Shown one piece after another: positions 1-64,000 of a DNA stretch of 64,000 bases (positions are counted from its first letter, which is position 1; each line of letters opens with the position of its first letter). Below the pieces are notes generated by a model that did no database searches, was not told the DNA's origin, and saw only the letters and a program-made list of their open reading frames with translations. A program made the position numbers and the translations under genes. This DNA comes from Takakia lepidozioides (lineage: Eukaryota; Plantae; Bryophyta), in contig CM060731.1 of NCBI GenBank assembly GCA_030704615.1, forward strand, positions 85,684,001-85,748,000, read 5' to 3'.

Positions 1-700
1 GGCATGCATGAGCCATGAGCCGCCAAGTAACACACTACGAATAACGGCAGGTTTTTGTTTTAGGAAAAAAACCATAAAATAATCGAAAGTGGTATTTTTT
101 AATACTTTGTGAAGATCAAAATTTGCTTTTCGAAGATTTCCGCGCTCATGCTTGAAACACTCCGCTCATGATTAACAGTATCCGCTCATGACCGAGAGCC
201 CAAGCTCATGTACCGCCAGCCCAGATCATGGAAAAACTGCATACTGGCCAATAACGGCGCCACAATTACCCCACAGGAAGGGGCGCCCGTGGAATTACAA
301 TCGAGTTTTCCAGACTCCCAACACGCAATGTGGGCCTGTAACCGTGGATTGTACTTTTCTAGAACTATAGGCTGGCTGGGGATAACGGCGCCGAAATTGG
401 GCACCGGAAAACCAATAGGCGGCTGAAGGCTCCGGAGTGAAGGCAATAACGGCGCCAAAATAGAGGACTCGGGGTCCTGCCAGACGCGCAATGTGGACCT
501 GTTATCGTGGATAGTACTTTTCCAAGATTTCACGATTCTCCAGGACTTCAAAATAAGTGATGTTCCCTGATAACGGCACGGAAATTGGGCACCCATGTCC
601 AGAAGATGTCGGTTGATTTGGCCGCAATGAAGCATCAAAGGCGCCGAAATGTAGGACGGTTGACCCCAAAATGGGGCCCGAGACTGGCAATTGCAAACTA
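1..700. mobile_element. Terminal/subterminal fragment of a relative of the ParB-MTase MULE family
   Basis: CATGAGC/GCTCATG repeats (1-210) like the TIR region of 45108-58658, followed by dispersed AACGGCGCC(G)AAAT motifs (250-650). Confidence 0.5.
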
Positions 701-1985
701 TGCTGAATCTTGTGGTGTATGTGTGCAATAAATGTACCGACATGTGGAGAAATTTTGAGTTTTGCCCCATACTACGTTGGTGGTGGAGCAATGATATCCA
801 ATTTTGCCGTCATTTGTGGGGGCCATTTCATGATCATCGATTGACCGGGTTCCCTCTTCATGGGATGCATCAGCGCCCACATGATGCATTAAGAGATCCT
901 CCATGGCTTGCACATCCTCCTGGTTAATTCCATGCTCATTGTTGTTGTCACTGTCACTATCACTGTCATCGTCATCATCGTCCGGTACCGTGGGGGCGAC
1001 GTCTCGCCCACGACTCCCGCCTGATGTACTTGGGTTGTTTTTGGATGGGGTGCCAAGAGAAAAGACCGGGAAGGGATGGACAAAGTCCTGATACGAACAA
1101 ATGAACATAGGGACATATATTATAATGTGTCCTTGCAACCATACACTTCATTACAAGCGAAATGCAAACAACAACCTTCAATGTGTGTGTGCATCAAATA
1201 TGTCATTTAATAATTACATGTATGTGCGCAACGTACACGCATGCAAAGTTTCAAACCCAAACAAAATCATTTGCCCCCCCAATAACGCATTCACCCTATC
1301 AACCAATTTTTGTTTATTAATGTGAAAGAAAATCCTCTCATGCCATTGCACCCAACAAACGGATGTGGCTCAAGCTTCATTTTTTTCTACATGCGCTTAA
1401 ATATGTGTGCAACACCTGTACAAAGATCCAGCAGGGGGAATAAATAAATAATTGCCTCCCCAACGACGCACTCACCCTTGCACCAATTTTGAATTAAATC
1501 GAATTTAAATGAATTTAAAATAAATATTTGCATTTAGAAAATATATGATTGCGGTTTTGAGGGGCGTAATGATTTTATTTTTAGCTCTATTTTGTTCTGC
1601 AACATCGGGCTTTGCACCATTACATTCCTGCAAAAAATGGGACAAAAAAAAAATGGAAAAAAAATAAGTGTGTTTCTAGGGTCACTTTTGCATAACTCTC
1701 TATGAAGAGTCTATAACGTTGAAGATAACTCAACTTTGGAGTGCAAATGAGAGAACAAAATCTGGTTATGGGTCCAAATGACTTTTGTTTACTCCCAAAT
1801 TTTGCACGCACTTTGCATATGCTATCATTAAGTATATGGCTTGAAAATGGAATAAAAAATATATATATCTGCAAGCGAAACACAATTTTCCGTCTCTATG
1901 ACACGTAGTTGCGTTCAACACTAGAATGACCCATTGAATCAACTTGATTCAAGCTCATATTTGGTCCGCATGTGCATAAGTATGT

Positions 1986-2195
1986 TTAGATCACATATGC
2001 AAAGTTGCAACCCACACGAGCAACAAGAAAATCATGTGCAGGCGAAACGCAGTTTTCCGCAGTCCACATGATCATGGGAAACAAGTCCACCATATTGTGA
2101 ACCACAATATCATTGACCGTGAATAAACCCCGACCCATAGCAGGGTCTGTAGCGGCTCTCACAACATACCGTCTCCCCCAATACTCGAACTCCAC
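1986..2195 (-). pseudogene. Possible SET-domain N-terminal fragment
   Basis: VVRAATDPAMGRGLFTVNDIVV resembles the SET-N 'GxGLFAxxDI' motif. The rest of the domain is not seen. Confidence 0.3.
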
Positions 2196-2719
2196 ATTTT
2201 CTCGGATGGAAACTTAGATCCCTCTACTTTCTATCATGGGCAATAGAAGGCTTTGGAGGCCTCCCAGCTCGTTTTTTCAGATCTACATCAACATCTTTCA
2301 GCTTGCATGTCCCCGCATCCAAATGAGCTTTTCCTTTGACATGCTCTGTCAATGAAGACATAAGAGAACCTGTCTTAGGGAACATGACTATCTACTTTGA
2401 ATCGGTCATGCACTTTAATCTCATAGACCCCAATTTTGAGTAATCCCCAATTGTTGCCTTCACAATCTCAAAAGTTGAACATGGATTGTCTACGCAAAAG
2501 CTATCAACCTCCTCCATGTTTGCAGCCAAGACTTCCTGTTCATTTGGAGGCCTCACAATAGGATCATCCTTCCCCTTCCCATAGCGCCTTTGGTATGCCA
2601 TTTGGAGATAATTCTGACATGCCTCATAAGGTTTGCTCTTTCCTGTTCGGGCATAAACCTCTTGACATACATCACACCAGAGCTGAAACAACACCTTTCC
2701 TTCCACATCCTTTGTGTGG

Positions 2720-3600
2720 AGGAACCCCTCTTCACCGTCTGAACAAACCTCTCTGCCAAGCCATCGGCCTCAGGATGATCCCGAGAAGTGGTGCGGTGGT
2801 CTATCAATGTTTTATCACACAAAGTCTAAAACTCCCCCAAGAACTCTCTCCCTTGGTACGTGAGTACCTCAGCTGGAGCACCGAATCAAGCACATGATCC
2901 AAGAATGTATACGCAGCCCCCTCACTAGCCTTGTCAGGCAATGGAACCAACTCAATCCACTTGGAGAAGTGCTCCACCATCACTAACAATATCTGTGGTG
3001 GCGCATAGTCAGTGGCAACGGTCTTGCGAAGTCAAGACTCCACCTGTAGCCCAATCCCATGATTGGTAAATGATGTAACTGTAGTGTAGGGGCGTTGAAT
3101 GAAGCATGCACCCTGTCACACACCATGCACCTAGTCACGAACTGTTGCACCTCTGTATGCATACCACGCCACCAATACTGCCCCTGTTACTAGTGCCGCC
3201 TCCAAAATGCAGTAACCTGTGAGTGCGTCGCACTCCAAAATGCCCAAACTCCTCATGGGCATGCCGCACTAACCGTGCACGTTGTGTTGGGTAAGGCACG
3301 ATCCTCACCCGACCATCCTCCCACACTCAAAGCAGGTGTATCCCCTCCCACTTGAACCTCTTGGCTTGTTGCAGGATCCGATCCCTCTCCCTGGCAGTCA
3401 TAGTGGCTGCCGTGTCTCCCGTGCGGAGGTAGTCCAACACAGCCAAATCCTCATGTATATCTCTGGCACCACCTGGCTCATCACTAGCCTCAGGGTCCTC
3501 AGACACTCCGTCTACAGTCATCCCTGTTGCAGGTCCAACTTGACCTCCCGATGCCAAGTTACACAAAAATGCAGATGCATGCCATCCCCACACCATCTCC
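2720..3600 (-). pseudogene. Integrase of element A (degenerate)
   Basis: HAHEEFGHFG zinc-binding motif, VEHFSKWIE, HPEADGLAERFVQTVK. Frameshifted. Confidence 0.85.
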
Positions 3601-3626
3601 TCGTCCGTCTCACCATGCCACCGAGC

Positions 3627-4290
3627 TCATGTGTCATCCTGCTGGCTCGTGCATGGATTGCGACTCAATCCATCCGCATCCCAATTGACCAAACCCGGTC
3701 GATGCACAACCTGAAAGTCATACTCCTGGAGTATGAGTGCCCACCGTGCAAGCTTCCCCGTAAGCTTGTCTGACTCCATCAACCACTTGAGTGGCTGGTG
3801 ATCCGTGACAAGGGTGAAGAGATTGTCGTATAGATAGCACCTGAAGTGTGCCATGGCCCACACTGCAGCTAAGCACTCTCTTTCATATGAGCTATACTTA
3901 GCCTCTGCAGCGTTATTCGAGCGTCTAGCAGAAGTCACTACGAATTCTCTTCCCTCATCATCCACTTGTGTGAGTACCGCTCCAAGCCCCAGCATGCTCC
4001 AATCCGTATGCAGCTGAAAGGGACGCCCCCTGATAGGTCGTCTCAGGATAGGCGCCGAAGACAACCTCGTCTTGAGCTCTTGAAAAGCTCGTTCCTGCTC
4101 ATCTTCCCACTGCCACTCCTGGTCCACCTTGGTCAGCTTGGTTTAGAGCCTTTTGCAATGGCACTAAATCCCTTGACAAACCGTCTATAATAGTTTGCCA
4201 ACCCCATGAAAGCTCAAACTCGGCTCACATCTGTGGGGCGTGGAATTTGTGCAATGGCCTCTACCTTAGTCTGATGTACCCCCAATCCTC
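3627..4290 (-). pseudogene. RT connection/RNase H of element A
   Basis: AFQELKTRLSSAPIL, LHTDWSMLGLGAVL, YSSYERECLA, TDHQPLKWL, ADGLSR. Confidence 0.9.
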
Positions 4291-4299
4291 CAGGATATA

Positions 4300-5145
4300 T
4301 CATGTGACTGAAAACTCAATCTGGTTGTGGAAAAACTTGCACTTCCCCGGATGCAACTTCGTTCCATGCGCTCTCAAGCGCTCCAATACCACCTGAAGGT
4401 ATCTCTCATGCTCCTCCACCGTAGCACTAAAGATGATGATGTCATCTATGTAGCACCGAACAAAGTCCACCCCTGCTAGAATCCTATCCATGATTCTCTG
4501 AAACTCTGTAGGAGCGTTCTTAAGCCCAAATGGTAAGAACCGCCACTGATATAGGCAATAATTGTTGTGCTCATTGATCCCCCAGAATGTCGTCTTCTGC
4601 TTGTCCGCCTCCTTGATCGGCAACTGGTGATATCCGGATCGTAAATCCAAAGTGCTAAAGACCTGAGCATGCCCTATGGCATCAAAGATTTCCTCTGGTG
4701 TTGGCATGGCATACTTATCGGACTTGGTCTGACGATTTACAGGCCGGTAATCACCGCACATACATCTCTCCGTCCAATTGCCATAGACATCCTTCTTGGT
4801 TGGCATCACTGTGGCTGTAGCATACTCTCCACCAGAGAGCTCCACCAAACCTGCCTCCCAGAGATCTTGAGTCCTCATCTGAATCAAAGACCTCTCCATG
4901 TCACTGTATCTATAGGGTCTCCAAAAGATTGGCGTGTCAGTGGCCAACTCAATACGGATCTCTTGACCCTTCAATGCTCCCAAGTCCTTCAAACTGAAGG
5001 CAAAGCAATTCCTGTAAGCCCTCAGGAACCGCCGTATACGTCGTCTCTCTCTTTTGGTGACAATGGGTCCAATGTCAGGCTCCCAATTGTCCTCCGTAAC
5101 TGCAACCTTAAGTCCAGTGGGCTTAGAGGTAGAGGACGCGTCCAA
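4300..5145 (-). CDS. Reverse transcriptase of element A
   Basis: CGDYRPVN, LDLRSGYHQL, LPFGLKNAP, YIDDIIIF. Confidence 0.92.
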   Translation of the reverse strand: MDASSTSKPTGLKVAVTEDNWEPDIGPIVTKRERRRIRRFLRAYRNCFAFSLKDLGALKGQEIRIELATDTPIFWRPYRYSDMERSLIQMRTQDLWEAGLVELSGGEYATATVMPTKKDVYGNWTERCMCGDYRPVNRQTKSDKYAMPTPEEIFDAIGHAQVFSTLDLRSGYHQLPIKEADKQKTTFWGINEHNNYCLYQWRFLPFGLKNAPTEFQRIMDRILAGVDFVRCYIDDIIIFSATVEEHERYLQVVLERLRAHGTKLHPGKCKFFHNQIEFSVT

Positions 5146-5450
5146 TGGTTGCTATGTTGCAACCTCTTGAGCATTACTCCCTACCTGCTCAGTCAATGAC
5201 AAGGCCTTATCCTGCCCCATCATCTCATCCTCGAGGACTTCCTCAACCCGAGAAAAATCCCCAACCTCATCCATCACCGCCACCTTGGTTACCAACTCCC
5301 TCTGAACCTCGAGCACCTCCCACATGTGCCATGGATGCCTGCACCCCATGGTCCTCACATGCTCGCCCTCACTCACTGCCTGTACCGACTCGGTAGGCAG
5401 AGAGACCAGCGAGGGAAGTGTATTCCGCACTCTGCGTTGCTCAGCCATAG

Positions 5451-6177
5451 TGTCGCGCACCTTACTTTGGTAAGCTCCCCCCTCAAGTCATAGTTACTCG
5501 CTTGATGCGCGCGCCTAACTCCCAACCTGGCCGCCGGGCCAACTTGGAGCTCCGGCTGCTCACCGGGGCATAACGGTCCCCCCTTTGATCTCCCAAAGAA
5601 CCCTCCAACGATTGGAACCAGCGGAATTCCCTTTGGTAGTTGGCAGTCCGGAACAGCTCCCCACTCTTTGGTCGCTTTCCGGTTCGCACACTTACTCACT
5701 AGTTTTTGGTCACCAACGGGCTTGCACCGTTCTCGGGATTACTACTCCCTATATATACTTCTGTAGCTGTCCGCGGGGGTTTCACAAACAACCATGCCAT
5801 TTTATGGCGAACCACCACGAACACCCTCGACTCCCGGTGACGAGTCACGGTGAGTCTTGGCCCACCCACCACGGCCCCTATTGACCGTGATGAGTCCCAA
5901 GACTCCCCACGACTCCCACCACGAGGTCTCCGCCCTAGGGTGAGTCCTATGTCACCCCCACTAAGTCCCACTAAGCTACCACCACCCCTTGTGGAGCCAC
6001 CCCCACCGCAACCCGGTGTGCGGGGCTCCACCTAGTGAGCGCCTCCGCCTCCTTGAGTGCCTTGGGCACTCAAGGGTGCTTCAGCCCCCCATACCTATCG
6101 CTGCCACTGCCCCCACCACAGGGGCAACCCCTCTTGTGTCCCAACCCCCCCTGCCCTCAAGGCAAAGGGCCGCGACA
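5451..6177 (-). repeat. 3' LTR of element B
   Basis: TGTCGCGC...GCCGCGACA, near-identical to 9957-10681. Purine-rich tract adjacent (revcomp of 6178-6190). Confidence 0.93.
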
Positions 6178-7184
6178 CACCCCTACCAACAGGGAGTCCA
6201 TGTCCTCATCGGCTTGTCCATTTGTAGAAAGAACGAACATCCAAGTTGTGGCGTCCCACATCAAGGAGTTTGTTTCCGTACCATGGCGTCCCATGGCAAA
6301 GAACCAAAAACCCACACTTGACTCTACTCTCCACTAGCTAGTTCGGCCGACTTCCTCCAAGTCCCGGCCAAGGCGGAGCCTCTCAAGCTCCTCCCAGTGC
6401 ACTCTTCTTGGCCTACTTCAAGGCCAAGGAACGATCCTCCCGAGGATCGAATTGCCTTACTGCAACAACATTGCTTGCGACCGCTCATGATGCCGCTTTT
6501 GGCATCACCTTGAGCAGGGTTCACCTCGAACCTCTTTTGACTAGGAAGATAACCTTGAACCAACCGCGCGCCCCAATCACTACAATTGGGTCCGCCTTGG
6601 AATGCTGGCCTGAGGTACGGGAAAACGCCGAAGCCGCACTACGACTTCGTCCCGAGGCTACACGATTATAGTACGTGAACGGAAGCACGTAGCTTCTGCA
6701 TTAGCCCGCACTACAAAGCAACCCCCTCGGTAGTGCAATTATAGTATGCGCGCGTGCCAGGTGCGCACTAGCACGTGAACTCCTAAAGAAGGCGCAAGTT
6801 TCCTTGCCCCTTGATGGGAGTCACCCGATTTCGGCACTGCGCAAACACACGATTAACCCAATTTACCTCTCCCACTTTGTGTAAGCTAGCATGCATTCTA
6901 CACACTAGCCAACCACACCATGCATCACCATCCCAAACAAAATAGGACGCACAACATTTGGAACCCATTTCCTTTATGACAAATTTTTGTACAATACAAG
7001 TTTTTGCAATCGGATTCCTAAGCTAGCTGAGCCGGCTAAGCATGCATTTCCTCCCCTACGCTCCAAGGTTGATGTCCCCATCAACGCTTCTTCCGCTTTT
7101 GAGGTCGCCCTTCGAAAACTGCAACCGCCTCGGATGCGTTTCCCATTTTTGAGGCACTCACCCAAGATGCCTCCACATGATGAT

Positions 7185-7905
7185 TGTCACGCACCTCACT
7201 TTGGTAAGCTCCCCTTCAAGTCATAGTTACTCGCTTTGATGCGCGCGCCTGACTCCCAACCTGGCCGCCGGGCCAACTTGGAGCTTCGGCTGCTCACCGG
7301 GACATAACGGTCCCCTTCGCTCCCCACTAAACCCTCCACCTATTTGGGCCTAGTGGAATTCCCTTTGGTAGATGGCAGTCTGGAACAGCTCCCCACTCTT
7401 TGGTCGCTTTCCGGCTCGCTCGCTTACTCACTAGTTTTTGGTCACCAACGGGCTTGCACCGTTCTCGGGGTCACTACTCCCCTTATATATACTTCTGTAG
7501 CTGTCCGCGGGGGTTTCACAACCAGCCATGCCATTTTATGGCGAACCACCACGAAAACCCTCGACTCCCGGTGATGAGTTGCGGTGAGTCTTGGCCCACT
7601 CACCACGGCCCCTATGGACCGTGATGAGTCCCAAGACTCCCCACGACTCCCACCACGAGGTCTCCGCCCCCATGGTGAGTCCTATGCCACCCCACTAAGT
7701 CCCGCTAAGCTACCACCACCCTTGTGGAGCCACCCCCACCGCAACCCGGTGTGCGGGCTCCACCTAGTGAGGCCCTCTGCCTCCTGAGTGCCTCGGGCAC
7801 TCAAGGGTGCTTCAGCCCCCCATACCTATCGCTGCCGCTGCCCCCACCACAGGGGCAGCCCCTCATGTGTCCCGACCCCCTGCCCTCAAGGCAAAGGCCG
7901 CGACA
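7185..7905 (-). mobile_element. Solo LTR of family B inserted in element B
   Basis: Third LTR copy flanked by its own TSD ATGAT (7180-7184 and 7906-7910). Confidence 0.9.
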
Positions 7906-7963
7906 ATGATAGCCCTTCCATTTGACGAGATACTCCGTTTCTCGGTTCTTGAACCTCCTCAAC

Positions 7964-9900
7964 TTAAGTACTGCCGGATGTACCGGATGACTTACTCGAC
8001 CGGATATACCCCTTTGACATTAGATCTTTGAGTTGAGTCTTCAGCTTAACAAACTCTCTGTGGCTCAACCGGTAGGGTGCCTTGGCAGGCGGTTCCGATC
8101 CCGGTATCACCTCAATCTTGTGGTCAACTCCTCTTCGCGGTGGCAAGCCGCTTGGCAAATCCTCCAGCATCACATCCTGGTATTTCTCCAAAATCCCCTT
8201 GATCCAATCTGGGCTCGGCTCCCCATCGCCTTCTCCCTTTACATCTCTAATGTAAAGCAAAAACTGGGGCTCGTGTGCCTCCTCCATGGCCCACTCCCTT
8301 TCTGACAGAAGGTTTATTTGCCCTCCCATGGGTTTGGGCGTTTCCGACACTCGTAAGACCTCGCCACCATTCCCACATGGCAGCGTGACTACTCTCTTGC
8401 AGCCATCTATGACCGCTCCGGATTTGCTCAAAAAGGTCATCCCCAAAATGAGATCCACTCCATCGATCTCGCAGATGGTGAAGTTCTCACGTCCCTCCCA
8501 ACTCCCCAGTTGAAGAGGAACATCGAACGCCAACCTTGTCGCCAATTGCGGTTCTCCTTTGGCCCCCACGTCACTTGTCGGGAGTCCCAACTTTTGTGCC
8601 GTTGCCATGAAGGAGTGCGACGCTTCTGTGTCCACCAACAACGACACGTTAGTTTCGGATATTATCCCATCCACGAACAATAACTGACTCCCTTTACGTA
8701 AGGTGCCAGTTTCCTGATACAACTCACAAGAAAATTTGCCTACCTTGCAAGTTCTGGCGACCACCGCTTCCACCAAGCGACTGATGGTATCTTCCGACAG
8801 CTCTGTGGTCGCCCGAGTCATGTTCAATTGCCGGGCTTCATGCACTTCTTAGCCATGTGCCCGGGCTCCCGCAATTGAAACACACTCATCAAAGGTCGCC
8901 TTCTGTCCGCCATAGGCCGCTCCACCCGCCTTTCCTTTCGAAGCACCGAGTGCCGCCTTGACTTGTGAAGGCCCTCCCTTTGATTTCCACGTGCCATTGT
9001 TGCCGCGTGGCCTATCCCACTTCTTTTCCGGTCAGAAGGAGTCACCTTCCCGCCGGGTCTTCTTGTGGTTCAGCTCCGTACGGCCTTGTCTTTAACCCTT
9101 AGGGACATCTGAGAAACATTTAGCCCTCTCAATTGCCTTGTTCAAAGTCTTAGGTGGCTTCTCCTCCAACTTCCGCCTGGTCCATGGGGCCAGTCCCGCC
9201 ACAAAGTTGAAGACCATTTCTGGTTCTGCCATGTCCGCGACTTCGAGCAACAACACATTGAAAGCGTGGACATATCCCCGAATGTCATTTGTTTGCTTCA
9301 AATTCCTCATCTTGTCCCGGGCGAGCCAGGACGCGTTGAGGGGCACAAATTGCCTCTTCATCAATTCCTTGAACCCACTCCAGTTCAAGGTTTCCGGGCT
9401 TGGACCTCGGTCGTGAAGGCGTTTCTGCCACCATTGTTGAGCATAGCCCCTCAAATAGGTGGGAGCCACTTCCACCCGATCCTCGTCACTCAACTTGGCC
9501 GCCTGGAAGTACTGCTCTAGCTCCAAGAGCTAGGTGTTGAGTGCCTTCCAATTTTGGACGCCCTCGAAGGTGCCAGGTTCCTTAGGCTTCACCTTAAACC
9601 TTGCCTTAGTTGAAGTGGCATTAGCCGCCTTCAACACGTCTTTCAACGTCCCGCCAAATTGCGCCAACAACCCTTCCCAAAAGGCTGCCGGCATGGGAGG
9701 CATCTGTTGGTCGGTCGGAGCTCTCAGGGATTCCTCAGGCTTCGACTCCTCAGATTCCTCCCGCTTTTGAGCGGCCTCGTTTTCGGAAACATGCATCGCT
9801 TCCTCAAACGGCCGCCTCGGTGACACGTCGCCCCCATCGGGCTCACCAGGATCATCATCTTTTGGGCCGTTCCGCTTTCGTTTTGGCTTGCCCGATCCCA
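7964..9900 (-). pseudogene. gag-protease-RT start of element B
   Basis: KPKEPGTFEG, QQWW and LKQT gag motifs. Protease LLVDTEASHSF (DTG altered). LPPRRGVDHKIE...PYRLS pre-RT. Stops and frameshifts present. Confidence 0.88.
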
Positions 9901-9942
9901 TGATGAGGCCAATCCCAAGGACGATCGCGTACTGAACTCTTA

Positions 9943-9954
9943 GCTCTGATACCA
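9943..9954 (-). promoter_or_regulatory. Primer-binding site (tRNA-iMet) of element B
   Basis: Minus strand TGGTATCAGAGC, 2 nt from the LTR. Confidence 0.92.
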
Positions 9955-9956
9955 AG

Positions 9957-10681
9957 TGTCGCGCACCTCACTTCCGTAAGCTCTCCCCTCAAGTCATAGT
10001 TACTCGCTTGATGCGCGCGCCTAACTCCCAACCTGGCTGCTCGGCCAACTTGGAGCTCCGGCTGCTCACCGGGGCATAACGGTCCCCCCTTTGATCTCCC
10101 AAAGAACCCTCCAACAATTTGGAACCAGCGGAATTCCCTTTGGTAGTTGGCAGTCCGGAACAGCTCCCCACTCTTTGGTCGCTTTCCGGTTCGCACGCTT
10201 ACTCACTAGTTTTGGTCACCAACGGGCTTGCACCGTTCTTAGGGTTACTACTCCCTATATATACTTCTGTAGCTGTCCGCGGGGGTTTCACAAACAACCA
10301 TGCCATTTTATGGCGAACCACCACGAACACCCTCGATTTCCGGTGATGAGTCGCGGTGAGTCTTGGCCCACCCACCACGGCCCCTATGGACCGTGATGAG
10401 TCCCAAGACTCCCCACAACTCCCACCACGAGGTCTCCGCCCTAGGGTGAGTCCTATGCCACCCCCACTAAGTCCCGCTAAGCTACCACCACCCCTGTGGA
10501 GCCACCTCCACCGCAACCCGGTGTGCGGGGCTCCACCTAGTGAGCGCCCTGCCTCCTTGAGTGCCTTGGGCACTCAAGGGTGCTTCAGCCCCCCATACCT
10601 ATCGCTGCCATTGCCCCCACCACAGGGGCAGCCCCTCTTATGTCCTGACCCCCCCTGCCCTCAAGGCAAAGGGCCGCGACA
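9957..10681 (-). repeat. 5' LTR of element B
   Basis: Adjacent to the PBS and followed by TSD CATAG. Confidence 0.93.
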
Positions 10682-10686
10682 CATAG

Positions 10687-11620
10687 CCAAGCTGATAATC
10701 CAGGTCAAGCAATTGAGATCCATTGCTTGCCCCAACACCTGACGACGTGATGCCTCAGAAAGAGACGGCACCGCCGTGGTACCAGTGGTAAAACCCATTG
10801 CCCACTCACGCTCGTCAGCATTAGGCTCCACTAACTGCTGCAACTGAGCATCCCACAGGAGGCCAAGTCCACTATCCCGGAAAGCATGCGATCCTGGGAA
10901 GCTGAGCAGTGTAGATAATGCTGCTCGTGGTTGACCCACCTTGTTGACCAGTGCCTAAGACGAACGGTCATCGTGTCTCAAACGCTGAGACTGCCTCCTT
11001 GTGTCCAAAATGCTATCCACTGTGAGGTGTGCTGGCCGCTGCACCCCATCAAATGCACGCTTAAGCAGTGCGGGTGGCATCAAGTTAGTCCACCACAGTC
11101 GTGGACGATGAGCCCGTGACCCCACTGTAGCTGCATCTAGCAGCACTGCTGATCCAAGCCACAACCGGACTTAATGCACACTGGCCATCACCCTGGCCCA
11201 AGAATCGCCCATCAGTGGCACATTCTCTAAGATGTATGCTGGAGATACAGCTTGATGAAGCTGCAAGTGGCGCAAAACCCGCACCATCTCCCAAAACAGA
11301 CTCGACCTCGAGTCTCGCAATCCATTGCCATGCCCGGCTGATGAATGCCCTTGGCAGGGCCAACCTGCCACTACCAGATCAATGGAGCCAACCTGCTCCA
11401 AATCATGCGCCCCCAGCAACACAAACTGCAGACACCAGCAACAACTCAGGGTACTGTTGCACCAACTGAGCAACATGGCGAAGTGAAACGCGTCGTGCAG
11501 TCTCATTCCTCTCCACATATAGGTAACGCCGAACTCGTACACCTGCGTGTAACACAATAGCCAATCCGGTGCTGATCCCGCCAAACAAGTCCAGAAGACA
11601 AATGCCTTCATCCGGATACT
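10687..11620 (-). pseudogene. DNMT3-like C5 cytosine methyltransferase domain in the pol of element A
   Basis: Motif I LLDLFGG, II YVE, IV DLVVAGWPCQG, VI ILENV, VIII AHRPRLWWTNL, IX EREWAMGF and X VLGQAM, in canonical order across frameshifted ORFs. Confidence 0.9.
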
Positions 11621-11999
11621 GCCACACAATAGGTGTGGTGTCCAATGGAGACAACTGAGGTGGTCCTGGTGCAATCCCCGCACTCTTCTCCTCTCCTAAT
11701 GGTACAAAAGCCTCCACCCAGGCTTGTTGCACCCGTCGATCAGCAACCCGCTCCAAATCCTTGCTCGTGCCCCACAATGGAATCTGAACAACCATGGCAG
11801 GCAACTCCGCCATACCATACATGTCATCCTGCTCTCCCGGAGGTGACACATCCTCTGAATGAGCGTTGCCCTCAAGCAACTCTCCAGGCCAACTCACTGC
11901 AGTTGTGAATGCTGCTAGTATCGGCACATTGCCTCGCTGGGCAACCGCAACTCCTCATATAAACGTCACAGGGAGCTGCACACGCCGGCCCTCCCCTGA

Positions 12000-12455
12000 C
12001 TACCATCCAAGCCTATAGGAAGCTAACTTCTCCCAAAAATCTAGGGTGAAGCCCATGGGGTACAGCACTGCCCCATCAACCAGGACATCGTACGAGACCG
12101 CGTCTGTCACAATGGCCTTGGCTCGCATCACTGAGCCATCTGTAGGATGATCCGGCCGTAGTCTGATAGCCAACTCATGCCGTGTCATGCCCCGAGCCTG
12201 CTCCGATCCTCCCAGAGACGTCTGTATCTGGAAAGGACAAGGCTCCATATCCGCCTCCGTGAGGCCCAAGCTTGCAATAGCAGCTCTGCCCAGCATCAAC
12301 GGCTGAGCTCCCGAGTCCAACAAGACCCTCAGTGGCCGGTACCTCTTGCCTGCTGGTCCACTCAAACAGAAAATACCCTCCTGGTTGTCTAACATGACAA
12401 CCCCAGGTGTCACCATGGTGCGCTCAATGGCTGGCCTAGCTGGCAGCTCCATCAA
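12000..12455 (-). CDS. Retroviral-type aspartic protease of element A
   Basis: VLLDSGAQ ... YDVLVDG. Confidence 0.8.
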   Translation of the reverse strand: MMELPARPAIERTMVTPGVVMLDNQEGIFCLSGPAGKRYRPLRVLLDSGAQPLMLGRAAIASLGLTEADMEPCPFQIQTSLGGSEQARGMTRHELAIRLRPDHPTDGSVMRAKAIVTDAVSYDVLVDGAVLYPMGFTLDFWEKLASYRLGW

Positions 12456-12849
12456 CCTGGCAGCTGCAGCTTGCCATTACGCCACTGTGGCAGTCTTGAC
12501 CCTCAAATCCGAGAATCCCTCTGACACTATACCTCCCACTATCTCCGCAGAAGATGAAGTAACCTCCCCACTCTCACAGACTGTAGCTGCCAGCCTGAAC
12601 ACCTCAGCTGGTCTTACCCCCGGCGTTGCAATCATGATAGCCGAGAACAATAGAGCCTGGCACACAGATGTGGCCGCCCCCAGCAGCACACTAGCTGCCA
12701 TAGCCTTGGCAACACTAGATAGTGGTGCTGCCCGTGTGGCTCTCCCCAATGACATAGTACCCTCCGCCTCAGTAACAGTCGGGCGAGAACTAGGTACCAT
12801 GGATGGCGTCGACACTGTCTCCGCCAATGTGAATGACTGAGGAAGCCTA

Positions 12850-14500
12850 GCCTAACGGCTTGCCTCCCCACGCTGTGGATCCAACTCCACCTCTGCACCT
12901 CGTGGCTCAGGGACTCGTGCTGCTCCTCGGGTCACTGTCGTCGCCGATTCCACTTGCACTAGTGGTAGTGCTGCCCCACACATGAATCCCATGCCTCCCA
13001 CATCTCCTCCCTCAGGAGCCGGAGGTGGACCATCCGGCCTTGGAGTCGGTACCACCTGAGCTGTAGCCATGGCAGCGAGCCTCTGCTCTAGCTGCTGAAG
13101 CCGGTTGGCCATGCCTTGGTCAACACCTCCACGTCCTTGGCCATGTTGAGCTTGCCCTTGGCCTGTACCTCGTGCCTAGCCACATCGTCCTCTCTGGGCT
13201 GCTCCACCTTGCCCCCGGTCACCTTGGAACTGGCCTGGGCGCAACTCAGGATGCAAACCATAACACTGGGCCTCTCCATGCCCGTGCTTGCCACAATGCC
13301 CACACTGCAACTCTGCAGGCTGTGCATGCGCCGGCCCTTTGCCTCCCTCTGGGCAATCCTTCTTGACATGGGGTCCTCCACATGTCCAACACACCACCTC
13401 CGCCCGTTGTTGGCCTGCAAATGAAGGGAGAGACCCCTGCATCTGAGGTCCTCTCTATCCTTCCCTGAGCTTCACTGGAGCCCCCTTGTTGCCTTGAGCA
13501 CGTTGAGGTAGTGGTTGGCTAGGAGCACCCCGTGGTGTCTCCTTAGCAAATCCCACCATGACCACTCATTCCTCCACCATGTTGAGCTCTATCCGCTTCG
13601 CCAGCAAAAACACATTTGCTAAGGTGGGTTGGGCCGCTTGTATGAGAGTTTCATCCCGCACCCTTCTCCTCAGCTCCTTGTCCAATATCCCATACCAGAA
13701 TTGGACTGCCTGAGCTTCCGTAACCCCTTGAGTTACATTTATCAAGCGCCTCATGCGAGTGAAAGCCTCCCTCAAGCTCTCAGTAGGCTTCCGTTGGAAC
13801 TCTTGCAAGCTCCGCAACTTCTCTGTCATCACCCCTTGGTAGTTCCCTCTCAACTCTTCGAAGAACTCCACAACAGGGTTGAAGGCAAGCATGGGTACTG
13901 GTGTTGGTGCGGTAGTGGCTTGGATGGACGTCGTAGCTACAGTACCACCAGTCCCACTAGTCCCACTGCTGCTTGCTGAAGCTGTCGGTGCAGCGGCAAG
14001 TGTAGCCACTGGCCTCATGGCTCTAGTGCCCCTAGTGATGGAGACAAAGTCGGGTGACCAGTACATCCTCCACTCCTCGATCTCAACCTCATGCCCCCGC
14101 CTGAACTCATGGTAATCATCCATAGGCGGCCCCCAAGGTGCTGAAACAGCCCCTTCCATGCCATGAAAGGCGTAAATAGTTGTGGATTGCGCATTTGCTG
14201 CAAATCACACCAACTATCAAACTCTTGGATAAAATCATCCAACTCGATGGTGCCCACCGCCCCAGAGTACCTTCGTGGCCCCTTGGTAGCTCCATACATC
14301 TCCTCCATTGTGTCCCACAACAATGACAAGGAAACAACTTGCACCGCCGGTGTGAGTCCTCCTGATTCACAATCCGAATCAGAACCTTCCGTAGAAGACA
14401 CAGGAGGTGAAGGTGGCCTAAACCGCACACCTCGTCTCGTGTACCCACTAGTATCACTAGTGCTCGAACCGGCACTCTCCCCAGCAACTAGTGGCACCTC
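12850..14500 (-). pseudogene. gag of element A
   Basis: LQEFQRKPTESLREAFTRM, plus two zinc knuckles CWTCGGPHVKKDC and CGHCGKHGHGEAQC. Confidence 0.85.
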
Positions 14501-15189
14501 CGTGTTGACAAACTGTCACTCAACCGGTCATGAACATGTCCCTAACCCCCTCTCCACAAGGTAACGTAGAGAGAACCTGTTGCGGCTTATGGTTTGGAAT
14601 ACTGGGTTCCTAACATAGCCTACACCTGCACCTGCATCCACCGCAAGCACTCCTACAGATGGCTGGTCATCACCTCCAACCTCACCACAGGAGAAAAAAT
14701 GATGGTCTGACTGGTCATCACCCTAGCCTCACCATCGACAACATGCTCTAGGACTGGCCGGTGATCAAATCCGGACCACTCACCTATAAAAACAAGCGCC
14801 CATACAAAACTAACATGGCGCACTGTCAAGCATGCAGGTATGGAGGGGATCCAAACACAAGAAATCAGAACGACAACTCCCCCACATCAAAAACAACTCC
14901 ACGGTGTTGCTCCTGCAAGGACACCCCAGCCAAACCCGGACTGACTCTTGCATCCACCTACGGAGTGGTCTTGGCCTAATGAGAGGGTGAAAAACTATGA
15001 GGAAGAGAAGCTAAAGCAATGCCTAACCCCAGCATGCCCTCATCCCAACACTCTTCCTCTCATCTCTTTCCTCACTTGCATGACCATGGGAATATCATGA
15101 AGATACTCCTCAAACCGCCCTCCACGAGCTTCAAAATTCGGCCTTCAAGACCACATGCCAGTCCTTAGGCAGTCCACCAGTGCCTCCAT

Positions 15190-15925
15190 GAGTCAGCACA
15201 GGCCCACACAGGTCACTAGTCACAGCCGTCACAACCCCACACAAGCCACAGCCCCACAGCCCATCACAACCCCAAAGCCACAGGTCACAGCCCACCCCTA
15301 CACAGGTCACAGGATCACAGCCCCATAGGCCACAGCCTGTCACAGCCCCAAAGGCCACAGGGCACAGCCTATCATAGCCTATCACAGCCCTACACAGGTC
15401 ACAGGGTCACAGCCTGTCACAGCCCGTCACAGCCCCAAAGGCCACATGTCACAGCCTGTCACAGCCCCCAAGGCCACAGGTCACAGCCTGTCACAACCCA
15501 TCACAACCCCAAAGGCCACATGGCACAGCCTGTCACAGCCCTACACAGGTCACAGACCCATAGGCCACAGCCCGTCACAGCCCGTCACAGCCCCAAAGGC
15601 CACATGTCACAGCTTGTCACAGCCCCAAGGCTCCACAGCCCCCAAGGCACAGGTCACAGCCTGTCACAGCCAACCACAACCCCAAAGGCCACATGGCACA
15701 GCCTGTCAGAGCCCTACACAGGTCACAGGGGTCACAGCCCCAAAGGCCACAGCCTGTCACAGCCCCTCACAACCCCATAGGCCATAGGGCACAGCCCATC
15801 ACAACCCATCACAGCCTATCACAGCCCCTCACAACCCCACAGGCCACAGGGCACAGCCTGTCACAGCCCCTCACAGCCCATCACAGCCTGTCACAGCCCG
15901 TCACAACCCCACAGGCCACTCACGG
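15190..15925. repeat. (T/G)CACAGCC-rich degenerate tandem array in the 5' region of element A
   Basis: Dozens of CACAGCC/TCACAG units. Confidence 0.9.
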
Positions 15926-17577
15926 CAGTTTAGCCATTTCTCTAAGGGGTTTAGCCACGCCAAGCTAGGGTTTGTGTCTCTTGGACTCTAGGCTTATTTG
16001 CACCGAGCTATGGCGGCTGTGAGGAAATCAGCAAGGTATTCTTGCTCTTTATGGCCCCCACACACCACCAATAGTAGCTCTAATTCCAAAGGAAGATGTT
16101 TGCAACCGAAACTAAGTGCACAAGCTTCCTTTTAACTCAACAAACAGCGCCATTGATCCCTATGGCGATTAACCAAACATGGCTGACTTCCAGCCCTTGT
16201 AGGCACTCACTCACGTGCTTTTCTTGACCAAAGCATGCCCTTCGCACCTAATCAGCCCCTGCACCTGCTGCTTCAAGAGTTGTGCTCCCTTCAAGCTTGA
16301 AGTTGAAACCCCAACTCACATATGCCCTACAAAGTGCTTTTATTTCACCCCAAGTGGAAACCAGCCCTAGCCCTTCTGTTCTAGCTCTCTAAAGCTTGAA
16401 AACAAGAGCCTCAATGGGCTGAAGGCATGCTCCACATATGCCCCACTCTCACCATAAGAGAATCAGTTCATTTGCTTCATTTCTTGCACCCACAAACCTG
16501 AAAATACAGGCTTCAGCGGGCTGAAAGCATGCTCCACACATGCCTTACAGGGAAACCAGCCCCTTCCTTCCTTTCTTGCACTCCCAAACCTGAAAGTACA
16601 AGCCTTCAACAGGCTGAAAGCATGCTCCCACATGCATTGCCCTCACATAAGGAAGTCAGCCCTTCCCTCTTCCTTGCTTGCCCTCCAAGCTTGAAGATGG
16701 AAGCTTCAATGAGCTGAATACATGCAACCCCTTCACACAAGAGGTATCAGCCCCCTATCTTGACTCCTTGGCTCCTTGATGCTCTCTAAGATAAGACTAA
16801 GCACTCCACGGCCTTTGCCAAGCTCCTGAACCCTAAGGCTTACATTTCCAGCCATAAGACACTCCTCTTGTGGTCAAGAGTTCTTCTTCCAAGCTCTGAA
16901 ACCCTAGGTGCACATTCCATGGCCTTGTCGCATCTCTTAGCTCCTGTTCCAGCCCTGCTCTTGCCATGACAAGAGCCCTCTCAATGCTGAAGCTCGAGAT
17001 TGAAACCCAATCTCAACATACTCCACAAAGTGCACTGATTTGCCCCAAGCCAAATCAGCCCTTTCGCCTGGTCTTGCAATCCTTCACACAATGAAAGCTC
17101 ACATTCCAAGTCCAGTTCTCAGCTTTGCCACCAAAGCCACTATAACCTGCTCTTGACTAGTCCTCTTCCCAATCGTGCTTGCTCATGCATGTACATCAAT
17201 CTGAAACCATCAAGGTGCTTTGGAATTACCTGCAGCATGGTGCTTTCATCTCTGAAGCTGAAGATCGAATGCCAAGGTCTACGACCTCATAACCCACATC
17301 GCCTCCGCTTCTAACAACCAAGGGCTCCACGGTGCTCCTTGCATAACAACCTGGTTTCTCTCATCCTCAAGCAAAAACCACAAGTGCTACAACTAACTCG
17401 TATCTGGCACTCATAGATACGAGCTCATCTTTCTCGAGTGATAAGGAAGAAGAATACAAGCACAAACTCATGCGAGCTCACAAAGCTGAAGCATAAACTC
17501 ATGCATATATAACCTCATCACTCAATGTGAATGAGAGTTTCTTGGCGGCTTTGGATGGACGGGCAACCAAGTTGACA

Positions 17578-18241
17578 TACATCAAGTCCATGGAGGGTCT
17601 GAAGGGCAGAGTACTAAAGAAGGCGGTTGCCGAAGAGCCTTCCGACACCCCCTGGGTTTCAAAAGATGGTCTTGTCTTTTGAGAAGGTGTGTGCAGGGAA
17701 GGATTGCAGGAGGGGTAGAAAAGTCACCGAGTGGTCTTGCGATATGATCATCTTGGATATTCCGGATGGAGAGCATGTGGAAGGATTGCATGCTTTGCCG
17801 TCTTGGAACAAGTACTCCGAGGACTTTGGAAAAAAAGATTCGGGCTCGCCCGCATGGTGTTGGACGACAGAGGTTGTGTCGTTGTCCTTGCGAGCAGAGG
17901 CAAAAACACGGAGGCAGGAATTGCGAAGTGGGCCCGCAAGAGTGCCATCCCAATTCTGAAGAAGAAGTGGACGTGCATCAACACATTGGGCCTTCGGTCG
18001 GAAGAGAAGATGGTAATTACCACATTGGCAATCGTCCTTGCATTTTCTAAGTTGTTTTGATATGTGGTGCCGCATTCGATTCTAATCGTTCCCCACTATG
18101 TATGCAGACGAAGCAGTTCGATGCATACTGCTTTGTGAAGGAGAACTCGACCTTTGCTTTCCAGAAGGATGGATTGTTGGTTGACCCGAACTGCGACCCC
18201 ATCGATTACGACGTCCCGTTCAACAACGTTCCCACGACTGT
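17578..18241 (+). pseudogene. Fragment of a ParB-MTase gene homologue (MTase N-terminal half)
   Basis: DTPGFQKM...CDMIILDIPDG...GFGLARMVLDDRGC...FDAYCFVK matches 56900-57510, with an intron at the same position (~18013-18107). Confidence 0.85.
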
Positions 18242-19315
18242 TTGACTTGTTGATCTTGTCTGCTGTTATTCACCTACTACTGTAGTCGGCAGGAATGTTA
18301 GGCCGTGTGAGGTCCACTTTGGGACTTAGAACGGAGGTCCTTACTTTCTCCGGAAATTTTTCTAGTCCATTGGGAGTCAATGGAAGAGAGAATGCATTAT
18401 CGAGGGTCTCAAGCCTGACAGACTTTTCCTCTCCGCTCGCCGTTTCCAGCATTGCTGTAAGGTTCTTCCAAAGAGAGCGCTTGTCTGAGCGTATTCATGA
18501 CTGATTGCAATATGATCGTGAGTGAGGAAGCACGGTGACGGTGGCTTCCGGTCTGCGAGAAGACGGAGGCCCAATGAAAGGAGTAGAACGGGGAGCGATG
18601 GAATTTTCCATATGCTGCCCCGCGTGGTTAAAGTTAGTACGTGGGGGTGGGTAGGGGTTATCTCGTCGGACAAATACTAGGGGATAATTAGTGACGCTTA
18701 GCATTGATTAACTTTGATTAACTTTAACAGTGGCTAAATGACGTAATGCGGCAGCTACATAAACTTGGCCATGGCTAAACCTAACTTAGCCATGGCTAAA
18801 TCGCCCAGTGCGGCCGGCCACTTCCACCTGATCCTCGTCACTCAACTTGGCCGCCCGGAAATACTGCTCTAGCTCCAAGAGCCAGGTGTTGAGTGCCTTC
18901 CGATTTTGGACGCCCTTGAAGGTGTCGGGTTCCTTAGGCTTCACCTTAAACTTTGCCTTGGTGGAAGTGACATTAGCCGCCTTCAACACGTCCTTCGACG
19001 TCCCGCCAAACTGCGCCAACAACCCTTCCCAAAAGGCTGCTGGCATGGGAGGCATCTGTTGGTTTGGCGGAGCCTCTGGGAAGTCCTCGGGCTCCGACTC
19101 CCAAAATTCCTCCCGTCCTTGTGCGGCTCGCTTTCAGAAGCATGAATCGCCTCTTCCGATTACCGCTTCGGTGACACGTCGCCCCCATCGAGCTCACCCG
19201 CATCATCATCTTTCGGGTCGTTCCGCTTTCGTTTTGTTTTGCCCAACCCCATGATGAGGCCGATCTCAAGGACGATCGCGTACTGAACTCTAAGCTCTGA
19301 TACCAAGTGTCGCGT

Positions 19316-20347
19316 TGTCGAGCGGCTTTTACTCACCCATGCCTTCGCTATCCGAGGTGGGAACTCCAAGATAGAAGAGTTGGAAATCTCTAAGCACTCA
19401 GCCCGCTCAGAACAATCAGTCATGACCTACAGCTAGTGTATCATGGGGGTGTTTCCTATTTGTATTCCTTCCCGTATTCATGTTAGCTAGTTACCTTACT
19501 GTTGGTATTTAAGTATCAGATTGCTTCAGCAATCTATCGGATTCCATCAACTCATCCATTCATTCCACAGCTTCACTCAGATCTCTCTACACAGTGTGAG
19601 TATGAAGTATGTATTAGATTAATATCTATCAAGTATCAGGCTGAAGCCATGGAGTCTCTAATCTGCTCTACATTACAACTCTACTGCTTGCATTCATCAA
19701 GCATCAACAGATCATTCTCCTCCTACTCCGTGCTCTCCCTCTTTCTACTCAGAGATGCGCTCTCCGCTTCATTTCCCCAGAAGTGATGCCAGAAGTCCTC
19801 CAAGAAGTGCCCCCCAGACGTCCCCGCTCTCCGCTTTTTCTACCTACAAGCTGTTCTAACCGCTTTCCTAACTAACCATCATCCCTGTAGTACACGTTCC
19901 TTTTTCAGATGTCGTTCCCTGCCAATGAGAACTGTTCCCCAGCTGTGCCGAGCTGTGTCTGGCTGTATCAGGCTGTGGCGGGCTGTGACTGGCTGTGTCG
20001 GGCTGTGTAGGGCTGTGCGAAGCTGTGGCGGCTGTATTGGGCTGTGACTGGCTGTGTTGGGATGTGTTGGACTATGACGGGATGTGTTGGACTATGACGG
20101 GCTGTGTTGGCTGTGCAAAGCTGTGATGGCTGTGTCGGACTGTGATGGACTGTGTCGGGCTGTGTTGGACTGTGCGAAGCTGTGGCGGTTGTGTCGGGCT
20201 GTGACTGGCTATGACGGGCTGTGTATCTTCCCCCCTAAAGCCTGTTGCTGTCACCCCTAAGGCTCCTGTTGGTCTCAGTCTGTGTAAAAATTAAGGGTAC
20301 CCCACAGATCCCGTAAAAGCGTCTAAGTCCCAAGCAGTTCTCTAACA
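19316..20347 (-). repeat. 3' LTR of element D
   Basis: TGTCGAG...CTAACA, highly similar to 27746-28770, contains a GGCTGTG array. Confidence 0.93.
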
Positions 20348-20386
20348 TTTACCCCTCCCCCTCTCAAAAAGCCGTGTCCTCACGGT

Positions 20387-20900
20387 TTACTGTTTGGGAT
20401 TTGTAAACCTTTGTGAGCGAGCACCCTTCTGACGGTTAGAGTCTCGTGAAGGACTCCTTGTGCGAGCTCGAGTCCTGTCACTGGTTGATGGAGATGATTG
20501 AACACTACCTGGATATGTCAGTCCTTCCTTTGGCTGATATCGAGGTAATCTTTCAGGCATAGGAGACCCCCGTTGCTTCTTCTCTGCCATCTGAATTGCA
20601 TAGTCCTCTGCCATGTCAAAAGAGTCCGCTGAAGAAACAGTTGTATCAGAATCCTCGTCCCCTCTGAGGTGTTTTAATGGTCGAACTCTAACTGGAATCC
20701 GTTCGGGCATACAATGTGTTCCCACCATGTCTGGAAATTTAAACCATAAAACTTGTTGTAAGCACTGAATTGCAAAATTGGTGAAGACCTTGAACTCCTT
20801 GTCTGTCCAGGTGAGTGGTGTACCAATGACTGTGATGTGTGTAAGTTTTTCCATGCCTCATGGCCCTTAAAGAAAATATCATCAGGCCCGAATTTCTGTG
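20387..20900 (-). CDS. Extra 3' ORF of element D, unknown function
   Basis: 155-aa ORF between integrase and PPT. Confidence 0.45.
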
Positions 20901-21199
20901 TTGACAAATTGTTCCAGGCCGCATGAAACCATAAACGAAGTTGGGAATCCTTGCGCCGTCATGGGCTGTGATAGGTTGTGCCACACTGTGATGGGCTGTG
21001 ATATGTCGCGCCTGTGATAGGCTGTGCCACACTGTGTGATGGGTGTGATAGGCTGTGTGACACGTGTGATGGGCTGTGATAGGCTGTGCCGCGCTTGTAC
21101 TGCCCGCCCTGGTCATATACACTCGGCCTAGCGACAAGTGCTCCATACTCCGTTGGTATCACTAGCGCAGCCCGTGACTGCTTCTGCGTTTCAACATGC

Positions 21200-22498
21200 A
21201 AATCATGCTGCAATGGTTTGTCATTGATACCACTGTACCCTTCAACTTATTGGCATTGACTCTTCCCAGCTCTTTGTTAATGGTTGTAACATGGCGGTGT
21301 TGTTATCATACATCTTCTGTATGACATAAGGTCCTTTCCATGGTGATTTAAGCTTAGAAGCTTAATCTTTCCCTTCTTTGAACCAGAGAACCAAATCTCC
21401 CGTCTTAAAAGTCTTTAACTTGCCTTCATCAAACTGTTCCTTTCTCTTCATCTGAATTCTGGTCATGTTATCAGCTGCATCAGCACGTACTTCTTCCACA
21501 TGGTATAATTCATGTTTCCTGACCTTAATTGAATCTTGCAATTCCATTCTCTTTCCCCATTCCGTTCTCATGGTAGGTAACAAGAATTCCACTGGAAGTA
21601 AAGCTTCCATACCATAAACTAATTGGAATGGTGTATACTTAGTGGTGCCTTTATATGAAGTCCTGTATGACCACAAGCTGTCAGCAGCTTTGTATCCCAA
21701 TCCGTTCTGTTTGCATTGACTATCTTAGCCAAGATAGTACATAGTATTTTGTTGGTAGCCTCTGCCTGCCCATCACCCTGTGGGTAATATGTTGTACTCT
21801 TCCTATGCACAATCATGAATCTCTTTAGTCAATAGTTCAATGGTCTCATTAATGAGGTGACTTCCCTGATCACTGATAAATTCCAAGGGACAGCCAAATC
21901 GTGTAAGTATGTTCTCATACAGGAACCTTGTTGTGGACTTGGCTGTGTTGTCCCTCAAAGCTTTAGCTTCCACCCACTTCGTAGTATAATCAATGGCTGT
22001 AATTATGTACCCGTTTCTGTGTATTCTTGGCTGGTGGGTTAATTGGTCCAACAAAGTCTAGTCCCCATTTCTGAAATGGTTCAGTAGGCATTGTAGGATG
22101 CAAAGCCATCTTCTCAGATCTCTGCAAAGGTCCTAGCCTCTGACATTCATCACAACTCTGACAATACTTTGCACATCTTTGAACAAAGTAGGCCACCAGT
22201 AACTTGCAAGTAGTATCTTCCTACTGGTAGTCTCTTCTCCAAAATGACCTCCAGCCACTCCTTTATGAACTTCCTCCAAAACTTTATTTACTTCATGGTG
22301 GTACAAACATCGTTTAAGTACTCCATCAGGTCCTAGCTTATATATTCTGCTTCCTACCATAGTATAAGGTAAAGCCTTGATAGCGATTCTCTTCCTCTGC
22401 TCCTTACCATAACTAGGTGGGCATTGACCATGAGTAAGGTAGTATCTGATTGGCCACTGCCAATCTAACCATTCATCTGCACTTCCTTGCACCTCCAT
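21200..22498 (-). pseudogene. Integrase of element D
   Basis: VHKGVAGGHFG, CDECQR, WGLDFVGP, IDYTTKWVEA, ISDQG, YYPQGDGQAE. Multiple frameshifts. Confidence 0.92.
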
Positions 22499-22899
22499 TA
22501 CAACATCATCACCTTTGCATCATAGAGGTACATATGAGGTGGCACTGAAGGTAAGACCCAATGATCCCCACTGGAATAACTCAGAAATCGCGATTGCATT
22601 TTCTGCTGCTCAATGTGATAACGTGCCAGAAAACAAGCAGCATAGTATAACCCGCAGCCCATGACAATACTTGCTACCTCCTTGGTCTTGGTATAAATGA
22701 ATCCATGTACAACTTGGAAGGCAATTAATTCCTTCAACATGGTACTTGCCTCATGCCAGTATCTCGCAAAGTGATGATCCTCAATGGGTCGATTGTTCGG
22801 AAGAACCTTAGTCCTAGTTGCCACTGGCAGCCAAATGCGCATGATCTGGTAGTAATGTGCCAACGACTGTGGAGGACTAAATTCCTTCCAAGCCACAAT

Positions 22900-24834
22900 G
22901 TAAGTTCCTCAAAAGCCTGTTGACATTCAGCTGTCCATGCAAACACTGCATCTTTCTTCAGAAGCTTGCTCAATGGTGCTGCTGTATCTGTGCATACATT
23001 TTGACAAATCTTCTGTAATAATTGGTTTGTCCAAGGAATCTCCTTAAACTCTTAACATTTACTGGTGGTGGTGAGGCTTTAATGGCCTCTGTCTTCCTGG
23101 GATCCAAGAAGTCCCCTCTTACACACAATTTGTCCCAGAAGCACCCCTGAGTTCACACAGAAAGTACACTTCTATGGATTCAGGCCTAGACCTCTCATTC
23201 TGCATCTGGCCAAACATAACTCCAATTTATGCAAGTGCTCATTCTTAGAGCTGTATACACTGAAATCATCCAAGAACACCTGCATGAAATCATCCAGATA
23301 CTCATGAAAAGATTCACTTATCACTCTCTGAAAGGTTGCTGGTGCATTACAAAGTCCAAAAGGCATGACTTTGTATGCATAAGCACCCCAGTCTGTGATG
23401 AAAGCCGTCTTTCCCTGGTCTTCTTCTGCCACTTGCACTTGATTATAACCACTGAAGCCATCCATGAATGAGTACATCTCATGGCCTGCCACAGTGTCCA
23501 ATACCGCTTCTGTGAATGGCAAGGGAAATGGATCCTTCTTCGTGCAAGCATTCAACTTCTTATAGTTCACACAAACTCTTAGTTTACCATTCTTCTTGGG
23601 AACTATCACAATGGGTGACAACCAAGTTGTATACTCTATTGGGTATATAAACTTAGCCTCAGCCAACTTCTTGATCTCTTCTCCAACTTTCTGTGCATAG
23701 TTGGGATTCATTCTGTACCTTGCCTGCTTGATTGGTACTGACCCTGGTTCCAGTTCAATTTTATGCTGACAGATCTCAGGTGGTATCCCTTTTAGATCCT
23801 TGTAGCTCCAAGCAATACATCTTGTATTTGATGAACAAACTCTTAGCTTCTTCAAAGAATTCTGGCTCCAAATCAGCTCCTACCTTCACCATCCTCGGTT
23901 CCTCTTTAGTTCCCACATTCACTTCCCTCACTTGCTCATCAGCTGTGATTGTCCAACCAGTCACCACTTCATCCTTTAAACTCACAGTGGCTGGTTCCTC
24001 TAGGATTTCCATTTCTCCTTCTCTTTCTTCATAGAAATGTGATGGGTAACTATTGGTTTCCTCTTCAATTGGTGTTGCTGACACTACACCACAGCAGATA
24101 CCTCTTCAACAACTTAGGCCTTCCAGCCGCATCTCTGCAACCTGCTCCCGCTCTGGGTGTGCAGCGAACAGGGTAGCTTCCTGCTCCTCATCCAGTCCTC
24201 CCCTCCAGTCATACTCTCTGACCCCTCGAGGTCTTCTCGTAGCAGGTAATCTACTAGATTTCTTAGTGGTAATTTGTATCTTGTGCATCCCATTATGCAT
24301 AGTTAGTAACTGAGAATTCCTGTCATGGAATACCCTGGCCTGTTTCAGCCACAAACGTCCCAATAATAAGGAGTAAGCCTCCATGACTTCATCCATCTTC
24401 AGCACAGTTACTGTGATCGTAAAGATCATCTTCTGTATCTGTATCTTAACTCCTCTTATCAATCCCAATGGATGTACACTTCTTTGATCTGCCATTGTTA
24501 CTGTAAATGGGGCTGGTTTCATGTTACTTAGACCAAGCTTCCTTAATTGGTGTGTCATGATATTTACTTCAGAGCCTCCATCTATCAGTACATCAGTTAG
24601 TTTTGTGCTTCCAATTCTCAATTGGATTACTGGCATAGAATCATCAAAGTCCATGACTGTTCTCCCTTCCGGCTTCACATTATAACTGGTCACCTTGCTG
24701 TTCAGGTCTGTGTTTCCTATCTCTTGGGCAATTCGATTGATTGCTTGATACAGCCTGTGTCTACAATAAGGTGCCACAGCCAATAGTTGTCCAATGGTAA
24801 TCTCTGCTTTGGTCTGGCATATTACTTCAGCCAA
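22900..24834 (-). pseudogene. Protease and reverse transcriptase of element D
   Basis: LIDGGSEVN, FMDGFSGYNQ, MPFGLCNAPATF, FLDDF. Confidence 0.92.
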
Positions 24835-24839
24835 AGTCC

Positions 24840-27136
24840 CTTCATTACTTTACATGTCTGCACTTCTTTCTTCCTTTCATCCTCACTCACTTCTTCTTCT
24901 CCATCAGAATCAGAGGAATCTGCCACAGGAATATCAGTACTCTTCTGCATTTCTCTTATGATATCTGCCACTTCCTTGTGCAGTTCCTTCTTATCTCTCC
25001 AAGCCTCATCATCTTCAGGCATATCACTGCCATCTTCATTATCATCATCTTCCTCAACTACTGGAGGTATTAGTTGGCTTTGCTTCTTGTTACTATCATT
25101 GTACTTACTTCTGGTACAACACATGGCCTAACCATGTGAGCTGCCACCACTGGGCCCTCATTCACAGGAGCTCTCATCTCATTCTGGTGTCTAATCCAGA
25201 ATGAACAGGCTGCCTTGCGATGTCCTGGCTGATTACAATAGTAACACAGTTCTTCACCATTGGGTCCTCGCCCTTGGTCTGCTCTTGGATTATTTCTGTA
25301 ATCCTGATTCCCTGGCTGGTAATTCCCCCTTGGATTACCCTAATAGTTGCCTCTGGAATTCCCTTGGTAATTCCCTCTTGAATTACCTCTCCCTTCCATG
25401 CCATTGTTATAACCACCAGGCCTACCATAGTGGTCCTGATCATTGTTTCTTCTCGGCTGGGGCTGCACTTGATGCACCCTTACTTGCCTAGGTTCTCTTG
25501 CAGCTGTCCTTCTGTTGTAGTAACAATTCTTAGTAGAATGGTTATCCATTTTACAGATAGTACAGTGTTTCTCCTTCATGTGGCATTCAGTGGTGGTATG
25601 GCCTTCATTCTGGCACTTTGCACACCAAACACCCTTCCTCCAATGTGTTACAGCTCTGTGGCATACTTCTTCAAGATTTCTTCTAATCTTTTCTCATAGT
25701 TATCCCTCTTCAACTTCTCCTTTCTCTTACTCTTCCTTTTCAGTTCTTGCTCTTCTTCTTCATGACTCATCCTCAGAGTCCTCATCATCCCTTTTCTCTC
25801 TCCTGAGCATTCCCAATTGCTCAATTTTTTTTGTTGTTTCAAATGCCTCCTCCGCTGTATTATGGGGTAACATATCCACTTTCTTCTGCAACTCTGGCCT
25901 TAGTCCACTCACAAACCAAGTCTTCTGTAAACCTGGTGCTGGTACAGCAACCAGCTTTTTCATCATCAATTCCATCTTTTCCATATACTCCTCAACAGTT
26001 TCATGCTTCTTTTGCTTTAACTGTTGTAAACTTCCATACACTTCATCCTCAGTTTTACTTGTCTTGAACCTATTTCGGAATGTTGTATTCAAGCCATTCC
26101 AAGTTAGGAAATGATTATCAGGAAATCTTGCATACCATTCACTTGCTTTCTTGATAAGTAAACAAGGAAACAATCTCATCTTGGCATCATCGCCATTCTC
26201 ATTGTTCACTATACACATGTGCTCAAATTGGCTAATGTGTACATCGGGATCCCCTTTTCCTGAATATATTGGAAAGGTGGTTTTGCCCGTGTTGGTTGTA
26301 ACGCCATCTGTGGCCTTACCCTCTGCCCACTGATAGGTGCTGGCACCCTTGCTGGTGCTGGTCCTTGAGGACCTGTTGTAGTTGTGGTGGATCTTCCACC
26401 AAGTGGTGGCCCCTGAGCACTCCCTGCTACTGGCCCCACGATATTCACAGTATTCCCAGCTCCAGTTGCACTACTTCCCACACTCCCTGTCCCCCCAGAG
26501 CCAGATCCAGGCAGCCCGCCTGATCCCCCTGAGCCGACACCTTCGTTGGCCTATGATCCAAGTGCTCCACTTGATCCAGGTCCAACGGGTTGGGATGTCC
26601 TGGTTGTAGTCTCAACCTCAGCTGTTGGGTCTACTTCTTCATACTCTTCATCTTCCAATTTCTTCTCTCTATTTTCATTCTCCAAGTTCTGCCCTTGGGT
26701 TTCTTCTTCACTCATGTAACTCAGCTGCAATGGTGTTGGAGAGTCTGAACTCTCCATTGGTTCTGCCACATCTTCTCCTCCTTCTTCACCCTCCACTTCA
26801 GAAGCTGGAGTTCCTGCTTTGGTGTTCCATGCCAACTCTTATCAAGATTTCTGTCAAATCTTTTATCCAGGGATGTACCTCAGATCTTTCACCTCGTGAT
26901 TGATCTTCTTCCCGTACCAATTCCCTTAATCTTTCTTGCAAAGAAAAAGAAGGTGTGGCATCCAACTCTAGTTCTTCTGGTATGGGTGATGTACTCCCTA
27001 ATCTTAATGGTGTGAGAGGTCCAGATGATTCCCCTATGTCTATTCCTCTCCCCCAAAGATATGGATAATTAGCTTTCAGATAGCTTTCTCTTTTTGCTGA
27101 ATATCTCTGGAGTCTAGCTTCTCTTTCATCACTCAT
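24840..27136 (-). pseudogene. gag region of element D
   Basis: KMRLFPCLL..ASEWY, LKQKKHETVEEY, CTICKMDNHSTKNC knuckle. Frameshifted. Confidence 0.85.
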
Positions 27137-27157
27137 GTCCCATGTCTTTCATTTCTT

Positions 27158-27720
27158 TTAATGTGGCAATAACCAAAACTCTCTTCTGTAATATCTCTCG
27201 TATATGCCTGGGTTTCTTTCAAGCTTCAATGCACCCTTGGCTATACTAGAAGTCTCCGTTACCATATAACCATATGGCAAACAAGTCTGGAAAGCTGTTC
27301 TTGGTGTGAGTTTGATCCACAAAATATCCTTTGGAATCCAATTCTTTACCAGTACAAGCTCTTCATGCATATGAGTATAAACATTCACCTTTCTTTCCTC
27401 CCAGCCTTCAAACTCTACTCGCTTAATGGATAGCAATGCTATCACATAAGCCAGTGTTGGTAACCAACGTGCTCTTCCTCTACAGGCCACCTGATAAATC
27501 TTTATCACTCCTTTCTCCAGACCCCACTCAGGGTCAGCATCATGCACTCTCTTAAGAATGTTTTCTTTACAACCGTCTGGCAATTCCAAGAACCTCTGAA
27601 AGAATCGTTTGGACAATCTTTCCTTCTCAGTTTCACAAGGAATTTGATTCACATCAAATTCTTTAATTCTCCAACCACCATGATCCCACCAGATGCCTGT
27701 CACATCTGGTTGTTCATGAC
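27158..27720 (-). CDS. Extra 5' ORF of element D upstream of gag
   Basis: Open frame of about 190 codons directly after the PBS, no recognisable domain. Confidence 0.5.
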
Positions 27721-27745
27721 CCAGTTCCCCAGTATGGTCGCCAAA

Positions 27746-28770
27746 TGTCGAGCGGCTTTTACTCACCCATCCCTTCGCTATTCGAGGTAGGAACTCCAAG
27801 ATAGAAGAGTTGGAAATCTCTAAGCACTCAGCCCGCTCAGAACAATCAGTCATGACCTACAGCTAGTGTATCATGGGGGTGTTTCCTATTTGTATTCCTT
27901 CCCGTATTCATGTTAGCTAGTTACTTTACTGTTGGTATTTAAGTATCGGATTGCTTCAGCAATCTATCAGATTCCATCAACTCATCCATTCATTCCACAA
28001 CTTCACTCAGATTTCTCTACACAGTGTGAGTATGAAGTATGTATCAGATTAATATCTATCAAGTATCAGGCTGAAGTCATGGAGTCTCTAATCTGCTCTA
28101 CATTACAACTCTATTGCTTGCATTTATCAAGCATCAACAGATCGTTCTCCTCCTACTCCGTGCTCTCCCTCTTTCTACTCAGAGATGCGCTCTCCGCTTC
28201 ATTTCCCCAGAAGTGATGCCAGAAGTCCTCCAAGAAGTGCCCCCCAGACGTCCCCGCTCTCCACTTTTTCTACCTACAAGCTGTTCTAACTGCTTTCCTA
28301 ACTAACCGTCATCCCTGTAGTACACGTTCCTTTTTCAGATGTCGTTCCCCACCATCGTTCCCTGCCAATGATAACTGTTCCCCAGCTGTGCCGAGCTGTG
28401 ACTGGTTGTATCAGGCTGTGGCGGGCTGTGACTGGCTGTGACGGGCTGTGTAGGGCTGTGCGAAGCTGTGGCGGCTGTATCGGGCTGTGGCTGGCTGTGT
28501 TGGGCTGTGTTGGACTGTGACGGGCTGTGTTGGCTGTGCGAAGCTGTGATGGCTGTGTCGGACTGTGATGGACTGTGTCGGGCTGTGTTGGACTGTGCGA
28601 AGCTGTGGGGGCTGTGTTGGGCTGTGACTGGCTGTGACGGGCTGTGTATCTTCCCCCCTAAAGCCTGTTGCTGTCACCCCTAAGGCTCCTGTTGGTCTCA
28701 GTCTGTGTAAAAATTAAGGGTACCCCACAGATCCCGTAAAAGCGTCTAAGTCCCAAGCAGTCCTCTAACA
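27746..28770 (-). repeat. 5' LTR of element D
   Basis: Adjacent to the PBS and followed by TSD CGCGT. Confidence 0.93.
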
Positions 28771-30243
28771 CGCGTACCTCACTTCGGTAAGCTCCCCTTC
28801 AAGTCATAGTTACTCACTTTGATGCACGCGCCTAACTCCCAAATTGGCCGCCGGGCCAACTCGGAGCTTCGGCTGCTCACCGGGACATAACGGTCCCCCT
28901 TTGCTCCTCCAATAGACCCTCTCTCAATTTGGGCCTAGTGGAAATTCCCTTTGGTTGTTGGTAGTCCGGAACAGCTCCCCACACCTTGGTCGCTTTCCGG
29001 CTCGTACGCTTACTCACTAGTTTTTGGTCACCAACGGGCTTGCACTATTTCTCGGGGTTATTATTCCCTATATATACTTCTGTGACTGTCCGCGGGGGTT
29101 TCACAAACAACCCAGTCATTTTATGGCGAACCACCACGAAAACCCTCGATTTCCGGTGATGAGTCGCGGTGAGTCTTGGCCCACCCACCACGGCCCCATT
29201 GGGCCGTGATGAGTCCCAAGACTCCCCACGACTCCCACCACAAGGTTTCCGCCCCATGGTGAGTCCTATGCCACCCCCACTAAGACCCACTAAGCTACCA
29301 CCACCCTTTGTGAAACCACCCCCACCGCAACCCGGTGTACGGGGCTCCACCTAGTGAGCGCCTCCGCCTCCTTGAGTGCCTTGGGCACTCAAGGGTGCTT
29401 CGGCCCCCGTACCTATTGTTGCCACTGCCCCCACCATAGGGGCAGCCCCTCTTGTGTCCCGACCCCCTGCCCTCAAGGCAAAGGGCCGCGACAGTAATTC
29501 TGTTCGAACAATACAGGACGACTGTTCCAGTCCCAGATTGCGATCTATCTGTTCTTTCTCCTGCCTTTCAAGTCCAGTAGGAACACACGGCGAGGAGCTT
29601 GGTAATTGGAAGAAACAAACTGTACAATGATGAAATATCACAAACAAGCGAATGGCTGCATCGGAATGACACCCATCTAAACTTTGGTCAGTGTGTTTTT
29701 CCATCTTTTCAAAATCGCCAAAGGGGCCACATGTGAACTCTATCCGCACCCATGTGGCGATAATGACTACGGGGCAGGGTTAGAAAAGCTGCTTATATAA
29801 CAAGTGGCCCATTCTAACAGATCTATGCAGGCTCAATCAGGCTCCTTATATTCAACTAGTGGCGCTTTGTGGCGATTTTTTTTTTATGTTTAGCCCACAT
29901 AATTCCTTTGTACAAGTAGCTGATCCATTTTCCAGGTGCGATTTTTGGCAAGAAAAAAAAAACATTGCCACTGGCCCATATGTTGGATGGTGGACACCGT
30001 TCTACCGTCACTGTCACCATTGGTGAGGAGGTCCACCGACTGTTGTTGGTAGCCATTTAGTTCACAGCTCTCCTAGTCAGGTATAAGTATGTTTTGGGCC
30101 TTATGTTACTTTTATTTCTAGCCTAGGTGGTTGAAAATCTGGTACCTGATACCAGTACCACATCCATTTTTGTGAGGAAAACCTGGTATCAATACTTTGA
30201 GGAACTGGAGGAATACTTTGAGGAATAAGAAGTGACTTCTCCA

Positions 30244-32870
30244 TCAGCTGCGCACAACAATACAGCCGTCGTCGTCCAACATGTTGGCTGCGAACCCGAA
30301 TGTGTGGCTCCAGTATCCTTCGTCGTACTTGTTACACCACGGTAGTGAGCCCAGTCCCAATATCTCGTGCCCATCCGGGATATCCACAAGGATCATGTCG
30401 ATGGAGGCTTTCACCGCCCTGCCCCCGACTGTGCTCTTTTTGCCGTGGCTCATCGCCAGAAAATACCCCATCATCTTTGTGTAGCCAGGAGTGTCCTCGA
30501 TTTCATTGCCAGTGGCCTTCCTCTTCCCCTTCCCCTGGTGGGCCTCCATCACCTTCCTCAATCTCGTTTTCTCCAGCCTTCTGGTCAGAGCACTTAGGAA
30601 ATTTTCATGTTTTGAGGACTTCCCTGCCCGCAATGTGCACCGCACGGTAGGGTCTGCCAGGTGCATCCTTGTATAGTGATCTCTTCGCAGCTGAACCCCC
30701 GGAGCTGGCCCCTGTGAATTTTCGGACGAGGTGTGGCCCCCTCGGTGTTATCCTGCTGGAAATCATCGTCGGAATCCTCGTCATCTAGCTGACTATGTTG
30801 CTGCTTCTTCTTCTTGGGTATGGGGCTCTTCGTCTCTTGCCCCTGTTTACGCGTTCTTTTCTTCCTGTCCTTGGGCTACTCAGCTGCCTGCTTCTCCATC
30901 TGCTCCTTCGCCAACGTTGCCGCCTTGGCCGACTTTCTCAGTGCTTTTTGCTTTGCTGCCTCCTCTGCTTTCAGTTTTGCCGCGTCCTCTGGTTGGGGAT
31001 CTAAATGCGCCTTCATAGCCCGGGCATTTGCTTCCTTCTTCAAGTTAACCTCCGAGAGGTCAACGGTCCCACTTGGGAGATCCACATACCAGGGACAGTC
31101 TACCAAATGCTCGGCATGCCACTCCTTCGCCATGACTTCTGTGTATATCGTACCACGTCCTCCAGGTGCCCTCCATGCCAGGAAGAATGGTGGAACCCTT
31201 TGAATGGCTCCGGATGGAATGAGAGCAAAATTTATGTACCTGCAATCACGAGCCATTTCAACAAAAATCATGTTACTGATGCATCATGCAAGAGGAAGTT
31301 CTGAATGCAGAAGGTACTTCGGCACCGAAATACGCAATGGAGCGTGCCCCAATTACCCAACATTCACATCTTGCAGAGGGATATTTCGGCGCCGCAATAC
31401 CCACCGCTGTTTGGCTAAATTCTCAAAACTGCAAAGAGGGGGATGCATTGGCAGCAGATTACCTGAACAGGACTCGCATTGCCGCTTTGTCGGCACCCTC
31501 CTGCTCTTCGATGTATATGCTGCGTCTTGCCTTTGCAATTTCTCTAAAAAAGAGGTTTGCGAAGCACCCCGCCAGGACTGCACGTAGTTCTCCATTGTCT
31601 CCGGTTTCGTCCAGTCGATCTGCAACTTGAAAGTGGTGGTGTTGCAATCCAATTGCTCCTGGGCGTGGGTCAGTACCTACAGCATTGCAGGTCTCCGAAA
31701 CATTCATGAATTTGAAATTGCGATTGATGTCCAACAACAGAAGAGGAGGACATTATACCTGATGTCACCAAGTCATCACTTTTAGCCAGTTGTTCATTTT
31801 GTCGTCAGCTGACTCAATGGGAAAGTGGTACAGCAGCTTCGTGTTTGTATGGCCGTTCCAGATTCGCAGCCACCTCGTCTGCATGTCCTAACATCGGTCA
31901 GACAAAAGAACCTCATCATGAGAATCGCGAGAAGACACAAAACAAGAACAAACACATGCTAACCTTCTCCGCCGGCTCAACACAGGACACTGCGATATGA
32001 TGAAGTTTCTCCATGGACATTTCCGGTTTCATGGGTTTGGAGTAATGCAGTCATATCTCCGCCAGGAACTTGGCACCAAGACCAGGGTCAGTGATTGCAA
32101 CTTGCTTCACAAGTTTTGACCTGTACTTGGTCCGTGATTGCCTCCATGCCTGCACAATATGACTCTCTATCGATGTGTCCGCCTTGTTGGGGGCATCACT
32201 CTCAAAGAACTGCCTTTTGGCATAGGCCAAGTCATCCCTAATGTTCGTCTGCATTCCCATACCCAGCGGATACAGTCAGGCCAATGAACCTTGCAACAAA
32301 TAGCATTAAATCGCGAAATTTGAAATGAACCTCACCGAATAGAGGATCTCCACCATGGCGTCCAGTGTTGGTCTATACCAGGTGCGATCCGCTTTCGCAA
32401 GGGACTTCCCGTACAGCTCGGGATCGAGGGATTTTTGGAAGTCCGTCAGCGGTGCTGTGCCCACTTCTTGCACTCTGTAGAGCGTATGTGCCAGGTGAGT
32501 TTCCACGAAGGCCCTCTCTGTTACCCTGCCACGGAGAAAAAAAAGAGGAACAACATGAACCTATGATACCAAAATAACCAGATTTTAGCACAACAATCCA
32601 ATTTCCAGTTCATACAGTGGGTGACAGTCAAGAACATTGCCTATTTTGGCGCCGCAATAGGCACTACATAAGGATATAGTAGTGTACTTACATATTTATA
32701 TCCGCCATGGCACCCTTCAGTAGTCCTCTGTCCCTCACGTCCACCTTCACGACAATGCAGTCCACCATGTAATGCCAGTCAATATCTTGCGGATGCATTT
32801 CAGCTATGTACTCTGTCCAGGCAAGCATCCTGTGATCCCTGTCCCAGACGAAGAACATCTTCCCTGCCAT
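30244..32870 (-). pseudogene. Diverged, truncated copy of the ParB-MTase gene
   Basis: GKMFFVWDRDHRMLAW, KADRTWYR, FFREIAKARR, PPFFLAWR..CPWYVDLP, IDMILVDIPDG, collinear with the exons of 53870-57170. Confidence 0.9.
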
Positions 32871-33369
32871 GTGTGCGAATGTGGGATTAGTCTTCAGAGA
32901 GGTTCTCCCTTGCTTCCTCTCATGTGATTCTCCTCAACCCCATAAGCACAATCTACTTTATTTCTGCTCCCTCTTTTCTTCACCAAAGTTGAAATTATAC
33001 AATTGCATAACTAATCTACCATTGACATATGGCAATGTATGGGTCCGACCTTCTGTTATCTTCTCAATGGGGAACGAGCCATATGAACTCAATCAAAAAA
33101 TTTGATATGTATGAAAATTTGAACAGATTGTGTCCACGTTGCCCCAAAATGTTTCGTCCACTACCTAGCGTAAATGGGCCACAATGTTTCATCTCCATGA
33201 GTATTTTGGTTATAAAATAATGTTTCTAAAAAAGTGGTGTTTGCCATAACATGCAAATCGGCACATTTCTAGTCCAAAACTAGGTGAACAATGTTTATAT
33301 CTTCAATTGTCACGTGGATCCTCATTAGTTGGTGCAAGGAACATTCTCTCCGACGATTTGGGTCCAGCA

Positions 33370-34826
33370 CTAGATGGAGAGTCGTTCATGATGATACTTG
33401 CACCTATGTGGAATGATCGTGTTTGTTCGGGGGGGGGGGGGGGGGGGTAGCCAGATTCGCCGCACGTTCGGCCGTAGCCACTTGTCGTCGCATTGCGGGA
33501 CCATGGACCTCCGTACGTACTTGACTATATTGTTCTTCTCTATCGCGGGATGTCGAGAAGATGTTGCATCCCGGATCATTCGTGAAGCCAAAAGGCCTCA
33601 TTCAATTTCACTGTTAATGTTGCCCAATCCTGCCCCTGGGTATGAGGACGACCCTGCAGCTCGTTCTCCCATCCAACGTGCCAATCCTCTGATATCCCCT
33701 AAACAGTTACCAACATTGTGGCAAGATAGTCCACATCTGTAGCATCTTCAGGGTATCCATTGTTTAGGAAGGCACGGTATGCATCCCGTTCATGTATGTA
33801 GATTGTTGTTGCTCTTTCCAATGTCCGGTAGAACCTATTCCTCCCGATTGGTTCTTCGTTGTAGTGTGAGATCTCCACCCCTAATGGCATATTATCTCGT
33901 AGTAGGAAGAACCTATCCTTTTTTGTGCTCCAATGCCCTCCAAATAGTCGACAAAATAGTTCCCTCTCATGAACGTCGGGTACACACCATGCATGCTTTG
34001 TGATTTCCCAATTCGATGGGACCCAGAAAGTGTCCATGTTGAATTTTTTGGTTGGGTCGCCCTCAAGCAAGTTGTGCATCATTGCAGCTGGGTTCCAAAT
34101 CAATGTTTGGCCCCATTTGGTCAAATTTAGAAATCCAAAGGGTGGCATACCCACCGGCAAGTTATGTCTGTTGTGCTCATATCCTATGGGCATTCGTTCC
34201 TCCAAGCCATGTAACTCATAGTACCTGCGATGAATTGGTACACGACAGCAAGGGCAAACACTTCGTCTCAGGGTGACACTTATAAGATAAGGATTGTGCA
34301 AGAAATGTCCCAATGACCCTAGCATGTGTACTGCTCCCTCGGGTCCAAAGGGATGACGGCAAACCACGCATACAGATCCAAAAGTTAGTAAACTGGGCAC
34401 ACGGCCTCGTGGTACCTCACCCTGATCTGCGGGATTGATGTGGGATGTTTGCCATGCATTAGTATCCCACTCCTCCCCAAAGTCTAATTCCTAGTCGATG
34501 ATTCCATTTGCCTAGGATAGATAGTGCGTGCAACGGGTGAACATGTCCTCCACTACAGCCCACATGGTGATTCCAAAATAGTGCGAGTTATGCCTATTCC
34601 ACGTGACGTTGTCATATCTCTCCAAGTTGGCATAGATGTTGTCCACGCTACCCTGTGATATACATGTTGCGTCTTGTAACCGAGACAATGCCCACTCCGT
34701 TTGGATTTCCCGCGATGCTAGGTGGGCGCCGAACGAAACCCAATTTTCCCAGCCCACAGCTCGTGGCAAGAACTTTCTAAGGTCCAACTCTTGAGCCAAT
34801 CTCCATGCTACTTCTCTTTCGGGCAT
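33370..34826 (-). pseudogene. Hypothetical TE accessory gene with degenerate RING finger
   Basis: CVVC...GHFLHNPYL...CPCCR spacing is RING-like, with some ligands lost. Confidence 0.5.
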
Positions 34827-35100
34827 GAATTTCTGGACTACATCGATTAAGGAATGGCGTCCTAAAATAGCAATGTGGTGTACAACAACTCGTCATGTTC
34901 CGCATGCCAGTCAAGACACAAACGCTAGCATTGAGGCATACCATGGAAACTTGAAGGCAAGACTGAGGATGGGGAAAGGCAAAATGACAGGGCGTAGAGT
35001 GGATTGGCTCATATGGGAACTCACAAGCCATGTGCTAACACACTACTGGTATGCGATTCACCTGAAGACGCATGGATTCATAAGGAATGACAAAAGTGAA
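34825..35100 (+). pseudogene. MULE transposase fragment (second MULE clade, catalytic E region)
   Basis: WCTTTRHVPHASQDTNASIEAYHGNLK...RRVDWLIWEL. Confidence 0.75.
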
Positions 35101-35139
35101 GGCCAACAAAGTGAACAGCAAAGTAAACTAGTACAAAAT

Positions 35140-35550
35140 ACCAGCAGAGAGGGCGAGCAAACTGGAGCAGCAGACTGGACCGTTAAACTGAGTGGAGCGC
35201 CGAACAAAATGAGCAGACTGAGCATACCTGAGGGTTGAGGGTTTATGGTACTAAGCAGCAGACTAGCAGACTAAGCCTACTTTTCCCAAAGCCTACTTTC
35301 TTACTGCGCAGACTAAGGTACCCAAGCAGACTAGCAGAGTAGGCAGCAGAGTAAGCAGACTCAGCAGCAGACCAGCAGACTTGACCGGTAGACTGGACGG
35401 GCAAACTTATAGACAACATACCTGACTAGGGGAAGGATGCTGAGTACTAAGCAGCAGACCAGAAGATAAGCAGACCAAGCAGGCTTACCCCACAAATCAG
35501 CAGACCAACAGACTTAGCAGACAAACCAGCAGACCAGCAGACTAGTTTAC
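35140..35550. repeat. AGCAGAC(T)-rich degenerate array
   Basis: Repeated GCAGAC units. The same motif recurs at 37030-37830, 38670-38790 and, inverted, at 62740-63380. Confidence 0.75.
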
Positions 35551-35583
35551 GCTTCTTTGAGGGATACAAGAGAGCAGTACCTG

Positions 35584-36640
35584 CTAGTCTCTTTCGTCCG
35601 CATCCTCATCTTCAATGCACTTCAACCAATTCTCTTGCGCCTGGCAAACGGTCACGGCCATCCGTCCGGTCTGCACAAATTTGAAGAAGAACGGGAAGAA
35701 CTCTGGCGGGCACAATGCTGGGAAAACCTCGAACAGAAGTAAGAGTAGAGTGCCCGGACAGAGAGGGCCGTCGATCTTCTCAGGGGTCTTCTCAACGCCA
35801 TTGTACTCGATCTGTTGGGAGTTGACTCCAGTCTGCTGGGTTTGCTCAGCGGTCTGGCGAAGGGAGGTGGTCTCCTCACTTCTATCTATTTGCATGTCCA
35901 CCCTGTCGGACAAGTTTATGTAGTTGTCTGTTGAAGGTGGACCGTGTCCTTCCAAAGACTGGGCAGACTGACTGGCAGAGTCGCTTGAAGAACTGATTGT
36001 TTGCGTTTGCCGAGTATTCCTGGTCTGCGGCGGCTGTTGCCTGCCTGCTTGCGCTGAAGCCGCTCTTGCATCGCGAGCAGACTTTGCAGCTCTGGTGGAA
36101 GCCTTCTTTGCCACCCCATCACTTAGTTTGCGTTTCTTGGGAGCCACAGGCATTTCCTGAAAGTGGTCTTCCTCCAAAACCTGTTGTTCCACAGTTCCAG
36201 CAGCCCTCCAGTACCATTGCCTGACTTCGTCCAAACTTCGGGGGCCTGAGTTTTTGCCGCGGCATCTCAAAGCAGCCTCATGCGGCTCCTTCTGAGATGC
36301 TAGTATGGGCCAAGGCTTGAAGTTGGGCGGAATAGCAGCCTTGCAATCCGTATGAATGCAATGGCGGTTGAGATGGATTTTGTCTTTTCAAGTCCACCTT
36401 GCAAAATGGACACCTCAGCCTATCCTTGGTCCATTGTATGTTTTGTTCCTTCGAAGCACGGAGGTCTACACATGCTTCCACTATTTTGTGTTCGTACTCC
36501 TTTGGTGAGTACCAATACCTTCGCAGCTTTTTTAACCACATCTGGTGCACAAAGGAGACCCTTCTCACAAGCATCCTCCATCGATTCAGAAGACTGGAAA
36601 CAAATAGGAAACTATGCAAGAAGACTGAAAACAACAAGAG
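35584..36640 (-). pseudogene. Hypothetical TE-associated coding fragment
   Basis: Two adjacent ORFs (119 and 228 aa) with CPFC and an NLS-like PKKRK. No family recognised. Confidence 0.35.
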
Positions 36641-39600
36641 AAACTCTCAATGGAAGAAGAGGCGAGGACGAACACAAGAAGAATAAAAAGCAATAAATAA
36701 TATGAGGAAAAGTACTTCGCAGTTGGAGGAACCGTCGCTTACTTACGGGAGCCTTTGTATTCACGACGCTTGGGAGCTCGGGAAGACTCTCTGAATCTGC
36801 GGAAGGAAGGCGGTCTGCTCGCAGTGGTCGTGGCAGACCGAGGCGAGGTCAGCAGCGGGAAATGGAGGTGGAGGGCACTGAAACGAAAATGCGTACGAAA
36901 AGGAGAGAGAGAGAGGCATCGGAAGACCACACGACTTGCGTGAAGAAGAAGTTCAAACTAACAGCAGAAGGGTCATGCAGAACGATGTGGTGCGTCATCA
37001 TTGGCACCGGCAACGCCGTCATCGCATTTAAGACGGACAGCAGACCCGTTCTCTAGCAGAGTGTTCAGTAGACGGACTGTCCAGTGGACATGCAGCACGC
37101 GGTCATCATTGGGGCCGCATGCGCCGTCCACGCATTTAATAGGTCCGGCAGACCCACTGTCCAACAGACTGCCAAGTGCCCACTTCCCAACAGACTGCCG
37201 CTGCAACTGGCTGTCGGGCAGCGTCGACCAGCAGACATTGACGTGCTGGAAATGACGGCCCAACAGACCCATCTCAAACAGACTTGCCGCACAAAAGACT
37301 TGGCGAACTGGTAGCCGAACATACTGATATCCCAAGAGAGCGATTGTCATGTTTGCCACCGTCGTCGCATTTAACAGGGTCCACCAGTCTCCCACGTTCT
37401 GATGTGGACGGCCCAACAGACCCAGTACAAACAGACTTGCGGCAGTCGAACAGACTGAAGTGGCAGTCCAGCAGACGGCCTGGAGTCCAACAGTCCCAAG
37501 AAAGCATTTGTCCTGCAAAAGATGATTTAATTAGTGTAGCAGACTTGGACGTGGTGCAAAGTCCGGCCGAACAGACCCACTGTGAACAGACTGGAGGCAC
37601 AACAGACTGATAAAGTGGCGTCCGACAGACAGACACATATTGGAAGAGACCGACTTTCAGGTGACCGTCGAGAGAAGAAACTGAGCAGAAAAGCGTCATA
37701 TCTATCCAATGCAGTGGTGGGCCACCAGAGCCAACGCGAACAGACTCGTAGCAGAACTGATAAAGTGAGTCTAACAGACTGATATTGATACAGATCCAGT
37801 GTCTCGCCGACGGACGGTTCAACAGACTCAGGAGAGAAGAAGCGAGAAGACTGACGGGAGAAGCGACTGAGGGTAAACAAGAAACTCGATTGTCCTCAAT
37901 TGTCCTTATCGTGTCAATGGACATGATCGAGTCTTGAGGGCCTCAAACATCCATGCACACTTGCGGAATGTCAGCACATGTCTGAGCATGGTTCCGCAGG
38001 TGTAAATGGATGTTTGAGGACCGTAGGACAAGATCTTGTCCGCTGAGACGATAAGCAGTAATGCTGCAGTCTGCTGCCAACCCCTCTATCATATGATCTG
38101 GATCCTTCAGGAAGCATTGGATCTTCAGGATTTCCATTATGCTAAACTTCTGCACGCTCTTGCACGCCGTTTATCCTTCGTCCCCTAAACAGTCCTATCG
38201 TCCGATATGAAATCTGCAATGTATACACGCCCCCATGAGCATATGCTTCCGCGATTTCCGCCTTCATGGGGTCCGTTGCAATACGAAGGGGTATCATGAG
38301 GGACCAGAAGCAGATGACGATATGGAGGACAGATAAGGCAGTAGCAATTTTATGACATACAAGCATACCATAAAGCCTAACCTTCCCTAAAGCACAACAA
38401 GAAGGCCAAAATAGTAGAAGCATATGCACGATGGTGGCTGTAGAGCCCGGCCCGCCAGTCCTGTCTTGTTCAGGCACACCCTTCATCATCATCAACGTCG
38501 CTCGTGCACAAGAAGAAGACGGCGTGCGTGGAAACGCCCTCCGCAACATCCGACAACAAAGAGCCCTCATAAGAGAGGGGCCGGTTTTGGTGGCAGGGTT
38601 TAGATTTTCCTAGCCCTAAAAAAGGAGGGCTCGGATGGGTTTTGAAAATGGATGGATCTGGATGGCCACGGACTGGAGGGCAGACTGGAGGCCAGCGGAC
38701 TGATAGCAGACTGGAGGCCAGCGGATTGATAGCAGATTGGAGGCCAGCGTCCTGATAGCAGATTAGAGGGCAGGCTGGGAGGCAGCGGACTGGGGGCGCG
38801 GGCGCGGCTGGGCGACCGCGCGCAGCGGCGGGGGCGGGGGGTGGCCGGGTGGGGGGAGACGAGCGTCCGTGCGCGGGGCCCACCGGTCAGCTCGCGCGTG
38901 CGCCATAACGTCCCAATTATTGTAAAATGAGAGGCTCAATTAATTACGATTAATAAATATATCTCTATCTCTTATACTAAAAACTAACACAAATATTTAC
39001 AAAGAAAATAAATATCAAATTGGTTAGCTATGATAAAATTTTGTTATTTGCCTAATAAATAAAATTCACACTAGGACATCTCTCTTGAAAAAGCTATATA
39101 TATATATAAAGAAATAATAATTTTTTATACCGAGGCTAATTACACATTTGCGTTAATTATCTCTAAAATATTGTTTTCTTAAATACGCAACTAAGTTAGT
39201 ACTAACCGTTGGATACCAAATTACAAACGCAAAACTTATAAGAATATATATATATAACTTAAATTTTATAATACATCCATAGCAGCCCCTGGAGTTAGGC
39301 GGCGCCTTCGGGACCTAACCTAGCTCCGTCTAACACGAACCCTAAATTAAGTATGCAATCGTTAATGGGGTACATTAATGGTTGACAGTGTACAAGGTTG
39401 AAAACTTAGTCACTTCACCAGTAACATGTCGTATATCCATCCAACGAGTGGCATTTGTGCATATTACCCAATGAGTGGCTGCATAAATTTTTTAAATGAA
39501 AGGTGTCTAAATGTAGGGATCATAACTACACACAAATGCAGGGAAGTGTGCTTGCCTCTTCTGTATCATTGGGGTTGACTGCAACATCGTTATCTGAACT

Positions 39601-40129
39601 GCGTGGCCCCTTCTTCAAATCTGCAGCACAAATTGGCTATATTCATTGAACCCGACGGTGTCTTCATGAAAAGCCAGGCTACTGACTGCACTGGTGGTGT
39701 TTCCTGGTGATAACTAACCAGGAATCTGTTTTGAAGCTACTCAACCCTTCATTAGTGCCAATGATAGTCATATTATCAGTGAGGTAACACAGTTCAGTAG
39801 TGTTTTTAGGTTGTCCAGGCGAAGACGCCAATACATAGCAGCATCAGAGTTAGGGTTGCTACACTCTTGTCCATCCTTTTTGGCCCTTTTGTGTCACATT
39901 GGCAGTATCATATCAAAGTCACTCCAAACTATCAAAAGTTCACTCAACCAGCTAGAGACGTTTCAGCTCCTCATAGTCATTGTTTCATATCAATGGAATA
40001 ATTTTTCAACATGAATTGTGTCTATCAGATGCATGATGGTTGATTGATAAAATTTTCATCTTCCGATATTGGTCCCATAGGCATTCCGATTTTTTATTTT
40101 ATTTTTTCCGACAACGTCCATACATATTG

Positions 40130-40545
40130 TTTTTGGATAATGCTGCAATGGGAAATCGGCGCCGACTTGTCCCCACTAGCAAATAAACGGCGGCCCGTAT
40201 TTTCTATCTCGTTTTCCTGCTCTTTTTTCTCAGCACTTTTCTGCGCCATTTTATGTGTATTTTATAACGAGCTTTGCGCGGATAAAGGGCAAATTGGCGC
40301 TGGCTTCCCCACACTTGTTTACATACAACCGTCCGATTTTAATTTCGTTTCCTGTTCCATTTTTGGTGCATTTTCTTTTCTTTTTCGTGGGTTTTGGGGA
40401 TAATTCGGCGCCGATTTACCCCAGAACCGTCGCCATTTACACCTCGCGGAATTAGGTGGTGTAGTGTGTATTCCGCCGAATCTGTCAAGATACGCCTCCG
40501 ATTCTCTTCTGCTCATGCTCATGGCCGGTCTGCTCAGCACTCATG
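40130..40545. mobile_element. Subterminal fragment of the ParB-MTase MULE family
   Basis: AATTCGGCGCCGATTT-type motifs ending in GCTCATGCTCATG. Confidence 0.5.
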
Positions 40546-40719
40546 GAAAAACAATCCCCGTCTCTTCATGAGGTACTCCCGAAAGAAATGCGACAGTCGT
40601 TGTATGAGGTCTTATCCCATAAATGATGGTGCCTGTCCCCCAGTCCGTTCGTGTTCTGGATTGGACCAACCATGGCCTCCCTAATAGGAGTGCATACAAA
40701 TACTCATCAATGGGGAAGT

Positions 40720-42356
40720 CTATGATTGGAAAGTATACTGTTTGGATAGAGTAGAGAGCGGCATGATGTTGACTGAGCTCCCATCATCCACTAAACAACG
40801 CCGTATGAATCGGTCAGCAATTTTCACCTCTATCTCCACTGGTCCCGGGTCGACATGAGCATTGATGTGGTGGGCCTGAGCGGAAGTGCTTACCCGCTTA
40901 CTTACCAAAGACGCCTTGAGAGCGTGGCGGACTGTGAGCGCCATAGCTATGAGCTGGGCAAATGTGATGTTTGCCTGAATGTGTCAAAGATCCTCCATTA
41001 GGTTGTACGGGTCCAATTCATCGGTGAACCGCATGGTGGAATGCATCCTCCTCCGGGGAAGCTTTTCCGGTGTCGTCGGCCGATTTGTCGGGCTTTTCGC
41101 TCTTGATGCAGGTGGTCGGGAAATGGTGGGTCCGACTACTGGAGGCTCGGTTTATGCTAACGCTACCTCCTTTTCCTTGGGATGGATGTCCTCCTACTCC
41201 CGAAGTACAGTCTCCGTCACCTTTCGTGCATCTGACTTCATTATAGTCAAGTTCAGATCCTCCTATTCTGATGCGGACGTGGCTGACTCCGATGCCACAT
41301 AGCCATGGCCCTTCCCTAGCGTATCTCGTTGCTATCGGGTGATCCCGGCATAGTTACCTTTCTCGGGGCTAGCTTAAGTGGTTGGGGTGGCTCCTAGCTC
41401 ACTCGCAATCCAATTTACTTTGTGCTACGTCTCATGTTGGCGCATTGCATGGCTAGGTTGTACGTTGGTCTGCTGCTTCTGAGGAGGTGCCAAGGTGGAC
41501 GCCTGATGTCCTCCTGACACCTACATCCTGAGGGGGAGACCTGACGAGCCCTGAGCGCGCGCGGTCAGGGCGACGACATACTAGCTAGGGGGGTCGTGGT
41601 AAGTTGCGGTGTAGGTTGGGCTCATGCCTACCCGGCTGCGGTTAGTGCAGGGGGTCCCTGGTCGTGCATGATGGAAATGGTCACTATCTAATTCCTACCG
41701 GCAGAAGCAGGTCACGTACTCCGCTTCACAGGGAGAGTTTGCGTTTCCTAAGTCCTACGAAGTTCTACCATCTACTAAGTAACTGCATTCCAAGTCTTTT
41801 GTTTATTATTATTTCCTAACACCTAAGCTTACGAGCGCCTATAGCCGGGATGTGTGGTAATCCCTTCACAAGGCACCTACCAAGCCTAGGGAGGAGAGCG
41901 ATAATCTTCCTCTCACACCGCCCCTCCTTCACCGAGTGCCTGAGTTCAAGTCACTCCTGGTGGAAAGGGCTAATGCTCCCCAACTCTCATGCCCAATGGC
42001 TTTGTTTAGGCTAAGGGAAGGCCAACATACCTATCATCAGTCAATAGGTGCAAGAAAAACGAATCCAAGTCCCTTACGCGAATAAGTTCAAGAGGTGTAA
42101 TAACCTCCTATCAACTTTACAAGTCAAATCCTATGTATTAAGCCAATTTAAGCAAGTTCGCCATAAAGAAATGATAGAAAATAAAGGAAAATTAGAGAAA
42201 TCCAGAAAATACCTACCCTTATGGGAAATCCCGTGGGGATTCAAACAATGCTCTTGGCACCTAGAATGGACCCTGGGAACCCCTTTAGAACCAGATAATA
42301 GCCGCGGAACCCCCGTGAATTGTTCCCTGCCATGGGGAACGACCCTGGCTACCAGA
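40720..42356 (-). mobile_element. Degenerate Ty3/Gypsy fragment (protease, remnant gag, PBS-like TGGTAGCCAGGG before TG at 42357)
   Basis: RRCLVDDGSSVNIM protease motif, and ...GGCTACCA-GA-TG junction. Confidence 0.65.
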
Positions 42357-43934
42357 TGAACGAAACTCGTGCAGATTTCATCCCTGCCAATTCATCCGTC
42401 AAGTCTGAAACGTGCATGCTCACATGCTAAGGCAATCAAATGGTGGGACCAAGCCTGATTCCTCACACTTATATTAAATAAAGGGGCCTGAGGCGCTTTC
42501 CTCCCTTTGGAAACGATCATCCCCTACTTGGGCTCTGACACAACTTGGCACTGTAGCCGGATTTCAGGATAGAGTACTTTTGCTCATCCCTAGTCTCTCG
42601 ACGTTTCAGTCTCTCTCATCGACTTAGAGACCCTCTGAGCCACTTCTCTGGCATATAAGAAAGCCCCTTCAGGGCCTAAGCTCTCCCCCAATCTTAGAAT
42701 TTTTCCTCCATGGGAGCCCTGGTTTCAAGGACTACAACCCTTAAAGGGGTATAAATTAAAACAGATAGTAGAAGGTTAGAAAACCCCCTTAAAGATATCA
42801 CCACTGTTGTATCCGCAGGGTAACCGCCGCCCGCCCACGTGGTGGGCGTGGCTCCGCGCGGGCCGGTCCAAGATGCAAACCGCCGGTCCCTGCCGCGGTT
42901 AAGCTGGCGTCCGCGGGTCCCTGGGTCCAAATGTATTATCCGGCGGGTAAAGACCCACCTCCCTGCACGCGTGATCGTCCCTGCTCCTCAGGCCACGCGA
43001 CTATGTCCTTTTCTGTGGTACGGGGAACGAAGGAAGTCAGCCTGGGGTCCTCCGTGGCCCATACGCCTGGCGCCAGCCACGGCCACCGTCCCCGCTTCCT
43101 TACTTTAGTGCCTAGCTATGGGGCGCAGCACCCGGGAGAACCTCGGGCTGCTCGCGATGGTGGGCAGGTCCTATCAGTCAGAAAAAACAACCTCCCATAA
43201 CCCAAAAAAAAACACTCCCCTCCCCTAGGCTTCCATAGCCTTGCTTGGGGGGGGTCAAATTAGCACATAGAGAGGCCTTAGAGTGGCCTAAAACATACCT
43301 TCAGCCTGCTGGTACCTGTTTCCAGAGCTGGTATATGGTGTCAATCAGTCACTAAGGACATAATTATTTCACTCCTTTACCAAGGTAAACAAAAGCTCAA
43401 TGGTAGTCCTTCCATTGGCGTCATGGGGTCTTCCCCTTGTCAAACATGACTCAAAATCAACATAGATTTGCAAGACATCCACCTCTTCAGAGGGCTTTAA
43501 TTCAATCAGTTTTTTCAGTATTCAAGATCAAGCTTGCTAAACAACAAACTTCTCATACATAAAGGGGGAAGTGAGGATCTGACAACCTTCCAATGTGAGT
43601 GTGCTTGAGATGCTCTAATGACTCGAAGGTGGTACTCTAGGCAGCCTCCTCTACATGGATTTGCACATAACCTCCTTCATGAATTCCCAAAGGGCCTCAA
43701 GGCCAAAATGAACTAGGCTTCCTTGCCTTAGCTCTCAACACATCTACCTAACTAGGGAGCTTCAAGCTCCACTCCCTAGGATCTAGCCCTCCTCAAGCAA
43801 TTATGAAACAGTAAGACAATAAGAAATCACATGTTTATGGTGAACTGGACGTAAGTTTGATTGAAAACCTTGCAGACTTCAGGCAGACAAGGACGACAAC
43901 ACATGGAGAACAACAAGAACTCAGGCACAACAAG

Positions 43935-44612
43935 AACTGATGCGCCACATTTTTTACCAACAAGTAAGGCATGTAACATTTGGACGGAAATGCGGCGCCG
44001 CATTTCTGTCCAACATGTAAACCCTGTGACTGTGGATCGGAAATGCGGCACCGCATTTTCGTCCGCGGTGTACCTTTGTACTTTACTGGATGGAAATGTG
44101 GAGCAACATTTCCGACCAACTATTAAGGCATGTAACAGTTGGACGGAAATGCGGCACCGCATTTCCGTCCGCGGTGTACTTTGTACTTTACTGGACGGAA
44201 ATGCGGAGCAGCATTTCCGACCAACTATTAAGGCATGTAACAGTTGGACGGAAATGCGGCATTTCCGTCTGAGGTGAACCTTTGTATTTTCTAGCATGTA
44301 AGGCCTGTAACTGTCCAACGGAAATGCGGCACCGCATTTCCGTCCAACAAGTAAGGTATGTAACAGTCGAATGGAAATGCCCTGCCGCATTTCCATTGTG
44401 ATTGTAAATCATGAAACAGTGCAACTGAAATGCGGCACCGCATTTCCGTCCGAGGTGTACCTTCCGAATTTCCAGAACGGAAATGCAGCGCCGCATTTCC
44501 GTCCAACATGTAAGGCATGCAACAGTGGAACAGAAATCTGGCACCGCATTTCCGTTTTGGATGAAAGTCATAAAACAGTGGAATGGAAATGCGGTGCCGC
44601 ATTTCCGTTTTG
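43935..44612. repeat. 53-bp-period array of the palindrome GGAAATGCGG(CA/CG)CCGCATTTCC
   Basis: Palindrome starts at 43986, 44039, 44092, 44145, 44197, 44250, then 44320, 44373, 44426, 44479, 44532, 44585. Confidence 0.92.
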
Positions 44613-45379
44613 CAATGACGCAATGGCGTGAGCGCGTGAGCGCGCGAGCGTACACTCAGGAGTGACGTGGCGTGAGCGTCATGTCAGCAGGCTGATGTGG
44701 CGGCAAATGATGACGTGGCACTGCGCCTTCATCTACCAAGTCAGCATTAACATGCGTCGCCTATAACCAATGATGGTCCTATGACCGTGGGATTAATGCA
44801 GGGAATCTTTGGTTGAATACAATCAAGACTATCATCATGAGGCCTACAATTGTAGCATCCAACATTGTGCAATTACAAATGTTTGTTTCACTTTTACAAT
44901 TACGAGGACGAGAAAATATCCTCACAAAGTGTGCGCCATAGAGGCTGCCACGGGAAGACCTTGCTCCCTCCCCAAATAACAATGAGTGTTAGGATCATCT
45001 TCAAAAGATGATTGCAGTGCATAGCGACAGGAAGACATGTAGACTTCGAACGGTGCAATGATGCATGCGCTTTTTAAAATTGCCACTCAGAGCTCACTCA
45101 GTAGTTGGAGGTTTGCTATTTCATGAGCATGAGCGGCATGAGCGGCATGAGCGGCATGAGCAGAGTAGTAACACAATCGGTTTTCATGAGCAGAAGTACA
45201 AATTTCGAAAATTAAAAACAATAAAAAAAAACAATAAAAAACAATAAAAAACAATAATTTAATGCAATGTGTCAGGAAAAACAAATATATTATTCGGCCC
45301 CTTGAAGGGAAAATTGCACTTTTGACAGTTGTGCTCATGAAATTTCGTCTTCCGCTCATGCCAATTCCCAGCGACATGT

Positions 45380-45820
45380 GCAAATATGGCGCCGAATTTC
45401 GCGGTAATAGGGTCCGTAACCTGAAAAAACGGCGGCGTATTTCGCGGCAATAGGTCTGTCTGGCGAAAAATGGTGCCGAATTCCGCGGCTATAGGTCCCC
45501 TCATGACAGGTAATTCGGCGCCATTTTTCCAGTGCATGTTCGGACTTAGCCAGTTTCGGCGCAAAATAGGGAAATTCGGCGCCATTTTTCCAGACACTGT
45601 ACCAGTGCATGTTGGGACTTAGCCAGTTTTCGGCCAAAAAAGAGAAATTCGGCGCCATTTTTCCAGACACGGTACCAGTGCATGTTGGGACTTAGCCAGT
45701 TTTCGGCCCCAAAAAGAGAAATTCGGCGCCATTTTCCCAAACACAGGTACCAGTGCATGTTGGGACTTAGCGAGTTTTCGGCCCCAAAAAGAGAAATTTC
45801 GGCGCCATTTTTCCAGAAAT
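45380..45820. repeat. Subterminal array, 73-75-bp units containing GAAATTCGGCGCC and GGACTTAGC
   Basis: Unit starts at 45529, 45602, 45675 and 45750. Confidence 0.88.
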
Positions 45821-45971
45821 GGCCCCAGAACTGCTTCTGTTGGATCTCAGTTTGAATGGAATATTGCCTCATTCCAGGAGTTTTGGGGTGCATTTCATTA
45901 CACTGCAAAAAAAAGTCTGATACAGCAAAATGCATTTGAAAATATCCATATGGAGGATTCCGTTTGCCCCA

Positions 45972-48900
45972 TCAATGATTTCTGGAATCCCTAAGGAGGA
46001 GTTTGTGCAGCTCGTTCACGCTCAACGCCGGTGCATGAATAAAGTCATCAATAGTCACGTTCATCCTCAACCTCTTCAGGTAAATGTAATACAGATGCTT
46101 GCACGGATAATACTTCGAACCCTTCTTTGCTTCCATCAACGAGAAGTCCGTACAGTTGCAAGTCGGCTCCACTCCAATCGTAATTGTGTATACATCGTCG
46201 CGTACAGCCGAGCCGGCCGTTGCCATCCGATACACACGCCCAAGGCCGGGTGGGGGTACGTCCACGGAGCTCTGAATAGTGCAAGCCATCCCAAGAGCAT
46301 TGGCAATCCGAGTCTCATTCAACTTGTTGGGAGGGTGTCGTCTCTTCACTCTTCCGAATCGCATTGTGGGATGTGCAGAATTGTCCAATCCGTCTCTACT
46401 GGACCGAGCAGTATGCAATGGCTGGGTCTGAGGAACCGGAAATGCGTGGGCCGGGATGTCTGTGCGTTGCACCATTCGAAATCCTGCTGCAGATAGAGCA
46501 TCCGCCTCATTCTGAGAGAGGCTGCAACCCGGTGCAACAGGCCAGACGCCCGGAGGCTCCGGCATTCCCTGAATCCCGTACTTGGGCTTGCCAAATACAC
46601 AGGTCATTATGTCGTGCCTACAGAACCAAAATGTCTGCGTTGTGGCGTGAGCAAATGTGGGAGTCAAAAATCTGCCGCTGAAACAAGGTGCAGGTACAGC
46701 ACCGTGTGGGTTCCTCCGAATCATCTCACCACAGCGTGCTCTCGTATCCACCCGGATGGCGCAACACTTCCCTCGAAATGCCGGCAATGTCCTCGCAATT
46801 CTCCACTGTGACTCCGACACTCTTGTCTCCACAATGGGAATGTTGTATTGCTTTACTACAGATGGCTCGTTATGTTGCCGGGGCACGCGCCCTGTGCTCA
46901 AGGAGATGGCGATCTTGAACGTGCAGGACTTCCGGTGCTCGACGAGACCTCCTCGGACAACATCACCGGACCACGAGGGAGCGTGCGAATATTCTTGTCA
47001 GCTCGCCATGAATCCTCTTCTCCGCCAGGTGCCTCGTCAAGTCTTCGTCTCACTGGACGGGTATGAACATCTCCTTCCAAATGTTGGCCTCTTCGCAGCA
47101 ATGGCGTGTCCCGAAGGCCCTCTCGCAAGGCCGCCGCCCACTTCCGAGGATTCTTCGATCTGGAGGCAGTCCGCATCAGCATTTCCTGCCTGTCCGGCCC
47201 CAAGCCCCACTGTTTCCCTTTCAAGAACTCGTTGTACCTGCATTGCTGCATAATTGACCTCACAATGTCCTCCGTTGTGGCAGTGAGGATGTCCACCAGA
47301 TGCGCCGCAGAGGAGGCACGCCAGGAAGAGTGCACTGATTCGGCCATGTTTGTCGTGGGCATGTCGGTGTCGGAGTCGAGACACATTTCCTGCACAAGCA
47401 CATGTTGAGGTTACAAGCAAGTTACAAATATGGCCAAGAATAATATCCAACGGGACGCGAATTCGTGCAACTCACCTCCCGCATATAGTCGCCGAACTGG
47501 AGGAAACGATAATGCCACCATGCTAGCCAACTGACCATTGCTCCTTCGTCTGATTTCCTTACAGCACCTGACGATGTCCACCAAGCCCGTATGCATGCAA
47601 ACTGTGTCTCTGCATCATCCAAGGTGGGAGCGCGCTTCACGCAAGGCACATGGAACGGTGCTCCTCTCTGAAATCTGGCGCCACGAGCCTGGTTGTGTAC
47701 TGCGAAAGGCTCTGCAGAAAGTGGAACCCACAAGATCTCTCCTTGCCTTCCATGGGAACATTGGGGTCTTGCCCGTACACCCTTCGGATGGCAGCCCAAT
47801 TTGCTTGTGCGTTGTCCGCCATGAAACCACGGAAATTGGGAGGGGGCAATCCCGCCTTGGCCATCTGTTCGTTTATTCCCTGCCAAAGAAGCATCTCCGA
47901 TTGTGTGTCCTCTCCTTTCATCTCACAAATAGCAATTGTCATTAGCATCCTGCAGTGGGTGTCGTAGACATGTGCACCCATTGTCACCCACTGGTGATTT
48001 GTAATTCGCTTGATATGGTCGAACATGACCCAACTGTTTGACAAGTTCCCACTCGTCATCCTGTCGACCAGTTCGACGCCACTGCCAGGTCCACACGTGG
48101 ACATTTTGAATACGAAACAACGATCTGCCTCAGTCCCTTGTCCTGGAAACCTACTTCCATGAATGTAGTCATATCCACATCGTCGCTTCACCTCCAGAAT
48201 GGAGTGCATATCCGAGCCACGCCCAATTTTCTGTTTGCATGAGACAATGTGGTTTCGGACATTCGGTGAACATACGTGGGACACCGACTCCAGCAATGCC
48301 TCCATTTCCTTCTCGTCGAGAGGAACTCTATCCGAGCCGTCTTCCGACATAATTCTGGCCAATGCCATCTTATGGGCGGCTTGGAGCTGTATCTGTTTGG
48401 GTTTGGCACCCGGTCTCAACTTAACCTCCTCCTGAACGAGCTGCTCTGCTTCGTGGGCAGCCTCCCGCGAGTTCCCCCTCGCCAATTTGTGACAATGGGA
48501 ACCAACGTGTATGCAAGCTCGGGTGAGGTCAGGGAAACGGTGCAACACATAGAACTGCTTGGCATTACAAACAGACATGCAGTGTGGTGGTTCTTTGCAA
48601 TGCGCACACTTAAATGTGGAGTTCGGAACCTTCTCCTGAGCTCGAAATGGTTGGTGAGCTGTGCCTGTCCAATCGGTCTCGTTCCTGTGACCTCTGGATT
48701 TAAAGTGGAAGCAAGTTGGGGAGAAACACCGCAACGCGCCCGCACAAACAACGTAGCGCACCCGCACACCATCAAGCATCTTCATGCTGGTGGTTTTGGT
48801 AACGCACCAAGGATGACCGTCATGTTTTCTATCCATATCTGTCAACATTCCGGACGCCCTCGAGTAGTCCGCCCGAGGAGGGAACTCAAAGAAGACATTA

Positions 48901-49562
48901 CCGTCGACGTCGGCGGGAAGGCATGTAACCGATTTAATTGCGAACTTGCTGTAGTCCAGCCCGGCCAGCTCCGACCGGTGTCCCTCCAGGTGAAGCCCTC
49001 GCAGAATTTCTAGAATAGATCGAACTGCGGTGCTCGTGCTGGGAATATGACTCCCTCCTCCACTGACGTCCATTGAGGACTTGCCTGATCTCCAGGACGA
49101 CCTCGGAACTTCCATGACCTCGTCTGAGTCGGACAGGTTGTGAACAACCCGGTTCTCGGTCGTCTTCATGGATGGGTTCGGCTCTGGATTTACTTCGTTG
49201 CGGACTTCTCTCTTTGAGGTACCCACTCTCTGATTCGCGGATTGTTTCGTGGAAGGCGCCAGGATAGACGGTGCATTTGGCGGGCAAATGAAGTCCCCAA
49301 CAGCCCTGTATATGACGCTGTCCGATGGTGGAACTCGCCATTCCCTGCCATCGCCGAAATCATCGTGGAGCACAACAATACTCTCGACAACAAGGCCGTT
49401 TGAGTCCTTCCTTTCCTCCTCCAAAAAAACCGACCCCGGTTTCAGGTGGTATCGAACGCACAGATATTTCTCCATCACCCGGCAGGTGTCCCCTCTGCAC
49501 GGAAATGAAGCTCTATGCTCGTGAGGAGGGCAGTACACTGTAGCGCTCGGGTTTTCCGCCAT
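45972..49562 (-). CDS. MULE transposase (WRKY/GCM-like Zn domain, DDE core, C-terminal SWIM); one intron, two -1 frameshifts
   Basis: DGHPW..CAGALRC..CAHC..HVGSHCH; WVMFDH, FMADNAQAN, CGFH, TTNMAESVH; SWIM CNCTDF...CKH. Intron ~47475-47390. Frameshifts near 47638 and 46900. Confidence 0.9.
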
Positions 49563-49859
49563 GGGAGATGTGCACACAAGACTGCCAGGATGGCGTGCGG
49601 GGAAGCTCCCTGGTAGAAGGGGGTGCAGCGATGGGAATGAATGCGATGCCGATTTGTCCGAGCGACGAAGCCTGATCCAAATCCAGGGAGCCAACTATCT
49701 CAAAAATCCACAGTCAGAGTGTTAATGAACCTTGTCTCCGGAATGCGGCCCCTCGTCTTTGCGCAATAACTGCCAACGGTATGCAGTCAGAAAGTGGGGG
49801 GCCGTCCGGATGATGACGGCTGAAGGGGATAAGCCGGCACCGTGCCGTCACATTACTAC

Positions 49860-51880
49860 CCCCGAATGGAAATTCGGCACCCAACATCCAACAGAGGAAG
49901 CCCGGATGAAGTCGCCTCGGGCGCAGAGGCCGGAGTGTGTGCGACAGAGAACATCCCCTGGATGGAGATTCGGCGCCGAATTTCCATCCGGTCCCCCCAA
50001 AGGGAGTCGTGTCGGGGGGTCAGGCCGAAAACTGGACGGCATAAAAACATCCCCAGATGGAAAAACGGCGCCGAATTTCCATCCGGGGCGATTCGGATGC
50101 AGTCGGGGAGGGGGGAGTGGCCTGCAGTTGGCTGTCACATTTCAACCCCCGGACGGAAATTCGGCAACGAATATCGAACAGGGGACGCCCGGATGAAGTC
50201 GCCTGGGGCACAGAGGCCGGCCAGTGTGCGACAGAGAACATCCCCTGGACGGCCATTCGGCGCCGAATTTCCATCCGGGCCCCCCAAAGGAAGTGTTGTC
50301 GGGGGGTCAGAGCGAAAACTGGCCGACATAAAAACCTCCACAGATGGGAAAACGGCGCCGAATTTCAATTCGGGCCGTTCCAATGCAGTCGGGGAGGGGG
50401 AGAGGTCGGAACCTGGCAGTCATATTTCAACCCCCGGGACGGAAATTCGGCACCGAATATCCAACAGAGCGGCGGAGAGGCGGCACCTCTCCGACAGAGA
50501 CCATCCCCCGGATGGAGATTCGGCGCCGAATTTCCATCCAGCAGGTAAGTGGAATCTCGGATGGATGAGATTCGACGCCGAATTTCCATCCTGCAGGTAA
50601 TTCGAATCCCGGACGAATGGAAATTCGGCGCCGAATTTCCATCCAGCAGGTAAGTGGAATCTCGGATGGATGGAGATTCGGCGCCGAATTTCCATCCTGC
50701 AGGTAATTCGAATCCCGGACGAATGGAAATTCGGCGCCGAATTTCCATCCAGCAGGTAAGTGGAATCTCGGATGGATGGAGATTCGGCGCCGAATTTCCA
50801 TCCTGCAGGTAATTCGAATCCCGGACGAATGGAAATTCGGCGCCGAATTTCCATCCAGCAGGTAAGTGGAATCTCGGATGGATGGAGATTCGGCGCCGAA
50901 TTTCCATCCTGCAGGTAATTCGAATCCCGGACGAATGGAAATTCGGCGCCGAATTTCCATCCAGCAGGTAAGTGGAACCTCGGATGGATGGAGATTCGGC
51001 GCCGGATTTCCATCATGCAGGTAATTCGAATCACGGATGAATGGAAATTCGGCGCCGAATTTCCATCCAGCAGGTAAGTCGAATCCCGAATAAATGGAAA
51101 TCCGGCGCCGAATTTCCATCCAGCAGGTAAGTCGGATCAGTGCCGTATGGATATTCGGCGCCGGATTTCCACTCGCCATTTATTTCTGAGCGAGGAATTA
51201 CCTTCGTGCAGGTAATTCCCATATAAGAATTACCTTCGTGCAGGTAATTCGCATACAAGAATTACTTCGTGCAGGTAATTTCCAGATGACAATTACCTTC
51301 CTGCAGGTAATTCCAATCGATGTTTATTCCTCGTCCAGAATTACCTGCACAAAGGTAATTTTCATCTGGAAATTACCTGCACGAAGGTAATTCTTGTATG
51401 CGAATTACCTGCACGAAGTAATTCTTATATGGGAATTACCTGCACGAAGGTAATTCCTCGCTCAGAAATAAATGGCGAATGGAAATTCGGCGCCGAATAT
51501 CCATATGGCACCGATCCGACTTACCTGCTGGATGGAAATTCGGCGCCGAATTTCCATTCATCCACGATTCGAATTACCTGCAGGATGGAAATTCGGTGCC
51601 GAATTACCTGCTTCAGGGAAATTTGGCGCACCGCCCTACCTGCGCGGATGGAAATTCGGCGCCGGATTTCCATCCGCGCGCTTTCGAATTACCTGCTCGA
51701 AGGAAATTTGGCGCACCGCCCTCCTGCGCGGATGGAAATTCGGCGCCGGATTTCCATCCGCGCGCATCCGAATTACCTGCTTGAAGGAAATTTGGCGCAC
51801 CGCCCTACCTGCGCGGATGGAAATTCGGCGCCGGATTTCCATCCGCGCGCTTCCGAATTACCTGCGTGAGGGAAATTCCG
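49860..51880. repeat. Intergenic palindrome arrays (ATGGAAATTCGGCGCCGAATTTCCAT), including a 53/106-bp array and a large inverted repeat
   Basis: 53-bp monomers alternating as 106-bp dimers at 50510-51170, inverted arms centred near 51325, and 84-85-bp units at 51641, 51725 and 51810. Confidence 0.95.
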
Positions 51881-52613
51881 GGACTGTTTTCGTCGATTTT
51901 CTTCCGACATGGAGGGCTTCATCCGACATTTAATTGCGCAGTTGGGCAATAAATGTCGACGGCCGTCGGTTATTATTCGGGCTGGCGACGCATGGCTTCC
52001 TGGACACGTACCCTAAATCTCATGCTAACTTGGCTTAACATGGTATTCCAGGCATGTACCCAAAAAAGGAGATCTTTTTGGCTGGGACTTATGCCGCCTG
52101 AAGGGCGTGGCTCTCCTGAGAGAGACCTCAGATCCAGACCGCGGCGGAAGTTGAAAGCTCTGTACTACGGACGACGGCCAATCTCTCGCATGGCCAAACT
52201 GAAGCTCCAGCAGGAGATTCCAGTGTCTTGCTCACAACCTGCGCCAACTGAAGCCGAGTACTCTCAGGCAAGCCACTTCTGCTTTCGGTTTGTTCGATTT
52301 CTTTTTTGCTTTCGCTTCGTTACCTCGCTTTGTTTCTGCATCTTCATCCTGGCTTTGCTTTATGAGTGAACTTTAGATAGTTGACTGAACCTTAGATTGT
52401 TTGCAATGCGTGTGCAAATCCGGCAGCTCTGGAGAAGGCTGCTTGTGCATGTCATTCTTAGGCAATGGTTGCATTTGTTTTCATTGTTGTTGCATGGCTC
52501 TCCATACTTCCTAAACTTGTTATGTTTTCATTTTTGCTACATGATTGCTGCTATGGTGGTTGCGCTGCTGTTTTTGCACCACTGTTGGTGTTCACGATTT
52601 TTGTCAATCACAG

Positions 52614-55600
52614 AGTGACGACGAGCCCGGCACGCTGGTGGTATCATCGACAGCTCCAACTCATCGCATGTTTGAATCGCCCAACTTGGGGCGAGAGGGC
52701 AAACTTAAATCTTTTGTTGGTGGACGGGAGGACTTGCAACGAGATTACGATAGAGTAGGCATTGGGGAGGTTGGTGCAGGCGGCATGGCAGGTGAAGGGC
52801 GTGAGGACATGAGGACAGCAGATCCGGCAATGGAGGTTGTTCATGCACATGCAGTAGGGCCCGCCCACGCAAAGAAAAAGAAGAAAGCTAAGCACATGCA
52901 ATCCCCGGCGAGAGAGCAGTCACGGGCTGCGGAGGGGGGAGTGAGCAGTGCGCGCGAGGGTGTCAGTTCGCCTCAATCAAAGGTGGTCGTCCTGGAGGGC
53001 TCCCCTGTTGCTAGCCCTAGTAAGAAACAGAAAGCCCGTGAGAGGGCAAAAGAGAGGGCAAAAGAACAGACGAGACAGAATGCTAGCAAGGAGGAAAGAC
53101 AAAAGGCAGCTGAAGAGGCCAGGGGTGCCCAAATGACAGATGTCAATGTAAGCGAGGGACACACAGAGACGGTGGATCCCTACAAGACACCACAGAGAGG
53201 CAGTAGCACACCGGTTAGACCATCGCGGGCAAGTGCAGCCCCCGCAATTACCCATACGGTGGAGAGTGGAGGAGAGGAAAGAACACCTGAAAGAGCACCG
53301 ATTGTGCAAGTTCGAGGTGAAGCCAGGGAGAGGGCAGTAGAGACGACGAGAGTGCTGGAGGTGGTTTCGCAGGTGGCTGACCCTGTTGAGGAGGACGACA
53401 TGGATGTTTCTGACCAGGATGACATTCTCCCGGACATCCCCAGGCCCCAAACCCGGAGCATACAGGCTGGATTTGGCGGTCTTGGTGGGCTGCCGGAAAA
53501 CCCCTCTGCAGCAGACGTCATGTCTGAGGCGGATATGAAGTTGGCCGCTGCCAAGATGTTGGAGGCAACCCACAGCAACATTGGCAGGGTGCTGGGGGGC
53601 ATGGTGTACCCGGCCAAGCTTCGAATTCCCCTTTGCCGCTTGGTGTCATTGCAGGTGGTGAGACCTGCCCTCCCAGGCGATATCGACAAGCTGAAATTCT
53701 CTTTCCGGGATGGATATCGAATGGGGTCTGCCGCCTTTTACGTTTCCATTGAGAACGACCACGGAGCTTCCCGTGCCCACACTTCCGATGAGGTGGACAA
53801 ATGGGGTCCCCATTGGCAAACGCGAAATGAGGAGTTCGAGAGATCGATTGCTAGTGATCCTCTTTTCCAGCACATGTCCGGTAAGATGTTCTACGTGTGG
53901 GACGGCAATCATCGCCTCCTGGCATGGATGGAGCACATTGCCCAAGCCCACCCCAACGATCTCGATTGGCATTTCGCCGTCGATTGTGTTGTGCTGAAGG
54001 TTGCGGGGCCCAAAGATCGCAGTCTTCTCAAAGCTGCAATGGCCGACATCAACTCGTAGGCTACAACCCCTCTCGCTTTTGGACTTTGAATTTGGAAGTC
54101 ATTTCATTGCGAATCCTCATATATGATGAAAATTCCCATTTCAGTATTGTTTGATGGAAATGTGGCACTGCAGGGTGACTGAGAATGCCTTCATTGCCAC
54201 CAACTTGTCCCATATGCTCTTCCGAGTGAAGGATGTCGGGAAGCAGGGGGTGCAAGAGTTTGCCAATTCCCTCAGTGCCGACCTCCTGCGCAAGTCGGAG
54301 GCAAAGGCAGACAGAACCTGGTATAGGCTGAGCGTCGACGCCATGGTGGACTACATATTTCGGGTAAAGCTCCTGCAGTTTTGTTGAGCTAATTTGTCTC
54401 TCCTCCCCCAATAGAAGAAATTGTGTTGAGCAGGATCTCTAATCTTATGTGCTGCTTTTCGACAGACGAAAATACAGCAGGATTTGGCACATGCGCGGAG
54501 GTTCTACATGGAGTCAGAGGAGAAGAATCCAACCCTCCCGGAACTCGAATCGTATGTCAAAGCTGCGGAGGTGAGGGCCCGCATAAAGTACAAGTCGCGG
54601 ATGGTAAAGTACGTGGCCATAGCTGATCCCGCCCTTGGTGCCGACTTTCTGGTGGAGGTGGGAAAGCACTACTCTCGCGCTCTGAAGCCCACGATGACAT
54701 TGGAGAAGCTCCATCGTCTAGCCACATCCTGTGTGGATGCAACAGAAAAGGTGATACATTCTTAACCAAATTGTGGTGGCAACAACTCCTTTTTGTGGTG
54801 TTTGGCGCTTACGAATATGCTGGGTGGTTGGACAGACCCGGTGGCTCCAAATCTGGAATGGTTCCCAAAGTACCAGGGACATGTGGAGCTTCCCCAAACC
54901 GGACAAACTCTCTGACCCCACATTCGACATGTGGATGAACCGCATGACATGGTGGTTTCAGGTACTTCCCCACGCTTCGTTTGGGGCTTGTACTCTAGTA
55001 GGGGGTGGATTCAATGTATTTTTTGAGGAAAGCGATCTGATGGACAATCTCCACAGGTGACGACGAATGCGCAAGAGCAGCTGGACACACAAGCACATCA
55101 GTTCAAGATGGAGATATCTCCTGCAGCAGAGAGCCTACGTGACTATGTGACGAGGTACTTTCTGCTCTACAAAACCAACCTATTCTTTCGGGAGATAGCA
55201 GATGCTCGCCGGAGCCACGAGTTCACCGACCAGCCGAACGCGGACAAAGCAGCAATGCGCCTTCTGTACAGGTACATACGCGCTGCCTTTCTTTCAAGTC
55301 CTGGCATTTCAGGATGTTAGAGGCCTAAGTGGTGTTAGGGAAAATGGCGCCGAATTTCCAGTCAGGGCTCCGAAAATGGCAAAGTCCCTAGACTGGCTGG
55401 CCCGGAACTGGAAATTCGGCGCCATTTTCCAGTTCCAGGCCCTATTGCCGTTCAGGGACTTAGCCATTTTCGGGCTAAGTCCCTAGTGTGGCTGGCCCGG
55501 AACTGGAAATTCGGCGCCGTTTTCCAGTTCTAGGCCCTATTGCCGTCCAGGGACTTAGCCATTTTCGGGCTAAGTCCCTAGACTGGCTGGCCCTGAAGTG

Positions 55601-58438
55601 GAAATTCGGTGCCATATTCCAGTTCCAGGCCCTATTGCCGTCCAGGGACTTAGCCATTTTCGGTCTAAGTCCCTAGGGTGGCTGGCCCGGAACTGGAAAT
55701 TCGGCGCCGTTTTCCAGTTCTAGGCCCTATTGCCGTCCAGGGACTTAGCCATTTTCGGGCTAAGTCCCTAGACTGGCTGGCCCTGAAGTGGAAATTCGGC
55801 GCCATATTCCAGTTCCAGGCCCTATTGCCGTCCAGGGACTTAGCCATTTTCGGTCTAAGTCCCTAGGGTGGCTGGCCCGGAACTGGAAATTCGGCGCCGT
55901 TTTCCAGTTCTAGGCCCTATTGCCGTCCAGGGACTTAGCCATTTTTGGTCTAAGTCCCTAGGGTGGCTGGCCCGGAAGTGGAAATTCGGCGCCGTTTTCC
56001 AGTTCCAGGCCCTATTGCCGTCCAGGGACTTAGCCATTTTCGGGCTAAGTCCCTAGACTGGGTGGCCCTGAAGTGGAAATTCGGCGCCATATTCCAGTTG
56101 TAGGCCCTATTGCCGTTCAGGGACTTAGCCATTTTCGGACCTCATTGGGTTTTTCATGAATGCAGGTACTGTAAGTTCTCGCTTTTGGAGAAAGGTCATC
56201 TGTCTTTCGAGCCACCATTCTTCCTGGCATGGAGGAACCCTGGGGCTGACTCCATGTACACTGACGATATTGTGAAGGAGTGGCATCTGGAACATTTGCG
56301 TGATTGCCCTTGGTATGTGGACCTTCCGCCCGGCTCGCTCGACCCATCCGAGTTTCAATTGAAGCTGGATGCTGAATTCCGACGAAACCGGGCTCCGCTG
56401 CCTCCGTTGGGTGCAAAAGAGGCAAAAGCGCTTGCGAACTCCAGGAAAGCGGCAGAGCTTGCTCAGGCAGGAATTCAGGAGAAATTGCATGAGAAGAGTA
56501 AAGGTCAAAGGAAAAGGACAAGGAAACAGGTGACTGCAGTAACACCCAAAAGAAGAAAACCATCGGGGCATCGGAGGAGGCGCAGGAGGGGACCCAAGAG
56601 AGTGACTCCGACGCCGATTTTGTTCAAGGTCCTGCGACTGCTGTTGCTCCTACCCAGTCACCGGTCGTCCGGGTTCCCAAGTCAGTTCGGAGTGGGACTG
56701 GCTCTGCCAAGAAGTTGGCATTTGAGGGCGAGCCTACACGGCGGTATTCGGCGGTGACGTTTACGCACAGGCCAAAGCTAGAACCTCCAACCATCATCCA
56801 ATGCGTCAATGAGAGCTTCCTTGACGCTCTCGCTGCCAGGGCGAAGAAGGTGGCACACAACAAGTCTCTGGCGGAGCAGAAGGGGAAAGCCAAGAAGAGG
56901 GCTGCCGGTACAGAGCCTAAAGACACCCCTGGTTTTGAAGCCATGATGGAATTCTTCACGGCTGTGAGCACGAATTGCAAGAGCACTCGGGGGGGGTTGA
57001 GGTGGAGAGAGCTTGCGACATGATTCTCCTCGACATTCCAGATGGGGAGCTGCTGGAGGGCCTGGATGGTGTGCCCACCTGGAACAGGTTTACTGAGGAC
57101 TACTGGAAAGCCGGGTTTGGGCTGGCGGGGATGCTTCTGGATGACGGTGGATGTGTGGTTGTCCTTGCCACGAGAGGGAAGACCACAGAGAATGCGGTGG
57201 CAAGGTGGACACCGAAAAGTGTCACCCCGGTCCTCCTCAGAAAATGGTTCTGCATCAGTACGCAGGGGTTGCGAACAGAGGGCCAAAGTGTAAGTTATCA
57301 ATCTATTGCATTCACTTCATATTGTGGTGTATGTTAAGTAGACCCTGGAATTGATCCCTTCTTTGTTGGATGTGCAGACATTGGTGTTTGAGGCATATTG
57401 CTTTGTGAAGAGAGGGTCTACGTTCAAATTCCGCAACGACGGTCGTCTTGTTGATGCCGCTGTGGACCATGTAACCTACGATGTCCTCTACAACTATGTG
57501 CCCCACTCTAGTATGCCGAAGGACACAAAGACAGGCAAACCGTGGCGGTACAGCCGGACCCGAAGCCCTGCTTTCATCCAAACCCTCATGGAGACGTGCT
57601 CGGATGTCCAAGGGCGGATTCTGGACCTCACATGCGGCACGGGTAAGCCTTCACGTGCTCAGTTTGTCCCCTGGCCCCATTGCAATTGCATGCCGCAAGC
57701 TATTAACCGCCCGCTTTGTTCCTCAGGTGCTTCAATGTGGGCAGGGACGTTGTCCGACAGGCATGTGTTCGCCTTCGAGCCAGATACTGCCCTCCACAAC
57801 TCGGAACTTGCAGCGGCTGAACGTCTGCCGAAAGAGGAAGAGGCATCCTCGGAGGATGAGGAAAAATCCGAGAAGGAGCAGGGGGAGGAAGTTGGGATCG
57901 AGGCCGAGGAGCCCCCGGTTTACGAGTGAGTGGTGGCATTGTAAGTTGCCTCCAGATTTTGTGAGGCACCTCCCTCCGCTCTCTTATTTCATTGAAAACC
58001 CTTTCTGGTTGTGCTGGTATTGACATTCTTCAAGTGCCTTTTTTTGCCAGGGGAGATTTCATGCCTAGTCCAGAAAGGGAGTACATCCTGCCTACTTATG
58101 CTGCCCGGCTTGCTTCGGTGTCCATTAGGAGGTGTTCCGAACGTAGTCGTGTACAGCAGATTTTAGACGAGGCAAGCCTCAAGAAAATGAAGATGAGGGA
58201 GGAGGCAGCAGCTATTAGAGCCCGTCGGGCTCGTAGATTTGTGTTGGATTCTGCTGAGGAAAGTGGGGGAGAAGACGCAGAAGATTCCCAGGAGGTGAGG
58301 TGGACAGTCCCCCAAGGAGAGGACGGGATTTTTGAGAGGCATAGTGGAACTGATGCATCACAGAGCTCGGAGGATGAGGGGGATGAGGGGGATGAGGAAG
58401 AAGGTGGGGCAAGTTCCTCGGAGGGTGTAGGAGAGTAG
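52614..58438 (+). CDS. Spliced ParB/Srx-like + beta-class N4/N6 DNA methyltransferase-like protein (~1,400 aa; start probably further upstream, near 51953)
   Basis: In-phase GT-AG exons 52614-54055, 54174-54363, 54466-54750, 54836-54961, 55057-55271, 56166-57289, 57378-57642, 57727-57925 and 58051-58438. FYVWDGNHRLLAW (DGNHR 53901-53915), DMILLDIPDG (DIPDG 57032-57046), RSPAFIQTLMETCSDVQGRILDLTCGTG/ASMWAGTLSDRHVFAFEPD. Two -1 frameshifts in the 56166-57289 exon. Confidence 0.85.
55335..56140. repeat. Intronic 95-bp tandem array (190-bp dimers) with two palindromes per unit
   Basis: Each unit has CTGGAAATTCGGCGCCGTTTTCCAG and GGGACTTAGCC-ATTTTC-GG(G)CTAAGTCCC. Confidence 0.95.
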
Positions 58439-58780
58439 TGCCCATTCCGGCTATGACAGTTAGAACACACTTGTATAGACGTGGCTTGCCACAAAATTTG
58501 CAATAAAATGTTGCATTTTAAGTCCACTGGTGCCACATTCCAACTTCACATGACCCTATTTCCGTGCCTCCTAACCCTATTTCCGTGGACTCACAATGGT
58601 CTGCTCATGCTTTTTTTTTTTCCGCTCATGCTCATGCCGCTCATGAAATAGCAGCCCCCAGTAGTTGGAAGCATAATGGAGGGATAAGGGACGCCATATC
58701 ATTGCACCGCAGATGATGTTGCACATTTGAATTTCACATTTCATAGCATGGTCGTCCACATACCACATGCATAGTTGATG

Positions 58781-61550
58781 CTACCCATGTGTTGTATCCC
58801 GCTGCAATAGAGTATCGACCTCGCTGAGACTCAGAGTGGCCTGGTGAACGAAGTTGTCACGTTTGGGATCGCAAACCATCCTCTTCAAAAATATGAAATA
58901 CAAATGTTTGCAGGGTATGAATTTACCTCTCTTGCCCAAACTGGTTGAGAGCATATTCACAAAATCAGGACATGTGCAATTGGGGAAATTGGAAACCGTG
59001 ATGTCGTAGGCCCTGTCATGAACAACAGATGTCGAAATGATCATTGTGTACACCCGACCATATCCTGGATCGGGCACTTCCGTGGTGCTTGCAACACGAG
59101 CTTGGAGCATTCTTGCAAACTCCACTTTGCCAAAGTGTTCAGCGGTTGGAAGGAAACGCCGAACGAGCTTTCCATCTCGTTTGGTTGGCCACAAGTGAGG
59201 ATTTGCTGGAGGGACCCGAGAGGACGCAGAGGTAGTAGCACATGCATGCAGTTGGGGTTGTCTTGCAAGGGAAAAGCCTGCCTCCTCCAGCATTGCAATC
59301 TCCTGACTTGTGAGATGTGTTCCCACCTTGACGGGCCAAACGGTTGGAGGAGCTGGCTTCATCACCACGGAAGGACGCACAGTTCCATGCATACATCTGC
59401 CACAATCATCTGCGCAGAACCAAAACTTGTGGTTCTTGGCTTCTGGTTGACCGTATGGACGCATCAAACCCGTGAAAGTCGGAGCAGGAGTCCGGGCACC
59501 ACCTCTGGATATAGATGAAGTGCACTTCTCGAAATTAGTTGCCCTGATCGCTGTACATTTCACACGAGACCCTGCACTTGTGCGTTCTATGTGCCAAACG
59601 TGGTCGGGGCATGCGGACTCAAGCACATCAAGGGGGTTGTTTCTCTCCTGCACCATTTCAGTGGCACTATTTGATGCTAGAGCCTGCCGTCGTGTTGGAG
59701 GTTCCTCCAGAATGGAGGTTCCAGAAATGGATTTGTCATGCAGGGGAACACGAGGCTTCGAGAAGTTATCACGGTCTGCCCTGTGCGAATCGGAATCCGA
59801 ACCAGGTGGAGTGTTCAATTTCCGCTTACACGAGCCGAATCTCTCCTCCCCTTCAAGATGTGGAACTCTAGAAACAAGTGGCGTTCCCTGGGCAAACATG
59901 CTCACCGCCCGTGCTATCTTGCTTGGATCCCCAGATCTGTTTGCAGCACGCAACATCAACTCCAATTTGTCCAGACCCTTGCCACCAACCCCACCTCGCA
60001 AGAAATCACGGTATCGGGTTTGTTGTTGCAAGGCACGTATCAAATCATCTATTGTTGCCACATACAAATCCCAACCTCGTTTCCCAAACTGTTGCAACCA
60101 TGCGTTGTACACAGTCTCTACCAAATTGCAAGATGGCATGTCCGCCATTTCCTCAATGGACATGTTCTGCAAAGTGGAGAACCGCACTTCAGAAAAGTGC
60201 ACAGAGAACAACATAAAGAAAGGAATGAGAGCAAAATTTGGAAAGTAAATGCATGAATAAAGCAAGCAATAGAAGCCTCGCACCATTGTCATGGCTGCTC
60301 CCCACTGTTTGTACCGGAAGTGCCAAAACGCCAGCCAATCTTCCAATGCTCTCATACTCTCAAGCGATGCAGCTCCAGAAGAGAACCACCACGCACGAAT
60401 TGTCTGGAACAAAGTGTCTGCCTCTTTCATTGTTCTAGCATCTTTGTACTCTTTGCACAATTTGCGGTGTTGTATCTGCATCTCTGGTTTGATGTCCGAC
60501 TTTGTATGTTTCTCCAGAGATTGTGTCCAATGGAATAGACATGTACGCTCTCTTCCCGACATTGGCACTTTTGGGTCACCTGATCCGAAGACACTTCGAA
60601 TTGCATTGAAATTCGCCTGAGCACTATCTGCCATGAAATCAGCGAAATTTAGAGATGACACCCCATGGCTGCCCATAACACGTATCAGGGAATTCCACAT
60701 GAGCTTCTGGGATTCTGTATCCTCGGATTGCATGACACACACTGCAATTGTCATAACTCATTGGTACACAGGATCGTAGACATGACAAGCCATTGTCGTC
60801 CAATCTTTCACTCGTTTCACATGATCAAACATAAGAAAACAATTCTGTAGGTCCCCACTCTTCTGCATCTGCTTCACGAGGCTAACCCCACTGCCCTCCC
60901 CAGCAGTCGACATTTTGAAAAGAAATACTTTGATGGCACCTTAACCTGGGAAAACATTGTCCTGGATAAAGTCGTACTTGCTCAGACGTTTCAATTCCAA
61001 AATGTTGTCTATGTAGCCTCTGATCCCAGAGCCCATTCTCAATGCATTGATCTGATGCCGAATGTTAGGTGAACTCAAAGTGGAGAAATAATCCATGACA
61101 ACGTCCAATGCTGAACCATCAAGTTTAGTCCCCACAGAATCCCCTTCACTCAAAATATGGCTTTCCAAGAAAAACTTGCTTGCGCCAAGAGCAATTGCAG
61201 ATGTTGTTGCGGATGGGTTTCTCTCGTACTCCTGTTTAATCAACCTCGACATTGTCTCAACACTCTCCCTGTAATCCCCCTTCGAGACAGGATGGTTATG
61301 GAAACCAAAATGCACACAAGCTCTTGTCATTGTTTTCAAACGGTGGACAACATAGTACATTCTTGCTCCGCACAGCGCCAGGCAAGATGGTACAAGTTTG
61401 CAGAATTTACAAACGAAAGTGTTTGCCGGTGGAGGAGCAGTCCCAGGCTTAAATGGATTTTCCGCGAGACCCTCCCACTCGCTTTGATTATGAACCCCAG
61501 ACTGAAGAAAGTGTCTGCAATTCAAATTATCACACCTAAGGTGTCCAAGC
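58781..61550 (-). pseudogene. Second, diverged MULE-SWIM transposase of the same clade; 5'-truncated, frameshifted near 60940
   Basis: CKFC..HFGFHNH, MFDHVKR, FMADSAQAN, CLFHW, SCNLVETV, SWIM CTCPDF..CKH. In-frame intron at the same site as copy 1 (~60280-60170). Confidence 0.9.
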
Positions 61551-62190
61551 ACTACAACAACAAGCAAGAGGAAACTAAGCAAATGAGCTAGATGAAGAGC
61601 AAGAAGGGCCTTGCTCTTCATTTATACTGTTTTTGTGTCCAACATTGTATCCTTGGAGGAACTATAGTTTAATATTCAACATGGATGAAAAGTCTTAGAA
61701 GCCAATGAAAGCTAGCTTTTCATCCATCCTGATGGATGACCAGTTGGTGCGAGTTGTCATTTCATCCGTCCAGCTCCTCAAGGCGAATTTAGGATTTTCC
61801 ATCCATCCATGAAGTAAAAATTCAAATAATCGGCTCCCGTGAGTGTCGTTGACTCAATAATTTGGTGCCATTGCTAATCTACTCCTTAAATCACCAAACT
61901 TGGTGACAAACTACAATTATATACCCCATATGAGCTTGTAAATTCTCAGGTCCATCAATGGTAAGAAGTCACTCCTTTCGCCCTTTGTCGTAGTTTCGCT
62001 ACATAAAGATTTTGTTTGTTTCTTGGAAATCAAATCCCTGGGGGTGGCTCTGGGGTCTTTGACCCTGCCACTGAGTCATAGGTTGTCCGGAGTCCCCTCC
62101 AATTGTCCCGCACCACTAACAAGCCCACGCTTTGTCGTTTGAAGTCGTCCTGACCACCCCGTTGCTACCCATGCAAGATCTTCTTTGGGA

Positions 62191-63597
62191 TCAAAAAACA
62201 TGCCAACGACGCGGAGAGTGTCCGCATGTGGAAAGACCAGAACCCAAAATCGGTCTTCTTCTGTCAAGAGGAGAAATTGGCGCCAACATTCAAGCACTAC
62301 GATGGCGACTTAACATTCACAATCGGCATACAAACTGAGTGGCAGAAGGAGCGAATGCTTCAATTAGGCCATGCCCGTATCGTTGCATGCAATGCAACCT
62401 TCGGGACAAATCACCACAAGGTACTCTTCATCCCTTTTACAATTTATCTGCTTGCACAACTAGTGGATATGCGCACACTGGCAGCATCTGACATTCTGCA
62501 TCTTAACAGTTCCCATTGTACACGTTGATGGTCTTCGACGAGTGGCTTAACGGTATACCAGTTGCGTACATCATATGCGCGCATGAGCAGACAACAGACC
62601 TGGTGCCGTGGATGGCAGCCTTGCGGGACTCACTCCTCGCAGAAATGCCGGACTGGCAACCCAATGTCTTCATTGTGGATGATGTCGGCGCCAAAATAAA
62701 CGCCATTACGTAAGTTTCACATACCCTCATGTACACTCGTGTGCAAGTCTGCTGCGTGCGTCCATTATCAGTCTCTTTGGCAAGTCCCTTGTCATACAAC
62801 GCAGTCCTTTGTGCAAGTCCGGCCCACTCCTTTCTGCAAGTCTGCTTGCGCAAGTCTACTGCAAGGTCAGTCTGGTCGGGTCTGCTGCCAGCAAAGTCTG
62901 GGCAAGTCTGCTGTCGGCCTCCTAAGGGCAAGTCCGTTGGAAGACTCACTTATGCAAGTTTGGTGCGAGGTCAGTCTGGTCGGATCTACTGCCACTGAAG
63001 TCTGGGTAAGTCTGCTGCCGGCCTCCTAAGGGCAAGTCCGCTGGCAGGCTAGTCCACCGGAGCGGATTGTTCGCAAGCAGTCCGCTGCAAGACTCACTTG
63101 CGCCAGTCTGCTCCGACATCAGTCTGGTCCAGCAAGTCCGCCGGAGGGGACTGTTCGGAAGTCTGCTGGCAACCCAATCCGCTCGGAATGCCCTCTAGCC
63201 AAGTCCGTTGCAAGACTCACTTACGCAGGTCCGTTGCGAGGTCAGCGTGGTCAGGTCTACTGGCGGTCTCGTGAGGGCAAGACTCATGGCAGGTCAGAGA
63301 GGGCGAGTCTGCTGGCTGAATCCATTGGGCAAGTCCACTGTAGCAGACGGGCAGACCAGTCCACCAGAGAGTCTACTGGGTTAGTGCCCAAGTTCACCGG
63401 CGAAGTCATCTTTGAAGTCTCTCATGTGGGCATGTGTACTTTGCAGGGCTGTTTTTCGAGGAGTGTTCATTTTCCTGTGTCTTTGGCATGGCCGGCGGGC
63501 TTGGATGAAGCAATCATGCGCGAAAACCAAAGATCCTATCACTGCCGCAAACTTGTTGAAGGATATGGGAGACCTCATGTACTGTAGAGGTGGACCA
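62191..63597 (+). pseudogene. MULE transposase fragment (second clade, DDE core) with a repeat-rich intron
   Basis: KHANDAESVRMW, NATFGTN, YTLMVFDEWLNGIPVAYII, FIVDD, LCLWHGRRAW. Confidence 0.82.
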
Positions 63598-64000
63598 AAT
63601 GTTTGCCATGCCCGTTTCTCGGCCAGGTTGCGCACATCCTGCTCCAACATAAAATCGTTCTGTGTCCATGCATCCCCCAACCCGGTGTTGTTCATGACGT
63701 GCTCTTTATGTTCCATCATGATTTGGGCGACTAACAGGCCTCGGCACAGACACTCCATGACCCATGCTTTTAATTCCTCGCTAATGTGTGGTGCATAGGC
63801 GTGGCGAGTGTTCCTGAACTCAGTGGACTTCCCATGACAGGCGTTCCCTTTTGCGTCTATATGCTCCATGTTGTTGTAGTACGTGAGGACACAAATGTCG
63901 GGGGCGAGATAACATTGCTGGACCTTGAAACAGCATTGGCAACCACGGTTGTAAGACTCTCCATATTCCGACTTCTTTCTCCTTGGGCCTTTATGAGGGT
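63598..64000 (-). pseudogene. N-terminal part of the same second-clade MULE transposase, opposite strand
   Basis: RGCQCCF...HIDAKGNACHG...APHISEELKAWV...DVRNL. Confidence 0.7.

Follow-up and report, generated by a model that had tools for sequence, protein, structure and literature searches.

A 64,000-nucleotide stretch of Takakia lepidozioides DNA, analyzed at its full length and called the window here, encodes a domain that resembles DNA amino-methyltransferases and reads DIPDG where their catalytic motif is expected, and it raises the question of what such a domain does. Methylases of the beta class are dimers, and in the bdelloid enzyme N4CMT the serine of motif IV and a proline carbonyl hold the target amine, with a tyrosine that stacks the base in a model (PMC10406627, accessible sections). 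The Type III methylase HP0593 is inactive as the variant Y107G, and M.TaqI is less active as Y108A/G (PMC3036652, accessible sections). The motif and profile comparisons given below suggest, with modest confidence, that the domain is a beta-class fold that is catalytically dead or crippled and serves as a module of an accessory protein predicted to bind the palindromes of its own transposable element.

In a six-frame scan of the 64-kb window DIPDG appears exactly three times, each time after D-M-I-x-x (Table 1), against a chance expectation of 0.019, which agrees with the three diverged copies of the sequence-only reading. The motif codons differ synonymously between the three copies while the residues are unchanged. 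The SAM-binding-like LDLTCGTG and FAFE noted earlier in copy 3 were likewise found (LDLTCGTG at 57621-57642 plus 57727-57728, FAFE at 57768-57779), but the description of this copy as full was not upheld: it carries one-base frameshifts at 56547 and 56988, and as it stands its first stop, at codon 932, precedes the methylase domain. Stops or frameshifts also interrupt copies 1 and 2, which are fragments, so that all three window copies are broken. For the frameshifts in homopolymer runs at 56547, 56988 and 17815-17826, slippage or assembly error is possible.

Table 1. Features of the window, ordered by position (left to right on the forward strand).
Feature	Position	Strand	Basis or remark
Copy 1, frameshifted piece of the methylase-like domain, stopping short of motif I	17513..18233	+	
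Copy 1 motif, CDMIILDIPDG	17756-17770	+	six-frame scan
Copy 2, decayed accessory gene, covering the ParB-like part through the first half of the methylase-like domain	30247..32942	-	
Copy 2 motif, IDMILVDIPDG	30384-30370	-	six-frame scan
Target-site duplication AGTAGTTG, left	45100..45107	+	8 bp, possibly 9 bp
Left end, a terminal inverted repeat, short and imperfect, that contains CATGAGCGG units	45108..45165	+	
Mutator-like transposase gene, frameshifted here, divergent from the accessory gene	45972..49694	-	D-D-E pattern, CxFH, SWIM finger
Tandem arrays of the 22-bp palindrome GGAAATTCGGCGCCGAATTTCC between the divergent genes; candidate binding sites	49825..51877		
Accessory gene of copy 3, 8 exons, 1265 codons (start codon assumed)	52668..57929	+	
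Predicted ParB/Srx-like domain (VWDGNHR), weak assignment	53640..54055	+	Atlas 0.93-0.95; ParB_N on 11% of one cluster
Array of 8 units of 95 bp in intron 5, palindrome core in each unit	55378..56138		
Beta-class amino-methyltransferase-like domain, 3 exons	56996..57830	+	motif I LDLTCGTG, motif II FAFE
Copy 3 motif, CDMILLDIPDG, at the motif IV position	57032-57046	+	six-frame scan and profile alignment
Right end, terminal inverted repeat	58620..58659	-	
Target-site duplication AGTAGTTG, right	58660..58667	+	

The accessory protein of copy 3 consists, in order, of a low-complexity N-terminus, a predicted ParB-like domain, a helical middle, the methylase-like domain and an acidic tail. A placeholder base at each of 56547 and 56988, both in homopolymer runs, gives a single open frame of 1265 codons. 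Sibling copies have an extra A at 56547 in 4/4 sequencing runs and, at 56988, one extra G in 3/4 and two extra G in 2/4. Two introns of the methylase domain (57290-57377 and 57643-57726, both GT-AG) connect DIPDG to LDLTCGTG and FAFE, and the second of them interrupts LDLTCGTG. Runs X8 and X11 were classed as RNA by guess, no run with matches being recorded as such. One 770-base contig of X8, with 13 other letters, covers 56991-57932 with both methylase introns absent, and joints for two further introns appear in contigs of X8 and X11; the gene model thus has 4/7 introns backed by joints in RNA-like contigs and 3/7 by homology to copy 2 and GT-AG ends only. A spliced transcript of a sibling copy spans the methylase domain, the RNA nature of X8 being guessed. 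Between the accessory gene and the right end of the element lies an acidic frame of 157 codons (57965-58438, + strand), which sibling RNA-like contigs cover and which has no Pfam match.

Between copies, the methylase domain has a pN of 0.245-0.341 and a pS of 0.52-0.79. The bootstrap intervals of pN/pS (uncorrected ratios, synonymous sites saturated in two pairs) are 0.29-0.66, 0.23-0.41 and 0.34-0.97, all three below 1, and the domain is under purifying selection. These figures bear on the reading that this is a captured gene in decay, in which the shared DIPDG reflects only the common descent of dead copies. The broken state of all three window copies and of most metagenome copies speaks for decay, but the residues were kept while synonymous sites approached saturation, two single-base placeholders restore the 1265-codon frame with bases that sibling copies carry, the spliced sibling transcript (RNA by guess) spans the domain, and the motif pattern holds in a fern and a liverwort. 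Decay is thereby largely refuted already and we regard it as very improbable; the earlier argument that conservation speaks against it stands on the pN/pS intervals and the sibling transcript.

The position of the motif within the fold was examined with two sets of phage beta-class methylases collected by DNA pattern, set A of 35 with DL[IV]xTDPPY and set B of 45 with DMILxD[LIM]PYG, of which about 1800 such stretches are estimated in the collection. A member of set B, L210, matches PF01555 at E 1e-28, and its DLPY aligns on the DPPY of CcrM. In hhalign the family profile (25 rows) aligned collinearly with the 45 DLPYG-type methylases at 97.6% (E 3.4e-12, 201 columns) and with the 35 DPPY-type at 94.9%, with the DIPDG column on both DPPY and DLPYG; selection of the phage sets by their motif IV pattern favors a match there, a bias that does not extend to the matches at motifs X, I and II. 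None of ten reversed or shuffled controls exceeded 0.7%, and exon 1 alone gave 95.3%. The better of the two canonical profiles tried was the DLPYG-type (score 84 vs 55 for the DPPY-type). The beta-class order of motifs, IV ... X-I-II, is collinear over the domain, and its C-terminal half was independently called N6_N4_Mtase by Atlas (0.92). The PF01555 gathering score was not reached, as the window pieces and the fern proteins gave no match and P0021 scored 13.7 bits vs 26.7. An AlphaFold model of the fern domain is of low confidence (pLDDT 49.7) and returned no Foldseek match with E < 0.001; with this model, VIA had the best Z (5.2), and M.MboIIA aligned over 109 residues at Z 3.8 and rmsd 7.8. 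By profile alignment, then, DIPDG sits on motif IV of a beta-class amino-methyltransferase fold, the catalytic position to which the sequence-only reading had assigned it.

A profile of the three window copies found 20 proteins at E <= 0.001, from which the long repetitive P0004 and P0015 were dropped. The named family members are from the fern Adiantum nelumboides and the liverwort Riccia sorocarpa, and the fern protein P0031 contains a ParB-like stretch and the methylase domain together. A search with the N-terminal domain gave 114 matches in metagenomes, from which 80 loci were retained, and part of the methylase domain lies downstream on the same strand in 25/80, a fraction that includes many short, redundant or decayed loci. 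Word-seeded protein searches with single exons found no relatives, exon 1 found none in metagenomes, and PDB sequence searches gave no meaningful match. Relatives were absent from viral contigs, and in annotated phages none scored below E 6. One viral contig, L328, reads DMIVHDIPDG near the end of a frame without a motif I after it, probably by chance.

Across the family the motif was tallied in 26 aligned sequences, of which 25 cover it and some are decayed or closely related. Position 1 is D in 23/25 and N in 1/25, both within the D/N/S set of amino-methylases, and the remaining one is a poorly aligned fragment. Position 2 is I in 10, V in 4, L, M and C in 3 each, and Y and G in 1 each; position 3 is P in 20/25; and position 5 is G in 22/25. 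Position 4 is D in 8, T in 6, N in 4, E in 3, and S and G in 2 each, with no aromatic residue (Y/F/W) in any of the 25, fern and liverwort included. By its motif the domain would therefore not be counted among the active amino-methylases. The family rule reads, in this alignment, as D-hydrophobic-P-[D/T/N/E/S/G]-G with the aromatic lost, and the proposal that DIPD is a conserved catalytic signature fails on the 17 sequences without D at position 4. Nor is the change from Pro to Ile at position 2 non-canonical, as had been supposed, for DMILxD[LIM]PYG is common in phage methylase genes and Ile or Leu there was presumably inherited from the ancestor.

Other landmarks are partly retained. The downstream W-N is nearly invariant in the family, motifs I and II retain their acidic residues, the His of HPTqKP is missing, and the loop before the Trp is longer by 6-10 residues. 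Motifs I and II read DLTCGTG...FAFE in copy 3 and ELGAGTG...VIDND in the fern, and motif I reads DLTCNTG, DWNASTG and DF[A/I]TST (the last from decayed copies) in three other lineages, with the first Gly replaced by N or S or lost. With no aromatic residue, a fourth position that varies freely and a glycine loop that drifts, the domain is likely dead or weak. Against a pseudo-enzyme stand residues that an enzyme would need as well, namely the conserved Asp, Pro and Gly of the motif, the W-N after it and the acidic positions in motifs I and II.

The same residues, kept from the host of the window to fern and liverwort, favor an active methylase with a rebuilt site, in which the conserved Trp 13-18 residues downstream, on the lengthened loop, would replace the Tyr and the protein would mark its own element with 4mC or 6mA and so block or bypass host 5mC silencing. 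I or L at position 2 is tolerated in phage genes with complete motifs, and self-modification has been proposed for the algal relatives (PMC12477816, accessible sections). We nevertheless consider this reading unlikely. Position 4 takes any of six small or polar residues, which does not resemble a new catalytic site. The Trp is an inherited feature, since 44/45 phage DLPYG methylases carry W[D/N] at 7-8 residues past the motif without having lost the Tyr. Motif I differs from lineage to lineage, and when viral contigs were searched for the non-aromatic motif, none of the 6 matches was a methylase with motif I downstream. A repurposed domain, one of the options of the sequence-only reading, is the likeliest account, and the altered chemistry that it offered as another is a less probable one.

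The label of the N-terminal domain is weak. Its VW[DE]GNHR is conserved and aligns on the GHHR of phage ParB, but hhalign gave only 0.35% against 9 phage ParB domains, with one shuffled control higher at 7.8%. Pfam and PDB searches with this domain were blank, and its AlphaFold model (pLDDT 48.5, low confidence) had no fold match. Among 241 phage methylase loci, a ParB-like N-terminal domain is fused to a beta-class methylase in 9 (L085, L094, L109, L120, L128, L142, L143, L144 and L146). Such phage fusions are a possible source architecture of the plant protein.

The accessory gene lies inside an element of 13.55 kb (45108-58659) whose inverted ends are short and imperfect and which is flanked by an 8-bp target duplication; beyond 58659 the X8 and X11 contigs diverge from the window sequence. 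Mutator/MULE elements have terminal inverted repeats and target-site duplications of 8-10 bp, and the ends of this element are of that kind. It is called Mutator-like because its transposase shows a D-D-E pattern, CxFH and a SWIM finger, motifs recognised by eye; the SWIM match (E 0.005) is below Pfam cut-off strength, and Pfam MULE gave no match for this gene and E 0.074 for the homolog at 58781-61400. That downstream homolog was ruled out as the partner of the accessory gene, being outside the inverted repeats and the target duplication. In run X1, 12,056 of 23,174 contigs aligned on 2.5 kb are at least 99% alike, which points to a large young family, the contig share being no copy number.

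A second Mutator-like transposase with SWIM (58781-61444, - strand) lies directly to the right of the element, fragments resembling further Mutator-type transposase pieces were seen by eye at 62150-64000, and an array of a related palindrome, GGAAATGCGGCACCGCATTTCC, lies to the left of the element at 43942-44608. The element seems to have inserted into a relative having its own palindrome variant. Ty3/gypsy remains occupy 5449-10683 and 18817-29493, and repeats of about 730, 500 and 1040 bases are common to several places.

Matches to the palindrome half-site number 57 in the element vs 2 in the remaining 50 kb. The cores lie mostly between the two promoters and in an intron, and also near the left end (45000-45999), and none was found near the right end. 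The left-end cores are what one would expect of a transposition helper with no role in anti-silencing, in which the dead methylase fold would be only a dimer scaffold bridging palindromes near both ends and in the middle. The link to transposition is further favored by metagenome loci, 6/80 (about 4 distinct elements) of which share the divergent layout of the window element, with an opposite-strand transposase upstream. The lack of a right-end core, and the placement of most cores between two promoters and in an intron, like VANC sites, tell against it, and we think this account improbable.

The preferred reading, a weak or dead methylase fold within a self-binding protein, would unfold as follows. 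The domain would descend from a phage-type DMILxDLPYG methylase, the Tyr would have been lost early in the land-plant lineage, and the fold may have been retained for DNA contact and dimer formation, perhaps with cofactor binding. The accessory protein would load on the palindrome arrays of its own Mutator-like element and, in a VANC-like anti-silencing role, protect the element from host silencing or aid transposition. Self-binding is called into question by the weak ParB label and by the lack of comparable palindrome arrays in the 14 long metagenome loci examined, many of them decayed. A bolder proposal, to which we assign little likelihood, is that seed-free land plants have a Mutator lineage whose accessory protein joins a bacterial-type ParB clamp to an amino-methylase active in the absence of the stacking aromatic; loaded on the CG-rich palindromes of its element, the protein would write or read an amino-methyl mark (4mC, 4,5-dimethyl-C or 6mA) that shields the element from silencing. 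If true, such activity would amount to a novel solution of the active site and, in plants, to a non-5mC mark written by a transposon.

The locus offers a testable package in the form of a protein, a 22-bp candidate site and an activity test that turns on one residue. A dead domain would call for a motif-by-motif check of the algal 'self-modifying' proposal, and an active one would mean new chemistry. For transposon accessory proteins, binding and modification of their own DNA has been shown for VANC alone, and for algal ParB-methylase genes it is a proposal. The element would extend the algal accessory type to land plants (the host of the window, a fern and a liverwort), with a methylase there that is without the catalytic aromatic yet under selection. 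No paper on a land-plant form of the ParB-methylase accessory gene or on its motif was found in a search that had most subscription papers outside its reach.

By analogy, the gene may work like an algal ParB-methylase or VANC-type accessory gene. The accessible sections of the Ectocarpus report (PMC12477816) describe in the element Sola1-1_Ec32 a gene for a 1104-aa protein with a ParB-like and an N4/N6-methylase domain opposite the transposase, with similar proteins in green and red algae, and propose that it binds and modifies its own element, the domain being treated as a predicted enzyme. The Takakia gene is alike in coding for one protein (1265 aa) with a ParB-like (weak label here) and a 4mC/6mA-methylase domain, on the strand opposite the transposase of a large DNA transposon. 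It differs in lying in a Mutator-like element of a land plant rather than the Sola-1 superfamily of a brown alga, and the two are likened by layout, not by sequence homology. Red algal Plavaka elements carry the accessory genes PAG2 (PF01555 and SET) and PAG3 (ParB-like and 2OG oxygenase). They share with the Takakia element the placement of methylase and ParB-like domains on a DNA transposon, seen on Chondrus Mutator elements too, and tandem arrays of inverted repeats next to the ParB-like gene (bioRxiv 10.1101/2025.02.11.637652, accessible sections). There the domains are in separate genes with other partners, whereas here they are fused, and no SET or 2OG domain was detected in the window accessory protein (Pfam blank).

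The phage methylases with DMILCDLPYG...LDNCMGSG (PF01555; e.g. L210) share with the plant domain D-M-I-L-x-D-[LI]-P-x-G, a downstream W, 'dnG.iv.f', K-P, LD.(C).G.G and an acidic motif II; unlike them, the plant domain has lost the Tyr and has a longer loop before the Trp, no HPT His, introns gained and a fusion to a transposon protein. Eukaryotic beta-class motif order is also found in bdelloid N4CMT and Marchantia DN4MT1a/b, but these are host genes with an intact SPPY and shown activity (PMC10406627; bioRxiv 10.1101/2021.02.12.428880; accessible sections of both), the Marchantia DN4MT1 motif being TSPPY (bioRxiv 10.1101/2021.02.12.428880). The plant transposon family lacks SPPY, and the kinship to these enzymes suggested earlier finds no backing in the motif. 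The retrotransposon DIRS1 also carries an amino-methylase domain, predicted inactive in all copies, but of a PCIF1-derived group-2 fold in a retroelement polyprotein, not of the beta class (PMC4738411, accessible sections). With VANDAL/VANC of Arabidopsis the Takakia element shares the Mutator type, the possession of an accessory gene, and tandem motif arrays that lie densely both upstream of the transposase and within introns (PMC5735166, accessible sections). VANC binds same-orientation 9-bp motifs and its anti-silencing is shown, whereas here the motifs are 22-bp palindromes and anti-silencing is only inferred, the two being likened by layout (PMC5735166).
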